DNA from: Minisyncoccota bacterium
GTDB taxonomy: Bacteria; Patescibacteriota; Minisyncoccia; Minisyncoccales; RBG-13-42-11
Assembly (NCBI GenBank): GCA_028687495.1
Contig: JAQUAA010000001.1
Location: 1 to 34,744, forward strand
DNA: 34,744 bases
Direction of reading: 5' to 3'
A model generated the notes under the pieces. That model searched no databases. It saw only the letters and a list, made by a program, of their open reading frames with translations, and had not been told where the DNA came from. The translations under genes were made by a program, and so were the position numbers. Numbering within the stretch: the stretch's first letter is position 1; each line of letters starts with the position of its first letter. Shown piece by piece: positions 1 through 34,744 of the stretch.

Positions 1-149
1 GGACAATCAGTTATCCCCACGCCGCTCCCCCTTATGGTACAACTCTCAAGCGGACCTTCGGTGGTTGTTTGGGCTTGCGCAAAAAAACCCGTTAACAGTC
101 CTCCAGCAAGCAAACCCATTAATGCTATCGTCAATAAAGCTTTCCCCAT
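1..149 (-). CDS. Partial secreted/hypothetical protein (N-terminal 49 codons; 3' end lies outside the window)
   Basis: Manual reverse translation from ATG (cat at 147-149) gives MGKALLTIALMGLLAGGLLTGFFAQAQTTTEGPLESCTIRGSGVGITDC with no stop before the window edge. The N-terminus is hydrophobic and signal-peptide-like. The ORF is too short to appear in the ORF track. Confidence 0.35.
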   Translation of the reverse strand, partial: MGKALLTIALMGLLAGGLLTGFFAQAQTTTEGPLESCTIRGSGVGITDC

Positions 150-179
150 TGTTTTATACATAAGTTTAAGGTTTCTTTA

Positions 180-515
180 TTAACTTCTTACTCCTAAGAT
201 TTGATTTATAATAGCAAGAATACCTTTTGAAAGCAAGACGACGGCAAAACCGATGGCCGTCCATAAAAGCAGGTTTTTTGCCTGATTGACCTTATTAAGA
301 TTACCGCCGGCAGTAACAAGAATGAATCCGCCGATAATCACCATCAAAGGAGCCAAGACAATGGCAATCTTAAAAACGAAATCAATGCCATTGCCAACCA
401 CCGCTTCGAAACTGGTGGCAACAATTGGATTTTGGATTACAATCTGCTGCTGGGCGAAAACTACGACCGGAGTAATCAGCCCCGCTAGAATAGTAGTCTG
501 AAGAATCTTTTTCAT
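180..515 (-). CDS. Small VirB2/TrbC-like (type IV secretion-type) pilin-family membrane protein
   Basis: 111-aa ORF with a signal peptide (MKKILQTTILAGLITPVVVFAQ) followed by two hydrophobic helices separated by a short polar loop (LVTAGGNLNKVNQAKNLLLWT). This architecture is typical of VirB2/TrbC-like pilins. It is clearly paralogous to the C-terminal ~85 aa of the 25309..25956 product. Confidence 0.55.
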   Translation of the reverse strand: MKKILQTTILAGLITPVVVFAQQQIVIQNPIVATSFEAVVGNGIDFVFKIAIVLAPLMVIIGGFILVTAGGNLNKVNQAKNLLLWTAIGFAVVLLSKGILAIINQILGVRS

Positions 516-522
516 AATTAAT

Positions 523-1035
523 TTATTTTACCAGAATTAAACCGTAGTGATAAGTGCCGGCTGAAAATTCTTTTTCTATCGTTAAGTTAAGGTCTAAAGC
601 TATTTCCTTTAAATCTTTCGGCGCCGTTCTTTCCCCTTCCGGACCGACGGGGGAGTCAGGTTTCCATTCGATGATCAAAATTCTGCCTCTGGGTTTCAAT
701 AATCTTTTGCCTTCTGAGAGCACTTTCTTTTTGTCCTGAACCTGGAAAAGAAGATTGGTCATCAAAATCAAATCCAAACTTTCCTCGAAAATATCCACTC
801 CTTTTTCAACGTCGGCCCTGATTGTCTGGATATTGAAAATTTTGGCTCCCTGGGCTTTGGCTTTAAGAGCGGATAGGGGCTCCTCCAAAATATCAATCGC
901 ATAAACCTTGCCGTCTTCCAAAATTTTGGCCAAGGGGATGGCCCAGCCGCCACTACCTGAACCGAAATCGGCAGCCGTCATTCCTTCTTTCAGTTTCAAT
1001 TGGTTTAAAATTTCGTTTGGGTTGAGAAATTCCAT
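523..1035 (-). CDS. Class I SAM-dependent methyltransferase
   Basis: 170-aa ORF with the SAM-binding motif I DFGSGSGGW and a Rossmann-like beta/alpha pattern. Substrate unknown. Confidence 0.8.
   Translation of the reverse strand: MEFLNPNEILNQLKLKEGMTAADFGSGSGGWAIPLAKILEDGKVYAIDILEEPLSALKAKAQGAKIFNIQTIRADVEKGVDIFEESLDLILMTNLLFQVQDKKKVLSEGKRLLKPRGRILIIEWKPDSPVGPEGERTAPKDLKEIALDLNLTIEKEFSAGTYHYGLILVK
525..553 (-). promoter_or_regulatory. Putative sigma70-type promoter (TTATCA-N17-TAAAAT, TGG-extended -10), 9 nt upstream of the ATG at 515
   Basis: The minus strand reads TTATCA (553-548), a 17-nt spacer ending in TGG (533-531), then TAAAAT (530-525), 9 nt, and ATG. It lies inside the 3' end of the methyltransferase gene. 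Confidence 0.4.
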
Positions 1036-1047
1036 AATAACTTATGA

Positions 1048-3543
1048 TTAGATGCAGGCTGCCGAAGCAACCTTATCTCCCTCTTCCAACCTCATTAGAC
1101 GAACTCCCTGGGTTGAACGGGAAAGCTTGGGAATCTGGGAAATTTTCGTTCTGATGACCTGACCTCTTTGGGAGATGACGATTAAATCTTCTTCCTCTCC
1201 AGTTAAAGCGAAGGAAGCCACGATATCACCGGTTTTCGGGGTAATATTGGCTGTTTTAATGCCGGATCCTCCTCTTCCCTGGACTTTGTATTCTTTCAGT
1301 TCCGTCCTCTTGCCGTAGCCGTTTTCGGTAACCACCAGCAAATAATTCTGCGTTTTATTATTGGCGTCCTGAATGGGAATAACGTCCACTCCCACGAGTT
1401 TGTCTCCTTTCTTTAATCTTACCGCTTTGACGCCGGAAGCCTGTCTCCCCATCTCCCTCGTTTCTTTTTCTTTGAAGCGGATGGACATGCCTTTTTGGGT
1501 AACCAGAATTACCTCGTTCTGCCCGGTGGTCTTGCAGACCTCTTTCAGGAGATCGTTCTTTTTAAGAGTTATGGCTATCAAGCCGGATCTTCGGACATTA
1601 TCGAATTCCGAGAGAGCTGTTCTTTTAATTATACCATCTTGGGTGAGCATGACTAAATATTTCGTTCCCAGGGTCTCATCTTCCTTGCCCAAAGGCAACA
1701 GGGATAAAACTTTTTCTTCGGGGGAAATTTCCAAGAAGTTAAGAAGTCCCCGGCCGCGGGCCACTCTCTGGCCTTCGGGAATTTCATAAACCAAAGTCCG
1801 GAAAACCTTTCCCGAATCAGTGAAAAAGAGAAGGGAGTCATGGGTATTGGCTGAAAGGAAATGTTCAACGGTGTCGTCCTGCAGCGTCTTCATCCCCATA
1901 ATTCCCTTGCCTCCTCTTTTTTGGATTTTATAGGTTTTGGGATTGATTCTTTTGATGTAGCCGCCTTGGGTCAGGGTAATGATCGTTTCTTCCTGGGGAA
2001 TCAGATCTTCCTCGGCAATTTCTCCCAACCCCTGGACCTGGACCTTGGTTCTTCTCTCATCTCCGAAATTTTCCTTTATCTCTCTTAGCTCTTTTTTAAT
2101 CACTTCTTTTATTCTCTGCGGGCTCTTGAGAATTTCAATCAGTTCCTTGATCATTATTTTCAATTGTTTCAGCTCATCTTCGATCTTCTTTCTTTCAAGT
2201 TTGGCCAAAGCCGAAAGCTTGGTCTCCAGAATGGCGTTGGCCTGAATCTTGGTCAAACGGAATCTCTTCATTAAATTCTTCTCGGCATCCTCCCGGCTCG
2301 CTGAATTCTTAATCGTTTTGATCACGGCGTCGATGTTGGCTAAGCACTTGTGCAAACCTTCCAGAATGTGAGCTCTTTCCTTGGCTTTTTCCAAATCGAA
2401 TTTCGTTCTTCTCGTCACCACCTCGGTCCGGTGGTCAATGAAATAACTTAAAAGTTCAACCAAATTCAAAACCCGGGGCTGTATCCCCTCGACCAAAGCC
2501 AGCATGTTCAAATGGAAGGTTTTTTGAAGGTCGGTGAATTTATAGAGGCGGTTGAGGACTTTTTGAGGATAAGCGTCGCGGGAAAGTTCGATGACGATTC
2601 TCATGCCGTCTTTATCCGATTCGTCCCTGATGTCTTTTATCCCCTCGATTTTTTTCTCCTGAACCAGATTGGCGAATTGTTCGATCAGTGTTGATTTTTG
2701 GACCTGAAAGGGAATCTCGGTGATGACAATCCGTCTTTTGCCGGTTTTTTCCTGTTCCATGACTTCGGCCCTGCCCCTCGTGACAATCGGACCCTTGCCC
2801 TGGGAATAGGCCTGGATTATTTCTTTCTGATTGAAAATTATGCCGCCGGTCGGAAAGTCAGGCCCCTGGATGAATTTAAAAAGTTCCTCGGTATCGATTT
2901 TGGGATGATCGATTAAATAGACTATGGCATCGCAAACCTCGGAAATATTATGAGTGGGGATGTTGGTCGCCATGCCGACGGCAATTCCCAAAGAACCGTT
3001 GAGCAACAGCTGGGGGACCGGGGAGGGCAGAACGGTCGGTTCCTTTCTCGTCCCGTCGAAATTTTCAACAAAGTTAACCGTATTCCTTTCGATGTCTTTC
3101 AGCGTTTCCTCTCCGATTTTGGAAAGGCGGCATTCAGTGTATCTCATGGCTGCCGGCGGATCACCGTCAATCGAACCGAAATTTCCCTGGCCTTCGATCA
3201 GGGGATAACGCAGAGAAAAATCCTGGGCCATTCTCACCAAGGAATCGTAGACAGCCATGTCGCCGTGAGGATGGTAACGGCCGAGACAGCTTCCCACCAC
3301 TGTCGCCGATTTCCTTGACTTGGCGGAGTGTTTCAAACCTTCCTCCAGCATGGTGTAGAGAATTCGGCGGTGAACCGGTTTCAAACCGTCTCTAACGTCA
3401 GGCAGAGCACGGGCAACGATAACCGACATGGCATAGTTAATGTATGATTCCTGCATTTCCTCGGTTATCTCCCTCGGTTTGATCAAGCCCATAGCCGTAT
3501 TTTGAATTTTTTGATTGTTATTGTTGTTCTTCATGTTTCTCAT
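1048..3543 (-). CDS. gyrA: DNA gyrase subunit A
   Basis: 831-aa ORF with YHPHGD, the active-site Tyr context [10 protein letters not shown], a GyrA-box-like QKRGGKG, and C-terminal beta-pinwheel repeats. Confidence 0.96.
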
Positions 3544-3546
3544 CCT

Positions 3547-3753
3547 CTACTTAGGTATTTCTACTTTCGGTATGTCCAGTTTTTCCAAGTTTAAGTCCTT
3601 TTTGAATTCTTCCATTTTAAAATCTTCTAATTTTTTTTGGAAATTCTTGATCAGGACAAAAGAAAGAGACAAACCGATGACAGCCACCGCCGTCCAGAGG
3701 ATAATTCTTCTTTTCTTTTCCGGCAGACTTTGAAGTTCTTTTAAAAAATCCAT
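3547..3753 (-). CDS. Small single-pass membrane protein (hypothetical)
   Basis: 68-aa ORF with one TM helix (ILWTAVAVIGLSLSFVLI). It is packed without gaps between the MBL-fold gene (stop 3754-3756) and gyrA (start 3543). Confidence 0.5.
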   Translation of the reverse strand: MDFLKELQSLPEKKRRIILWTAVAVIGLSLSFVLIKNFQKKLEDFKMEEFKKDLNLEKLDIPKVEIPK

Positions 3754-4425
3754 CTAGGGGGTCAAGATTACTATTTTCGCTTCCTCGGCTGAAATGTCTT
3801 TCTTTTTAATGGATAATTTGGATATGGGTTCCAGCTTCTTTATCCCCATCGTCTTGAGAAACCTATCCAAACCCTCAAGCTTTATCTTTAATTTAGGCAG
3901 CTGGTAATGCATCGGGATGATGATGTTGGGTTCGATCTGCGACATGATTTTAACCGCCTCTTTTGCGGAAATGGTGTAAACCCCGCCCACCGGAATCATC
4001 AGAACGTCTATCTCGCCTATTTTCTCAATTTGCTCTGCAGTCAACTCTTTTTGGCCTAAATCACCGAGGTGGCATATTCTCACGTCCTCGGCTTCTATGG
4101 TATAGATGGTATTTGTTCCTTTTTCTTTCCCTCCCACGCTGTCGTGAAAAGCGGGAATTCCCTGCACAAAAACTTCTTTTATTTCGTATTCTCCGGGTCC
4201 CTGAATCAAAAAAGGGGGCTCGGCTGAGCCAGCGACAGGGGAAACCGCCTTGATGTTGTTGTGATCGTGATGCTGATGGGTCACCAACACAATATCCGCT
4301 TCCAGCTTGGGAATTCTCAAACCAGTCGTTTCGTCAAAAGGATCAATAACAATGCTGACATGATTGTTCTTGCCCTGGCTGGATAAAATTTGAAAACAAG
4401 ATTGTCCCTTCCAGATTATTTGCAT
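3754..4425 (-). CDS. Metallo-beta-lactamase-fold metal-dependent hydrolase (UPF0173-like)
   Basis: HxHxDH motif (THQHHDHNN). Family members typically begin M-x-I-T/W-x-G-H/Q-S-C-F, which matches MQIIWKGQSCF at the ATG at 4425. The upstream ATG at 4443 overlaps the predicted -10 element. Confidence 0.85.
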   Translation of the reverse strand: MQIIWKGQSCFQILSSQGKNNHVSIVIDPFDETTGLRIPKLEADIVLVTHQHHDHNNIKAVSPVAGSAEPPFLIQGPGEYEIKEVFVQGIPAFHDSVGGKEKGTNTIYTIEAEDVRICHLGDLGQKELTAEQIEKIGEIDVLMIPVGGVYTISAKEAVKIMSQIEPNIIIPMHYQLPKLKIKLEGLDRFLKTMGIKKLEPISKLSIKKKDISAEEAKIVILTP

Positions 4426-4433
4426 ACAAAAAT

Positions 4434-4462
4434 ATTTTATCATAAATTGGCTTTTGTCTCAA
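4434..4462 (-). promoter_or_regulatory. Putative promoter TTGAGA-N17-TAAAAT (TGA-extended), 8 nt upstream of the ATG at 4425
   Basis: The minus strand reads TTGAGA (4462-4457), a 17-nt spacer ending in TGA (4442-4440), then TAAAAT (4439-4434). Confidence 0.45.
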
Positions 4463-4465
4463 CTA

Positions 4466-4494
4466 TTGCATTTTTCCACAAAATAATGTAACAT
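4466..4494 (+). promoter_or_regulatory. Putative promoter TTGCAT-N17-TAACAT, 7 nt upstream of the rpsA ATG (4502)
   Basis: TTGCAT at 4466-4471, a 17-nt spacer, TAACAT at 4489-4494, then cattttt and ATG. There is no Shine-Dalgarno sequence in between. Confidence 0.45.
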
Positions 4495-4501
4495 CATTTT
4501 T

Positions 4502-5554
4502 ATGAAAGAATTACTCGAGAAAAACAATTTGATAAAACCGGCTCAGGTAGGGAAAATCGTTGAAGGCAAAGTTATCGGCAAGGCGAGATCGGCTATCTTT
4601 TTGGATCTGGGCCCCATCGGAACCGGAATAATTTACGGCAAAGAATTCCAGGAAGCTAAGGAAGCGCTGAAGGGACTGAAAATCGGGGAAACCCTGTTTT
4701 CTAAAATCGTTGATCTTGAAAACGACCAGGGCTACATCGAATTATCTCTGAGCCAGGCCTCCGACGAACTGACTTGGGAAAAATTAAGACAAGTGAAGGA
4801 AAAAGGGGAAACGATTACCGTAAAAATTTCGGGTGCGAACAAAGGCGGTTTGTTATCGGAAGTTTTCGATGTTCCCGCCTTTTTGCCAGTTTCCCAACTG
4901 TTGCCTGAAAATTATCCCAGAGTGGAAAAAGGCGATACTTCCAAGATTATAAAAGAACTCCAGAAATTCATCGGTAAAGATATGGAGGTTAAGGTTTTTG
5001 ATCTGGATTCCAGAGAAGGAAAATTGATTTTATCGGAAAAAGCCAAAGAAGACGAGAAAATAAAAGAGATTTTAAAAAGCTATAAGGTCGGCGATGTCGT
5101 TGAGGGAGAAATCACGGGCATCACCGACTTCGGCGTCTTCATGAAATTCGGCAAGGAAGGATTGGAAGGCTTGGTTCATATTTCCGAATTGGACTGGCAG
5201 CTGATCGAAGACCCGGCGGACATCGTCAAAGTGGGAGAAAAAATCAAGGCGAAAATCATTTCCATTTCCGAGAGCAAAGTTTCCCTGTCCCTGAAAGCTC
5301 TTAAAAAAGATCCTTGGCTTGATATTGAAACGAAATACAAAAAAGGCGATGTCGTCGACGGAAAAGTGACGAAACTCAATCCCTACGGCGCATTCGTCCA
5401 ACTGACTCCGAAAATCCAGGGTCTTTGCCATATCTCCGAATTCGGCACCAAATCCAAGATGGAAACCATGCTCAAGGTGGGAGAAAAGTATAAATTTCAA
5501 ATCTTGGAAATTCAGCCGAAAGAACACAGAATGAGCTTGAAGCTGGTGGAATAA
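4502..5554 (+). CDS. rpsA: 30S ribosomal protein S1 (short, four S1 domains)
   Basis: 350-aa ORF with four tandem S1/OB repeats. Examples are GDVVEGEITGITDFGVFMKF...GLVHISEL and GDVVDGKVTKLNPYGAFVQL...GLCHISEF. Confidence 0.85.
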   Translation: MKELLEKNNLIKPAQVGKIVEGKVIGKARSAIFLDLGPIGTGIIYGKEFQEAKEALKGLKIGETLFSKIVDLENDQGYIELSLSQASDELTWEKLRQVKEKGETITVKISGANKGGLLSEVFDVPAFLPVSQLLPENYPRVEKGDTSKIIKELQKFIGKDMEVKVFDLDSREGKLILSEKAKEDEKIKEILKSYKVGDVVEGEITGITDFGVFMKFGKEGLEGLVHISELDWQLIEDPADIVKVGEKIKAKIISISESKVSLSLKALKKDPWLDIETKYKKGDVVDGKVTKLNPYGAFVQLTPKIQGLCHISEFGTKSKMETMLKVGEKYKFQILEIQPKEHRMSLKLVE

Positions 5555-5582
5555 ACAGAGCTAGCGAAAATCGTTAAATTCA

Positions 5583-5612
5583 GCGTCCGAGGACCAATTC
5601 GGACGTTTTTGA
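5583..5612 (+). terminator. Rho-independent terminator after rpsA
   Basis: Hairpin GCGTCCGA / loop ggaccaat / TCGGACG followed by TTTTT (5606-5610). Confidence 0.6.
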
Positions 5613-5628
5613 TTCAATGGGCGATTCC

Positions 5629-5657
5629 TTGAACTTTTCGAAATTCTCTGTTATCCT
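5629..5657 (+). promoter_or_regulatory. Putative promoter TTGAAC-N17-TATCCT for ftsH
   Basis: TTGAAC at 5629-5634 and TATCCT at 5652-5657. A 13-nt purine-containing leader (gaaagagtattcc) precedes the ATG at 5671. Confidence 0.4.
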
Positions 5658-5670
5658 GAAAGAGTATTCC

Positions 5671-7560
5671 ATGAAAAATTTAATCAAAAATTTCATATTT
5701 ATCCTGCTGATTCTTTTGGTGGTTTCCAGCATCTTCACCGCCTTTTCCAAACCATTCAAAAAGGAAACTGAAATATCTCTGACCCAGTTGGTAAATGAAA
5801 TCAACCAAGGGAAGGTTAAAAAAATAACTGTTTCCGAGAATAAGCTGGAGATAGTTTATCAAGACGAAACCCTGGCTACTTCCCGCAAAGAAACAGAAAT
5901 GGCTCTTTCCCAGTCTCTGATAAATTACGGGGTCAGCGCCGAAAAGTTGAAATCAGTCGAGGTTGAAACGAAAGAGAACGGAGCGCTTTGGAGCTGGCTG
6001 GGGCCCCTGCTTTTCGCCCTGCTTCCTCTTCTGCTCTTTGGTGTATTTTTCTGGATGATTTTCAGACAGGCCAAAGTGGGGGCAATGCAGGCTTTTGATT
6101 TCACCAAGGCCAGAGCCCGGTTATTCGGAGCGGAAGGACACTCCAAGGAAAGAATCACCTTTAAGGACGTAGCCGGCCTGAAAGAAGCAAAAGAGGAACT
6201 GAAAGAGATCGTTGATTTTTTGAGAAATCCCAAGAAATTCTTGCAAATGGGAGCGAGGATTCCCAGGGGCGTGCTTTTAATGGGCAGTCCCGGCACCGGC
6301 AAAACGTTATTGGCCAGGGCTGTAGCCGGCGAGGCTCACGTTCCTTTTTTCCATATTTCTGGTTCGGAATTCGTTGAGATGTTCGTCGGAGTGGGAGCCG
6401 GCAGAGTCAGAGATCTGTTTTCTACGGCAAAAAAAGCTGCTCCGGCCATTATTTTCATCGACGAGCTTGATGCCATCGGCCGGCACAGGGGAGCTGGTTT
6501 GGGAGGAGGACACGACGAAAGGGAACAGACCCTAAACCAAATTCTGGTTGAAATGGATGGTTTTGAAAGAGATACCAATTTGATCGTCGTGGCAGCAACC
6601 AACAGACCCGACATTCTGGATCCCGCCTTATTGAGGCCGGGAAGATTCGACAGAAGGGTAGTCCTAGATATGCCGGATATCAATGACAGGGAAGAAATCT
6701 TAAAAATCCACTGTCAGGGTAAGCCCCTGGCTTTGAACATCAATTTAAGGGAAATCGCCGAAAGAACTCCCGGGTTTGCCGGAGCGGATCTGGCCAATGT
6801 CGTTAACGAAGCGGCAATTTTGGCAGCCAGAAGAAACAAAAATCAGGTAACCCAGGCGGAATTTCTGGAATCAATCGAAAAAGTACTGCTGGGGCCAGAA
6901 AGAAAAAGCCACGTTCTGTCAAAAAGGGAAAAGGAAATAGCAGCCTATCACGAAGCCGGTCACGCCTTGGTTTCAGCTTCCTTGCCGGGAAACGAACCTG
7001 TCAGAAAAATTTCCATCGTGGCCAGGGGAGTAGCCGCCGGCTATACGATAAAAATGCCGACGGAGGAAAGAAGAATCAAAACGAAATCTGAATTCTTGGC
7101 TGAATTGGCCACCCTGCTGGGCGGCTTCGTCGCGGAAAAAATAAAATTCGGCGAAATGACTACGGGAGCCAGCAACGATCTGGAAAAAGCATCTGAGCTT
7201 GCCAGGAAACTGGTGAAAGAATACGGCATGTCTTCTCTGGGACCGATTTCTTTCGGAGAGAAAGAAGAATTGATCTTCTTGGGAAAAGAAATTTCGGAAC
7301 AAAGGAATTATTCCGAAAAAGTGGCGGCTGAAATCGACAAGGAGGTTGCCGAATTTATAAAGGATGCGGAGAACCAGGCAAGAAAGATTTTAATGAGAAA
7401 GAAGGGGCTGCTGGAAAAAATCGCCAAAAGATTAATCGAAAAGGAAACTATCGAAAGAGAGGAATTTGAAGAATTGATCGGACAAAGAAAAGCGGAAAAA
7501 CCATCTCACGCTCCGATAAACAGGGAAAGGGCGGTCAGGATAAAAATCAAACAGGTGTAA
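5671..7560 (+). CDS. ftsH: ATP-dependent zinc metalloprotease FtsH
   Basis: Two N-terminal TM helices, Walker A GSPGTGKT, Walker B IIFIDELD and Zn motif HEAGH. The start is set at MKNLIKNF (5671) because the 5617 ATG lies upstream of the predicted promoter. Confidence 0.95.
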   Translation: MKNLIKNFIFILLILLVVSSIFTAFSKPFKKETEISLTQLVNEINQGKVKKITVSENKLEIVYQDETLATSRKETEMALSQSLINYGVSAEKLKSVEVETKENGALWSWLGPLLFALLPLLLFGVFFWMIFRQAKVGAMQAFDFTKARARLFGAEGHSKERITFKDVAGLKEAKEELKEIVDFLRNPKKFLQMGARIPRGVLLMGSPGTGKTLLARAVAGEAHVPFFHISGSEFVEMFVGVGAGRVRDLFSTAKKAAPAIIFIDELDAIGRHRGAGLGGGHDEREQTLNQILVEMDGFERDTNLIVVAATNRPDILDPALLRPGRFDRRVVLDMPDINDREEILKIHCQGKPLALNINLREIAERTPGFAGADLANVVNEAAILAARRNKNQVTQAEFLESIEKVLLGPERKSHVLSKREKEIAAYHEAGHALVSASLPGNEPVRKISIVARGVAAGYTIKMPTEERRIKTKSEFLAELATLLGGFVAEKIKFGEMTTGASNDLEKASELARKLVKEYGMSSLGPISFGEKEELIFLGKEISEQRNYSEKVAAEIDKEVAEFIKDAENQARKILMRKKGLLEKIAKRLIEKETIEREEFEELIGQRKAEKPSHAPINRERAVRIKIKQV

Positions 7561-7566
7561 ATGGAT

Positions 7567-7641
7567 GGGCGTGTAGCTCAGTGGTAGAGCATTACTCTTA
7601 TAAAGTAAGGGTCGAAGGTTCGATCCCTTCCACGCCCACCA
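7567..7641 (+). tRNA. tRNA-Ile (anticodon UAU), CCA encoded
   Basis: Hand-folded cloverleaf: GGGCGTG/CACGCCC acceptor, GCTC/GAGC D stem, TTACT/AGTAA anticodon stem with loop CTTATAA, GAAGG/CCTTC T stem with TTCGATC loop, then A73-CCA. Confidence 0.8.
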
Positions 7642-7642
7642 G

Positions 7643-7715
7643 GGGCGGTTAGCTCAGTTGGCAGAGCGCATACTTGACGTGTATGAGGTCAGAGGTTCGA
7701 GCCCTCTACCGCCCA
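7643..7715 (+). tRNA. tRNA-Val (anticodon GAC)
   Basis: Cloverleaf: GGGCGGT/ACCGCCC acceptor, anticodon stem CATAC/GTATG with loop TTGACGT, and T arm AGAGG-TTCGAGC-CCTCT. No CCA is encoded. Confidence 0.9.
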
Positions 7716-7716
7716 C

Positions 7717-8328
7717 ATGGAAATTATTTACGAAGACGACGATCTGTTGGTTTACGATAAACCGGCCGGGGTAAATTGCGACGATTTCCCAAAAAGAGTT
7801 CACCGTTTGGATAAAGATACTTCGGGAATATTTCTGGTGGCGAAAAACGACAAAACCTTGGCTTTTTTGCAAGAACAGTTCAAAAACAGAAAAGTGGAAA
7901 AGAAATATCTGGCTCTGGCGATCGGCCATCTTAAAAACCAGGAAGGGGAAATTGAGACCCTGATCGGCCGTTCTCCCGGAGACAGAAGGAAACAGAAAGT
8001 TTACCTGACAAATGAACCCGCTGATCAGGGGAAAAGAACGGCCGTAACTCACTATAAAGTATTGCAAAGATTTGAAAATTATGATTTGATAGAAGCCGAA
8101 CCCAAAACCGGTAGGAAGCATCAAATAAGAACGCACCTGGCCTATTTGGGACATCCTATTGCCGGGGATAAAATGTACGGATTTAAAAACCAGCTCCTGC
8201 CCGAAGGACTGAAAAGACAATTTTTACACGCTTATTACCTAAAAATAAATTTACCAAATGGTCGAGAAACAGAATTCAAATCGGAATTGCCACAGGATTT
8301 AAAAGAAATATTAACTAATTTAAAATGA
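7717..8328 (+). CDS. RluA-family pseudouridine synthase (no S4 domain)
   Basis: 203-aa ORF with the catalytic motif HRLDKDTSG. It begins directly with the catalytic-domain consensus (IIYEDDDLLVYDKPAG). Confidence 0.85.
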   Translation: MEIIYEDDDLLVYDKPAGVNCDDFPKRVHRLDKDTSGIFLVAKNDKTLAFLQEQFKNRKVEKKYLALAIGHLKNQEGEIETLIGRSPGDRRKQKVYLTNEPADQGKRTAVTHYKVLQRFENYDLIEAEPKTGRKHQIRTHLAYLGHPIAGDKMYGFKNQLLPEGLKRQFLHAYYLKINLPNGRETEFKSELPQDLKEILTNLK

Positions 8329-8687
8329 CCACGAAATTAGACGCTTTCGTCAAAACTCAATTGAAGGGAAACATACCCGAAATCAAACCGGGCGATACGG
8401 TTCAGATTCATCAAAAAATCAAAGAAGGTGACAAAGAGAGAATCCAGGTTTTCGAGGGCCAGGTTATTGCCAAAAAACACGGCCAGGGCCTTTCCTCGAT
8501 GATTACCGTCAGGAAGGTGATTTCCGGCATTGGAACAGAGAGAATCTTCCCCATCCATTCACCGATCATCGATAAAATAGAGGTGGTAAAGCGAGGAAAA
8601 ACGAGAAGAGCCAAGCTTTATTATTTGAGAAGGGTTAAGGGAAGAAAAGCACGACTTAAGGCAGAACAAACCGTTGGAAAGGAATAA
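8325..8687 (+). CDS. rplS: 50S ribosomal protein L19
   Basis: 120-aa ORF with the typical L19 sequence (IPEIKPGDTVQIHQKIKEGDKERIQVFEGQVIAKKH...RRAKLYYLR). An ATGA overlap joins it to the upstream gene. Confidence 0.95.
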   Translation: MTTKLDAFVKTQLKGNIPEIKPGDTVQIHQKIKEGDKERIQVFEGQVIAKKHGQGLSSMITVRKVISGIGTERIFPIHSPIIDKIEVVKRGKTRRAKLYYLRRVKGRKARLKAEQTVGKE

Positions 8688-8697
8688 AATCGTACGG

Positions 8698-8781
8698 GCG
8701 GACGTGGCGGAATTGGCATACGCGCTACTTTGAGGGGGTAGTGGGCGCAAGCCTGTGTGGGTTCAAGTCCCACCGTCCGCA
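8698..8781 (+). tRNA. tRNA-Leu (anticodon GAG), long variable arm
   Basis: Acceptor GCGGACG/CGTCCGC, anticodon stem CTACT/GGTAG with loop TTGAGGG, a 15-nt variable arm, and T arm GTGGG-TTCAAGT-CCCAC. Confidence 0.85.
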
Positions 8782-8788
8782 CTTTTGT

Positions 8789-8861
8789 GGGCGGTTAGCT
8801 CAGTGGCCAGAGCGCCTCGTTTACACCGAGGAGGCCATAGGTTCAAGTCCTATACCGCCCA
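8789..8861 (+). tRNA. tRNA-Val (anticodon UAC)
   Basis: Acceptor GGGCGGT/ACCGCCC, anticodon stem CCTCG/CGAGG with loop TTTACAC. Confidence 0.9.
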
Positions 8862-8897
8862 CCCTCTCAATTGTTCATGTTATAATAACGATATTGA

Positions 8898-8969
8898 GCC
8901 GCGGTAGCTCAGTGGTAGAGCATTGCTCTGAAAAAGCAAGGGTCGATGGTTCGATTCCATTCCGCGGCA
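8898..8969 (+). tRNA. tRNA-Phe (anticodon GAA)
   Basis: Acceptor GCCGCGG/CCGCGGC, anticodon stem TTGCT/AGCAA with loop CTGAAAA, and T arm GATGG-TTCGATT-CCATT. Confidence 0.9.
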
Positions 8970-8984
8970 CAAATGGACGGATCC

Positions 8985-9056
8985 GCGGGTGTCGTATAAC
9001 GGCTATTACACGTCCTTGCCAAGGATGAGAAGAGGGTTCGACTCCCTTCACCCGCT
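8985..9056 (+). tRNA. tRNA-Gly (anticodon GCC)
   Basis: Acceptor GCGGGTG/CACCCGC with discriminator U, anticodon stem CGTCC/GGATG with loop TTGCCAA. Confidence 0.85.
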
Positions 9057-9070
9057 CATCTTTCATGCCC

Positions 9071-9098
9071 TTGACATTTTCTATGGATAAGGTATTAT
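9071..9098 (+). promoter_or_regulatory. Near-consensus promoter TTGACA-N16-TATTAT
   Basis: TTGACA at 9071-9076 and TATTAT at 9093-9098. The 28-nt leader contains the hairpin ACCCCT-GTAA-AGGGGT (9105-9120) just before the ATG at 9127. Confidence 0.55.
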
Positions 9099-9126
9099 GA
9101 TAGAACCCCTGTAAAGGGGTTTTAAA

Positions 9127-9648
9127 ATGGATACTTATTCTGAATGCCCCGGTTTAACGGGGACAAAGAGAAAAATTGTCTCTATTTCCCTAATTGTTTT
9201 CCTCGCTGGAACAGTTTTCCTTTGGCTGCCCCTCCCTAAAATTGAGGCGGATTTGGTTTTAGACGACTCTGCCATGGAAGAAAAACTGGCAATCCTGGAA
9301 GAAGACACCCTAATTGCCGTTTCCAATCCTACGGATCCTGATCCCAAAATCGTCCAAACACTACCGGTAATAGTCACTGCCTATTCCAGTACTGTCTGGG
9401 AAACCGATGACAGCCCCTTTATCACTGCTGCCGGTACTGAAGTCAGAGATGGTATTATCGCCAATAACATTCTGCCTTTCGGCACGAGAGTGAGAATCCC
9501 GGAACTTTACGGAGACAGGATTTTCGTCGTCGAAGACAGGATGAGCTGGAAAAAAAGCAATTACCACATTGATATCTGGCTTCCTTCTTATTCCGAAGCC
9601 AAGGACTTCGGCGCCAAAAGAACGTACATCGAAGTGCTGGAAAGCTAA
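9127..9648 (+). CDS. Secreted/membrane-anchored 3D-domain protein (MltA/RlpA-like double-psi beta-barrel; putative peptidoglycan-acting enzyme)
   Basis: 173-aa ORF with an N-terminal TM/signal segment (IVSISLIVFLAGTVFLWL). The C-terminal sequence VTAYSS..WETDDSPFITAAGTEVRDGIIANN.LPFGTRVRIP..GDRIFVVEDRM....HIDIW is typical of 3D domains. Confidence 0.75.
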   Translation: MDTYSECPGLTGTKRKIVSISLIVFLAGTVFLWLPLPKIEADLVLDDSAMEEKLAILEEDTLIAVSNPTDPDPKIVQTLPVIVTAYSSTVWETDDSPFITAAGTEVRDGIIANNILPFGTRVRIPELYGDRIFVVEDRMSWKKSNYHIDIWLPSYSEAKDFGAKRTYIEVLES

Positions 9649-9663
9649 ATTAACTTCCAACGG

Positions 9664-9689
9664 AAAAACGGCCATCGGCCGTTTTTTTT
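9664..9689. terminator. Bidirectional rho-independent terminator
   Basis: AAAAACGGC / loop catcg / GCCGTTTTTTTT. The A-run and T-run flank the GC stem, so both strands end in a U-tract. It sits between the convergent 3D gene and the minus-strand tRNA-Leu. Confidence 0.65.
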
Positions 9690-9703
9690 ATTCTTCATTT
9701 AAG

Positions 9704-9786
9704 TGCCCGAGGTGGGAATCGAACCCACACGAGATTGCTCTCACAAGATTTTAAGTCTTGCGTGTCTACCGTTCCACCACCCGGGC
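9704..9786 (-). tRNA. tRNA-Leu (anticodon UAA), long variable arm
   Basis: The reverse complement folds with acceptor GCCCGGG/CTCGGGC, anticodon stem CAAGA/TCTTG with loop CTTAAAA, a long variable arm, and T arm GTGGG-TTCGATT-CCCAC. Confidence 0.85.
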
Positions 9787-9791
9787 ATTTG

Positions 9792-9863
9792 AGGCCAGGG
9801 TGGGAATCGAACCCACGTATAAGAGTTTTGCAGACTCTTGCCTTGCCACTTGGCTACCTGGCC
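9792..9863 (-). tRNA. tRNA-Cys (anticodon GCA)
   Basis: Reverse complement: acceptor GGCCAGG/CCTGGCC with discriminator U73 (typical of Cys), anticodon stem AGAGT/ACTCT with loop CTGCAAA. Confidence 0.85.
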
Positions 9864-9888
9864 GCGCATCTTCTAATATATATTTATC

Positions 9889-10239
9889 TTATTCTTCGCC
9901 TTTTTTCAACTTTGCCAAAATCTCCTCTATTTTACCAGCCTCAACCGTTTCTTTTTCTTCAACGAAATAAATTTTGGGTATGGGCCGCATTTCCAAGCGT
10001 CGATTCAGTTTTTGCTGAAGCTGATAAATGTTTTTATTCAGGATTTGAAGCACTGTTTTCTTTTTTTCTTCGGGAAGAGAAGAAATGTATATTTTTATCT
10101 CTTCCAAATCAGGACTAGCCTCGGCCCTGGTCAAAGTGACTAAAACGTCTAAAGGAAACTCAATCTCCCTCCGGATGATCTGAGATAATTCCTTTTTGAT
10201 CAATTGATTAACTTGAGGAACTCTCTTGGACATTGGCAA
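9889..10239 (-). CDS. rbfA: Ribosome-binding factor A
   Basis: 116-aa ORF with the typical RbfA N-terminus (RVPQVNQLIKKELSQIIRREI) and a KH-like fold pattern. It lies directly downstream of infB, as in many bacteria. Confidence 0.85.
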   Translation of the reverse strand: MPMSKRVPQVNQLIKKELSQIIRREIEFPLDVLVTLTRAEASPDLEEIKIYISSLPEEKKKTVLQILNKNIYQLQQKLNRRLEMRPIPKIYFVEEKETVEAGKIEEILAKLKKGEE

Positions 10240-10249
10240 TCAGAAATTT

Positions 10250-11761
10250 TTATAGTTCTCCTTTTATTCTTTCTTCAACGAAAATTAAGAGCATGTCTCC
10301 TTCCTCGATCTTTACATTACCCTCGAACAAAATTCCGCATTCATCCCCCTTTGAAACAAGGTCTGCGTCTTTTTTGTTTCTTTGAAGATTAATCATCCTG
10401 CCCTGGCCCACTTTTTCTTCGGATCTCCAAACTTCGATCGAAGCTCCTTTTTTTACCTCCCCCTCAACCACTCTGCCGCCCACAATCTGCCGGTTTTTGT
10501 CCGAAATGAATTTGACCAGAACTTTAACTTTTCCTAACTCCCGGCGAACTTGTTCCGGAGAAAGAATCTTTTCCATAAATTTGCGGACTTCTTCAACCAA
10601 ATCGTAGATAATCTCGAACGTCATTATTTTCGCTTTTTCCCTTTCCGCTATTTTTTTGGCGAGTGAGTCTGTTTTGACCCTGAAGCCGAAAATTAAAGCC
10701 CGGCTGCTGGCTGCCAGCTTGACGTCTGATTCGTTAATGTTTCCTACTTCCGATTTCAGGATCCTCAAAACAATTTTTTCCTGAGGCAGCGATTTTAAAA
10801 TTTCCTCGATCGCTTCGGCGGAACCCAAGACATCCGTTTTTAAAACCAAGTTCAAGACTTTTTGCCCTTCGGAGATCTCCAAAACCTCGGGGGTTCTTTC
10901 TATTTTCTTCGAAGTTTGGGCGTATTTCTCGGCGCTTGCTAAGTCAGGAAAAACCTTGAATTCTTCACCGACTTTCGGCACCTGATTAAAACCGAAAACT
11001 ATAACCGGGTCTGAGGCAAAAGCCCGTTCGATCGGCTTCTTTTGGAAATTTTCCAAACTTTTGATTTTGGTCAGGGCTGAAGGAGTAGCGACAATATCTC
11101 CCACTTTTAAGATGCCTTGCGTCAGAAGCAGGGTGGCGGTCGGACCTCTTAAATTATCCTGATACGATTCTATGACCACGCCCTCTCCGGGTTTATCCGT
11201 TTCCGTTTTCAGCCCTTCCATTTCAGCCACCAGCAAAATCAATTCCAAAAGCTCCTGAATGCCTTTATTGGTTTTAGCCGAAATTTCAATGGAGGGAATT
11301 TTACCGCCCAGAGACTCCACCAAAATGCCTCCTTTTTGCAATTCTCCTTTCACTTTTGCCGGATTAGCCTCGGGCTTATCCATTTTATTAAGGGCAACTA
11401 TAACCTGAATTCCAGTTTGTTTAATCTCGGAAATTGCTTCTTTCGTCTGAGCCTGAACTCCCTGAGCGGCATCAATCACTAAAATGGCTATATCCGCTAC
11501 TTTGGCTCCCCGGGAGCGCATTTGAGAGAAAGCTTCGTGGCCGGGAGTATCGAGAAAAGTAATCTTTTTTCCGTCTTTCTCGACCTGATAAGCTCCGATG
11601 TGCTGAGTAATCTCCCCGCCAGGTTTTTCGCCCGTAAATTGAAAATTGCGAATTGCCAAGAGCAAAGAGGTCTTACCATGATCAATATGACCCAGAACCA
11701 CCACTATCGGCGGTCTGGTTGTTGGATTTTGATTCTTTATCATATTTTTGGGCTGCTTCAA
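10250..11761 (-). CDS. infB: Translation initiation factor IF-2 (minimal form, starts about 20 aa before the G domain)
   Basis: G1 GHIDHGKT, G3 DTPGHEAF, G4 NKMD, followed by domains II, C1 and C2. The exact start is uncertain (ATG at 11761 or 11743). Confidence 0.93.
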   Translation of the reverse strand: MKQPKNMIKNQNPTTRPPIVVVLGHIDHGKTSLLLAIRNFQFTGEKPGGEITQHIGAYQVEKDGKKITFLDTPGHEAFSQMRSRGAKVADIAILVIDAAQGVQAQTKEAISEIKQTGIQVIVALNKMDKPEANPAKVKGELQKGGILVESLGGKIPSIEISAKTNKGIQELLELILLVAEMEGLKTETDKPGEGVVIESYQDNLRGPTATLLLTQGILKVGDIVATPSALTKIKSLENFQKKPIERAFASDPVIVFGFNQVPKVGEEFKVFPDLASAEKYAQTSKKIERTPEVLEISEGQKVLNLVLKTDVLGSAEAIEEILKSLPQEKIVLRILKSEVGNINESDVKLAASSRALIFGFRVKTDSLAKKIAEREKAKIMTFEIIYDLVEEVRKFMEKILSPEQVRRELGKVKVLVKFISDKNRQIVGGRVVEGEVKKGASIEVWRSEEKVGQGRMINLQRNKKDADLVSKGDECGILFEGNVKIEEGDMLLIFVEERIKGEL

Positions 11762-12101
11762 TTGCCTTTATCTCCTCCTGTGAAAGAGTGTATTGAGAAC
11801 GGCCCTGTTTTATTGGTTTTCCGGAAACCCTATTCCCTTCCCTGGTATAAAGGCTGGTGATCACCGCGCCATCGTCGTTACCGTCAAGTAAAGCAATGGA
11901 GAAACTCTGGTCTCCGCCAACCTCGGAAAAGGGATTAAATCTGATTATGCCTGTTTTTTGGATCGAAAAACGGTGATCCTTTTTGAACAGCTCGAATTCT
12001 TTTGAAATCTTTTCGAAATTAATCTTAAGCTCCCTGAATTGTTTCAATAATTCTTTTAAATCCTTCGGTTCTTTTTTTTCTTTTTTGGGAAAAATGGACA
12101 T
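11682..12101 (-). CDS. DUF4446-like protein (function unknown)
   Basis: 139-aa ORF. The core IIRFNPFSEVGGDQSFSIALLDGNDDGAVITSLYTREGNRVSGKPIKQGRSQYTLSQEEIKAIEAA matches my recollection of the DUF4446 consensus. The 3' end overlaps infB. Confidence 0.6.
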   Translation of the reverse strand: MSIFPKKEKKEPKDLKELLKQFRELKINFEKISKEFELFKKDHRFSIQKTGIIRFNPFSEVGGDQSFSIALLDGNDDGAVITSLYTREGNRVSGKPIKQGRSQYTLSQEEIKAIEAAQKYDKESKSNNQTADSGGSGSY

Positions 12102-12118
12102 AATTTTAATTTAAACTG

Positions 12119-12205
12119 CGGAGGGGGTGAGATTCGAACTCACGAGAACCTTTCGGCCCTACCGCATTTCGAGTGCGGCCGATTCAACCACTCTCGCACC
12201 CCTCC
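12119..12205 (-). tRNA. tRNA-Ser (anticodon CGA), long variable arm
   Basis: Reverse complement: acceptor GGAGGGG/CCCCTCC with discriminator G, anticodon stem CCGCA/TGCGG with loop CTCGAAA, a long variable arm, and T arm GTGAG-TTCGAAT-CTCAC. Confidence 0.85.
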
Positions 12206-12216
12206 TCAATAGAATT

Positions 12217-12290
12217 TGGTGGACCCGCGGGGAATCGAACCCCGTACTCCTCCATGCCATGGAGGCGTGTTGCCGGTATACTACGGGCCC
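12217..12290 (-). tRNA. tRNA-Ala (anticodon GGC), CCA encoded
   Basis: Reverse complement: acceptor GGGCCCG/CGGGTCC carrying the G3:U70 Ala identity pair, anticodon stem CCTCC/GGAGG with loop ATGGCAT, then A73-CCA. The D stem has one mismatch. Confidence 0.8.
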
Positions 12291-12298
12291 CTTTTCTG

Positions 12299-12370
12299 TG
12301 CCCCTGATAGGAATTGAACCTATATTTCCACGTTAGGAGTGTGGTGCTCTGTCCGTTGAGCTACAGGGGC
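12299..12370 (-). tRNA. tRNA-Arg (anticodon CCU)
   Basis: Reverse complement: acceptor GCCCCTG/CAGGGGC, D arm GCTC-AACGGACA-GAGC, anticodon loop CTCCTAA (A31:C39 mismatch), and T arm ATAGG-TTCAATT-CCTAT. Confidence 0.8.
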
Positions 12371-12435
12371 CAATTTAAGTTAAAAGTTCAAAAATAAAAA
12401 AGCAAATTTATTTATAGCGTATGATAGCAGAATTT

Positions 12436-12465
12436 TTACTTACTGGCAACATTATATGGTATAAT
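12436..12465 (+). promoter_or_regulatory. Putative promoter TTACTT-N18-TATAAT with TGG-extended -10, 7 nt upstream of the ATG at 12473
   Basis: TGGTATAAT at 12457-12465. The first ATG of the ORF (12464) lies inside the -10 hexamer. The second ATG (12473) lies 7 nt downstream. Confidence 0.5.
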
Positions 12466-12472
12466 GAATCAT

Positions 12473-13501
12473 ATGGCAGAATCATTTTCAGTTGTTGAAA
12501 TCGCGAAAAAAGTTTGTCCGGCGGTAATTACCATTGTTATTTCCCGCGACCTGCCGAAGGTGGAGGGTTTTTATTTTTTCCCTTTTGGAGGGCAGCAATT
12601 CGTCGTGCCGAAGGTCCAGGGAGGAAAAAAAGAAAAAACGAAAATCGGAGGAGGCTCCGGTTTCATCATTTCTCCTGACGGCTATGTTATAACCAGCAAT
12701 CACGTGGTCAACGAGAGGGATGCCGACTACACGATTATTTACGAACCCAATAAAATTTATCCGGCCAAAGTAATTTCCAGAGATCCGATTAATGACGTCG
12801 CCATACTTAAGATAAATGCGAAAAATTTACCCTGCCTGGAACTAGGTGACTCGGATAAAATCGAACTTGGAGAAGGCGTTGTGGCGGTTGGCAATGCTTT
12901 GGGCGAATTTCACGATACGGTAAGCACCGGCGTCGTCTCGGGACTCAGCCGCTTTATCACTGCTTTTTCGGGGCTCTCTCGACAAGCGGAAATGCTGCGG
13001 GGGTTAATCCAGACTGATGCGGCCATTAATCCGGGAAACTCGGGAGGACCCTTGGTGAACAATGAGGGAAAAGTAATCGGCATTAACACGGCGGTTGTTA
13101 TGGGAGCCCAAAATATCGGTTTTGCCATTCCCATTAACTATGCGAAAAAAGACTTGGAAGAAGTCAAAAAATACGGCAGAATAAAAAGACCTTTTTTGGG
13201 GGTAAAATACATAATTTTGAATAAGGAAATATCTGAAAAAAATAAACTGACTGTTGATTACGGTGCCCTGATCGTCAGGGAGGCTCTCGGAGAATCGGCC
13301 ATCATCAAGGGATCGGCCGCGGAAAAAGCAGGTCTCAAGGAATTTGACATAATTTTGGAGTGCGAGGGAGAAAAAATAAACGAGGAAAATCCACTTTCCC
13401 ACATCCTTCAAAAGCACGAAATCAACGAGGAAATTTCTCTTAAAGTTCTCAGAACGGGAAAAGAAATAATTGTTAAGGTCAAGCTGGACGAAAAAAAATA
13501 A
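12473..13501 (+). CDS. HtrA/DegP-family serine protease with one PDZ domain
   Basis: Catalytic triad contexts TSNHVV (His), NDVAILKI (Asp) and GNSGGPL (Ser), plus a C-terminal PDZ domain. There is no N-terminal hydrophobic segment. Confidence 0.88.
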   Translation: MAESFSVVEIAKKVCPAVITIVISRDLPKVEGFYFFPFGGQQFVVPKVQGGKKEKTKIGGGSGFIISPDGYVITSNHVVNERDADYTIIYEPNKIYPAKVISRDPINDVAILKINAKNLPCLELGDSDKIELGEGVVAVGNALGEFHDTVSTGVVSGLSRFITAFSGLSRQAEMLRGLIQTDAAINPGNSGGPLVNNEGKVIGINTAVVMGAQNIGFAIPINYAKKDLEEVKKYGRIKRPFLGVKYIILNKEISEKNKLTVDYGALIVREALGESAIIKGSAAEKAGLKEFDIILECEGEKINEENPLSHILQKHEINEEISLKVLRTGKEIIVKVKLDEKK

Positions 13502-13515
13502 AATTTGTTCTGTTA

Positions 13516-13551
13516 AAAATTCCCCACCAGGAACGGTGGGGAATTTTGTTT
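13516..13551. terminator. Bidirectional rho-independent terminator
   Basis: 13-bp stem AAAATTCCCCACC (13516-13528) / loop aggaac / GGTGGGGAATTTT (13535-13547). TTTTGTTT follows on the plus strand and TTTTT on the minus strand. It separates htrA from the end of the minus-strand pilus/tRNA unit. Confidence 0.7.
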
Positions 13552-13552
13552 G

Positions 13553-13624
13553 GGCGGCCAAGCGGATTTGCACCGCCTCTGAGAGCTCCACAAACTCTAG
13601 TGCTGCTGTTACACCATGGCCGCC
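13553..13624 (-). tRNA. tRNA-His (anticodon GUG) with encoded G-1:C73, atypical D and T loops
   Basis: Reverse complement: G-1 plus GCGGCCA/TGGCCGC acceptor and C73, anticodon stem AGAGT/GCTCT with loop TTGTGGA, D loop AACAGCA (no GG), and T loop TGCAAAT (G at position 55). Confidence 0.7.
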
Positions 13625-13629
13625 ACGTG

Positions 13630-13703
13630 TGCCCCTGGCACGAATTGAACGTGCAACCTTTACCTTAGAAGGGTACTGCTCTATCCATTTGAGCTACAGG
13701 GGC
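13630..13703 (-). tRNA. tRNA-Arg (anticodon UCU)
   Basis: Reverse complement: acceptor GCCCCTG/CAGGGGC, D arm GCTC-AAATGGATA-GAGC, anticodon loop CTTCTAA, and T arm GCACG-TTCAATT-CGTGC. Confidence 0.8.
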
Positions 13704-13733
13704 GCGCACATTATTCTATCTAAATTAGCCCTT

Positions 13734-14036
13734 TTAGTCAATTTTGAAGGGATCGGGATATTTTTTGAGGTCGGTTCCAAGGAAACTTTCGTTTCTCATC
13801 TGCCAATCCTGCAAAATTTCTTGCTGGGTTTTCGTATCGAATTTCAAGGGTTCTTTTTCTGTCACTTCGGAAGTTCTGGTTATATTAAGATAATAATAGA
13901 AAATAACCGCACCGAAAATGCAAACAATGAGGAACATTCCTAATAACGTCAAGAAACTCTTTTCAGCCAAAACTCGCGGCGCTTTTCTGAAAAATTTCTT
14001 TATTTCCTTGATTTTTATTCTCTTTAAGCTGAACAT
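13734..14036 (-). CDS. Single-pass membrane protein at the end of the pilus operon (hypothetical)
   Basis: 100-aa ORF with a basic N-terminus, one TM helix (FLTLLGMFLIVCIFGAVIFYYY) and a ~50-aa extracytoplasmic tail. It starts 3 nt after the pilO-like stop codon. Confidence 0.5.
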   Translation of the reverse strand: MFSLKRIKIKEIKKFFRKAPRVLAEKSFLTLLGMFLIVCIFGAVIFYYYLNITRTSEVTEKEPLKFDTKTQQEILQDWQMRNESFLGTDLKKYPDPFKID

Positions 14037-14039
14037 AGG

Positions 14040-14576
14040 TTATTTAACGAAAACTTTTACGGAAAAATTCGCCCTGACATTGCTTGCGCCAGTCTCGCCT
14101 TGAGCCAATTTATTGATGCTTAGGCTCTGCACTTCAATAAGGTAAGAACTGTTTTCAAGCTTTTCCAAAAATTTCATGAAATTCGGGAAAGAACCGGTAG
14201 TGTTTATCTGAAAATTGAGATAAGACCATCCTTTCTCTTCTGTTTTTTTATCTGAAGAGGGAATTATTTCGATTTTTAACTGGCATTTTTCAGAGGTATC
14301 CTCCAGGAAGGTGATGAACTCTATGGGCACCTCCGAATTGACGAATAAATTGTTGATTTTATTAAGAATATCTTCAAGGTCTTTATACAGAACTTTGAAT
14401 TTTTCAAGATTTGAAATATTCGCTTCCAGGGAAATGAAGTTTTGTTTTTCTGAAATTAAGGCCTTGGCATTGTCATTTATGCCTTGGAACAAAGGCAGAA
14501 TGATGAAGGCTGTCGCCAAGGCAATTAAAAGCAGGAAAACAACTAATGTTAAATTGATTTTATTAGCCATTGTCAT
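14040..14576 (-). CDS. pilO: PilO-like type IV pilus assembly protein
   Basis: 178-aa ORF with an N-terminal TM helix, a coiled-coil segment and a C-terminal alpha/beta domain. It follows pilN with an ATGA overlap. The call rests mainly on architecture and position. Confidence 0.7.
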   Translation of the reverse strand: MTMANKINLTLVVFLLLIALATAFIILPLFQGINDNAKALISEKQNFISLEANISNLEKFKVLYKDLEDILNKINNLFVNSEVPIEFITFLEDTSEKCQLKIEIIPSSDKKTEEKGWSYLNFQINTTGSFPNFMKFLEKLENSSYLIEVQSLSINKLAQGETGASNVRANFSVKVFVK

Positions 14577-15121
14577 TTTATTCTGAAGTTAACCGTAAAA
14601 TTAATGTCGTTTTGTTTAACCCAAGAAACCGGCGGAAAAGAAATCGCTTCAAATCTTCCCTGTCCTTCTAAATTTTCTTTGAATTTCAATAAAATTTCCC
14701 GGGTGGTAGAAAAACCGGCGAGAGTGCATTCCGTTAATTTTTCTTTTCCGCTTTTGGGAGGACTAATGGATAAATTGGTCAAATATATTCCAGAAGGAAT
14801 GGTTTCTGAAATTTCTTCCAGATCTTCTGTAGCACTGAACTGACTCCCGTAGAAAGAATCCAGTTGAGAAAGAGTCAGGTTAAAAGTAGTGAGATTTTTT
14901 TGTAGGGTTTGCATCTGGGGGGTCTGAAATTCTTTTTCTCTTTCTTGGTATAAAATTTTTTGAGCTTTGGTTTCTCCGGAAATGAAAATGTTTATTGAAT
15001 AGAGAATTAAAGAAAAACAAAGGAGAATCAACAAAACATTGATTCCTAAAATCATAATTATTTTCCAGCTTTCTTCCCGAATAAGCTCTTGTTTACTTTG
15101 AGGCGGTAAAAGGTTTATCAT
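14573..15121 (-). CDS. pilN: PilN-like type IV pilus assembly protein
   Basis: 182-aa ORF with the characteristic N-terminal MINLLPP motif followed by a TM helix. It overlaps the 3' end of pilM. Confidence 0.8.
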   Translation of the reverse strand: MINLLPPQSKQELIREESWKIIMILGINVLLILLCFSLILYSINIFISGETKAQKILYQEREKEFQTPQMQTLQKNLTTFNLTLSQLDSFYGSQFSATEDLEEISETIPSGIYLTNLSISPPKSGKEKLTECTLAGFSTTREILLKFKENLEGQGRFEAISFPPVSWVKQNDINFTVNFRIK

Positions 15122-16223
15122 CGTTTTTAATGCCCCTTAGGGCAAGTCCTAAAACGGTGGTGTATTCGAGGGACTCTTCTTTCTCATAAATTAAAATTTC
15201 TTTTTCTGGCTGGACATTGGAAGGCAAGATATTTATCCAGGGATTGCCGATTTCAACCGGCAAGTTAAGCTGAGAAGATAAAAACTCGGTAAGGCCTTTC
15301 AGTTTGGCGCCGCCTCCACAAATCAAGATTTTCTCTATTCCCTTGCCGTCTGGCGGCAGATGCTCGTGGCTGGAGTGTTCTAGATAATATCCAAGATATT
15401 TTTTAATTTGTTCGGTCAGATCGGTAAGGGAAGGAATCAGAGCGTCAAAAACTTCCTTACCCGCTTTCATCTCCTTATTTTCAAGTCCGTACTTTATTTT
15501 CAATTTTTCCGCCTCCGGCAAACTGATTTTCAGAGTTCGGGAAATGATTTCGGTAAAGTTCTGGGAAGAAACGGGTATGGAAAAAGTAAATCTCAGAGAA
15601 TGTCCTGAAAAAATAATGAAACCCGTTCTCGTTGCTCCGAAATCAATCAAAAGCAGAGGACGGGTGGTTCCTTCATTTTTAATCAAGGCTCTAGCAATGG
15701 CCAGAGATTCTATTTCGAAGACGGTTGGTTTCAGTCCGGCCTTTTTCAGACAGCTGACATAATCTTCGATTACTTTGCGGGGAAAGGCAGCTATTAGAAC
15801 ATCAAGATGGTCCAAGTGGTTGACCACGGGACTAATAATCTGGTAATCCAAATATACCTCTTCTATCCCTAAGGGAATGTAATTTTCAGCCTCAAAAATT
15901 ATGGCTGATTTCAGATCTTCTTCCGGCAGACGCGGCATTTGAATTACCTGCAAAAAGGCTTTTTCCTCGGGTAGGGAAACCACCACGTTCTTCGTCGCCA
16001 ACCCCTCTCCCTTCACTTCTTTTGTCGATTTTTTGATGGTTTCCGCCAGTTCATCGATCTTCCTGATTTCTCCTTTTTTGACTATGCCCGGTTTCAGAGG
16101 AACTTCAATATAAGAAGCCAAATCAAAAAACTGCCCTTCTTTCTTAAGTTTTACGATTTTCAACGATATGTCGGAAATATCAAGTCCGAAACTTTCTGGT
16201 TTTAAATTAAGAAACTCTAGCAT
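15093..16223 (-). CDS. pilM: PilM, actin-like ATPase-fold type IV pilus assembly protein
   Basis: The N-terminus FGLDISDISLKIVKL is typical of PilM/FtsA-like proteins, and the length is ~376 aa. The start is set at the ATG at 16223 because the longer ORF (16313) overlaps the upstream gene, whose stop is at 16229-16231. Confidence 0.88.
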   Translation of the reverse strand: MLEFLNLKPESFGLDISDISLKIVKLKKEGQFFDLASYIEVPLKPGIVKKGEIRKIDELAETIKKSTKEVKGEGLATKNVVVSLPEEKAFLQVIQMPRLPEEDLKSAIIFEAENYIPLGIEEVYLDYQIISPVVNHLDHLDVLIAAFPRKVIEDYVSCLKKAGLKPTVFEIESLAIARALIKNEGTTRPLLLIDFGATRTGFIIFSGHSLRFTFSIPVSSQNFTEIISRTLKISLPEAEKLKIKYGLENKEMKAGKEVFDALIPSLTDLTEQIKKYLGYYLEHSSHEHLPPDGKGIEKILICGGGAKLKGLTEFLSSQLNLPVEIGNPWINILPSNVQPEKEILIYEKEESLEYTTVLGLALRGIKNDDKPFTASK

Positions 16224-16228
16224 TTTAT

Positions 16229-17626
16229 TTAATATGTTTCCTCCCAGTGTTCTATGGTGACAATCGGTGAATAGGGAGGTTTTTCTCCTTCTGGCGGCTG
16301 GAGACCGCCCCAAATTCCCTCAATGATGATTTGATTGCTTAAAGTGATGTTTATTACCGCCCAAGCGCTGGTTAGAGAAATTTTCCTGCCCAATAAACCG
16401 CCCGTCAGATTAAAGGCCCAAGGCAAGCTTATCAATCTTACTTCGTCGTTGGCATAAACCAATCCCGTGATATTGATATCTTGGAACGAAGAATAAAGAC
16501 TGAAATTTATTTTTGATTTAGTCAAAAGACCGGACGGCTTTCCGAAACCAGGATCGTTAACCGTGATTTGGTCGAAGCCGCAATCTTTCTGTCCTTTATT
16601 GCTCCAGCAATTGCTTTCTCCGATGTTAATCGTGCTGTCAGCCACCAGGGCTCCGTTAACCACTAATCTTCTGCCGCCTTTCAAATCAATAAGGCCGGTA
16701 ACATAGGTGATTTCGTTGTTCAGGGTCATGGTACCGTTGAGCCCCACCTGCCATAGAAGATCTTCAAATTCCCCGGCGGTAAAAATGCAGTTTGTGGCGC
16801 ACTGGATTCCGTTGCATAAAACGCTGCACTGACCGGCTCCCTGCGCTGTTTCAGCTTTCTTTTTGTAAGAATTCGGGTCGTCAGAATCGAAATCAACCAT
16901 GGGCATGGAGATCACGCTGGGCGGACAACCCTCTTCTACGCAGTTCCCCTGGCAAATGTTTTTGGCGCAGCTGGCTGTGGCATTTAAGGTGCTGTTCCAG
17001 GAAACACTGAGATTATTTACAGCCAAAGCCTTTCCTTCCACCTTCTCAGTGCCTGGATTGTCAAAAACTGAAATCTGGCTCCACCTGTCGATATTGGCGT
17101 TGTTGTTGCTGAAAAGATTGCCGTCATACAGATTTATTAAGCTGGCGCTGATGCTTATATTCTCACTCGTGCCGCCGGATAAAAAAGGACTGTCGCCGGT
17201 TAAAGTGCCCAATGCCTTAAACACTTTCGTTTTAACCACTCTCTGGGCGGTTTTTCCGTTCACAATATTAATTGTCGAAGTGGCGATTATTTGCCCTCGG
17301 GCGCAATCTGAGTTCTGAATTTGAACCTGATAAAAACTATTTGGAAGCAGAGTATTACTTTTTGAAAAACTGGCTGACCAAGTGGAACAGCCGGGAGGAG
17401 TTTCAAAATTATTTTTCCAATCTGCATCGTTCTTCAGTTTCCAAATCGCCTCGTTAACCCCGGCCTCGGCCAAATAATAGGTTTGGGTGGCCGTAACTTG
17501 GCTTCTTGAGATTCTCGATTCGGTTATGGTGAAGGTCAGAAAATAGCTTCCTAAAATTAATAATACACCCAAAATCAAAGAAGTGATAATTAAAACTGTT
17601 CCTTTTTCCCGAGAAATCGTTTTCAT
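16229..17626 (-). CDS. Large PilX_N-like minor pilin / putative pilus-associated adhesin, Cys-rich
   Basis: 465-aa ORF. The N-terminal hydrophobic helix plus SRISRSQVTATQTYYLAEAGVNEAIWKL resembles the PilX N-terminal domain. A long Asn/Ser/Thr/Gly-rich extracellular region follows, with clustered cysteines (CAKNICQGNCVEEGCPPS; CSVLCNGIQCATNC). Confidence 0.6.
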   Translation of the reverse strand: MKTISREKGTVLIITSLILGVLLILGSYFLTFTITESRISRSQVTATQTYYLAEAGVNEAIWKLKNDADWKNNFETPPGCSTWSASFSKSNTLLPNSFYQVQIQNSDCARGQIIATSTINIVNGKTAQRVVKTKVFKALGTLTGDSPFLSGGTSENISISASLINLYDGNLFSNNNANIDRWSQISVFDNPGTEKVEGKALAVNNLSVSWNSTLNATASCAKNICQGNCVEEGCPPSVISMPMVDFDSDDPNSYKKKAETAQGAGQCSVLCNGIQCATNCIFTAGEFEDLLWQVGLNGTMTLNNEITYVTGLIDLKGGRRLVVNGALVADSTINIGESNCWSNKGQKDCGFDQITVNDPGFGKPSGLLTKSKINFSLYSSFQDINITGLVYANDEVRLISLPWAFNLTGGLLGRKISLTSAWAVINITLSNQIIIEGIWGGLQPPEGEKPPYSPIVTIEHWEETY

Positions 17627-17627
17627 C

Positions 17628-18179
17628 TTAGAAATTACGGCTGAAAATTTTTGTTTCCAAATTCAATGTTTTGTCTTTCTTGGCTAAGGTCAGGACGATG
17701 TTAATCACGTTGGAACCCCAGAAGTCCAATTTTTCCACCCACTCTCCGATAACCACTGCTTCTTGTAATGTTGTTGTCGCTAGGGTCTGACCGACGGGTG
17801 GAATCGCTTCCCAGGGTTGAAGTGTCTGGGTGGGATCGCCCGAAAAATAAAAACCCAGTACTTCTCTTTTGACTTCACTGTCGGTCTTAAAATAATGGAT
17901 ATAGTGATATGAGTCTGAAATATGTCCGTCTTCAAAAGTAATGGAGGAGGTGGCATCTTCTTCCGCGCTCGGAAAATCGCCGATCACTTCTTTCGCCTGG
18001 CGAATTTCCCGGGAGATTCTTTCTATGATCACCCTGCCATTTTGAGTGATTTCGGCCGAATTCTGACCTTCTCGATACGCTTTCTGGCTGAGATTAAAGG
18101 CCAAATAAACCGCTCCCATCACTATGACAAAAATGGTTATGGCGATTAAAAGTTCGGTTGAGGTAAATCCTTTTTTCAT
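17628..18179 (-). CDS. Prepilin-type N-terminal cleavage/methylation domain protein (PilW-like minor pilin)
   Basis: MKKGFTSTELLIAITIFVIVMGAV shows the class III signal peptide pattern G/F-T-x-x-E plus a hydrophobic helix. The product is 183 aa. Confidence 0.7.
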   Translation of the reverse strand: MKKGFTSTELLIAITIFVIVMGAVYLAFNLSQKAYREGQNSAEITQNGRVIIERISREIRQAKEVIGDFPSAEEDATSSITFEDGHISDSYHYIHYFKTDSEVKREVLGFYFSGDPTQTLQPWEAIPPVGQTLATTTLQEAVVIGEWVEKLDFWGSNVINIVLTLAKKDKTLNLETKIFSRNF

Positions 18180-18586
18180 TTCTGGGCGATTAAAGTTGCT
18201 AATTTAACCTCCTTTTCCCCGACCCCCAGAGGGGAATGCCAGAAGACCTGGATGGTTATCTTCTTTATCCCTAAGTCGCTTCCGGGGGGAACCGAAGGAT
18301 TATTCGGATCAAAATAATTTATTTCCGTTTTTCTCCGATAAGAAGTGAGGGCAGGGTCAAATCCATACGATTCATCAACAATACCCACCGCTATTTCGCT
18401 ATAAGACCGGGAAATTATTTCTTCCATTTTCCCCTGGCCCAACTGAACCGCCACGCTCGTCATCTGGGCTGATTTCTGAATGTGTGTTCCTGTCGGGAAA
18501 ATATAAAGGGAGGCGACAATGCCGACTGATAAAATAAAAATGGCCACCAATAATTCAACTATGGTAAAACCTTTTTCTTTTTTCAT
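18176..18586 (-). CDS. Prepilin-type protein (PilV/GspI-like minor pilin)
   Basis: MKKEKGFTIVELLVAIFILSVGIVASL is a canonical GFTxxE prepilin signal. The product is 136 aa, with an ATGA overlap to the next gene. Confidence 0.7.
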   Translation of the reverse strand: MKKEKGFTIVELLVAIFILSVGIVASLYIFPTGTHIQKSAQMTSVAVQLGQGKMEEIISRSYSEIAVGIVDESYGFDPALTSYRRKTEINYFDPNNPSVPPGSDLGIKKITIQVFWHSPLGVGEKEVKLATLIAQK

Positions 18587-18591
18587 ATTGA

Positions 18592-19020
18592 TTATTCGAC
18601 CACTTCAACGAAGCCTGAGGCTTTGATTGAAATGGTCTTCGTCTCTTTTTTGGTATTTTCCAGAACAACCGTTCCCGGCTCGCTGACTGCGCCATAGGGA
18701 TTGTACTTTACTTCGTCACCCGTAAAACCAGTTGGAGTTATGCTTTCTATCTCTTTGGGCAATATTTTTTCTTTGAGGACCGCTCCCTGGCATTCTTTGA
18801 GTTGATATTTTTTTTCCGAAGGAAAAAAAAGAAGACAATGTTCTTTCTGTTCGGTCACCGTAAGCTGCTGGGCGTAACGTAAATCAGCAACCAATTCCTG
18901 GGTGACGCTGCTTAGTTGGAGATTTGGCTGAAACGCTCTTAATGCCGGAAGGGCAAATAAAGCCAAAATTCCGATAATTCCGATAACTACCAAAATCTCT
19001 GGTAAAGTAAAACTTTTCAT
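18592..19020 (-). CDS. Prepilin-type protein (FimT/GspH-like minor pilin)
   Basis: MKSFTLPEILVVIGIIGILA is followed by a GspH-like segment (LQLSSVTQELVADLRYAQQLTV). The start is set at 19020 because the longer ORF overlaps the pilC stop at 19025-19027. Position -1 is Ser rather than Gly. Confidence 0.7.
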   Translation of the reverse strand: MKSFTLPEILVVIGIIGILALFALPALRAFQPNLQLSSVTQELVADLRYAQQLTVTEQKEHCLLFFPSEKKYQLKECQGAVLKEKILPKEIESITPTGFTGDEVKYNPYGAVSEPGTVVLENTKKETKTISIKASGFVEVVE

Positions 19021-19024
19021 CGTT

Positions 19025-20242
19025 TTATATGGCTCCCAACATGGAGTACATCGGCTGAACCATGGAAATGGCGAAAAAGCCAATTATTCCTCCGACGATA
19101 ATCATTAGAACCGGTTCGATGACCGAGGTTAAGTTTTTCGTGGCATAGCTTATTTCTTCCTCGAAGAAATCGGCCAATTTTGACAGAACGCTCGAAGTTT
19201 CTCCGGTTTCTTCTCCCACTTCCATCATCTGCATGACAATCAGAGGGAAAATGTCCTGATACGGCTTCATCGCCTCGGAAAGTTTTTCTCCTTTCCTGAC
19301 CTTTTCCGCCGCTTCCAAAATGGCTTTCTTATAATAAAAGTTGCCTAAAACTCCTGCTACGACGCTCAAGGATTTAACAATGGGCACTCCGGCGGCGGTC
19401 AAAGAACTCAATGTTCTGACGGTATAAGCTGAATTTGTTTTTTTGATCAAAGGGGAGACGATGGGAATTCTCAGAGTTATCGTATCAATGATCTTTTTCC
19501 CCCTTTTCGTTTTTGAAACAAACCAGAACGAAACGACAAGGACAAGCAGAATTAAGATGGAAAGCAGCCATTTTTCCGCCAAGAAGGTTCCCAGTCCTAT
19601 CACGATTTTGGTGGTCAGGGGCAGTTCTATTTCCAGTTCGGCAAAGGTTTCGGCAAGTTTGGGAACAACCATGACCAGCATTAAAATTCCTATGCCCACC
19701 ATCGCCAGAATGATTACCGCAGGATACATCATGGCCGCTTTAATTTTTTCTTTCAATTCGTACTCCCTTTCTATCTGTTGGGATAAAATTCTCAAAACTT
19801 CGTCGAGATTCCCGGCCTCTTCGCCCACTTTCACCATGTTTTGAAAAAGTTCGGAAAAAATACTGGGATACTTCGTCAAAGCATCGGAGAAGTTTTTTCC
19901 TTTGATAATCTGCTCTTTTATTTCAAGGAGCGCCTCTCTGAACTTTTTGCTTTTTGTTTGGGAAGCCAGCGTCTCCAAGGCCCGAGGCAGGGGAAGGCCG
20001 GAATTTATCATCACCTGAAGATTTCTGGTAAACATCATTTTCTCCGAAAGAGAAACCCCTCCGAAAAAAGGCAAGCTGAATTTTATTTTTATTTTTTCTT
20101 TTTCTTTCTCCGTTTCGGCTCTTATTAAAATAAAACCTTGTTCTCGCAAGGTCTTGGCCAGCTGTCTCTCGTCTTTCGCTTCAATGGTGCCCGATTCTTC
20201 TTCCCCTTTTAAAGATTTGGCAAAATAATGAAATGTTGGCAT
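19025..20242 (-). CDS. pilC: PilC/GspF-family type IV pilus platform protein
   Basis: Two GspF-type repeats with three TM segments. The typical N-terminus is MPTFHYFAKSLKGEEESGTIEA. The start is set at the ATG at 20242, just after the pilB stop (20247-20249). Confidence 0.92.
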   Translation of the reverse strand: MPTFHYFAKSLKGEEESGTIEAKDERQLAKTLREQGFILIRAETEKEKEKIKIKFSLPFFGGVSLSEKMMFTRNLQVMINSGLPLPRALETLASQTKSKKFREALLEIKEQIIKGKNFSDALTKYPSIFSELFQNMVKVGEEAGNLDEVLRILSQQIEREYELKEKIKAAMMYPAVIILAMVGIGILMLVMVVPKLAETFAELEIELPLTTKIVIGLGTFLAEKWLLSILILLVLVVSFWFVSKTKRGKKIIDTITLRIPIVSPLIKKTNSAYTVRTLSSLTAAGVPIVKSLSVVAGVLGNFYYKKAILEAAEKVRKGEKLSEAMKPYQDIFPLIVMQMMEVGEETGETSSVLSKLADFFEEEISYATKNLTSVIEPVLMIIVGGIIGFFAISMVQPMYSMLGAI

Positions 20243-20246
20243 TTGT

Positions 20247-22001
20247 TTATTCAACGATAACGCGGAGAACTTCTTCGATCGAAGTTGTTCCTTGGGCAGC
20301 CTTGATAAAGCCGTCCTCAATCATCGTTTTCATCCCTTCTTTCTGCGCCTGAGCCTGAATTTGGTCGGAATCTGCCTCCTTTATAATCAGTTCCTTGATG
20401 GTTTCTGTAATCGGCATAACTTCGTAAATTCCCAACCGTCCCCTGTAGCCATCGGGACATTCTTTAGAAGGTTTGGGCCTGTAAAAGACGATGTCTTTGA
20501 AAGTTTCTTTCGGTTTTATCAATTTTTCTTCCCGGAGAACGTGCAGAACTTTTTCCAGATCGCAATATTTCTTCAGGTTTTTTATTTCCGACTCCTTGAG
20601 AGTGTATTTTTCCTTTTCCCCGCAAAGTCTTCTTACTAATCTTTGGGCTAAAATAATACTCAAAGTCGATGAAATCAAGAAAGGTTCCACTTTCATATCG
20701 ATAAGACGGGGGATGGCGCCCGAGGCCGAGGTGGTGTGGAGGGTGGATAAAACCAGGTGGCCCGTCAGGGCGGCGTTAATGGCCAAAGAAGCTGTTTCGT
20801 TGTCTCTGATTTCACCGACCATGATAATATCCGGATCCTGCCTGACCAAAGAGCGGAGTCCCGAAGCAAAAGTCAGACCGATTTTTGGGTTAACCTGAGT
20901 CTGGTTTATTCTAGGCATCCTGTATTCCACCGGATCTTCAACAGTAGAAATATTCACTCCGGGCACGTTTAAAATTTCCATCATCGAGTAAAGGGTGGTG
21001 GTCTTTCCACAACCGGTAGGACCGGTTACCAAAATCATGCCGACTGGTTTTCTCAAATTGTCCTGAATGCCCTCCAAAGCATCTCCCCTCAAACCCAATT
21101 GTTCCAAAGTCAGGGCTTTAGCACTCTCGGGCAAGAGACGCATAACCACTTTCTCTCCATCGAAAACAGGCAAGATGGAAACCCTGACGGAATATTTATA
21201 ATCTTCGGTTTCGATTCTGAACCGCCCGTCCTGGGGCAAACGATGCTCATCGAGCTTAAGATTGGATAAGACCTTGATTCTGGCGACAATGCCCGAGGCA
21301 ACCTGTTTGGGAAGCGTCATGGCATCCCTTAAGACGCCGTCAATTCTGTATCTGACGATCACTTCTTTCTTGGTCGGTTCAATGTGAATATCGGAAGATC
21401 TTTCCAAAATGGCGTGTTTTAAAAGAGTATCGACGATCCTGACCACGGGCAGTTCCTCTGCCATTTTCTTTAATTCTTCCCCCTCTCCTTTTTCCATGGG
21501 AAAACCTTCTTTCACCGTTTTTATTCCTTCGGCTTCCTTTTTGATTATTTCTCCAAACTCCGCCTCCAGTGTTTTTTGATACTGGCGGAGAACGTTTTTA
21601 ATGCTTTCTGGCGTGGTTAAGCGGGGTAAAATTTTAAGATCGGATGTTTTTTTGATAAACTCAATCGTCCTCAAATCTTCCGGATCCAACATCGCCACTT
21701 CCAAATCCTTTCCCTTTTTTCTGAAAGCGACGATGTTGTTGGAACGGGCTATGGGCTCAGGAATGATCTTTAAAACATCGTCCTCAACTTTTTCTTTCTC
21801 CAGGCTGACGAAAGGAATGCCTAAAATATAGGCCTCCATTTTAATCAATTCTTCCTGTGCAATCAAACCCTGGGAAACCAAAACGTCTCCCACTCTCTGG
21901 TTGCTCTCCTGGGCTGATTTCAGAGCTTCTTCAAACTGCTTTTCGCTGATTAGTTTAGCATCTAAAAGAAATGCTTTTAGTTGCTGGGGTTCAACTCTCA
22001 T
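20247..22001 (-). CDS. pilB: PilB/GspE-family type IV pilus assembly ATPase
   Basis: N-terminal GSPII_E_N-like domain, Walker A GPTGCGKTTT, Walker B DPDIIMVGEIRD and His box TGHLVLSTLHT. Confidence 0.93.
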   Translation of the reverse strand: MRVEPQQLKAFLLDAKLISEKQFEEALKSAQESNQRVGDVLVSQGLIAQEELIKMEAYILGIPFVSLEKEKVEDDVLKIIPEPIARSNNIVAFRKKGKDLEVAMLDPEDLRTIEFIKKTSDLKILPRLTTPESIKNVLRQYQKTLEAEFGEIIKKEAEGIKTVKEGFPMEKGEGEELKKMAEELPVVRIVDTLLKHAILERSSDIHIEPTKKEVIVRYRIDGVLRDAMTLPKQVASGIVARIKVLSNLKLDEHRLPQDGRFRIETEDYKYSVRVSILPVFDGEKVVMRLLPESAKALTLEQLGLRGDALEGIQDNLRKPVGMILVTGPTGCGKTTTLYSMMEILNVPGVNISTVEDPVEYRMPRINQTQVNPKIGLTFASGLRSLVRQDPDIIMVGEIRDNETASLAINAALTGHLVLSTLHTTSASGAIPRLIDMKVEPFLISSTLSIILAQRLVRRLCGEKEKYTLKESEIKNLKKYCDLEKVLHVLREEKLIKPKETFKDIVFYRPKPSKECPDGYRGRLGIYEVMPITETIKELIIKEADSDQIQAQAQKEGMKTMIEDGFIKAAQGTTSIEEVLRVIVE

Positions 22002-22013
22002 AAAATTCTTTTT

Positions 22014-22385
22014 TTATTCTCCTAAAGCTTTTTTAATTTTTTGAACGACTTCTTCCAAGCTGTATTGGGTCTTGACCAGATAGGTGGTCGCTCCCAATTC
22101 CAAAGCTTTTTCCACGTCCTCTAACCCTTCAAGATTGGTGAGAACGATGACTGGTATCTCTTTGGTCTCATTGTCTTCTTTCAGTTTTTTCAGAACATCA
22201 AACCCGTGAATTTTAGGTAGAATTAAATCTAATAAGATTATATTTGGCTTGTTTTCTTTTGCCAATCTCAAACCTATCTCACCATCCAGGGCGGAGATCG
22301 TCTCATAGCCTTCCTGTTTCAAGATTTCTCCGAAAGTTTTTTGAAGAGCTGATTCGTCTTCAATAAAAAGTATTTTTTTTGACAT
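22014..22385 (-). CDS. Single-domain (CheY-like) response regulator
   Basis: 123-aa receiver domain only (ILFIEDE..., phospho-acceptor context ILLDLILPK, and conserved T and K positions). There is no output domain. Confidence 0.9.
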   Translation of the reverse strand: MSKKILFIEDESALQKTFGEILKQEGYETISALDGEIGLRLAKENKPNIILLDLILPKIHGFDVLKKLKEDNETKEIPVIVLTNLEGLEDVEKALELGATTYLVKTQYSLEEVVQKIKKALGE

Positions 22386-22391
22386 ATGATT

Positions 22392-23339
22392 TTACTTAAT
22401 TGGTAACGTGAACCAGAAGGTCGACCCGACGCCTTCTTGGCTTGTGAATCCTATTTTTCCACCTGATTTTTCAATGATTGATTTGGTGATATAAAGGCCC
22501 AAACCCGATCCTTCGGTTTGATGCCTTTTGATGTTTCCCGAACGGAAGAATTTCTGAAAAATATATTTCTGATCGTCCCGCGGGATGCCGACGCCGTTGT
22601 CTTTTACCTCGAAATAAAGATTGCTGTTCTTTTTCTTCAATTGCAGCTCTACTTTTCCTTTTTCCTTGACATAACGGATGGCGTTGTCCAAAAGGTTATC
22701 GACAGCCAATTTCAATTGAGATGGGTCGGCGGTAATCTGAGGGAGATTTCTTGCTAGATTAAATTTCATTTCAACATTGGAAGCCCTGGCGAAAATTTCC
22801 GTGTCTTTTATTGCAGTCTTAACCAGATCCTCCAAAGAAATCTCTTCTTTTTTAAGAGGAAGTCTGCCCTGTTCGATTCTCGATACGGTCAATAAGTCCT
22901 GAACCAATTCTTCCATTCTTTTGCTGTTTTCCCTTAAGATCCGGAAATATTCCAGCTGTTTCTCGGAAACCGAAGAAATTCTTCCCGACATTAAAAGTTC
23001 TATAACCCATTTCAGATTGGAAAGAGGGGAACGCAGCTGATGACTGACAACGCTGACGAATTCCGATTTCATCCTGTTGGCTTCGGCCAATCTTTCAAAA
23101 CTTCTGGTGATGATGGCGGCGATGATAAACAAAATGGCGCTGATTAAAAGAACTATCAGAGCCACCAAAAGAGGGTCATCTATGTATTTGCTGCCGATGG
23201 CATAAGTAATCAGGGTAGAGAAAATTATCACCATGCCCATCACCAAAAAAAGAAATTGGGGGCACTGCCAGAGGGTCAAATCGTATTTGCGGCACTGCTT
23301 AACGATATTAAATTGGTCGCAAATTTTCTCAGAAATCAT
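22392..23339 (-). CDS. Sensor histidine kinase (HisKA + HATPase_c) with two TM helices and a minimal external loop
   Basis: H-box FVSVVSHQLRSPL, N box DNLLDNAIRY, G boxes DNGVGI and GSGLGL. The two TM helices are separated by only ~8 residues (GSKYIDDP). Confidence 0.9.
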   Translation of the reverse strand: MISEKICDQFNIVKQCRKYDLTLWQCPQFLFLVMGMVIIFSTLITYAIGSKYIDDPLLVALIVLLISAILFIIAAIITRSFERLAEANRMKSEFVSVVSHQLRSPLSNLKWVIELLMSGRISSVSEKQLEYFRILRENSKRMEELVQDLLTVSRIEQGRLPLKKEEISLEDLVKTAIKDTEIFARASNVEMKFNLARNLPQITADPSQLKLAVDNLLDNAIRYVKEKGKVELQLKKKNSNLYFEVKDNGVGIPRDDQKYIFQKFFRSGNIKRHQTEGSGLGLYITKSIIEKSGGKIGFTSQEGVGSTFWFTLPIK

Positions 23340-23345
23340 TATCTT

Positions 23346-23354
23346 AGTATATCA
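23346..23354 (-). promoter_or_regulatory. Extended -10 element TGATATACT, 6 nt upstream of the kinase ATG (23339)
   Basis: The minus strand reads TGA (23354-23352), TATACT (23351-23346), aagata, then ATG. Only a weak -35 (TTTGGT, 16-nt spacer) is present. Confidence 0.4.
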
Positions 23355-23364
23355 TATCAATAAA

Positions 23365-23393
23365 TTGACCAAAAGGGTAAATTCTATTAAAAT
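23365..23393 (+). promoter_or_regulatory. Putative promoter TTGACC-N17-TAAAAT for the tRNA-Pro/tRNA-Gly pair
   Basis: TTGACC at 23365-23370 and TAAAAT at 23388-23393. The tRNA-Pro 5' end lies 12 nt downstream of the -10. Confidence 0.5.
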
Positions 23394-23405
23394 ACGGCTG
23401 TACGA

Positions 23406-23476
23406 CGGGGTGTAGTGCAATGGCAGCACGAGTCCTTTGGGAGGATTTAATCTGGGTTCAAATCCCAGCACCCCGA
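23406..23476 (+). tRNA. tRNA-Pro (anticodon UGG)
   Basis: Acceptor CGGGGTG/CACCCCG (C1:G72, typical of bacterial tRNA-Pro), anticodon stem AGTCC/GGATT with loop TTTGGGA, and T arm CTGGG-TTCAAAT-CCCAG. Confidence 0.88.
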
Positions 23477-23477
23477 T

Positions 23478-23551
23478 GCGGGCGTAACACAATGGCAGTG
23501 TGATAGCTTTCCAAGCTATTTATGTGGGTTCGATTCCCATCGCCCGCTCCA
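23478..23551 (+). tRNA. tRNA-Gly (anticodon UCC), CCA encoded
   Basis: Acceptor GCGGGCG/CGCCCGC with discriminator U then CCA, anticodon stem ATAGC/GCTAT with loop TTTCCAA. Confidence 0.88.
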
Positions 23552-23553
23552 GC

Positions 23554-23582
23554 AAAAAACGGCGGTAACTCCGCCGTTTTTT
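23554..23582. terminator. Bidirectional rho-independent terminator
   Basis: AAAAAACGGCGG / loop taact / CCGCCGTTTTTT. It serves the plus-strand tRNA pair and the convergent minus-strand rny (stop at 23609). Confidence 0.7.
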
Positions 23583-23608
23583 GTTTATCGTTTAAGTTTA
23601 TTTGGCAA

Positions 23609-25138
23609 TTATTTTGCGTATTCAATAGCTCTCGTCTCCCTGATTACATTCACCTTGATCTCTCCGGGATATCTCAGTTCTTCCTGAATCTGCTGGGCAA
23701 TGGATTTTGCCAAGGATCTCGCCGCCAAGTCATCTAACTCTTCCGGTTTGACGAAAACCCTTATTTCCCTGCCTGCCTGCAAAGCCCACGCTTTCTCAAC
23801 CCCGGGAAACTTCAAAGCGATGCTTTCCAGTTCTCCCAATCTTTTAAGATAGTTTTCCAAAGTGTCTTTTCTGGCTCCGGGTCTCGCGCCGGATATCTGA
23901 TCGGCGGTCTGAATGATGATTGATTCGATATTTTCGTAGGGATAGTCCTCGTGATGGGACTTCATCGCATCGATGATTTCTTTTTCTGCTCCGAATTTTT
24001 CCAGAATCTTAATTCCGATGTCAACGTGTGAACCTTCAACCTGGTGGTCAACCGCCTTGCCGATATCGTGCAGCAACCCCGCTTTTTTGCAGATTAAAGG
24101 ATCAACTCCTATTTCCGAAGCCAGGGCGCCGGCCAGGTGTGCCACCTCGATGGAGTGAAGCAGGGCATTCTGGCCGAAACTCGTCCTGAATTTCAATCTT
24201 CCCAGCAATTGAACCAATTTCGGTTCAAGACCGATGATGCCCACGTCATACGCTGCCGCCTCCCCGGCATCCTTCATTTGTTTCGCTATTTCCGCTTCAG
24301 CCAGCTGAACCTGTTCTTCGATTCTGGCCGGCTGTATTCTGCCGTCCTGAATCAATTTTTCCAGAGCGTTTTTGGCGATCTGCCGGCGAACTGGATCGAA
24401 TCCGGAAATAACCACGGCCTCGGGCGTTTCGTCGATGATTATTTCAACGCCAGTGAGTTTTTCCAGCGTTCTGATGTTTCTTCCTTCCTTGCCGATAATC
24501 CTTCCTTTGATTTCTTCCGACGGCAAATTGAGGGAAGTAGTGGTTATTTCCTGGGCTTGGTTGAGGGCGCACTTCTGAACAGCCAGAGCCAGTAAATCTT
24601 TGGCTTTTTCTTCATACTGTTCAAAACCTTCTTTTTCCAACTTTTTAATCTTTTCCAGAATGTCCTGCTGATATTCTTTTTCCAAATTATCGAGAAGTTC
24701 TTTTTTCGCCTCCTCCTTGGAAATCTTGGCGATTTTTTCCAGGTTATTTATGGCTTCCTGTCTCAAACTCTCCAAACTTTCTTTCACTCCTCTCAGTCTT
24801 TCCACCTTGGACTCAAACTCCCTCTGATTTCTTTCGAAAGCAGAAAGTTTCTGGTCCAGAATATTTTCTCTTTTTAATAAGAGACGCTCTGATCTTAAAA
24901 CTTCAAAACGACGGCTGTCCACTTCTTTATTCGCCGCCTCGATGACTTCTTCGGCCTTCTTTTTGGCCTCAGAGAGAATTTGCTCAGAATCCTCTTTGGC
25001 TTTTAGGACTCTCTTCTGGAGTTTCGCTTCGAGGGTTCCTGCTTGTTTTTGGGCAATTGATTGACGAGCATAGTAACCCAAGATTGACCCCAAGGCCAAG
25101 GCAACTATGCCCACTGCTAATGGGATGAATTGATTCAT
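23609..25138 (-). CDS. rny: Ribonuclease Y
   Basis: N-terminal TM helix, long coiled-coil, KH domain (GKEGRNIRTLE) and HD domain (LLHDIGKAVDH). Confidence 0.93.
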   Translation of the reverse strand: MNQFIPLAVGIVALALGSILGYYARQSIAQKQAGTLEAKLQKRVLKAKEDSEQILSEAKKKAEEVIEAANKEVDSRRFEVLRSERLLLKRENILDQKLSAFERNQREFESKVERLRGVKESLESLRQEAINNLEKIAKISKEEAKKELLDNLEKEYQQDILEKIKKLEKEGFEQYEEKAKDLLALAVQKCALNQAQEITTTSLNLPSEEIKGRIIGKEGRNIRTLEKLTGVEIIIDETPEAVVISGFDPVRRQIAKNALEKLIQDGRIQPARIEEQVQLAEAEIAKQMKDAGEAAAYDVGIIGLEPKLVQLLGRLKFRTSFGQNALLHSIEVAHLAGALASEIGVDPLICKKAGLLHDIGKAVDHQVEGSHVDIGIKILEKFGAEKEIIDAMKSHHEDYPYENIESIIIQTADQISGARPGARKDTLENYLKRLGELESIALKFPGVEKAWALQAGREIRVFVKPEELDDLAARSLAKSIAQQIQEELRYPGEIKVNVIRETRAIEYAK

Positions 25139-25230
25139 GATGTAAGTTGAAAAATTGGATATTTACCATTTAATTAAGTTTGAATTAATTAATCCAAAGT
25201 TCCAAGGTTAAAATTATTATCGTACCTCCA

Positions 25231-25259
25231 ATTTTAGCAGAATCATGCGAAAATGTCAA
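25231..25259 (-). promoter_or_regulatory. Near-consensus promoter TTGACA-N17-TAAAAT for rny (predicted leader about 85-90 nt)
   Basis: The minus strand reads TTGACA (25259-25254), a 17-nt spacer, then TAAAAT (25236-25231). Confidence 0.55.
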
Positions 25260-25279
25260 AACCCGCCTCAGCGGCGGGT
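25258..25279 (-). terminator. Terminator hairpin after the FN3/pilin-like gene; its U-tract overlaps the rny -35
   Basis: The minus strand reads ACCCGCC-gctga-GGCGGGT followed by TTTGACA. Confidence 0.5.
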
Positions 25280-25308
25280 CAAGAAACGGATGATTGGTAA
25301 TTTTCCGA

Positions 25309-25956
25309 TTATCCCCCGAAAGCCCCCTTGATGATGGCGGGAAAGGCCTTGGCCAGCAAGACGATGGCTACGGCAATCAGCGTCCAGAGGATTATCTGGC
25401 GGCCCCTGCTTACCTTAGCCGGGTCGCCCCCCGAAGTCAGTATCAAATAGGCGGCATAGATTATCATGATCGGGGCCACGGCCATGGCTAAAAAGAAAAG
25501 GAAATTCAAAAAAGCATCAAGAGCATCGATCAAATTGTCCGCAGCCAAAGGATTAGTCAAATCAATGGGACTGCCGTCGCCTCCATCGCCATCTGGCGGG
25601 GGAGCCAGGTCTTCCGTAGTAAAGGAACATATTCCGCTCGGAGCCCTGTCAGAACATTCCGGATTACCGCAGCTGACAACATACCACTGATAGTCTTCCG
25701 AGGGCGACAAGCCGGTAACCTGATACTGAGAGACTGAAGGATAACGATCCTGCCAATTGGCATCTTCCACTCTTTTATAATAGAGTTCGTAGTGATGGAC
25801 TGCCTCGTCGCTCCAGTCGAGCAAAACCGCCAGGGGCTGCGTCCCACTGCAAGGAGTCAATCCGGTTGGGGGCGCGGCAGCCAAAACGAAAGCCGGAAAA
25901 ATAACCGATGATCCTAAAATTGAGACTGTTAAAAATTTTAAAAGGTTTTTAGTCAT
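25309..25956 (-). CDS. Secreted FN3-like domain fused to a VirB2/TrbC-like pilin module
   Basis: 215-aa ORF with four parts:
- A signal peptide.
- A ~95-aa segment with a fibronectin-III-like pattern (PPTGLT...LLDWSD...YELYYKR...W...SVSQYQVTGLSPSEDYQWYVVSC).
- A PPPDGDGGDG linker.
- A C-terminal two-helix module homologous to the 180..515 product. Confidence 0.55.
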   Translation of the reverse strand: MTKNLLKFLTVSILGSSVIFPAFVLAAAPPTGLTPCSGTQPLAVLLDWSDEAVHHYELYYKRVEDANWQDRYPSVSQYQVTGLSPSEDYQWYVVSCGNPECSDRAPSGICSFTTEDLAPPPDGDGGDGSPIDLTNPLAADNLIDALDAFLNFLFFLAMAVAPIMIIYAAYLILTSGGDPAKVSRGRQIILWTLIAVAIVLLAKAFPAIIKGAFGG

Positions 25957-25962
25957 TGATTT

Positions 25963-25971
25963 ATAATATCA
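25963..25971 (-). promoter_or_regulatory. Extended -10 element TGATATTAT, 6 nt upstream of the ATG at 25956
   Basis: The minus strand reads TGA (25971-25969), TATTAT (25968-25963), aaatca, then ATG. The -35 would lie in the 3' end of the PKD gene and is weak. Confidence 0.35.
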
Positions 25972-25978
25972 TAATTTG

Positions 25979-27004
25979 TTATTCCTCAACAACGACCCAG
26001 GCGGTAAAACAAGAGTTCTTTTCTCCTAACGCATCGGAAACAACGACTCTTGGCTCGAAAGTGTTTGGTTTCTGGTATCGATGGATTGGATTTTGGTCGG
26101 CTGATTTTTCTCCATCGTTAAAATCCCACTGATAGGATAAACTATCTCCGTCCGGGTCAATTGCCTCGATCTCAAACTTGAATTCCGTACTAACACTCCC
26201 CTGATTGGGAGAAACCTTGCAAAAAGAAATTTCAGGCGGCCGATTTTGGGCAAGAACGAACTTTGCTATCTCGCCCACGGTTAGGTTAAGATATTTTCCT
26301 TTTTCAGCATCGTAGTGGTCGGCGCATTTGACGAAAACGGAATAATTTTCCTCCGGCAAAGCATATTCAAAAGAAGCCGAATTGTTTTCAATTTTCATTT
26401 GGCCTTTGTTCTCGTCGTTAAGATAAAACCAGCAGTAACTGACTTTCAAGTTGTCTGAAATTTCAGCCAAGTATTTATTGCCTTCTCGGGACACCTTGCC
26501 GACTTCTGGCTTTGCCCAATCGACATTATAAGTCAAAGAGCTGATTTCGCCCCGGTTTTCTTTGTCGTCAAGCGCGTAAACGTAGAGAGTGCAGGCGTTC
26601 TCGCCCTGAGATCGGCAATTCATATTTTCTCCGACCGTGATCTCTAAATTGGCGTTGCATTTTCTTTGGCCTCCGCCAGACATCTCTTTTTCGACGTTGT
26701 CGTAAAGAAAATAATAGCATCTGCCGAGAGCCGAACCTGCGGGAGCCAAATCGTAAATATAGCGATAGAAATTGGAGTTTTGCCAGCTTTCTCCCAGATC
26801 GGCAACGTATTCTCTTTTTTCTAAATCATACCGGTAAACGGAAGAAACCGGTCCCTGAATCTTTGCCATGGCTTCTTCCTGTTTTTTTATTTCTTTGGGA
26901 ACACCGCTGGTTGCGGGAAACAATAAAAAGAAAATAAAAAGCCCTAGTCCTGCCAGGGTTAAAATTAGGATGAAAACTTTTTTAGAAAGTTTTATCTTGT
27001 TCAT
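25979..27004 (-). CDS. Membrane-anchored surface protein with C-terminal PKD domain
   Basis: 341-aa ORF with an N-terminal TM anchor, a Cys-containing middle region, and a C-terminal PKD signature ([22 protein letters not shown]...[20 protein letters not shown]). An ATGA overlap joins it to the clpP stop. Confidence 0.7.
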
Positions 27005-27591
27005 TTTTCATTTTTTTGTTTTATCACCTCGTCAATCAAGCCGTATTCCTGCGCTTCATCGGCCGATAAATAAAAATCTCGGTCAGTGTCTTTTTCAATC
27101 CTTTCCAGGGGCTGACCGGTGTGTTTGGCTAAAATTTTATTCAATTTCTCTTTTATTTTGACGATCTGCTTTGCCGTAATCTCAATCTCCACCGCTTCTC
27201 CGGTGACTCCTCCGGCTACTTGATGCAGTAAAACTTGAGAATTGGGCAGGGCGAAACGTTTGCCCTTTTTCCCGGCTGCCAATAAGGTGGCACCCATGGA
27301 AGCAGCCAGCCCGATGCAAACGGTTGAAACATCCGGCTTTATGTATTGCATGGTGTCGTAAATTGCCATGCCGGCAGTAACCGAACCTCCCGGAGTGTTG
27401 ATATAAAGCTGAATATCTTTATTCGGGTCTTTGGAAGCCAGAAACAGAAGCTGGGCGATGATGGAATTAGCTACAGGGTCGGTGACGGGACCAGCCAAGA
27501 AAACAATCCTGTCCTTCAACAGACGGGAATAGATGTCGTAGGCGCGTTCGCCGTACTGAGATTTTTCGATGACGGTGGGAATCAGGTTCAT
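27001..27591 (-). CDS. clpP: ATP-dependent Clp protease proteolytic subunit
   Basis: 196-aa ORF with the typical ClpP N-terminus ([29 protein letters not shown]), catalytic Ser context GLAASMGA, and His context LLHQ. Confidence 0.95.
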
Positions 27592-27600
27592 GATAAATTT

Positions 27601-27629
27601 ATTGTAATATTTTGTTCGGCTAAAATCAA
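27601..27629 (-). promoter_or_regulatory. Putative promoter TTGATT-N17-TACAAT, 9 nt upstream of the clpP ATG
   Basis: The minus strand reads TTGATT (27629-27624), a 17-nt spacer, TACAAT (27606-27601), aaatttatc, then ATG (27591). There is no SD. Confidence 0.45.
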
Positions 27630-27631
27630 GT

Positions 27632-27659
27632 TTGAAAATTCCCGAAACTTTGTTAGAGT
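27632..27659 (+). promoter_or_regulatory. Putative promoter TTGAAA-N16-TAGAGT
   Basis: TTGAAA at 27632-27637 and TAGAGT at 27654-27659. The leader carries a strong SD, GGGAGGTG, 5 nt before the ATG at 27695. Confidence 0.4.
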
Positions 27660-27694
27660 TAAAGAAATTGCTCTTTCAGGAAGGGAGGTGAATA

Positions 27695-28189
27695 ATGTAC
27701 TGGGAACAGATCCTAGGCTTTTTTACGATGTGGCCTAGCCCCTTGACGACCATAGCTCTTTGGGCGAAAGCTGGAGTTCCGCTCTGGCAGACAATTTCTT
27801 ACGTTGTTTTTCTCACTTCGCTAAGCTTGAGCTTTACCTATTTTGGAACCGGTTGGTTGGAAAACTGGGTAATCAAAAGAGGCTGGATTAAAAGAACGAC
27901 TATTGAGAAATGGCGGTCTTGGCAGCAGAAACGAAACAACAGTTTCCAGATGAACGGCTTGAACGGAGAAGTAAACCACAGAATAAAGAAATGGCTGATT
28001 CCCCAGAAAGACTGGAAGATTCTCGCCTGTGGCTTCATTCCTTTCGTGCCCCTTGTCCCGAGTATAGTAATTGTCGTGACAAGACTGCTGGAGATAAGGA
28101 ACGGATTCCTCTTTTTAATCCTCGGTAACATAGTGCGGAACTTCATCGTCTGCTACTGTATATACCAAGGAGTAAACTTCCTCTCTTAG
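27695..28189 (+). CDS. Polytopic membrane protein (hypothetical)
   Basis: 164-aa ORF with several hydrophobic segments. It is preceded by the strongest SD in the window (aagGGAGGTGaataATG). I do not recognise the family. Confidence 0.6.
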   Translation: MYWEQILGFFTMWPSPLTTIALWAKAGVPLWQTISYVVFLTSLSLSFTYFGTGWLENWVIKRGWIKRTTIEKWRSWQQKRNNSFQMNGLNGEVNHRIKKWLIPQKDWKILACGFIPFVPLVPSIVIVVTRLLEIRNGFLFLILGNIVRNFIVCYCIYQGVNFLS

Positions 28190-28221
28190 ACAGTCCCGAT
28201 TTCATTATTGATCGGGACTGT
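28190..28221. terminator. 11-bp perfect hairpin between convergent genes, without a U-tract
   Basis: ACAGTCCCGAT (28190-28200) / 10-nt loop / ATCGGGACTGT (28211-28221). Neither strand has a following T-run, so it may be a 3'-end stabiliser or an atypical terminator. Confidence 0.45.
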
Positions 28222-28228
28222 TCCATTG

Positions 28229-30217
28229 TCAGATCAAGAATCCGACGATTAAAAGGGCGACGATGTTGAGAACTTTAATCATGGGGTTGATGGCGGGGCC
28301 GGCCGTATCCTTATAAGGATCGCCGACCGTATCGCCAGTCACAGCTGACTGGTGGGCGAAAGAACCTTTTCCTCCGAAATTTCCTTCTTCAATATATTTT
28401 TTAGCATTGTCCCAAGCAGCTCCGCCCGAAGTCATTTGAAGAGCCAAGAACATTCCGACGATGATTGACCCAATCAGCAATCCTCCCAAAGCTTCTGGTC
28501 CCAGTAACAATCCTATCAAAATCGGGAAAACGACCGGCAGCAAAGCAGGTATCATCATTTCTTTCAAAGCGGCCTTAGTCACAATATCAACGCATCTTGA
28601 ATAATCCGGCTTGGCTTCTCCCGACATTAACCCTTTTATTTCCCTGAATTGCCTTCTTACTTCTTCAACCACGGAACCTGCCGCCTTGCCCACTGCTGTC
28701 ATCGACAGGGAAGCGAAATAATAGGCGACGATACCGCCCGAAAAAAGACCAATCAAAACTTTTGGATCTTGCAGGATAAACTGAACTTTCTTCCCCAAAT
28801 CAGCCAATTCCTGGGTATAAGCCGAGAATAAAACCAAAGCAGCCAATCCTGCGCTGGCTATGGCGTAAGCCTTGGTGACGGCCTTGGTGGTGTTTCCTAT
28901 GGCGTCCAGGGCATCGGTAACTTTGCGGTTTTCTTCTGGAAGTCCCGACATTTCCGAAATGCCGGAAGCATTGTCGGTAATGGGACCGTAAGCATCAAGG
29001 GCGATGATTAGGCCAGTCAAAGAAAGCATGGCCACTGCCGAAACCGCCAGACCATAAATGCCAGCCAGAGCAAAACTGATCAAAATTCCAGCGGAAATGA
29101 CGATAACCGGCAGGATGGTTGATTTCATCCCCACGGCCAGACCGGCGATTATATTCGTGCCGTGTCCTGACTGGCTAGCTAAGGCAATGGACTGAACCGG
29201 AGAATATTTTTTGGAAGTGAAAAATTCGGTGATTAAAAACATTGCCCCGGCAATCAAAAGACCGATCAAGGCCGGGCCGTAAAGATTGAGAACCGGCATT
29301 TTCAAACTCTGGCTGAACTGCAGGATGACGGGAAAAAAGCCGGCCGCAGACAGAATTCCGGCGACAATCAATCCTTTATAGAGAGCCGAAATAATGTTTT
29401 GGTTTTTCCCCAGCCTGACAAAAAAAGTGGCGATGATCGAAGCCAAAATGGCAATCGAACCCAATATCAGGGGGAAGAAAACAGCTTCTGATAAACTGGG
29501 AAATAACAGTCCGCCCAAAACCATGGCGGCGACGATCGTCACAACGTAAGTTTCAAAAAGATCGGCGGCCATTCCAGCGCAATCACCGACATTGTCTCCC
29601 ACCTGATCGGCAATCACGGCTGGATTTCTGGGATCGTCTTCGGGAATACCCTGCTCAACTTTACCGACCAAATCAGCACCAACATCGGCGGCTTTGGTGT
29701 AAATACCGCCTCCCAACCTGGCAAAAACCGAAATTAAACTTCCGCCAAAACCCAGAGCAACCAAAGCTTTTAAATCCTGGGTTAAAAGATAAAAAACGGA
29801 AACAGAAAGAAGACCAAGACCGGCTACTAAGAATCCGGTAACCGAACCTCCCTTAAAAGCCAAACTAAGAGCGGATTTCAAGCCGTTTTTGGCTGATTCA
29901 GCCACTCTGACGTTGGCCCGAGTGGAAACAATCATACCGAAAAAGCCAGCCAAGCCCGAAGCCGCTGCTCCCAATAAGAATCCTAAGGCAGTTTTGATGC
30001 CAAAAATAATAAGCAGAATGAAAAACAGCAAAAAGGCGATAAGAGCAATCGTCTTATACTGCCTTTTTAAAAAAGCCATGGCGCCTTCTTTGATCGCTTC
30101 TGAAATTTCAATCATTCTGCCCGAACCCGCAGCCGCCCGGTTCACTTCTCGAATTAAAAAATAAGCGAAAATTAAAGAAAAAACGGAAACGACGATTGGG
30201 ACCAGTAACATTAACAT
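28229..30217 (-). CDS. hppA: Membrane-integral proton-translocating pyrophosphatase (K+-independent-type motif)
   Basis: 662-aa polytopic protein with [38 protein letters not shown] and [11 protein letters not shown]. Confidence 0.95.
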
Positions 30218-30219
30218 AT

Positions 30220-31473
30220 TTAACTTTTCTTCTTTGTTTCTTTCTCTTTTTTAGTTTTTTCTTTGACCTTTTTTTCTTTTTTTTCTTTTTTTTCTTCTTT
30301 TTTCATTTCTTTCTCAATCTCTTCGGCCTCGGCCGGGGATTTAACGTCTATTTTCCAACCGGTGAGTTTCGCCGCCAATCTTACGTTCTGGCCGTCTTTG
30401 CCTATGGCCAAGGATAACTGGTCTTCGGGCACTACGGCCAATGCCTTGTTCTTGGGCAGGATTTTCACGTCTTGAACTTTGGCCGGAGAAAGGGAATTGG
30501 CGATATATCTTTCAGGCTCGGGAGAATATTCGATGAGGTCAATTTTTTCTCCGCCCAGTTCGTTAATCACCGCCATGACTCTTGTTCCTTTCTGACCGAC
30601 GCAACTGCCGATGGGATCGATTCCCTCCACTTCCGTGGCCACGGCAATCTTAGATCTGGAACCCGCTTCCCTAGCTATTGATTTAATTTGAACCTGTTCT
30701 GAAGAAATTTCCGGCACCTCAAGTTCAAAAAGCTTGGAAATTAATTTGGGATAAGATCTGGATAAGATAACGACCGGACCCTTGGACGTTTCCTCCACTT
30801 TCAAAACATAAACCTTTAATCTCTGACCCGGCCGATAAAACTCTCCCGGAACCTGTTCTTCTTTTATCAAAATTCCCAAGGTTTTGCCGATGTCCAAAAG
30901 AACGTTTCTTCCCTCGATTCTCTGGACGATTCCGGAGATGATTTCTCCTTCTTTTCCCTTGTATTCATTGAAAACGCTTTCTTTTTCCGCTTCTCTTATT
31001 CTCTGTAAAATCACCTGTTTTGCCGTTTGAGCGGCGATCCGGCCGTAATCTATTCTTGCTTCCAAGGGGATTTCCAATTCTTCGCCAGCTTTTATTTTTG
31101 TTTTTATCTTCTTGGCCTCTTCAAGCATGATGTGTTTTTCCGGATTGAAACGGACTTTTTCTTTGCCGGTTTGAACTTTAATTGAAACTGATTCTTCTTC
31201 TTTGGAAAAATCTTCGGCCGGTAAATTCTTCAATTCCTCCAGCTCTTTTTCCGAATAGATCATTGATTTATCAACGACCAGTTTCACCTGCCAAAACTTA
31301 ACATCGCCTGATTCCGAATCAAGTTTGGCTTTGATTATCTGGCCTTTTTTGCCGTAATCTTTTTTATAAGCAGCGGCAATCGCCATTTCGATGGTCTCCA
31401 AAACTTTTTCTGGAGAGATGCCTTTTTCTTCGGCGATTTGAGCAATCGCCGACGTGAAATTTTTTATGTCCAT
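30220..31473 (-). CDS. nusA: Transcription termination/antitermination factor NusA with Lys/Glu-rich C-terminal tail
   Basis: NusA N-terminal domain, S1 domain ([21 protein letters not shown]), two KH domains ([11 protein letters not shown]; [13 protein letters not shown]), and the tail [30 protein letters not shown]. Confidence 0.92.
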
Positions 31474-31491
31474 ACTGGTGGTTAATAAATG

Positions 31492-31513
31492 AGTCCGCGA
31501 ATTTCTGCGGACT
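31492..31513 (-). other. 7-bp hairpin between the fusion gene and nusA
   Basis: AGTCCGC / 8-nt loop / GCGGACT. The minus strand continues CATTTATT, a weak U-tract. It could be a partial terminator or a processing site. Confidence 0.3.
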
Positions 31514-31540
31514 GACTAATTAAATGATAACAAACTAAAT

Positions 31541-34123
31541 TTAATTGTCAACTGGGTAGAAGGCCACGAGCAAGGCTCCGGGCCCAGTATGGGTCGCCAC
31601 CACCGGAGAAACGGGGGAAACGAAAGAAACTTTTATTTTTGGCAGTTTTTCAAGCTCCTCTTTCAGTTTTTCGGCTTCTTTCAAATTATCAGCATAACCA
31701 ATGGCTGCTCTTATTTCTCTTCCCTTTCTCAGTAAGTCTATTTTTTCGGCTAAAATTCGGGAAACATCTTTGCCGAAATTAATTCCGAAAAATTTGACTC
31801 TGCCGTTTTTCAATCCGACGACCAGTCTGATTCCCAGCTTCTGCATGAAATAAACCGGTTTAACCAGGATTTTGGGCAGTTTGAATCTTCCGCCGCGGAC
31901 CACGTAATGGAAATCGTTAATGCATCCCAAAAGAGTGATCTTGGGACAGAATTCTTTCAGTTTCTCCACTATTTCTTCCGTTTTTTCGCCCTGGGAAATT
32001 AATTCTTGGGTTTTCATGACGACCAATCCTTCGCCGACTTCGGCGGTAAAACAATCGAAAACATAAAGATTCAATTTCGCCGGTTTTTTGTAAAAGGATC
32101 TGGCGATTCTGGCTGAGCTGTAAGCTCCGGAAAGTTTTGAAGAAACGGTGATGATCAATATTTTTTCAAACTTTTCCAAAGCTTTTTGATAGGCTGAAAG
32201 ATATTCCTTGAAAGAAGGAGCCGAAGTAGTGGGAAGAGATCTTCCTTTATTGAGCGCTTCTTTCATTTTTTTGTAGATTTCCTCTTTTGAAGTTATGAAC
32301 TCGCCGTCAGGTAATCTGGTAGTGAAAGGTACTTCGGTAATGCCGTATTTCTCCAGGAAGTCTCTTGGCAAATCGGCGATTTCATCAATCACCAATCCCA
32401 AGGGTTTCTTTTCGGTTTTTTTCATCTGAGATTCCATGTCTTCAACCCGCAATTCGATTTCCGGGAAGTCCCTGATCTTTTCCGAAACTGACTCGGGCGA
32501 GTTTGTATGAATATGGAATTTTATTTTGTCTTCCGATTCCAAAACTTCCAGACTGTCGCCCAAAGACGACAATTCTTTTTTCAGATCTTCCGCATTGGTT
32601 GCCGGCGTTTTTCTGAATAGGGCAACCACTTCGTACCGGTATTTCAATTTTTCTCCCGTTTCAGGCTGGACAATGGGGGAAGTTACTTCGGTTTTGGAAT
32701 TAATGGTAATTCCCTTCAAGCTCTCGATCCAGGCCTCGATAATTTTGAGGAATCCCAGGCCTCCGGCATCAACCACGTCATTCTCCTTCAAAACCTGGAG
32801 CTTCTCTTTGGTCTCCTTAAGCGCGATGTCGCTGACCCTGTGGGCTTCTTCCAAAACCTTGATGATGTTCTTTTCTTTTTTTATTTTTGAAACTTCGAGA
32901 GCTTTTTCTCCCGCCGCCCTGATGACGTCGAGAATCGTTCCCTCAACGGGTTCAGCCACAGAACTCCTCGCTGCCTTAATCCCTCTCTGCATAGCCAAAG
33001 AAAAATGAAAGGCATCGATTGTTTCCAAATGTTTTATCCTGTCTAAAAATTCAATGATGTAGCCGGTGTAAATCATACCCGCATTCCCCCTGGCATTGAT
33101 CATGGCCGCCTCTTTGATGTCCTCGTTAAGTTCTCTGAAGTCGGAATAACTCTTTTGGGAAATCACCCCTTCAACGCCCAAGAGCGTGGCTGCCAGATTG
33201 TAGCCCGTATCTTTGTCGGCCACCGGAAAAACATTGATCTTGTTTATTTCTTCCTGGTGCAAGACGATTTTCTTAGAAGCAGCGATCATCATTCCCTTGA
33301 AATCTTCGATGCCGATTTCCAGAACTATTTTTTCTTCTTTTTTGAGAATGAATTTATCTATCGGTTTTTTCGCCATTTTCGCTCCGAATTTAGCTATCTG
33401 CCAGCCGAATTTCGTCGGCAGCCAAATGGGCAGGGTCAGGGGCTTCATGATTTTGGTGACGCGGCTCGGATTTTCTTTTTCTTTTCTGATGATTCTTTTG
33501 ATTCTCAAATCAAAAAGCGCCTCGTTGTTATCAAACAAAAGGCGGTTTCTGATTAGGGCTGATTTATTTTGAGAGGTTTTAATTTCTCTTATCGGACTTA
33601 GTCTTTTAATGAAAATCGGTACCAGAGAAAGCAAGGTAAAGAGACCGGCGGTCTGCAATTGACCGAAATAATAAGAAAGATAAATTGCCACAGCCAAAAA
33701 TAAAATTGTGCCGATGGCTAAATTCCAAATAATGCCCAGGACAATCAGGGGAATAATGGAATAAAGAAGAATCTGGGGAGACAAGGCCAGAAAGACGCCG
33801 GCAAAAGTGCCGATGCCCCTGCCGCCGGCAAACTTTAAAAAAACAGACCAGTTGTGGCCGACAACGGCAGCTAAACCTGAAAAAACCTGCACTTCCGCTG
33901 AAAATCCCAATCTTTGGGCGCCGGAAACGACCAGGTAACCCTTAGCGACATCCAAAAGCCCGGTTAAGATTCCCTGCCATTTCCCGACGTTTTTGAAAAC
34001 GTTGCTGCCCGAAGTTTTTTTCCAGCCGATTTCCAAAACGTTTTTATCGGAAAAACGACCAATGAGATAGCCGAAGGGGATTGATCCTGCAATATAACTT
34101 AAAATTATCCAGATGAAAGACAT
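31541..34123 (-). CDS. Tripartite fusion protein: PlsY-like acyl-phosphate:glycerol-3-phosphate acyltransferase + FakA-like Dak2/DhaL and middle domains + DegV (FakB-like fatty-acid-binding) domain
   Basis: One uninterrupted 860-aa ORF.
- aa 1-175 are polytopic and PlsY-like (IAGSIPFGYLIGR; LLDVAKG; GHNWSVFLKFAGGRGIGT).
- aa ~271-465 are Dak2/DhaL-like (INVFPVADKDTGYNL; ARGNAGM; VVDAGGLGF).
- aa ~490-565 resemble the FakA/YloV middle region (YRYEVVALF...LGDSLEVLESEDKIKFHIHTNSP...RVEDMESQ).
- aa ~575-860 are DegV (LGLVIDEIADLP; TTSAPS; ITVSSKLSGAYSSA; THTGPGALLVAF). Confidence 0.8.
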   Translation of the reverse strand: MSFIWIILSYIAGSIPFGYLIGRFSDKNVLEIGWKKTSGSNVFKNVGKWQGILTGLLDVAKGYLVVSGAQRLGFSAEVQVFSGLAAVVGHNWSVFLKFAGGRGIGTFAGVFLALSPQILLYSIIPLIVLGIIWNLAIGTILFLAVAIYLSYYFGQLQTAGLFTLLSLVPIFIKRLSPIREIKTSQNKSALIRNRLLFDNNEALFDLRIKRIIRKEKENPSRVTKIMKPLTLPIWLPTKFGWQIAKFGAKMAKKPIDKFILKKEEKIVLEIGIEDFKGMMIAASKKIVLHQEEINKINVFPVADKDTGYNLAATLLGVEGVISQKSYSDFRELNEDIKEAAMINARGNAGMIYTGYIIEFLDRIKHLETIDAFHFSLAMQRGIKAARSSVAEPVEGTILDVIRAAGEKALEVSKIKKEKNIIKVLEEAHRVSDIALKETKEKLQVLKENDVVDAGGLGFLKIIEAWIESLKGITINSKTEVTSPIVQPETGEKLKYRYEVVALFRKTPATNAEDLKKELSSLGDSLEVLESEDKIKFHIHTNSPESVSEKIRDFPEIELRVEDMESQMKKTEKKPLGLVIDEIADLPRDFLEKYGITEVPFTTRLPDGEFITSKEEIYKKMKEALNKGRSLPTTSAPSFKEYLSAYQKALEKFEKILIITVSSKLSGAYSSARIARSFYKKPAKLNLYVFDCFTAEVGEGLVVMKTQELISQGEKTEEIVEKLKEFCPKITLLGCINDFHYVVRGGRFKLPKILVKPVYFMQKLGIRLVVGLKNGRVKFFGINFGKDVSRILAEKIDLLRKGREIRAAIGYADNLKEAEKLKEELEKLPKIKVSFVSPVSPVVATHTGPGALLVAFYPVDN

Positions 34124-34129
34124 TTCTTT

Positions 34130-34158
34130 ATTTTACTGTGGACCCAGGCAGAATTGAA
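34130..34158 (-). promoter_or_regulatory. Possible promoter embedded in the 3' half of tRNA-Ala: TTCAAT (T loop)-N17-TAAAAT, 6 nt upstream of the ATG at 34123
   Basis: The minus strand reads TTCAAT (34158-34153, the tRNA T loop), a 17-nt spacer, TAAAAT (34135-34130), aaagaa, then ATG. Confidence 0.3.
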
Positions 34159-34209
34159 CTGCCATCTGCGCAATGCGAATGCGCCGTTCTGCCGTTAAAC
34201 TATGGGCCC
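34139..34209 (-). tRNA. tRNA-Ala (anticodon CGC)
   Basis: Reverse complement: acceptor GGGCCCA/TGGGTCC with G3:U70, D arm GTTT-AACGGCA-GAAC, anticodon stem GCGCA/TGCGC with loop TTCGCAT, and T arm GGCAG-TTCAATT-CTGCC. Confidence 0.85.
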
Positions 34210-34211
34210 GA

Positions 34212-34744
34212 TCATTCCTCGTAATAACTCACCACCAAAGTGCCGGGGCCCCCGTGGCTGGCCAGAGCCAAGGTCATTTCAGTAACATATAAAACTTCCT
34301 TGCCAATTTTTTCAAGCTCTTCTTTCAGTTTAGCAGCTTCTTGGGGAACGTTGGCGTGACTAATGGCAACTTTTATTTTCCCCGCTTTTCCTTTTAATTC
34401 CCTGACAATGGCTTCGATCCTATCTTTGGCCGAAACCTTTATTCCCCCCAAGGTCAGTTTCCCTTCTTTTATGGTTAAGGCGACTCTGATTCCTTTTTCC
34501 TGGAAAAAAGTCATTATCCTGGCTAGGTTCCCGGAAATCCTGCCGCCTGCCACTGCCCAAGATAAGTCCTCCAGAAAAGCGATTGTTTTTATCTTTTTTC
34601 TGAATTGAATCATGCTTGCCAATATTTCCTGAATTTTTCTGCCAACCCTTACCATCTCCTGGGCTTTCATCACTAGTATGCCCTGGGGAACCGAAACCAG
34701 AAGAGAATCAAAAACTTCCACCTTGGAAGACTTTTCGCCGAGCA
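34212..34744 (-). CDS. DegV-family (FakB-like) fatty-acid-binding protein, partial (5' end outside the window)
   Basis: The reading frame is open to the window edge (codons upstream of the listed GTG read LGEKSSK). It carries the C-terminal DegV features VEVFDSLLVSVPQGILVMKA and SHGGPGTLVVSYY. Confidence 0.8.
   Translation of the reverse strand, partial: LGEKSSKVEVFDSLLVSVPQGILVMKAQEMVRVGRKIQEILASMIQFRKKIKTIAFLEDLSWAVAGGRISGNLARIMTFFQEKGIRVALTIKEGKLTLGGIKVSAKDRIEAIVRELKGKAGKIKVAISHANVPQEAAKLKEELEKIGKEVLYVTEMTLALASHGGPGTLVVSYYEE

Follow-up and report, generated by a model that had tools for sequence, protein, structure and literature searches.

The gene studied here occupies positions 25309..25956 of the reverse strand in a window that is an entire contig of 34,744 bp. 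It starts with ATG, ends with a stop codon at 25309-25311 and encodes a 215-aa protein made up of four parts, all read from the reverse strand: a Sec-type signal peptide (residues 1-26, 25879..25956), an FN3-like beta-sandwich ectodomain with the four cysteines C36, C96, C101 and C110 (residues 27-118, 25603..25878), a flexible Pro/Gly/Asp linker (residues 119-134, PPPDGDGGDGSPIDLT, 25555..25602), and a two-helix hairpin forming a PF18895 'T4SS pilin' module (residues 135-215, 25312..25554). The AF2 model of the whole protein has a mean pLDDT of 82.5. A chance ORF was rejected, since homologues of the protein form 62 clusters, the synteny is conserved, and both the FN3 domain and the module are under strong purifying selection, with dN/dS of at most 0.05 in each. 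The gene, from an ultrasmall (CPR/Patescibacteria) bacterium, is genuine and conserved. Among public runs only the source landfill metagenome was found, and no RNA data.

The signal peptide has lysines K3 and K7 in the n-region, a hydrophobic core and a probable cleavage site between VLA and AA (MTKNLLKFLTVSILGSSVIFPAFVLA followed by AAPP). Its hydropathy maximum spans residues 7-28. A26 is invariant in the alignment of 36 homologues, and selection on the signal peptide is relaxed compared to the rest of the protein (dN/dS 0.34). The predicted cleavage site is separated from N135 by 108 residues, comprising the FN3 domain and the linker, unlike in small pilins, which start near the NP motif. 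The linker is modelled with a pLDDT of 44 (residues 121-130) and varies in length and sequence across homologues, yet it is rich in P, G, D and N throughout. The reading frame, the signal peptide and the PPPDGDGGDG linker (residues 119-128, low pLDDT) were all described in the first-pass annotation, which was made from the sequence without database searches, and are retained here.

The AF2 prediction for residues 27-118 is a beta-sandwich of seven strands with pLDDT of 91-95. A Foldseek search of the PDB with this model gave 402 matches at E<=0.001 (best E 3.3e-6, probability 1.00), and all of the best 50 of these 402 are FN3 domains. The Pfam fn3 profile (PF00041) scores 19.4 bits in the target, below the cut-off of 25. 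The same profile exceeds the cut-off in syntenic orthologues, with 35.5 bits in both L014 and P0031, and is matched at E<=0.01 by 16 of the 70 long relatives that bear the module. The pattern of cysteine loss among homologues is consistent with the pairs C36-C110 and C96-C101, and dN/dS of the domain equals 0.048. An FN3 fold of residues 27-118 is supported by the model; the segment is predicted to be folded and not disordered, as had been proposed from its strand pattern and four cysteines, and the C-terminal part is predicted to be a two-helix hairpin.

The module runs from an NPL motif through helix 142-173, the basic loop GGDPAKVSRGR and helix 179-212 to a KGAFGG end. Both helices, 32 and 34 residues long, are modelled with pLDDT of about 90, and the module modelled alone has a pLDDT of 87; the loop connecting the helices is short, Gly-rich and basic (TSGGDPAKVSRGR). 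PF18895 (T4SS_pilin) is matched over residues 142-204 with 28.0 bits (E 2.4e-6), just above the curated threshold of 26.6, and all 70 long relatives match it too (best E 5.6e-31). Residues N135, P136, L137, P162, G177, W191, T192 and K203 are invariant in 36 sequences, and the motifs holding them (NP, AP, TxGG, LWT and LLxK) are also present in short pilins. The module has a dN/dS of 0.025. On sequence grounds, it is a member of the patescibacterial family PF18895.

Profile comparison did not establish that the module is directly homologous to classical VirB2. PF04956 (TrbC/VirB2) has no match in the target at E<=1, and hhalign of the module profile against seven alphaproteobacterial plasmid VirB2/TrbC proteins was not significant (Prob 0.4%, E 0.14). 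PF04956 is touched by 22 of the 70 long relatives at E<=0.01 and scores 27.0 bits in the syntenic orthologue L014, where the cut-off is 27.9. A PDB sequence search with the module profile gave zero matches, a region-restricted word-index search with the module returned the same family only, and Foldseek on the module model found nothing at E<=0.001, listing generic helical hairpins, all above E 1. Ranked 20th with E 3.7, the Aeropyrum conjugation pilus 8dfu has the best TM-score among these hairpins (0.63/0.66). The suggestion that the hairpin is of the T4SS pilin type stands with respect to PF18895 and finds no support in these comparisons with respect to classical VirB2/TrbC; of the two profile matches looked for, the T4SS-pilin one is above its cut-off in the target, and the fn3 one only in orthologues.

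The sole other module in the window belongs to a short canonical paralogue of 111 aa (P0063, 180..515 on the reverse strand, PF18895 26.1 bits), in which an NPI motif and the two-helix module come right after the signal peptide. Its module and that of the target share 34% identity (BLASTP E 6e-17). Relatives were counted among the nearest 143 representatives, taken from the best 150 of about 6,500 module-bearing ones. At least 110 residues, and up to about 950, precede the module in 61 of the 143, and 50 of the 143 have 2-7 tandem modules. In 89 of the 93 single-module relatives the module lies at the extreme C-terminus, behind ectodomains of very different sizes. These ectodomains include fn3, Ig-like, TIG, PA14 and NPCBM-associated domains. 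On a tree of the module the architecture changes 23 times, compared to 55 for shuffled labels; this count should be read cautiously, as the tree is built from about 85 columns and several 'short' rows are gene fragments. By these predicted architectures, the layout of an ectodomain plus module is common in Patescibacteria and not a one-off. The first-pass annotation had presented the fusion as a departure from short pilins; with N-terminal beta-sandwich ectodomains and tandem modules so frequent among the nearest relatives, it is not exceptional.

The gene is the last one in an operon that begins with clpP (27001..27591, reverse strand, CLP_protease 282 bits) and continues with a gene for a 341-aa membrane protein with a C-terminal PKD domain (25979..27004, reverse strand, PKD_4 49.4 bits). 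The clpP stop codon and the beginning of the PKD gene overlap, and a weak promoter-like site precedes clpP at 27629-27601. A GC-rich hairpin with a U-rich tract is located 29 nt after the pilin stop codon (25260..25280, reverse strand; RNA fold -21.1 kcal/mol, z = -2.4) and is likely the operon terminator, and beyond it there is a near-consensus rny promoter at 25259-25231. The clpP-PKD-pilin operon recurs in each related contig whose length would reveal it, and all long related contigs keep the gene order clpP, PKD gene, pilin, rny, HK, RR, pilB, pilC. The pilin gene has a fixed housekeeping setting between clpP and rny, and its operon is found about 2 kb away from the type IV pilus (T4P) cluster HK-RR-pilB-pilC-pilin-pilMNO. 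The fusion, whose co-occurrence in related genomes had been raised as a check, recurs in these syntenic loci. A T4P pilin was considered as a candidate and rejected: the protein has a Sec signal peptide instead of a class III one, and N_methyl is matched by three neighbouring T4P pilin genes and not by the target.

The PKD gene always adjoins the pilin gene in 12 distinct related loci (L001, L004, L007, L010-L014, L021; L018 on a shorter contig). Housekeeping neighbours are about 90% identical across related loci (ClpP, 88-98%). The PKD partner and the ectodomain each come in two types that change in step with each other; the pilin module varies without regard to these types. Identity of the PKD protein equals 54-86% within a type and 35-40% between types, and that of the ectodomain, 51-90% and 30% or less, respectively, in a comparison of 11 loci that are not phylogenetically independent. 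The module remains 54-95% identical where the ectodomains are unalignable. This conservation, together with the shared motifs and the tandem copies, indicates that the module is more than a greasy anchor; from 2-7 modules in tandem, side-by-side packing is implied.

The annotation had also stated that the window lacks T4SS machinery, and this holds: VirB4, VirB6 and VirD4 have no Pfam match among the scanned ORFs of the 34.7-kb contig, and none of the unscanned window ORFs of at least 90 aa is long enough for VirB4. No T4SS genes were found within 10 kb in the related loci. A published table (PMC12102498) lists a Nealsonbacteria genome that carries a syntenic orthologue with 53% identity (L010) as positive for VirB4. 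VirB2-like pilins occur in 1,948 CPR assemblies, near virB4 in 1,135 of them. In Southlakia, PF18895 pilins lie in an essential T4SS cluster, and the dispersed PF18895 gene SEML1_0024 is non-essential (PMC10633639). A T4SS-like system with a pilin array is essential for epibiotic life of this organism, the only patescibacterium tested genetically (PMC10633639). No T4SS pilus of Patescibacteria has been observed, and no filament is reported for any PF18895 member (PMC12857230). Observations that count against a T4SS assembly are the place of the gene between clpP and rny, the lack of a T4SS gene nearby and of a patescibacterial T4SS pilus seen so far, the module homology to classical VirB2 that is not demonstrable, and the non-essential SEML1_0024.

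We give an even chance to the explanation that the protein is an envelope protein for contact with a host or partner cell, with a surface-displayed recognition domain on a patescibacterial VirB2-like module that oligomerises or anchors. The precursor would be exported by Sec and cut after A26, as its signal peptide suggests. The C-terminal hairpin would then insert in N-out/C-out orientation with the connecting loop in the cytoplasm, because it consists of two hydrophobic helices joined by a K/R-rich loop. The FN3 domain, predicted to be stabilised by disulfides, would be displayed on the outer side of the membrane, tethered by the linker of about 16 residues. Comparison shows that the hairpin is a module shared with the short PF18895 pilins, of which the paralogue at 180-515 is one, and we propose that this module is the oligomerising and docking unit common to all family members. 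The FN3 domain is proposed to act as a surface recognition module together with the co-transcribed PKD-domain membrane protein, most likely in contact with the surface of a host or partner cell. A recognition role is suggested by the adhesin-type ectodomains of relatives and by the paired switching of PKD protein and ectodomain.

How the module would be used is graded separately. The first-pass annotation had suggested two uses, a decorated filament and a membrane anchor for a displayed domain, and both are kept as candidates. Somewhat short of even is our estimate for a VirB2-type assembly containing short pilins into which this protein enters as a minority subunit bearing a domain; in an alternative form, the protein would stay in the membrane pool of such an assembly. 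In locus L015 an ectodomain-bearing member heads a short-pilin array, in a position syntenic to the short paralogue of the window, and this is counted for the target belonging to the same putative system as the short pilins. Ectodomains of 500-950 aa occur in relatives, and therefore such proteins are not plausibly major subunits of a tightly packed filament.

The best surviving rival, which we consider doubtful, is that the module never polymerises and serves as a static tail anchor, independent of any T4SS, whose only task is to keep beta-sandwich ectodomains attached to the cytoplasmic membrane in a monoderm-like cell. The FN3 domain would then act between membrane and wall, e.g. as a tether or scaffold with the PKD protein. 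Such an anchor would fit a module that follows ectodomains of varied size and ends the protein in 89 of the 93 relatives with a single module, the absence of T4SS genes near any of the loci, and a linker of about 16 residues, which is short relative to the cell wall. It also has a precedent in CPR, namely PamR, where FnIII is combined with a C-terminal membrane helix and which is proposed to be a filament tether (PMC13278184). However, a plain anchor should not keep the invariant NPL, P, GGD, WT and K positions and a dN/dS of 0.025, and 2-7 tandem copies of it are unexpected. Moreover, the module is also found in 110-aa proteins that have nothing to anchor, and its helices of 32 and 34 residues exceed the span of a bilayer.

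It is improbable that the operon supplies a surface partner to the neighbouring T4P and not to a T4SS. This accessory role is suggested by the gene order from clpP to pilC, kept in all long related contigs, but that order may just reflect gene-order conservation within one lineage. Besides, the two units are kept apart by rny, which has a promoter of its own, the pilin operon ends at a terminator-like hairpin, and the protein has a Sec signal peptide where T4P pilins have a class III N-methyl signal. Least probable of all is cleavage of the FN3 domain and linker near NPL as a pro-domain, with a short canonical pilin entering the assembly and FN3 being secreted or degraded: classical VirB2/TrbC pilins go through several processing steps, the predicted signal-peptidase site of the short paralogue lies about 7 residues before its NPI motif, and the NPL motif is invariant, but purifying selection on the FN3 domain matches that on typical structural domains (dN/dS 0.048), the domain has conserved cysteine pairs and co-varies with a partner protein, and adhesin-type domains of up to about 950 aa in relatives would make a wasteful pro-peptide.

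Returning to a recognition domain on a VirB2-like module, a more far-reaching version is a VirB2-type assembly, either a filament or a membrane-proximal ring, built on the conserved two-helix module as a general carrier, in which short subunits form the body and subunits with FN3, Ig, TIG or PA14 domains, among them the target with its co-varying PKD partner, decorate it and set the host surface that is bound. We consider this version rather unlikely. If true, a monoderm-like cell would carry a conjugative-type pilus with decorations, for which no counterpart has been described, and exchange of ectodomain/PKD cassettes between near-identical chromosomes would change host specificity. Whether the patescibacterial T4SS builds a pilus and how the host is recognised is unsettled in the field (PMC12857230). 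Members with a folded, fast-diversifying ectodomain are candidate specificity determinants, and the paired ectodomain/PKD switching is a comparative signal that could be matched to host range. Antibodies, labelling and cryo-EM could also exploit the natural ectodomain as a built-in tag for locating the module. Use of the PF18895 module extends far beyond the pilin of about 110 aa, to positions behind large ectodomains and to tandem arrays within one polypeptide.

In the literature searched, we found no description of the layout combining FN3 with PF18895, nor of any VirB2-type pilin with a folded N-terminal domain. The closest known proteins are the patescibacterial VirB2-like pilins of the same HMM family (Southlakia epibionticum SEML1_0014-0019; Wang et al. 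2023, Quinonero-Coronel et al. 2025). They share with the target the signal peptide, the NP motif, two long hydrophobic helices and the GG(D/N)-basic loop. The described PF18895 pilins are about 110-185 aa long and are encoded in arrays, often beside virB4, whereas the target has a 92-aa folded FN3 domain and the linker between signal peptide and NP motif, and its gene stands alone in the clpP-PKD gene-pilin operon, away from any T4SS gene. VirB2 (Ti plasmid), TrbC (RP4) and TraA (F) resemble the target in the predicted N-out, C-out topology and the basic inter-helix loop; in these classical pilins, unlike in the target, the mature N-terminus comprises just a few residues, and their genes lie within a T4SS operon.

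A Pam-type donor-strand pilin was rejected, as its architecture differs. PamR of the Pam pilus of Ca. Mycosynbacter amalyticus is, like the target, a protein of the CPR envelope with an FnIII-type part and a C-terminal membrane segment, and it is proposed to link an extracellular structure to the membrane (PMC13278184). In PamR, two FnIII domains are combined with a lone C-terminal helix and an N-terminal donor strand, and its gene belongs to the chaperone-type pam operon, whereas the target has one FN3 domain and the two-helix PF18895 module; the two are likened by architecture, with no homology claimed. Minor and tip pilins of other systems, such as T4P minor pilins and VirB5-type tip proteins, have folds and machineries unrelated to the target, but share with its proposed use the concept of a variable binding domain on the conserved polymerisation module of minority subunits.

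The reading frame at 25309..25956 on the minus strand starts with ATG and encodes a protein of 215 aa consisting of four parts. The signal peptide (residues 1–26), seen in the hydropathy profile, has its hydrophobic core between a lysine-bearing n-region and a VLA-AA motif, A26 being invariant in the alignment of 36 homologues. It is followed by a beta-rich domain (residues 27–118) with cysteines at positions 36, 96, 101 and 110, a linker (residues 119–134, PPPDGDGGDGSPIDLT) and a C-terminal module (residues 135–215), in which an invariant NPL motif precedes two long hydrophobic helices connected by the loop GGDPAKVSRGR. In Pfam, PF18895 (T4SS_pilin) matches residues 142–204 with 28.0 bits (gathering score 26.6), and fn3 matches residues 29–95 with 19.4 bits, under the 25-bit cut-off. 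The only NCBIfam match, a weak one with 18.1 bits against a cut-off of 40, is to 'Mbov_0395 pilin-like conjugal transfer protein' of a mycoplasma ICE.

The AlphaFold2 model, built with a 36-sequence alignment, has a mean pLDDT of 82.5. Residues 31–120 form a seven-strand beta-sandwich (pLDDT 91–95), pLDDT falls to 44 in the linker (residues 121–130), and the module is modelled as helices 142–173 and 179–212 (pLDDT about 80–94). Foldseek comparison of the model with PDB yielded 402 matches at E ≤ 0.001. All of the best 50, which are those listed, are fibronectin type III domains, the top one having E = 3.3e-6 and probability 1.00; target TM-scores among the matches listed reach 0.76. The layout of signal peptide, FN3-like segment, linker and hairpin described in the first-pass annotation was correct. 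None of the outcomes that it had named as fatal (no significant match to T4SS-pilin families, a different fold, a disordered N-terminal segment) was found, since the N-terminal segment is predicted to be folded and FN3-like, and the predicted C-terminal hairpin matches a T4SS-pilin family. By sequence and model, the protein combines a signal peptide, a folded FN3 domain and a flexible linker with a predicted two-helix module common with short pilins.

Judging by its homologues, the gene is real, constrained and a member of a family. Among 5.8 billion proteins searched there are 62 homologue clusters, mostly full-length (127–302 aa) and 40–87% identical; all 62 are unnamed and of metagenome or MAG origin. 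In the 36-sequence alignment conservation is much higher in the module than in the ectodomain, the invariant residues of the module including N135, P136, L137, P162, G177, W191, T192 and K203. The dN/dS values (Nei–Gojobori) relative to L018, the closest relative among the loci compared, are 0.048 for the FN3 domain, 0.025 for the module, 0.34 for the signal peptide, 0.10 for the neighboring PKD-domain protein and 0.018 for ClpP, and are approximate given that dS is near 1. All four cysteines are kept in 17 of the 36 aligned sequences, and in three C36 and C110 are jointly lost with C96 and C101 retained. This pattern fits two putative disulfides, C36–C110 and C96–C101, and hence a probable extracytoplasmic location of the FN3 domain.

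Queried with the 88-aa module, phmmer found 6,482 proteins at E ≤ 0.001 (625 at E ≤ 1e-10) among 1.84 billion representatives. Architectures were counted in the 143 best-scoring proteins outside the existing comparison set, a sample biased towards relatives of the query. The module is preceded by at least 110 residues in 61 of them (up to 694, or up to 957 counting two-module proteins); the rarity of the fused layout had thus been overstated in the first-pass annotation. One module is present in 93 proteins, with at most six residues after it in 89 of these, and 2–7 tandem modules are present in 50. Tandem modules in one polypeptide imply that modules probably pack side by side. Domains were sought in the N-terminal parts of 70 proteins whose module is preceded by 90 residues or more; PF18895 matches all 70, and PF04956 (TrbC/VirB2) also 22 at E ≤ 0.01. 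All N-terminal domains matched are of the beta-sandwich binding type: fn3 (16), the FN3-like DSCAM domain (6), Ig_Rha78A_N (5), Pur_ac_phosph_N (3) and, more rarely, TIG (2), NPCBM_assoc (2), a HYDIN-type Ig domain (2), PA14 (1) and crystallin (1). On a FastTree tree of 207 modules, which is short and in which some 'short' rows are fragments, the ectodomain changes state at least 23 times (55 with shuffled labels). By this tree the trait is clustered, yet apparently gained or lost repeatedly.

The longest tandem series include the 'poly-pilins' P0066 (606 aa) and P0068 (820 aa) with seven modules each, and P0099 and P0183 with six each. The related locus L015 encodes a 191-aa protein with two modules (10618–11193). 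It also encodes a 274-aa member, which has both a DUF4215 Cys-rich repeat and an Ig-like segment and comes first in an array, before three short or tandem pilins; therefore ectodomain-bearing and short members can share one array. The Kerfeldbacteria locus L017 (8843–11784) has PF18895-type pilin genes on both strands, six in 3 kb, and no T4SS genes within 10 kb; one of these pilins (232 aa) has a Cys-rich extension at the C-terminus, not the N-terminus.

The L015 array directly follows gyrA and a methyltransferase gene. In the window this position is occupied by the only other copy of the module detected with the module HMM, a 111-aa ORF (180–515, minus strand). This short paralogue scores 26.1 bits with PF18895 and is 34% identical to the module of the longer protein (E = 6e-17). 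Its signal peptide almost abuts an NPI motif followed by the hairpin, and therefore the FN3 domain and linker constitute an insertion between signal peptide and module. The remaining window, from a landfill metagenome, contains housekeeping genes (gyrA, S1, ftsH, infB, rny, clpP, the H+-pyrophosphatase gene, nusA) and one type IV pilus cluster (genes for a histidine kinase and a response regulator, then pilB, pilC, three N-methyl pilin genes and pilM/N/O). As noted on first reading, none of the ORFs scanned in the window, which is the whole contig, matches VirB4, VirB6 or VirD4. No RNA run containing the contig was found in a search of public runs. In the pilus cluster, a 465-aa ORF without a Pfam match (16229–17626, minus strand) separates pilM from the N-methyl pilin genes. 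An 860-aa polypeptide (31541–34123, minus strand) unites PlsY (G3P_acyltransf), the FakA Dak2 and middle domains and DegV, and is followed by a second DegV gene (34212–34721); the fusion also occurs in the related loci L004 and L010 and is split in L007. NusA of the window (30220–31473) has 417 aa and no intein; in L001 (3993–6200) and L003 (2476–4683) it has 735 aa with an intein (Intein_splicing and LAGLIDADG_3) within the KH region.

The start of the PKD partner gene (25979–27004, minus strand) overlaps the stop codon of clpP, and the two genes are translationally coupled. The encoded protein (341 aa) is membrane-anchored and carries its PKD domain (49.4 bits) at the C-terminus; its residues 40–260 have no Pfam match. 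The ectodomain-pilin gene follows after 22 nt and ends in a GC-rich, terminator-like hairpin with a U-tract, which runs directly into the rny promoter (near-consensus TTGACA-17-TAAAAT with a TG extension); hairpin and promoter together occupy 25231–25280 on the minus strand. Every related contig of sufficient length has the same gene order: nusA, H+-PPase gene, clpP, PKD gene, ectodomain-pilin, rny, histidine kinase, response regulator, pilB.

Pairwise identities over 11 loci yielded two types: A (the window, L018, L021, L001, L004, L010) and B (L007, L011, L012, L013). The PKD proteins are 54–86% identical within and 35–40% between types, the ectodomains 51–90% and 30% or less, respectively. 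With the distant L014 left out, identity is 88–98% for ClpP and 63–97% for RNase Y irrespective of type. Identity of the module is also independent of type, the window being 78% identical to L011 (other ectodomain type) and 54% to L010 (same type). Hence the types of the PKD protein and of the ectodomain encoded downstream go together across the window and L001–L014 (Spearman rho 0.71 for PKD and ectodomain identities; 0.26 for ClpP and PKD), a pattern rather than a test, as locus pairs are not phylogenetically independent. The operon thus appears to pair the pilin with a PKD protein of co-varying type, as would be expected for a fast-diversifying surface pair exchanged or replaced as a unit. 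Because of this co-variation we suggest that the PKD protein and the ectodomain may act together.

The precursor would be exported via Sec and cleaved after A26, leaving the hairpin N-out/C-out, its basic loop on the cytoplasmic side and FN3 outside the membrane. The module may serve as an oligomerizing and docking unit, and FN3 together with the PKD protein as a recognition unit. Our tentative preference is for a minority, domain-bearing subunit incorporated into a VirB2-type assembly. Static membrane-anchored display is a real but less probable alternative; a mere anchor sits poorly with the strong conservation of the module, its tandem occurrence and its presence in 110-aa proteins with nothing to anchor. 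A major pilus subunit is at odds with the lack of T4SS genes nearby, the very large ectodomains of some relatives and the fact that a filament has never been observed. A pro-domain and a type IV pilus accessory share the probability that is left.

In the literature, PF18895 corresponds to the patescibacterial 'VirB2-like pilins'. Southlakia epibionticum has six that are encoded in the T4SS cluster and required for epibiotic growth, and a dispersed, non-essential one, SEML1_0024 (PMC10633639). Among 3,035 genomes surveyed, such pilins occur in 1,948 VirB4-positive assemblies, in 1,135 of them near virB4 and often in arrays of 2–11; Table S1 of that survey (PMC12102498) gives the genome with the syntenic orthologue L010 as VirB4-positive. 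A pilus in monoderm-type patescibacterial cells is an 'intriguing possibility' according to a recent review (PMC12857230). The literature searched makes no mention of folded N-terminal ectodomains or tandem modules on patescibacterial pilins. The family itself is known; new is a member with a displayed FN3 domain, a conserved operon and a co-varying PKD partner, which is relevant to what Patescibacteria build with their essential T4SS-like apparatus and to how the host is found.

Assignment to VirB2/TrbC sensu stricto was set aside. The protein has no PF04956 match in Pfam, and a PDB sequence search with the module profile gave no matches. With Foldseek the module alone retrieved generic hairpins only, the best TM-score belonging to the Aeropyrum conjugation pilus at E = 3.7; hhalign against seven genuine plasmid VirB2/TrbC proteins gave Prob 0.4%, the helices nonetheless being aligned in the expected register. 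On these results the protein is filed under PF18895: the earlier VirB2-pilin interpretation was right in outline and overstated the link to classical VirB2. The Pam pilus of CPR bacteria is a different, donor-strand system; its PamR, which combines FnIII domains with a membrane helix at the C-terminus, has been proposed as a membrane tether (PMC13278184) and provides a useful analogue for the anchor reading.

Follow-up and report, generated by a model that had tools for sequence, protein, structure and literature searches.

Free fatty acids are activated in Firmicutes by FakA and FakB (S. aureus, S. suis; PDB 7rm7, 6w6b, 7w7h), and the expected product is acyl-phosphate. In S. aureus, the ATP/Mg ligands of the N-terminal domain, FakA_N, are N32, D38, D40, T41, N82 and D185. 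FakA_N and FakA_L alone are catalytically active, and FakA_C merely raises the affinity for FakB (KM 0.09 versus 0.99 µM) (PMC9136124). The middle domain, FakA_M, holds a Cys240/His282/His284 site, described in S. suis as a C1H3 zinc finger, and mutation of the Cys lowers FakA activity about 100-fold. A related plan is found in the DhaK–DhaL fusion dihydroxyacetone kinases (Citrobacter freundii), which join an EDD-fold substrate domain to a DhaL-type ATP domain and form their active site across a dimer.

The canonical glycerol-3-phosphate (G3P) pocket of the membrane acyltransferase PlsY comprises a phosphate clamp of Ser35, Arg45, Lys104 and Asn180, together with His177 and Ser142. In Aquifex aeolicus PlsY (aaPlsY; 5xj5–5xj9), the mutants R45K, K104R and T41S retain 6%, 25% and 45% of activity, respectively, and single mutants of His177 or Asn180 retain 6.5% or less (PMC5700162). 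A large part of bacterial diversity belongs to the CPR bacteria (Patescibacteria), and how they assemble their membranes is a standing question. In Nealsonbacteria, an earlier survey detected PlsY and PlsC but neither PlsX nor acyl carrier protein (ACP) machinery, and asked explicitly what supplies their otherwise unexplained acyl-phosphate (PMC7242380).

Domain architecture and distribution

The window, a 34,744-nucleotide stretch of Minisyncoccota contig JAQUAA010000001.1, encodes on its minus strand one unbroken ATG-to-stop open reading frame of 860 aa in the list of translated frames, as the first-pass annotation had reported (Table 1). Every motif which that annotation quoted was found in the product where it had been placed. 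Profile-HMM searches recovered PlsY, Dak2, FakA-like_M and DegV, and Pfam, NCBIfam, AlphaFold2 and Foldseek agree that the three-way PlsY/FakA/DegV architecture is real. In the AlphaFold2 model of the fusion, four domains are predicted with confidence, and the linkers between them (aa 219–263, 475–491 and 565–570) have low confidence. Packing between domains has no confidence in the full-length model (pTM 0.41), so the suggested channelling geometry gains no support from this model.

Table 1. Features of the fusion gene and its neighbours in the window.
Feature	Residues (aa)	Position	Strand	Basis
Whole fusion: PlsY-like / FakA_N / FakA_M / DegV	860 in total	31541..34123	(-)	ORF list, Pfam, NCBIfam, 119 collinear homologue clusters
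PlsY-family 7-helix membrane domain, 'hi'/GW[RK]KTSGSN paralogue type	1–218	33470..34123	(-)	Pfam PF02660, phmmer, AF2, Foldseek, invariant motifs
Basic linker, membrane domain to kinase, predicted flexible	219–263	33335..33469	(-)	pLDDT below 50; only moderate conservation
FakA_N (Dak2/DhaL-like) ATP-Mg domain	264–474	32702..33334	(-)	Pfam Dak2, PDB matches, Foldseek
FakA middle (dimerisation / metal-site) domain	492–566	32426..32650	(-)	PF21645, S. suis FakA alignment
Complete DegV/FakB-type fatty-acid-binding domain, FakA_C position	571–860	31544..32413	(-)	Pfam, TIGR00762, PDB, Foldseek
nusA, conserved downstream neighbour, marks orthologous locus in all forms		30220..31473	(-)	ORF translation
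tRNA-Ala(CGC), between free DegV gene and fusion gene		34138..34209	(-)	ARAGORN
Free DegV/FakB gene, 3' part, cut by window end, directly upstream of fusion		34212..34744	(-)	Pfam DegV

Among the 120 best public clusters at 90% identity, 119 contain a collinear four-domain protein of 814–920 aa and 52–90% identity; this count is a lower bound, and the same 119 sequences were used for residue conservation. About 19 GTDB species representatives carry the fusion, and all carriers are Patescibacteria. Hundreds of database entries share the architecture and are auto-annotated 'glycerol-3-phosphate acyltransferase', but no published description of it was found in the searchable literature. Split and unfused versions also exist, and a PlsY-less Dak2–FakA_M–DegV fusion is likewise abundant in CPR. 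Separate arrangements of this kind (adjacent genes at locus L018, a contig break at L017/L036) might suggest that mis-assembly or a sequencing frameshift had merged distinct plsY, fakA and degV genes. Such an artefact has a negligible probability and was ruled out, because the same collinear protein, with conserved junctions, recurs in at least 119 clusters from NCBI, JGI, ENA and Logan assemblies, many of them independent, and in the GTDB representatives.

Kinase module and DegV domain

The N-terminal domain of the kinase matches Pfam Dak2 over aa 300–466 (E 6e-27) and the PDB entries 7w7h_A (E 1e-33) and 7rm7 (E 1e-23), and Foldseek superposes it on S. aureus FakA_N (7rzk) with TM 0.96 and rmsd 1.5 Å. 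All six S. aureus ATP/Mg ligands are conserved in 119/119 sequences, as N297, D303, D305, T306, N347 and D452, which bears out the earlier view that the kinase keeps its functional residues. FakA-like_M (PF21645) matches aa 494–569 (E 6.5e-14), and the His-x-His residues H537 and H539 are invariant in the 119 homologues. The Cys position is occupied by E498, in a column that is Glu or Asp in 112/119 sequences (101 Glu, 11 Asp, 7 Cys), and the fourth His of the zinc site was not found.

The NCBIfam YloV/FakA models match only over their first ~302–316 of 530–549 positions. The YloV model TIGR03599 covers positions 1–302 of 530 with 233.9 bits (cutoff 396.1), and the FakA equivalog NF038248 scores 146.9 bits (cutoff 975). 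Pfam found no match to FakA-like_C (PF13684) anywhere in the 860-aa product, and a true DegV domain stands at the position of FakA_C, as had been proposed. DegV (PF02645) matches aa 576–857 with 162 bits (E 2.5e-47), and TIGR00762 scores 186.3 bits, above its cutoff of 99.7. The fused domain matches 25 DegV/FakB entries in the PDB, and its Foldseek matches to FakB1/DegV structures (TM 0.83–0.86) include 4x9x and 7scl R173A.

The TTSAPS, SSKLSG, GGR and HTGPG motifs and the tunnel inserts are retained in the fused DegV domain, but other FakA-like proteins of CPR (L045, L047, L048, L052) have lost them from their degenerate C-domains. Residues T633 (106/119), S661/S662, R746 (117/119) and H845 (101 His, 16 Tyr) align with TSQPS, SSKLSG, GGR and H-GPG of TM841 and B. 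subtilis DegV. These residues are presumably equivalent to the carboxylate-binding Thr/Ser/His and the phosphotransfer Arg of S. aureus FakB.

The fusion shares with Firmicutes FakA and FakB the DhaL-like ATP-Mg ligand set, the FakA_M His-x-His, a DegV-fold carrier with carboxylate-binding motifs and the expected product. It differs in carrying FakB in cis where the FakB-docking FakA_C would be, Glu/Asp for the metal-site Cys, and a tether to a membrane acyltransferase; unlike FakB, its DegV domain is not a free single-domain shuttle, and a free DegV has a gene of its own upstream. Since FakA_N and FakA_L suffice for catalysis, a tethered FakB in place of FakA_C is mechanistically coherent. 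CPR also encode the same single-chain kinase module on its own, as a 'DegV family protein' of about 595 aa (Dak2 + FakA_M + DegV; 120 of the best 120 clusters, Nealsonbacteria/Paceibacterales). Its gene often shares an operon with that of a PlsY paralogue, but the protein lacks the PlsY-like domain and linker, and in some lineages its C-domain has degenerated to a FakA_C-like form. The DhaK–DhaL kinases offer a looser analogy, with reversed domain order, a triose rather than a lipid substrate and no membrane domain.

PlsY-like membrane domain

The N-terminal domain matches G3P_acyltransf/PlsY (PF02660) at aa 8–172 (E 1.9e-28) and aaPlsY 5xj5 by phmmer (E 8e-18). Modelled alone with AlphaFold2 it reaches pLDDT 95.9, and a Foldseek search of this model matched only aaPlsY (TM 0.73–0.79). 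The domain has seven helices and a positively charged loop 1, which places its C-terminus in the cytoplasm, as in aaPlsY; the cytoplasmic location given earlier for the Fak module fits its position after this fold. A conserved C-terminal extension (KRLSP, NRLxFD and an amphipathic helix at 207–217) is family-specific and sets the domain apart from aaPlsY, as does its junction to a presumed acyl-phosphate supplier.

In common with aaPlsY, the domain has a cytoplasm-facing active site and retains His92 (H90, in 115/119 homologues), Thr/Ser41 (S40, in 118/119) and the Gly-rich phosphate-hole loop (G100-G101-R102-G103, invariant). With the His, the Ser and the GGxG loop, the acyl-phosphate side is retained. 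Further residues invariant in the 119 sequences are G33, W34, K36, S38, G39, N41, V42, N91, W92, S93, K173, R174, L175 and P177.

The acceptor side of the pocket does not match the canonical G3P pocket; relative to aaPlsY, the phosphate clamp and the 2-OH ligands are replaced. W34 stands in place of Ser35 in 119/119 sequences, K36 in place of Asn37 (invariant), K44 in place of Arg45 (100 Lys and 16 Arg among 119) and R102 in place of Lys104 (119/119). No equivalent of His177/Asn180 (HxxN) was found, and aa 160–180 contain no His or Asn. The pocket nevertheless stays strongly basic, with K36, K44, R102, K173 and R174 invariant or nearly so. The domain scores 83.6 bits against the PlsY equivalog TIGR00023 (NCBIfam cutoff 137.2), and its best NCBIfam match is PRK14417 'membrane protein' (104.8 bits, cutoff 249).

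The domain belongs to a separate PlsY paralogue clade, shared by some Chloroflexota, and many genomes have further PlsY paralogues alongside it, of which the one at L021 is fully canonical. The assignment to PlsY in the first-pass annotation is therefore right for the fold and the acyl-phosphate side but not for a canonical, above-cutoff enzyme with an intact G3P clamp. Loss of catalytic residues, which that annotation had named as evidence against its own reading, is seen for most of the G3P-clamp residues and not in the Dak2 part. Given the non-canonical pocket, the sub-cutoff score and the coexisting PlsY paralogues, acceptor and product are matters that we infer: glycerol-3-phosphate is a plausible acceptor, and lysophosphatidate a plausible product.

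Genomic context

A PlsY paralogue of the fusion type (the hi-type PlsYL) sits just upstream of nusA, whether fused or unfused, and nusA follows it in nearly all of 56 loci. Standalone paralogues stop just short of the linker region, as at L030 (223 aa). The free DegV upstream of the fusion in the window (E 1.8e-23, profile positions 112–279) has counterparts immediately upstream of the hi-type paralogue at L003, L009, L014, L019, L026, L033 and L056, but is absent within 10 kb of about 12 of 17 fused loci. At L018 the same parts are adjacent genes, and at L021, L022, L045, L047, L048 and L052 FakA–DegV is followed by a PlsY paralogue in one operon; such arrangements lend Rosetta-stone support to a joint function.

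The unfused paralogue usually follows a cluster of FabA/FabK-like, acetyl-CoA-carboxylase and PlsC genes. Within 10 kb this cluster accompanies 18 of 28 unfused loci but none of 11 fused loci (Fisher p = 2e-4, with kinship among loci ignored). In at least nine unfused loci, PlsC-type acyltransferases are accompanied by no PlsY homologue other than this paralogue, an argument for its being the glycerol-phosphate acyltransferase in those organisms. This comparative context supports a fatty-acid scavenging role for the fusion. The cluster contrast gives support to the scavenging lifestyle proposed earlier; an inability to make fatty acids applies at most to the fusion-bearing lineages, on evidence from this locus, and fatty-acid-synthesis-like genes are present in related Nealsonbacteria-type genomes.

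A different setting is found at L022, L045, L047, L048 and L052, where genes for GGR, UbiA, a polyprenyl synthase and PcrB run into the paralogue as the last gene, with CarS-like and CDP-alcohol phosphatidyltransferase genes nearby. The paralogue overlaps PcrB by 4 nt at L047, and at L033 the order is PcrB, DegV, PlsYL. Ether-lipid genes were found neither in the window nor within 10 kb of any fused locus.

Proposed function and alternative readings

It is proposed, with moderate confidence, that the gene product is a membrane-anchored, self-contained enzyme of fatty-acid activation and acyl transfer, which could convert free fatty acids into membrane-lipid precursors without ACP or PlsX. The C-terminal DegV domain would pick up a free fatty acid, with the membrane or a donor as its source, and the FakA_N ATP-Mg domain, helped by FakA_M, would phosphorylate its carboxylate to acyl-phosphate. 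Covalent attachment at the FakB-docking position would make docking unnecessary, and two chains that dimerise through FakA_M probably form the active site between them. The flexible linker of about 45 residues would tie the kinase module to the cytoplasmic C-terminus of the PlsY-family domain, which would take the labile acyl-phosphate and move the acyl group onto a phosphorylated glycerol acceptor. Despite the atypical, remodelled pocket, glycerol phosphate is the likeliest acceptor, and the product would then be of the lysophosphatidate type. The free upstream DegV probably serves this kinase or acyltransferase as an additional fatty-acid carrier.

The replaced clamp residues beside a retained acyl-phosphate side could instead reflect an acyl-phosphate-dependent acyltransferase that uses something other than G3P, a reading that we regard as possible though unlikely. 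Candidate acceptors are a lysophospholipid, in a PlsC-like or Lands-type step without ACP, and prenylglyceryl phosphate from PcrB/GGGPS, which would lead to ether/ester hybrid lipids. Coexistence with canonical or near-canonical PlsYs, the PcrB runs with their overlap and neighbouring lipid genes, and the gene order at L033 fit such a role, as does the lysolipid enrichment reported for CPR (PMC7242380). Against it, the sole PlsY homologue in a FAS/ACC/PlsC cluster, as at the nine or more loci above, would be expected to perform the first acylation, the basic pocket could still clamp glycerol phosphate, and fused loci lack ether-lipid genes nearby; moreover, canonical PlsY accepts both glycerol-phosphate stereoisomers (PMC13400652).

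If catalysis has gone with the lost S35, N37, H177 and N180 equivalents, the domain would only tether the fatty-acid kinase or sense lipid, and other acyltransferases, such as the further PlsY paralogues of related genomes, would use the acyl-phosphate. This seems improbable, since the active-site loops are precisely where purifying selection is very strong, His92 and the phosphate-hole loop are kept, and the same motifs occur in standalone versions of 217–250 aa with nothing to anchor. Slightly less credit still is given to the fused DegV being a FakA_C-like platform that recruits the free DegV/FakB rather than a fatty-acid carrier. FakA_C has a FakB-like fold in degenerate form (PMC9136124), the fused domain occupies its position, and both the window and L003, L009, L014 and L019 have a free DegV directly upstream. 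However, the fused domain keeps full DegV length, the T-S motif insert, SSKLSG, GGR and H-GPG, motifs that the genuine FakA_C-like CPR domains have lost, and most fused loci have no free DegV nearby; docking and carrying could also coexist.

Significance

The preferred reading of a self-contained kinase–acyltransferase offers a concrete answer to the question raised for Nealsonbacteria: free fatty acid and ATP would yield acyl-phosphate and then lipid without a carrier protein. The parts needed are a complete fatty-acid kinase and a PlsY homologue, whether the two are fused, split or encoded in one operon. The fusion is also a natural experiment that supports two ideas from Firmicutes, namely that FakA_C is only a FakB-docking device and that FakB hands acyl-phosphate straight to PlsY. 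Making lysolipid from fatty acid with one compact gene might be of use in synthetic-cell membrane growth.

Unexplored acyltransferase chemistry is suggested by the changed acceptor pocket and by the way in which upstream supply clusters (FAS-like, Fak, ether-lipid) replace one another as modules. Tentatively, a new acyl-phosphate acyltransferase with a non-canonical acceptor and its kinase in cis may form a one-polypeptide, ACP- and CoA-independent lipid-assembly machine that might acylate a lysophospholipid or, for part of the CPR, prenylglyceryl phosphate from an adjacent PcrB/GGGPS. If so, Patescibacteria would share a conserved nusA-proximal acyltransferase and differ in the module that supplies its acyl or alkyl groups, with a FAS-like/ACC cluster, a fused Fak and an ether-lipid cluster of archaeal type taking each other's place; hybrid or remodelled membranes would be implied and lifestyle transitions would be marked. 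The type of supply cluster may serve as a genomic marker of lipid autonomy versus scavenging in ultra-small bacteria.

The fused protein, its domains and their folds

The first-pass annotation described one uninterrupted reading frame joining PlsY, the Dak2 and middle regions of FakA and a DegV domain, and this description holds: the ORF is single and uninterrupted, all the quoted motifs are present, and Pfam and Foldseek recover each part. FakA-like_C gave no Pfam match in the 860-residue product. The NCBIfam YloV and FakA models were matched over the first ~302–316 positions only, and the score with the NCBIfam DegV domain model, 186 bits, exceeded its cutoff of 99.7. The product may be processed, or translation may also start within the gene.

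Features of the window
Feature	Position	Strand	Remark
Fusion gene	31541–34123	−	860 aa, start ATG
G3P_acyltransf (PlsY)	aa 8–172		Pfam E 1.9e-28
Dak2	aa 300–466		Pfam E 6e-27
FakA-like_M	aa 494–569		Pfam E 6.5e-14
DegV	aa 576–857		Pfam E 2.5e-47
tRNA-Ala(CGC)	34138–34209	−	Fills 88-nt gap from free DegV gene to fusion gene
H+-translocating pyrophosphatase, membrane	28229–30217	−	Immediately downstream of nusA
Type IV pilus cluster	14040–23339	−	PilO, PilN, PilM, three N-methyl pilins, PilC-like T2SSF, PilB-like T2SSE ATPase
465-aa ORF in pilus cluster	16229–17626		No Pfam match
Two small T4SS_pilin-like proteins and PKD-domain protein	180–515, 25309–25956, 25979–27004	−
tRNA genes	7567–7716, 8698–9057, 9703–9863, 12118–12370, 13552–13703, 23406–23551
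tRNA-Ile, anticodon UAU	7567–7641		Unusual for bacteria

An AlphaFold2 model of the full-length fusion, with an input alignment of 119 sequences, has a mean pLDDT of 82.6 and four well-defined domains; the linkers (aa 219–263, 475–491 and 565–570) are of low confidence, and the pTM of 0.41 leaves the domains' relative positions unpredicted. Foldseek searches of the PDB matched the fusion to S. suis FakA (E 5e-26), S. aureus FakA_N (TM 0.96, rmsd 1.5 Å) and FakB/DegV structures (TM 0.83–0.86). Modelled alone, the membrane domain reached a pLDDT of 95.9 and a pTM of 0.90, and matched A. aeolicus PlsY only (TM 0.73–0.79; next match E = 2.8).

Distribution of fused and standalone forms

A search of 5.8 billion proteins showed all four Pfam domains in 119 of the 120 best clusters, at 814–920 aa and 52–90% identity to the query. 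Because the collinear fusion recurs in these clusters, drawn from independent NCBI, JGI, ENA and Logan assemblies, an assembly artefact is ruled out, and with it the chimera or frameshift that had been an initial concern. The clusters come from Pacebacteria, Parcubacteria or Patescibacteria under the names 'glycerol-3-phosphate acyltransferase' or 'hypothetical'; fusion sequences are many in databases, yet mis- or under-annotated. The protein encoded in the window is itself listed as an NCBI MAG entry of 'Candidatus Pacebacteria', and a fusion is also present on a 568-kb contig, JANBVJ010000001.1.

Scanning GTDB with one genome for each species yielded 56 loci, all labelled Patescibacteria (CPR) save one Dehalococcoidales bin. 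Domain mapping on all 56, with HMMs made from the fusion alignment, identified a complete fusion in about 17. It is cut by a contig end in L019, broken across two contigs as L017/L036, and represented in L018 by adjacent genes for the PlsY-like and kinase halves; the remaining loci encode a standalone, 217–250-aa version of the PlsY-like domain. At the split locus (L018:6225-9055, Nealsonbacteria CG11), the PlsY-like protein neighbouring FakA_NM-DegV is closer to canonical in motif 1 (signature TQTRHR...), and this arrangement may represent an intermediate stage or the product of fission.

With aa 1–218 as query, exhaustive HMMER searching returned only 24 50%-identity clusters at E ≤ 1e-30, fused and standalone, below which a continuum leads to ordinary PlsYs. 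Fused and standalone domains interleave in crude identity clustering, and fusion or fission may have occurred more than once. The PlsY-less module of Dak2, FakA_M and DegV (~595 aa, 'DegV family protein') made up 120 of 120 top clusters and is abundant in CPR.

A probable fatty-acid kinase with DegV in cis

S. aureus FakA_N binds ADP and two Mg ions via N32, D38, D40, T41, N82 and D185, and FakA_L/M dimerises and requires C240, H282 and H284. The role of FakA_C is FakB docking only, and FakA_NL retains activity, its KM for FakB being raised tenfold (PMC9136124). The Cys and His residues of S. suis FakA make up a structural C1H3 zinc finger, and in the head-to-tail dimer FakA_C lies beside FakA'_N (PMC10848957).

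The six corresponding nucleotide and Mg ligands of the fusion (N297, D303, D305, T306, N347 and D452) are invariant in 119 fusion homologues, as is the FakA_M His pair, H537 and H539. The FakA_M Cys position is occupied by Glu in 101 of these proteins, Asp in 11 and Cys in 7, which we infer to be a thiolate-to-carboxylate ligand swap. At the C-terminus, the domain is as long as a complete DegV and retains TTSAPS, SSKLSG, GGR and HTGPG, motifs that match in alignment those binding the fatty acid in T. maritima TM841 and B. subtilis DegV. Residue roles within it are in part assigned from S. aureus FakB.

Given the conserved ligands and the full DegV motifs, the window protein is best read as FakA_N and FakA_M with a functional FakB attached in cis at the position of the docking domain. 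FakA carries a FakB-docking domain at its C-terminus, whereas the fusion has DegV itself in that place, a substitution that is coherent because FakA_NL suffices for catalysis. The fusion also keeps DegV motifs that other CPR proteins have lost: the C-domains of the FakA-like proteins of L045, L047, L048 and L052, which lack the ~45-residue T-S-motif insert, GGR and His, are FakA_C-like as judged from sequence. CPR FakA-like proteins thereby form a graded series, from a complete and apparently functional DegV C-domain (window 31544-32413, L018, L021 and L022) to this degenerate form, and the series looks like snapshots of FakA_C evolving from FakB.

A divergent PlsY paralogue in the membrane half

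In A. aeolicus PlsY (aaPlsY), His92 and Thr41 bind the acyl-phosphate together with the backbone of loop 104–107. G3P is bound by a phosphate clamp of Ser35, Arg45, Lys104 and Asn180, and also by Ser142 and His177; most single substitutions in the clamp leave 25% activity or less (PMC5700162). Residues of the fusion were matched to these through an ungapped HMMER alignment, MAFFT alignments with E. coli PlsY, and column counts over the 119 homologues.

Correspondence of aaPlsY active-site residues with the window protein
aaPlsY	Role	Window protein	Conservation (119 homologues)
His92	Acyl-phosphate	H90	115/119
Thr41	Acyl-phosphate	S40	118/119
Gly-rich loop	Acyl-phosphate	G100-G101-R102-G103	Invariant
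Ser35	G3P clamp	W34	Invariant
Asn37	Functionally important Motif 1 residue	K36	Invariant
Arg45	G3P clamp	K44	100 K, 16 R
Lys104	G3P clamp	R102	Invariant
His177 / Asn180	G3P 2-OH / clamp	None (no His/Asn in aa 160–180)

The alignment of motif 3 is ambiguous, with MAFFT setting R174 and P177 against His177 and Asn180, and manual alignment setting V168 and F171; the absence of His and Asn holds for either. The place of HxxN is taken in the fusion family by an invariant K173-R174-L175-S-P177, and there is an extra conserved segment, R194-L-x-F197-D198. The fused domain thus shares the fold and the acyl-phosphate side of aaPlsY, but its G3P clamp is rebuilt. The PlsY assignment of the first-pass annotation stands for the fold and the acyl-phosphate residues and fails at Ser35, Asn37, Arg45, Lys104 and His177/Asn180, which are replaced or absent. 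These residues, together with a PlsY equivalog score of 83.6 bits, short of the 137.2-bit cutoff, led to rejection of the domain as 'the' canonical PlsY. Its fold and acyl-phosphate side point to a PlsY-like acyl-phosphate acyltransferase, and its acceptor side does not indicate G3P.

This paralogue type is termed hi here. A wider clade with GGRG, the invariant R174 and NRLLFD takes in Chloroflexota/Anaerolineae proteins. Related CPR loci also encode other (lo) types, namely lo-A (GTGNVGAMNV.R, GGKA, IKQWPRF) and lo-C, and L021 has a PlsY that is canonical throughout, matching E. coli at all ten key positions (signature SNTRHKHNRE). The contig binned as 'Dehalococcoidales' (L040, CAZNSC010000067.1) has a CPR-type hi PlsY, with classical FakA and DegV on the other strand, and related clade members carry Chloroflexota/Anaerolineae annotation; either this contig is mis-binned or the hi paralogue occurs in Chloroflexota.

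Genomic context

The minus strand of the window reads free DegV (cut by the window end), tRNA-Ala(CGC), fusion gene, nusA, H+-pyrophosphatase and ClpP, and the order of the last three is kept in most related loci. If the free DegV and fusion genes are co-transcribed, the transcript would be processed at the tRNA. No fab, acpP, plsX, plsC, cdsA or canonical plsY gene occurs in the 34.7-kb window, the remainder of which holds housekeeping genes and the type IV pilus cluster, followed by a response regulator and histidine kinase. Its sixteen tRNA genes form six small clusters and one lone gene. In a Nealsonbacteria genome (L030), the PKD/pilin-like pair has syntenic counterparts downstream of ClpP.

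The hi paralogue lies directly upstream of nusA in nearly all 56 loci, and the genes preceding it, readable within ±10 kb of the matches so that absences hold locally, fall into three classes. In class I (18 of the 28 standalone loci that have 5 kb or more of upstream sequence), standalone hi PlsY follows FabA-NMO, NMO (FabK-like), one or two PlsC-type acyltransferases, biotin carboxylase, BCCP, BirA and carboxyltransferase, sometimes then a lo-type PlsY and/or free DegV. At least nine class-I loci have no PlsY homologue next to PlsC other than the hi paralogue. The conserved lipid cluster at L031:2055-10634, running from the FabA-NMO fusion through optional lo PlsY and DegV to hi PlsY-like and nusA, has the same order in L024, L026, L029, L030, L032, L037-L039, L041, L043, L046, L053, L055 and L056, a fatty-acid-synthesis-like set in organisms reported to be without ACP machinery.

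Class II comprises the fusion, preceded in some loci by free DegV; FAS, ACC and PlsC genes were found in 0 of 11 fused loci with the same minimum of upstream sequence (Fisher p = 2e-4 against the 18 of 28 standalone loci, uncorrected for phylogeny). Class III runs from CDP-alcohol phosphatidyltransferase, PHP, CarS-like, FakA-DegV(-like) and lo-A PlsY to geranylgeranyl-reductase-like, UbiA, polyprenyl synthase, PcrB/GGGPS-like and standalone hi PlsY (L022, L045, L047, L048 and L052). L033 and L050 hold fragments of this cluster, and L021 only its first part, to lo-A PlsY, with no isoprenoid genes. The Fak module, fused or in an operon, therefore occurs where the FAS-like cluster is missing.

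In class III and its partial forms, an archaeal-type ether-lipid gene set (L047:9084-13534), made up of the geranylgeranyl-reductase-like, UbiA prenyltransferase, polyprenyl synthase, PcrB/GGGPS-like, CarS-like and CDP-alcohol phosphatidyltransferase genes, is interleaved in some Patescibacteria with FakA-DegV, free DegV and two PlsY paralogues; in L047, the hi PlsY and PcrB genes share 4 nt. A link to ether lipids was considered for the window and is not claimed, because no such genes lie within ±10 kb of any fused locus.

Proposed route and its alternatives

Most economically, the fusion would combine a single-chain fatty-acid kinase, tethered to the membrane, with a PlsY-family acyltransferase that it supplies. 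The DegV domain would take up a free fatty acid, which FakA_N, within a FakA_M dimer, would phosphorylate; the acyl-phosphate would then move to the PlsY-like domain, a short tether away, for acylation of a phosphorylated glycerol acceptor. Because of the seven-helix topology and the basic loop 1, the C-terminus and kinase are predicted to be cytoplasmic, beside the cytoplasm-facing active site, in agreement with the placement originally suggested.

A PlsY-like domain serving purely as an anchor is unlikely, because its active-site loops are invariant even in standalone proteins. An inability of the domain to use glycerol phosphate at all was not adopted, as the paralogue is the sole PlsY homologue beside PlsC in many loci. 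Owing to this class-I context, glycerol phosphate is probably, by a modest preference, the acceptor despite the rebuilt pocket, and a different acceptor for the fused domain is a distinctly less probable alternative.

Relation to known systems

Each domain of the fusion belongs to a known family, and the hand-off from FakA/FakB to PlsY is established in Firmicutes (PMC9136124, introduction); there, separate FakA and FakB pass their product to PlsY, whereas the fusion holds FakA_N, FakA_M, DegV and the PlsY-like domain in one chain. In the openly accessible full-text literature, no description was found of the PlsY-FakA-DegV fusion, the in-cis FakA_NM-DegV kinase of CPR or the hi PlsY family, and 'Patescibacteria' and 'PlsY' together gave no match. 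Villanueva et al. mentioned GGGPS/DGGGPS homologues in one Parcubacteria genome. We regard the fusion as a combination of known parts in a new architecture, with a new PlsY subfamily.

In Nealsonbacteria, Probst et al. found PlsY and PlsC but neither PlsX nor ACP machinery, and they raised the question of where the acyl-phosphate comes from (PMC7242380). The fusion is of moderately high interest because it offers a direct, testable answer to this published question in CPR membrane biology.
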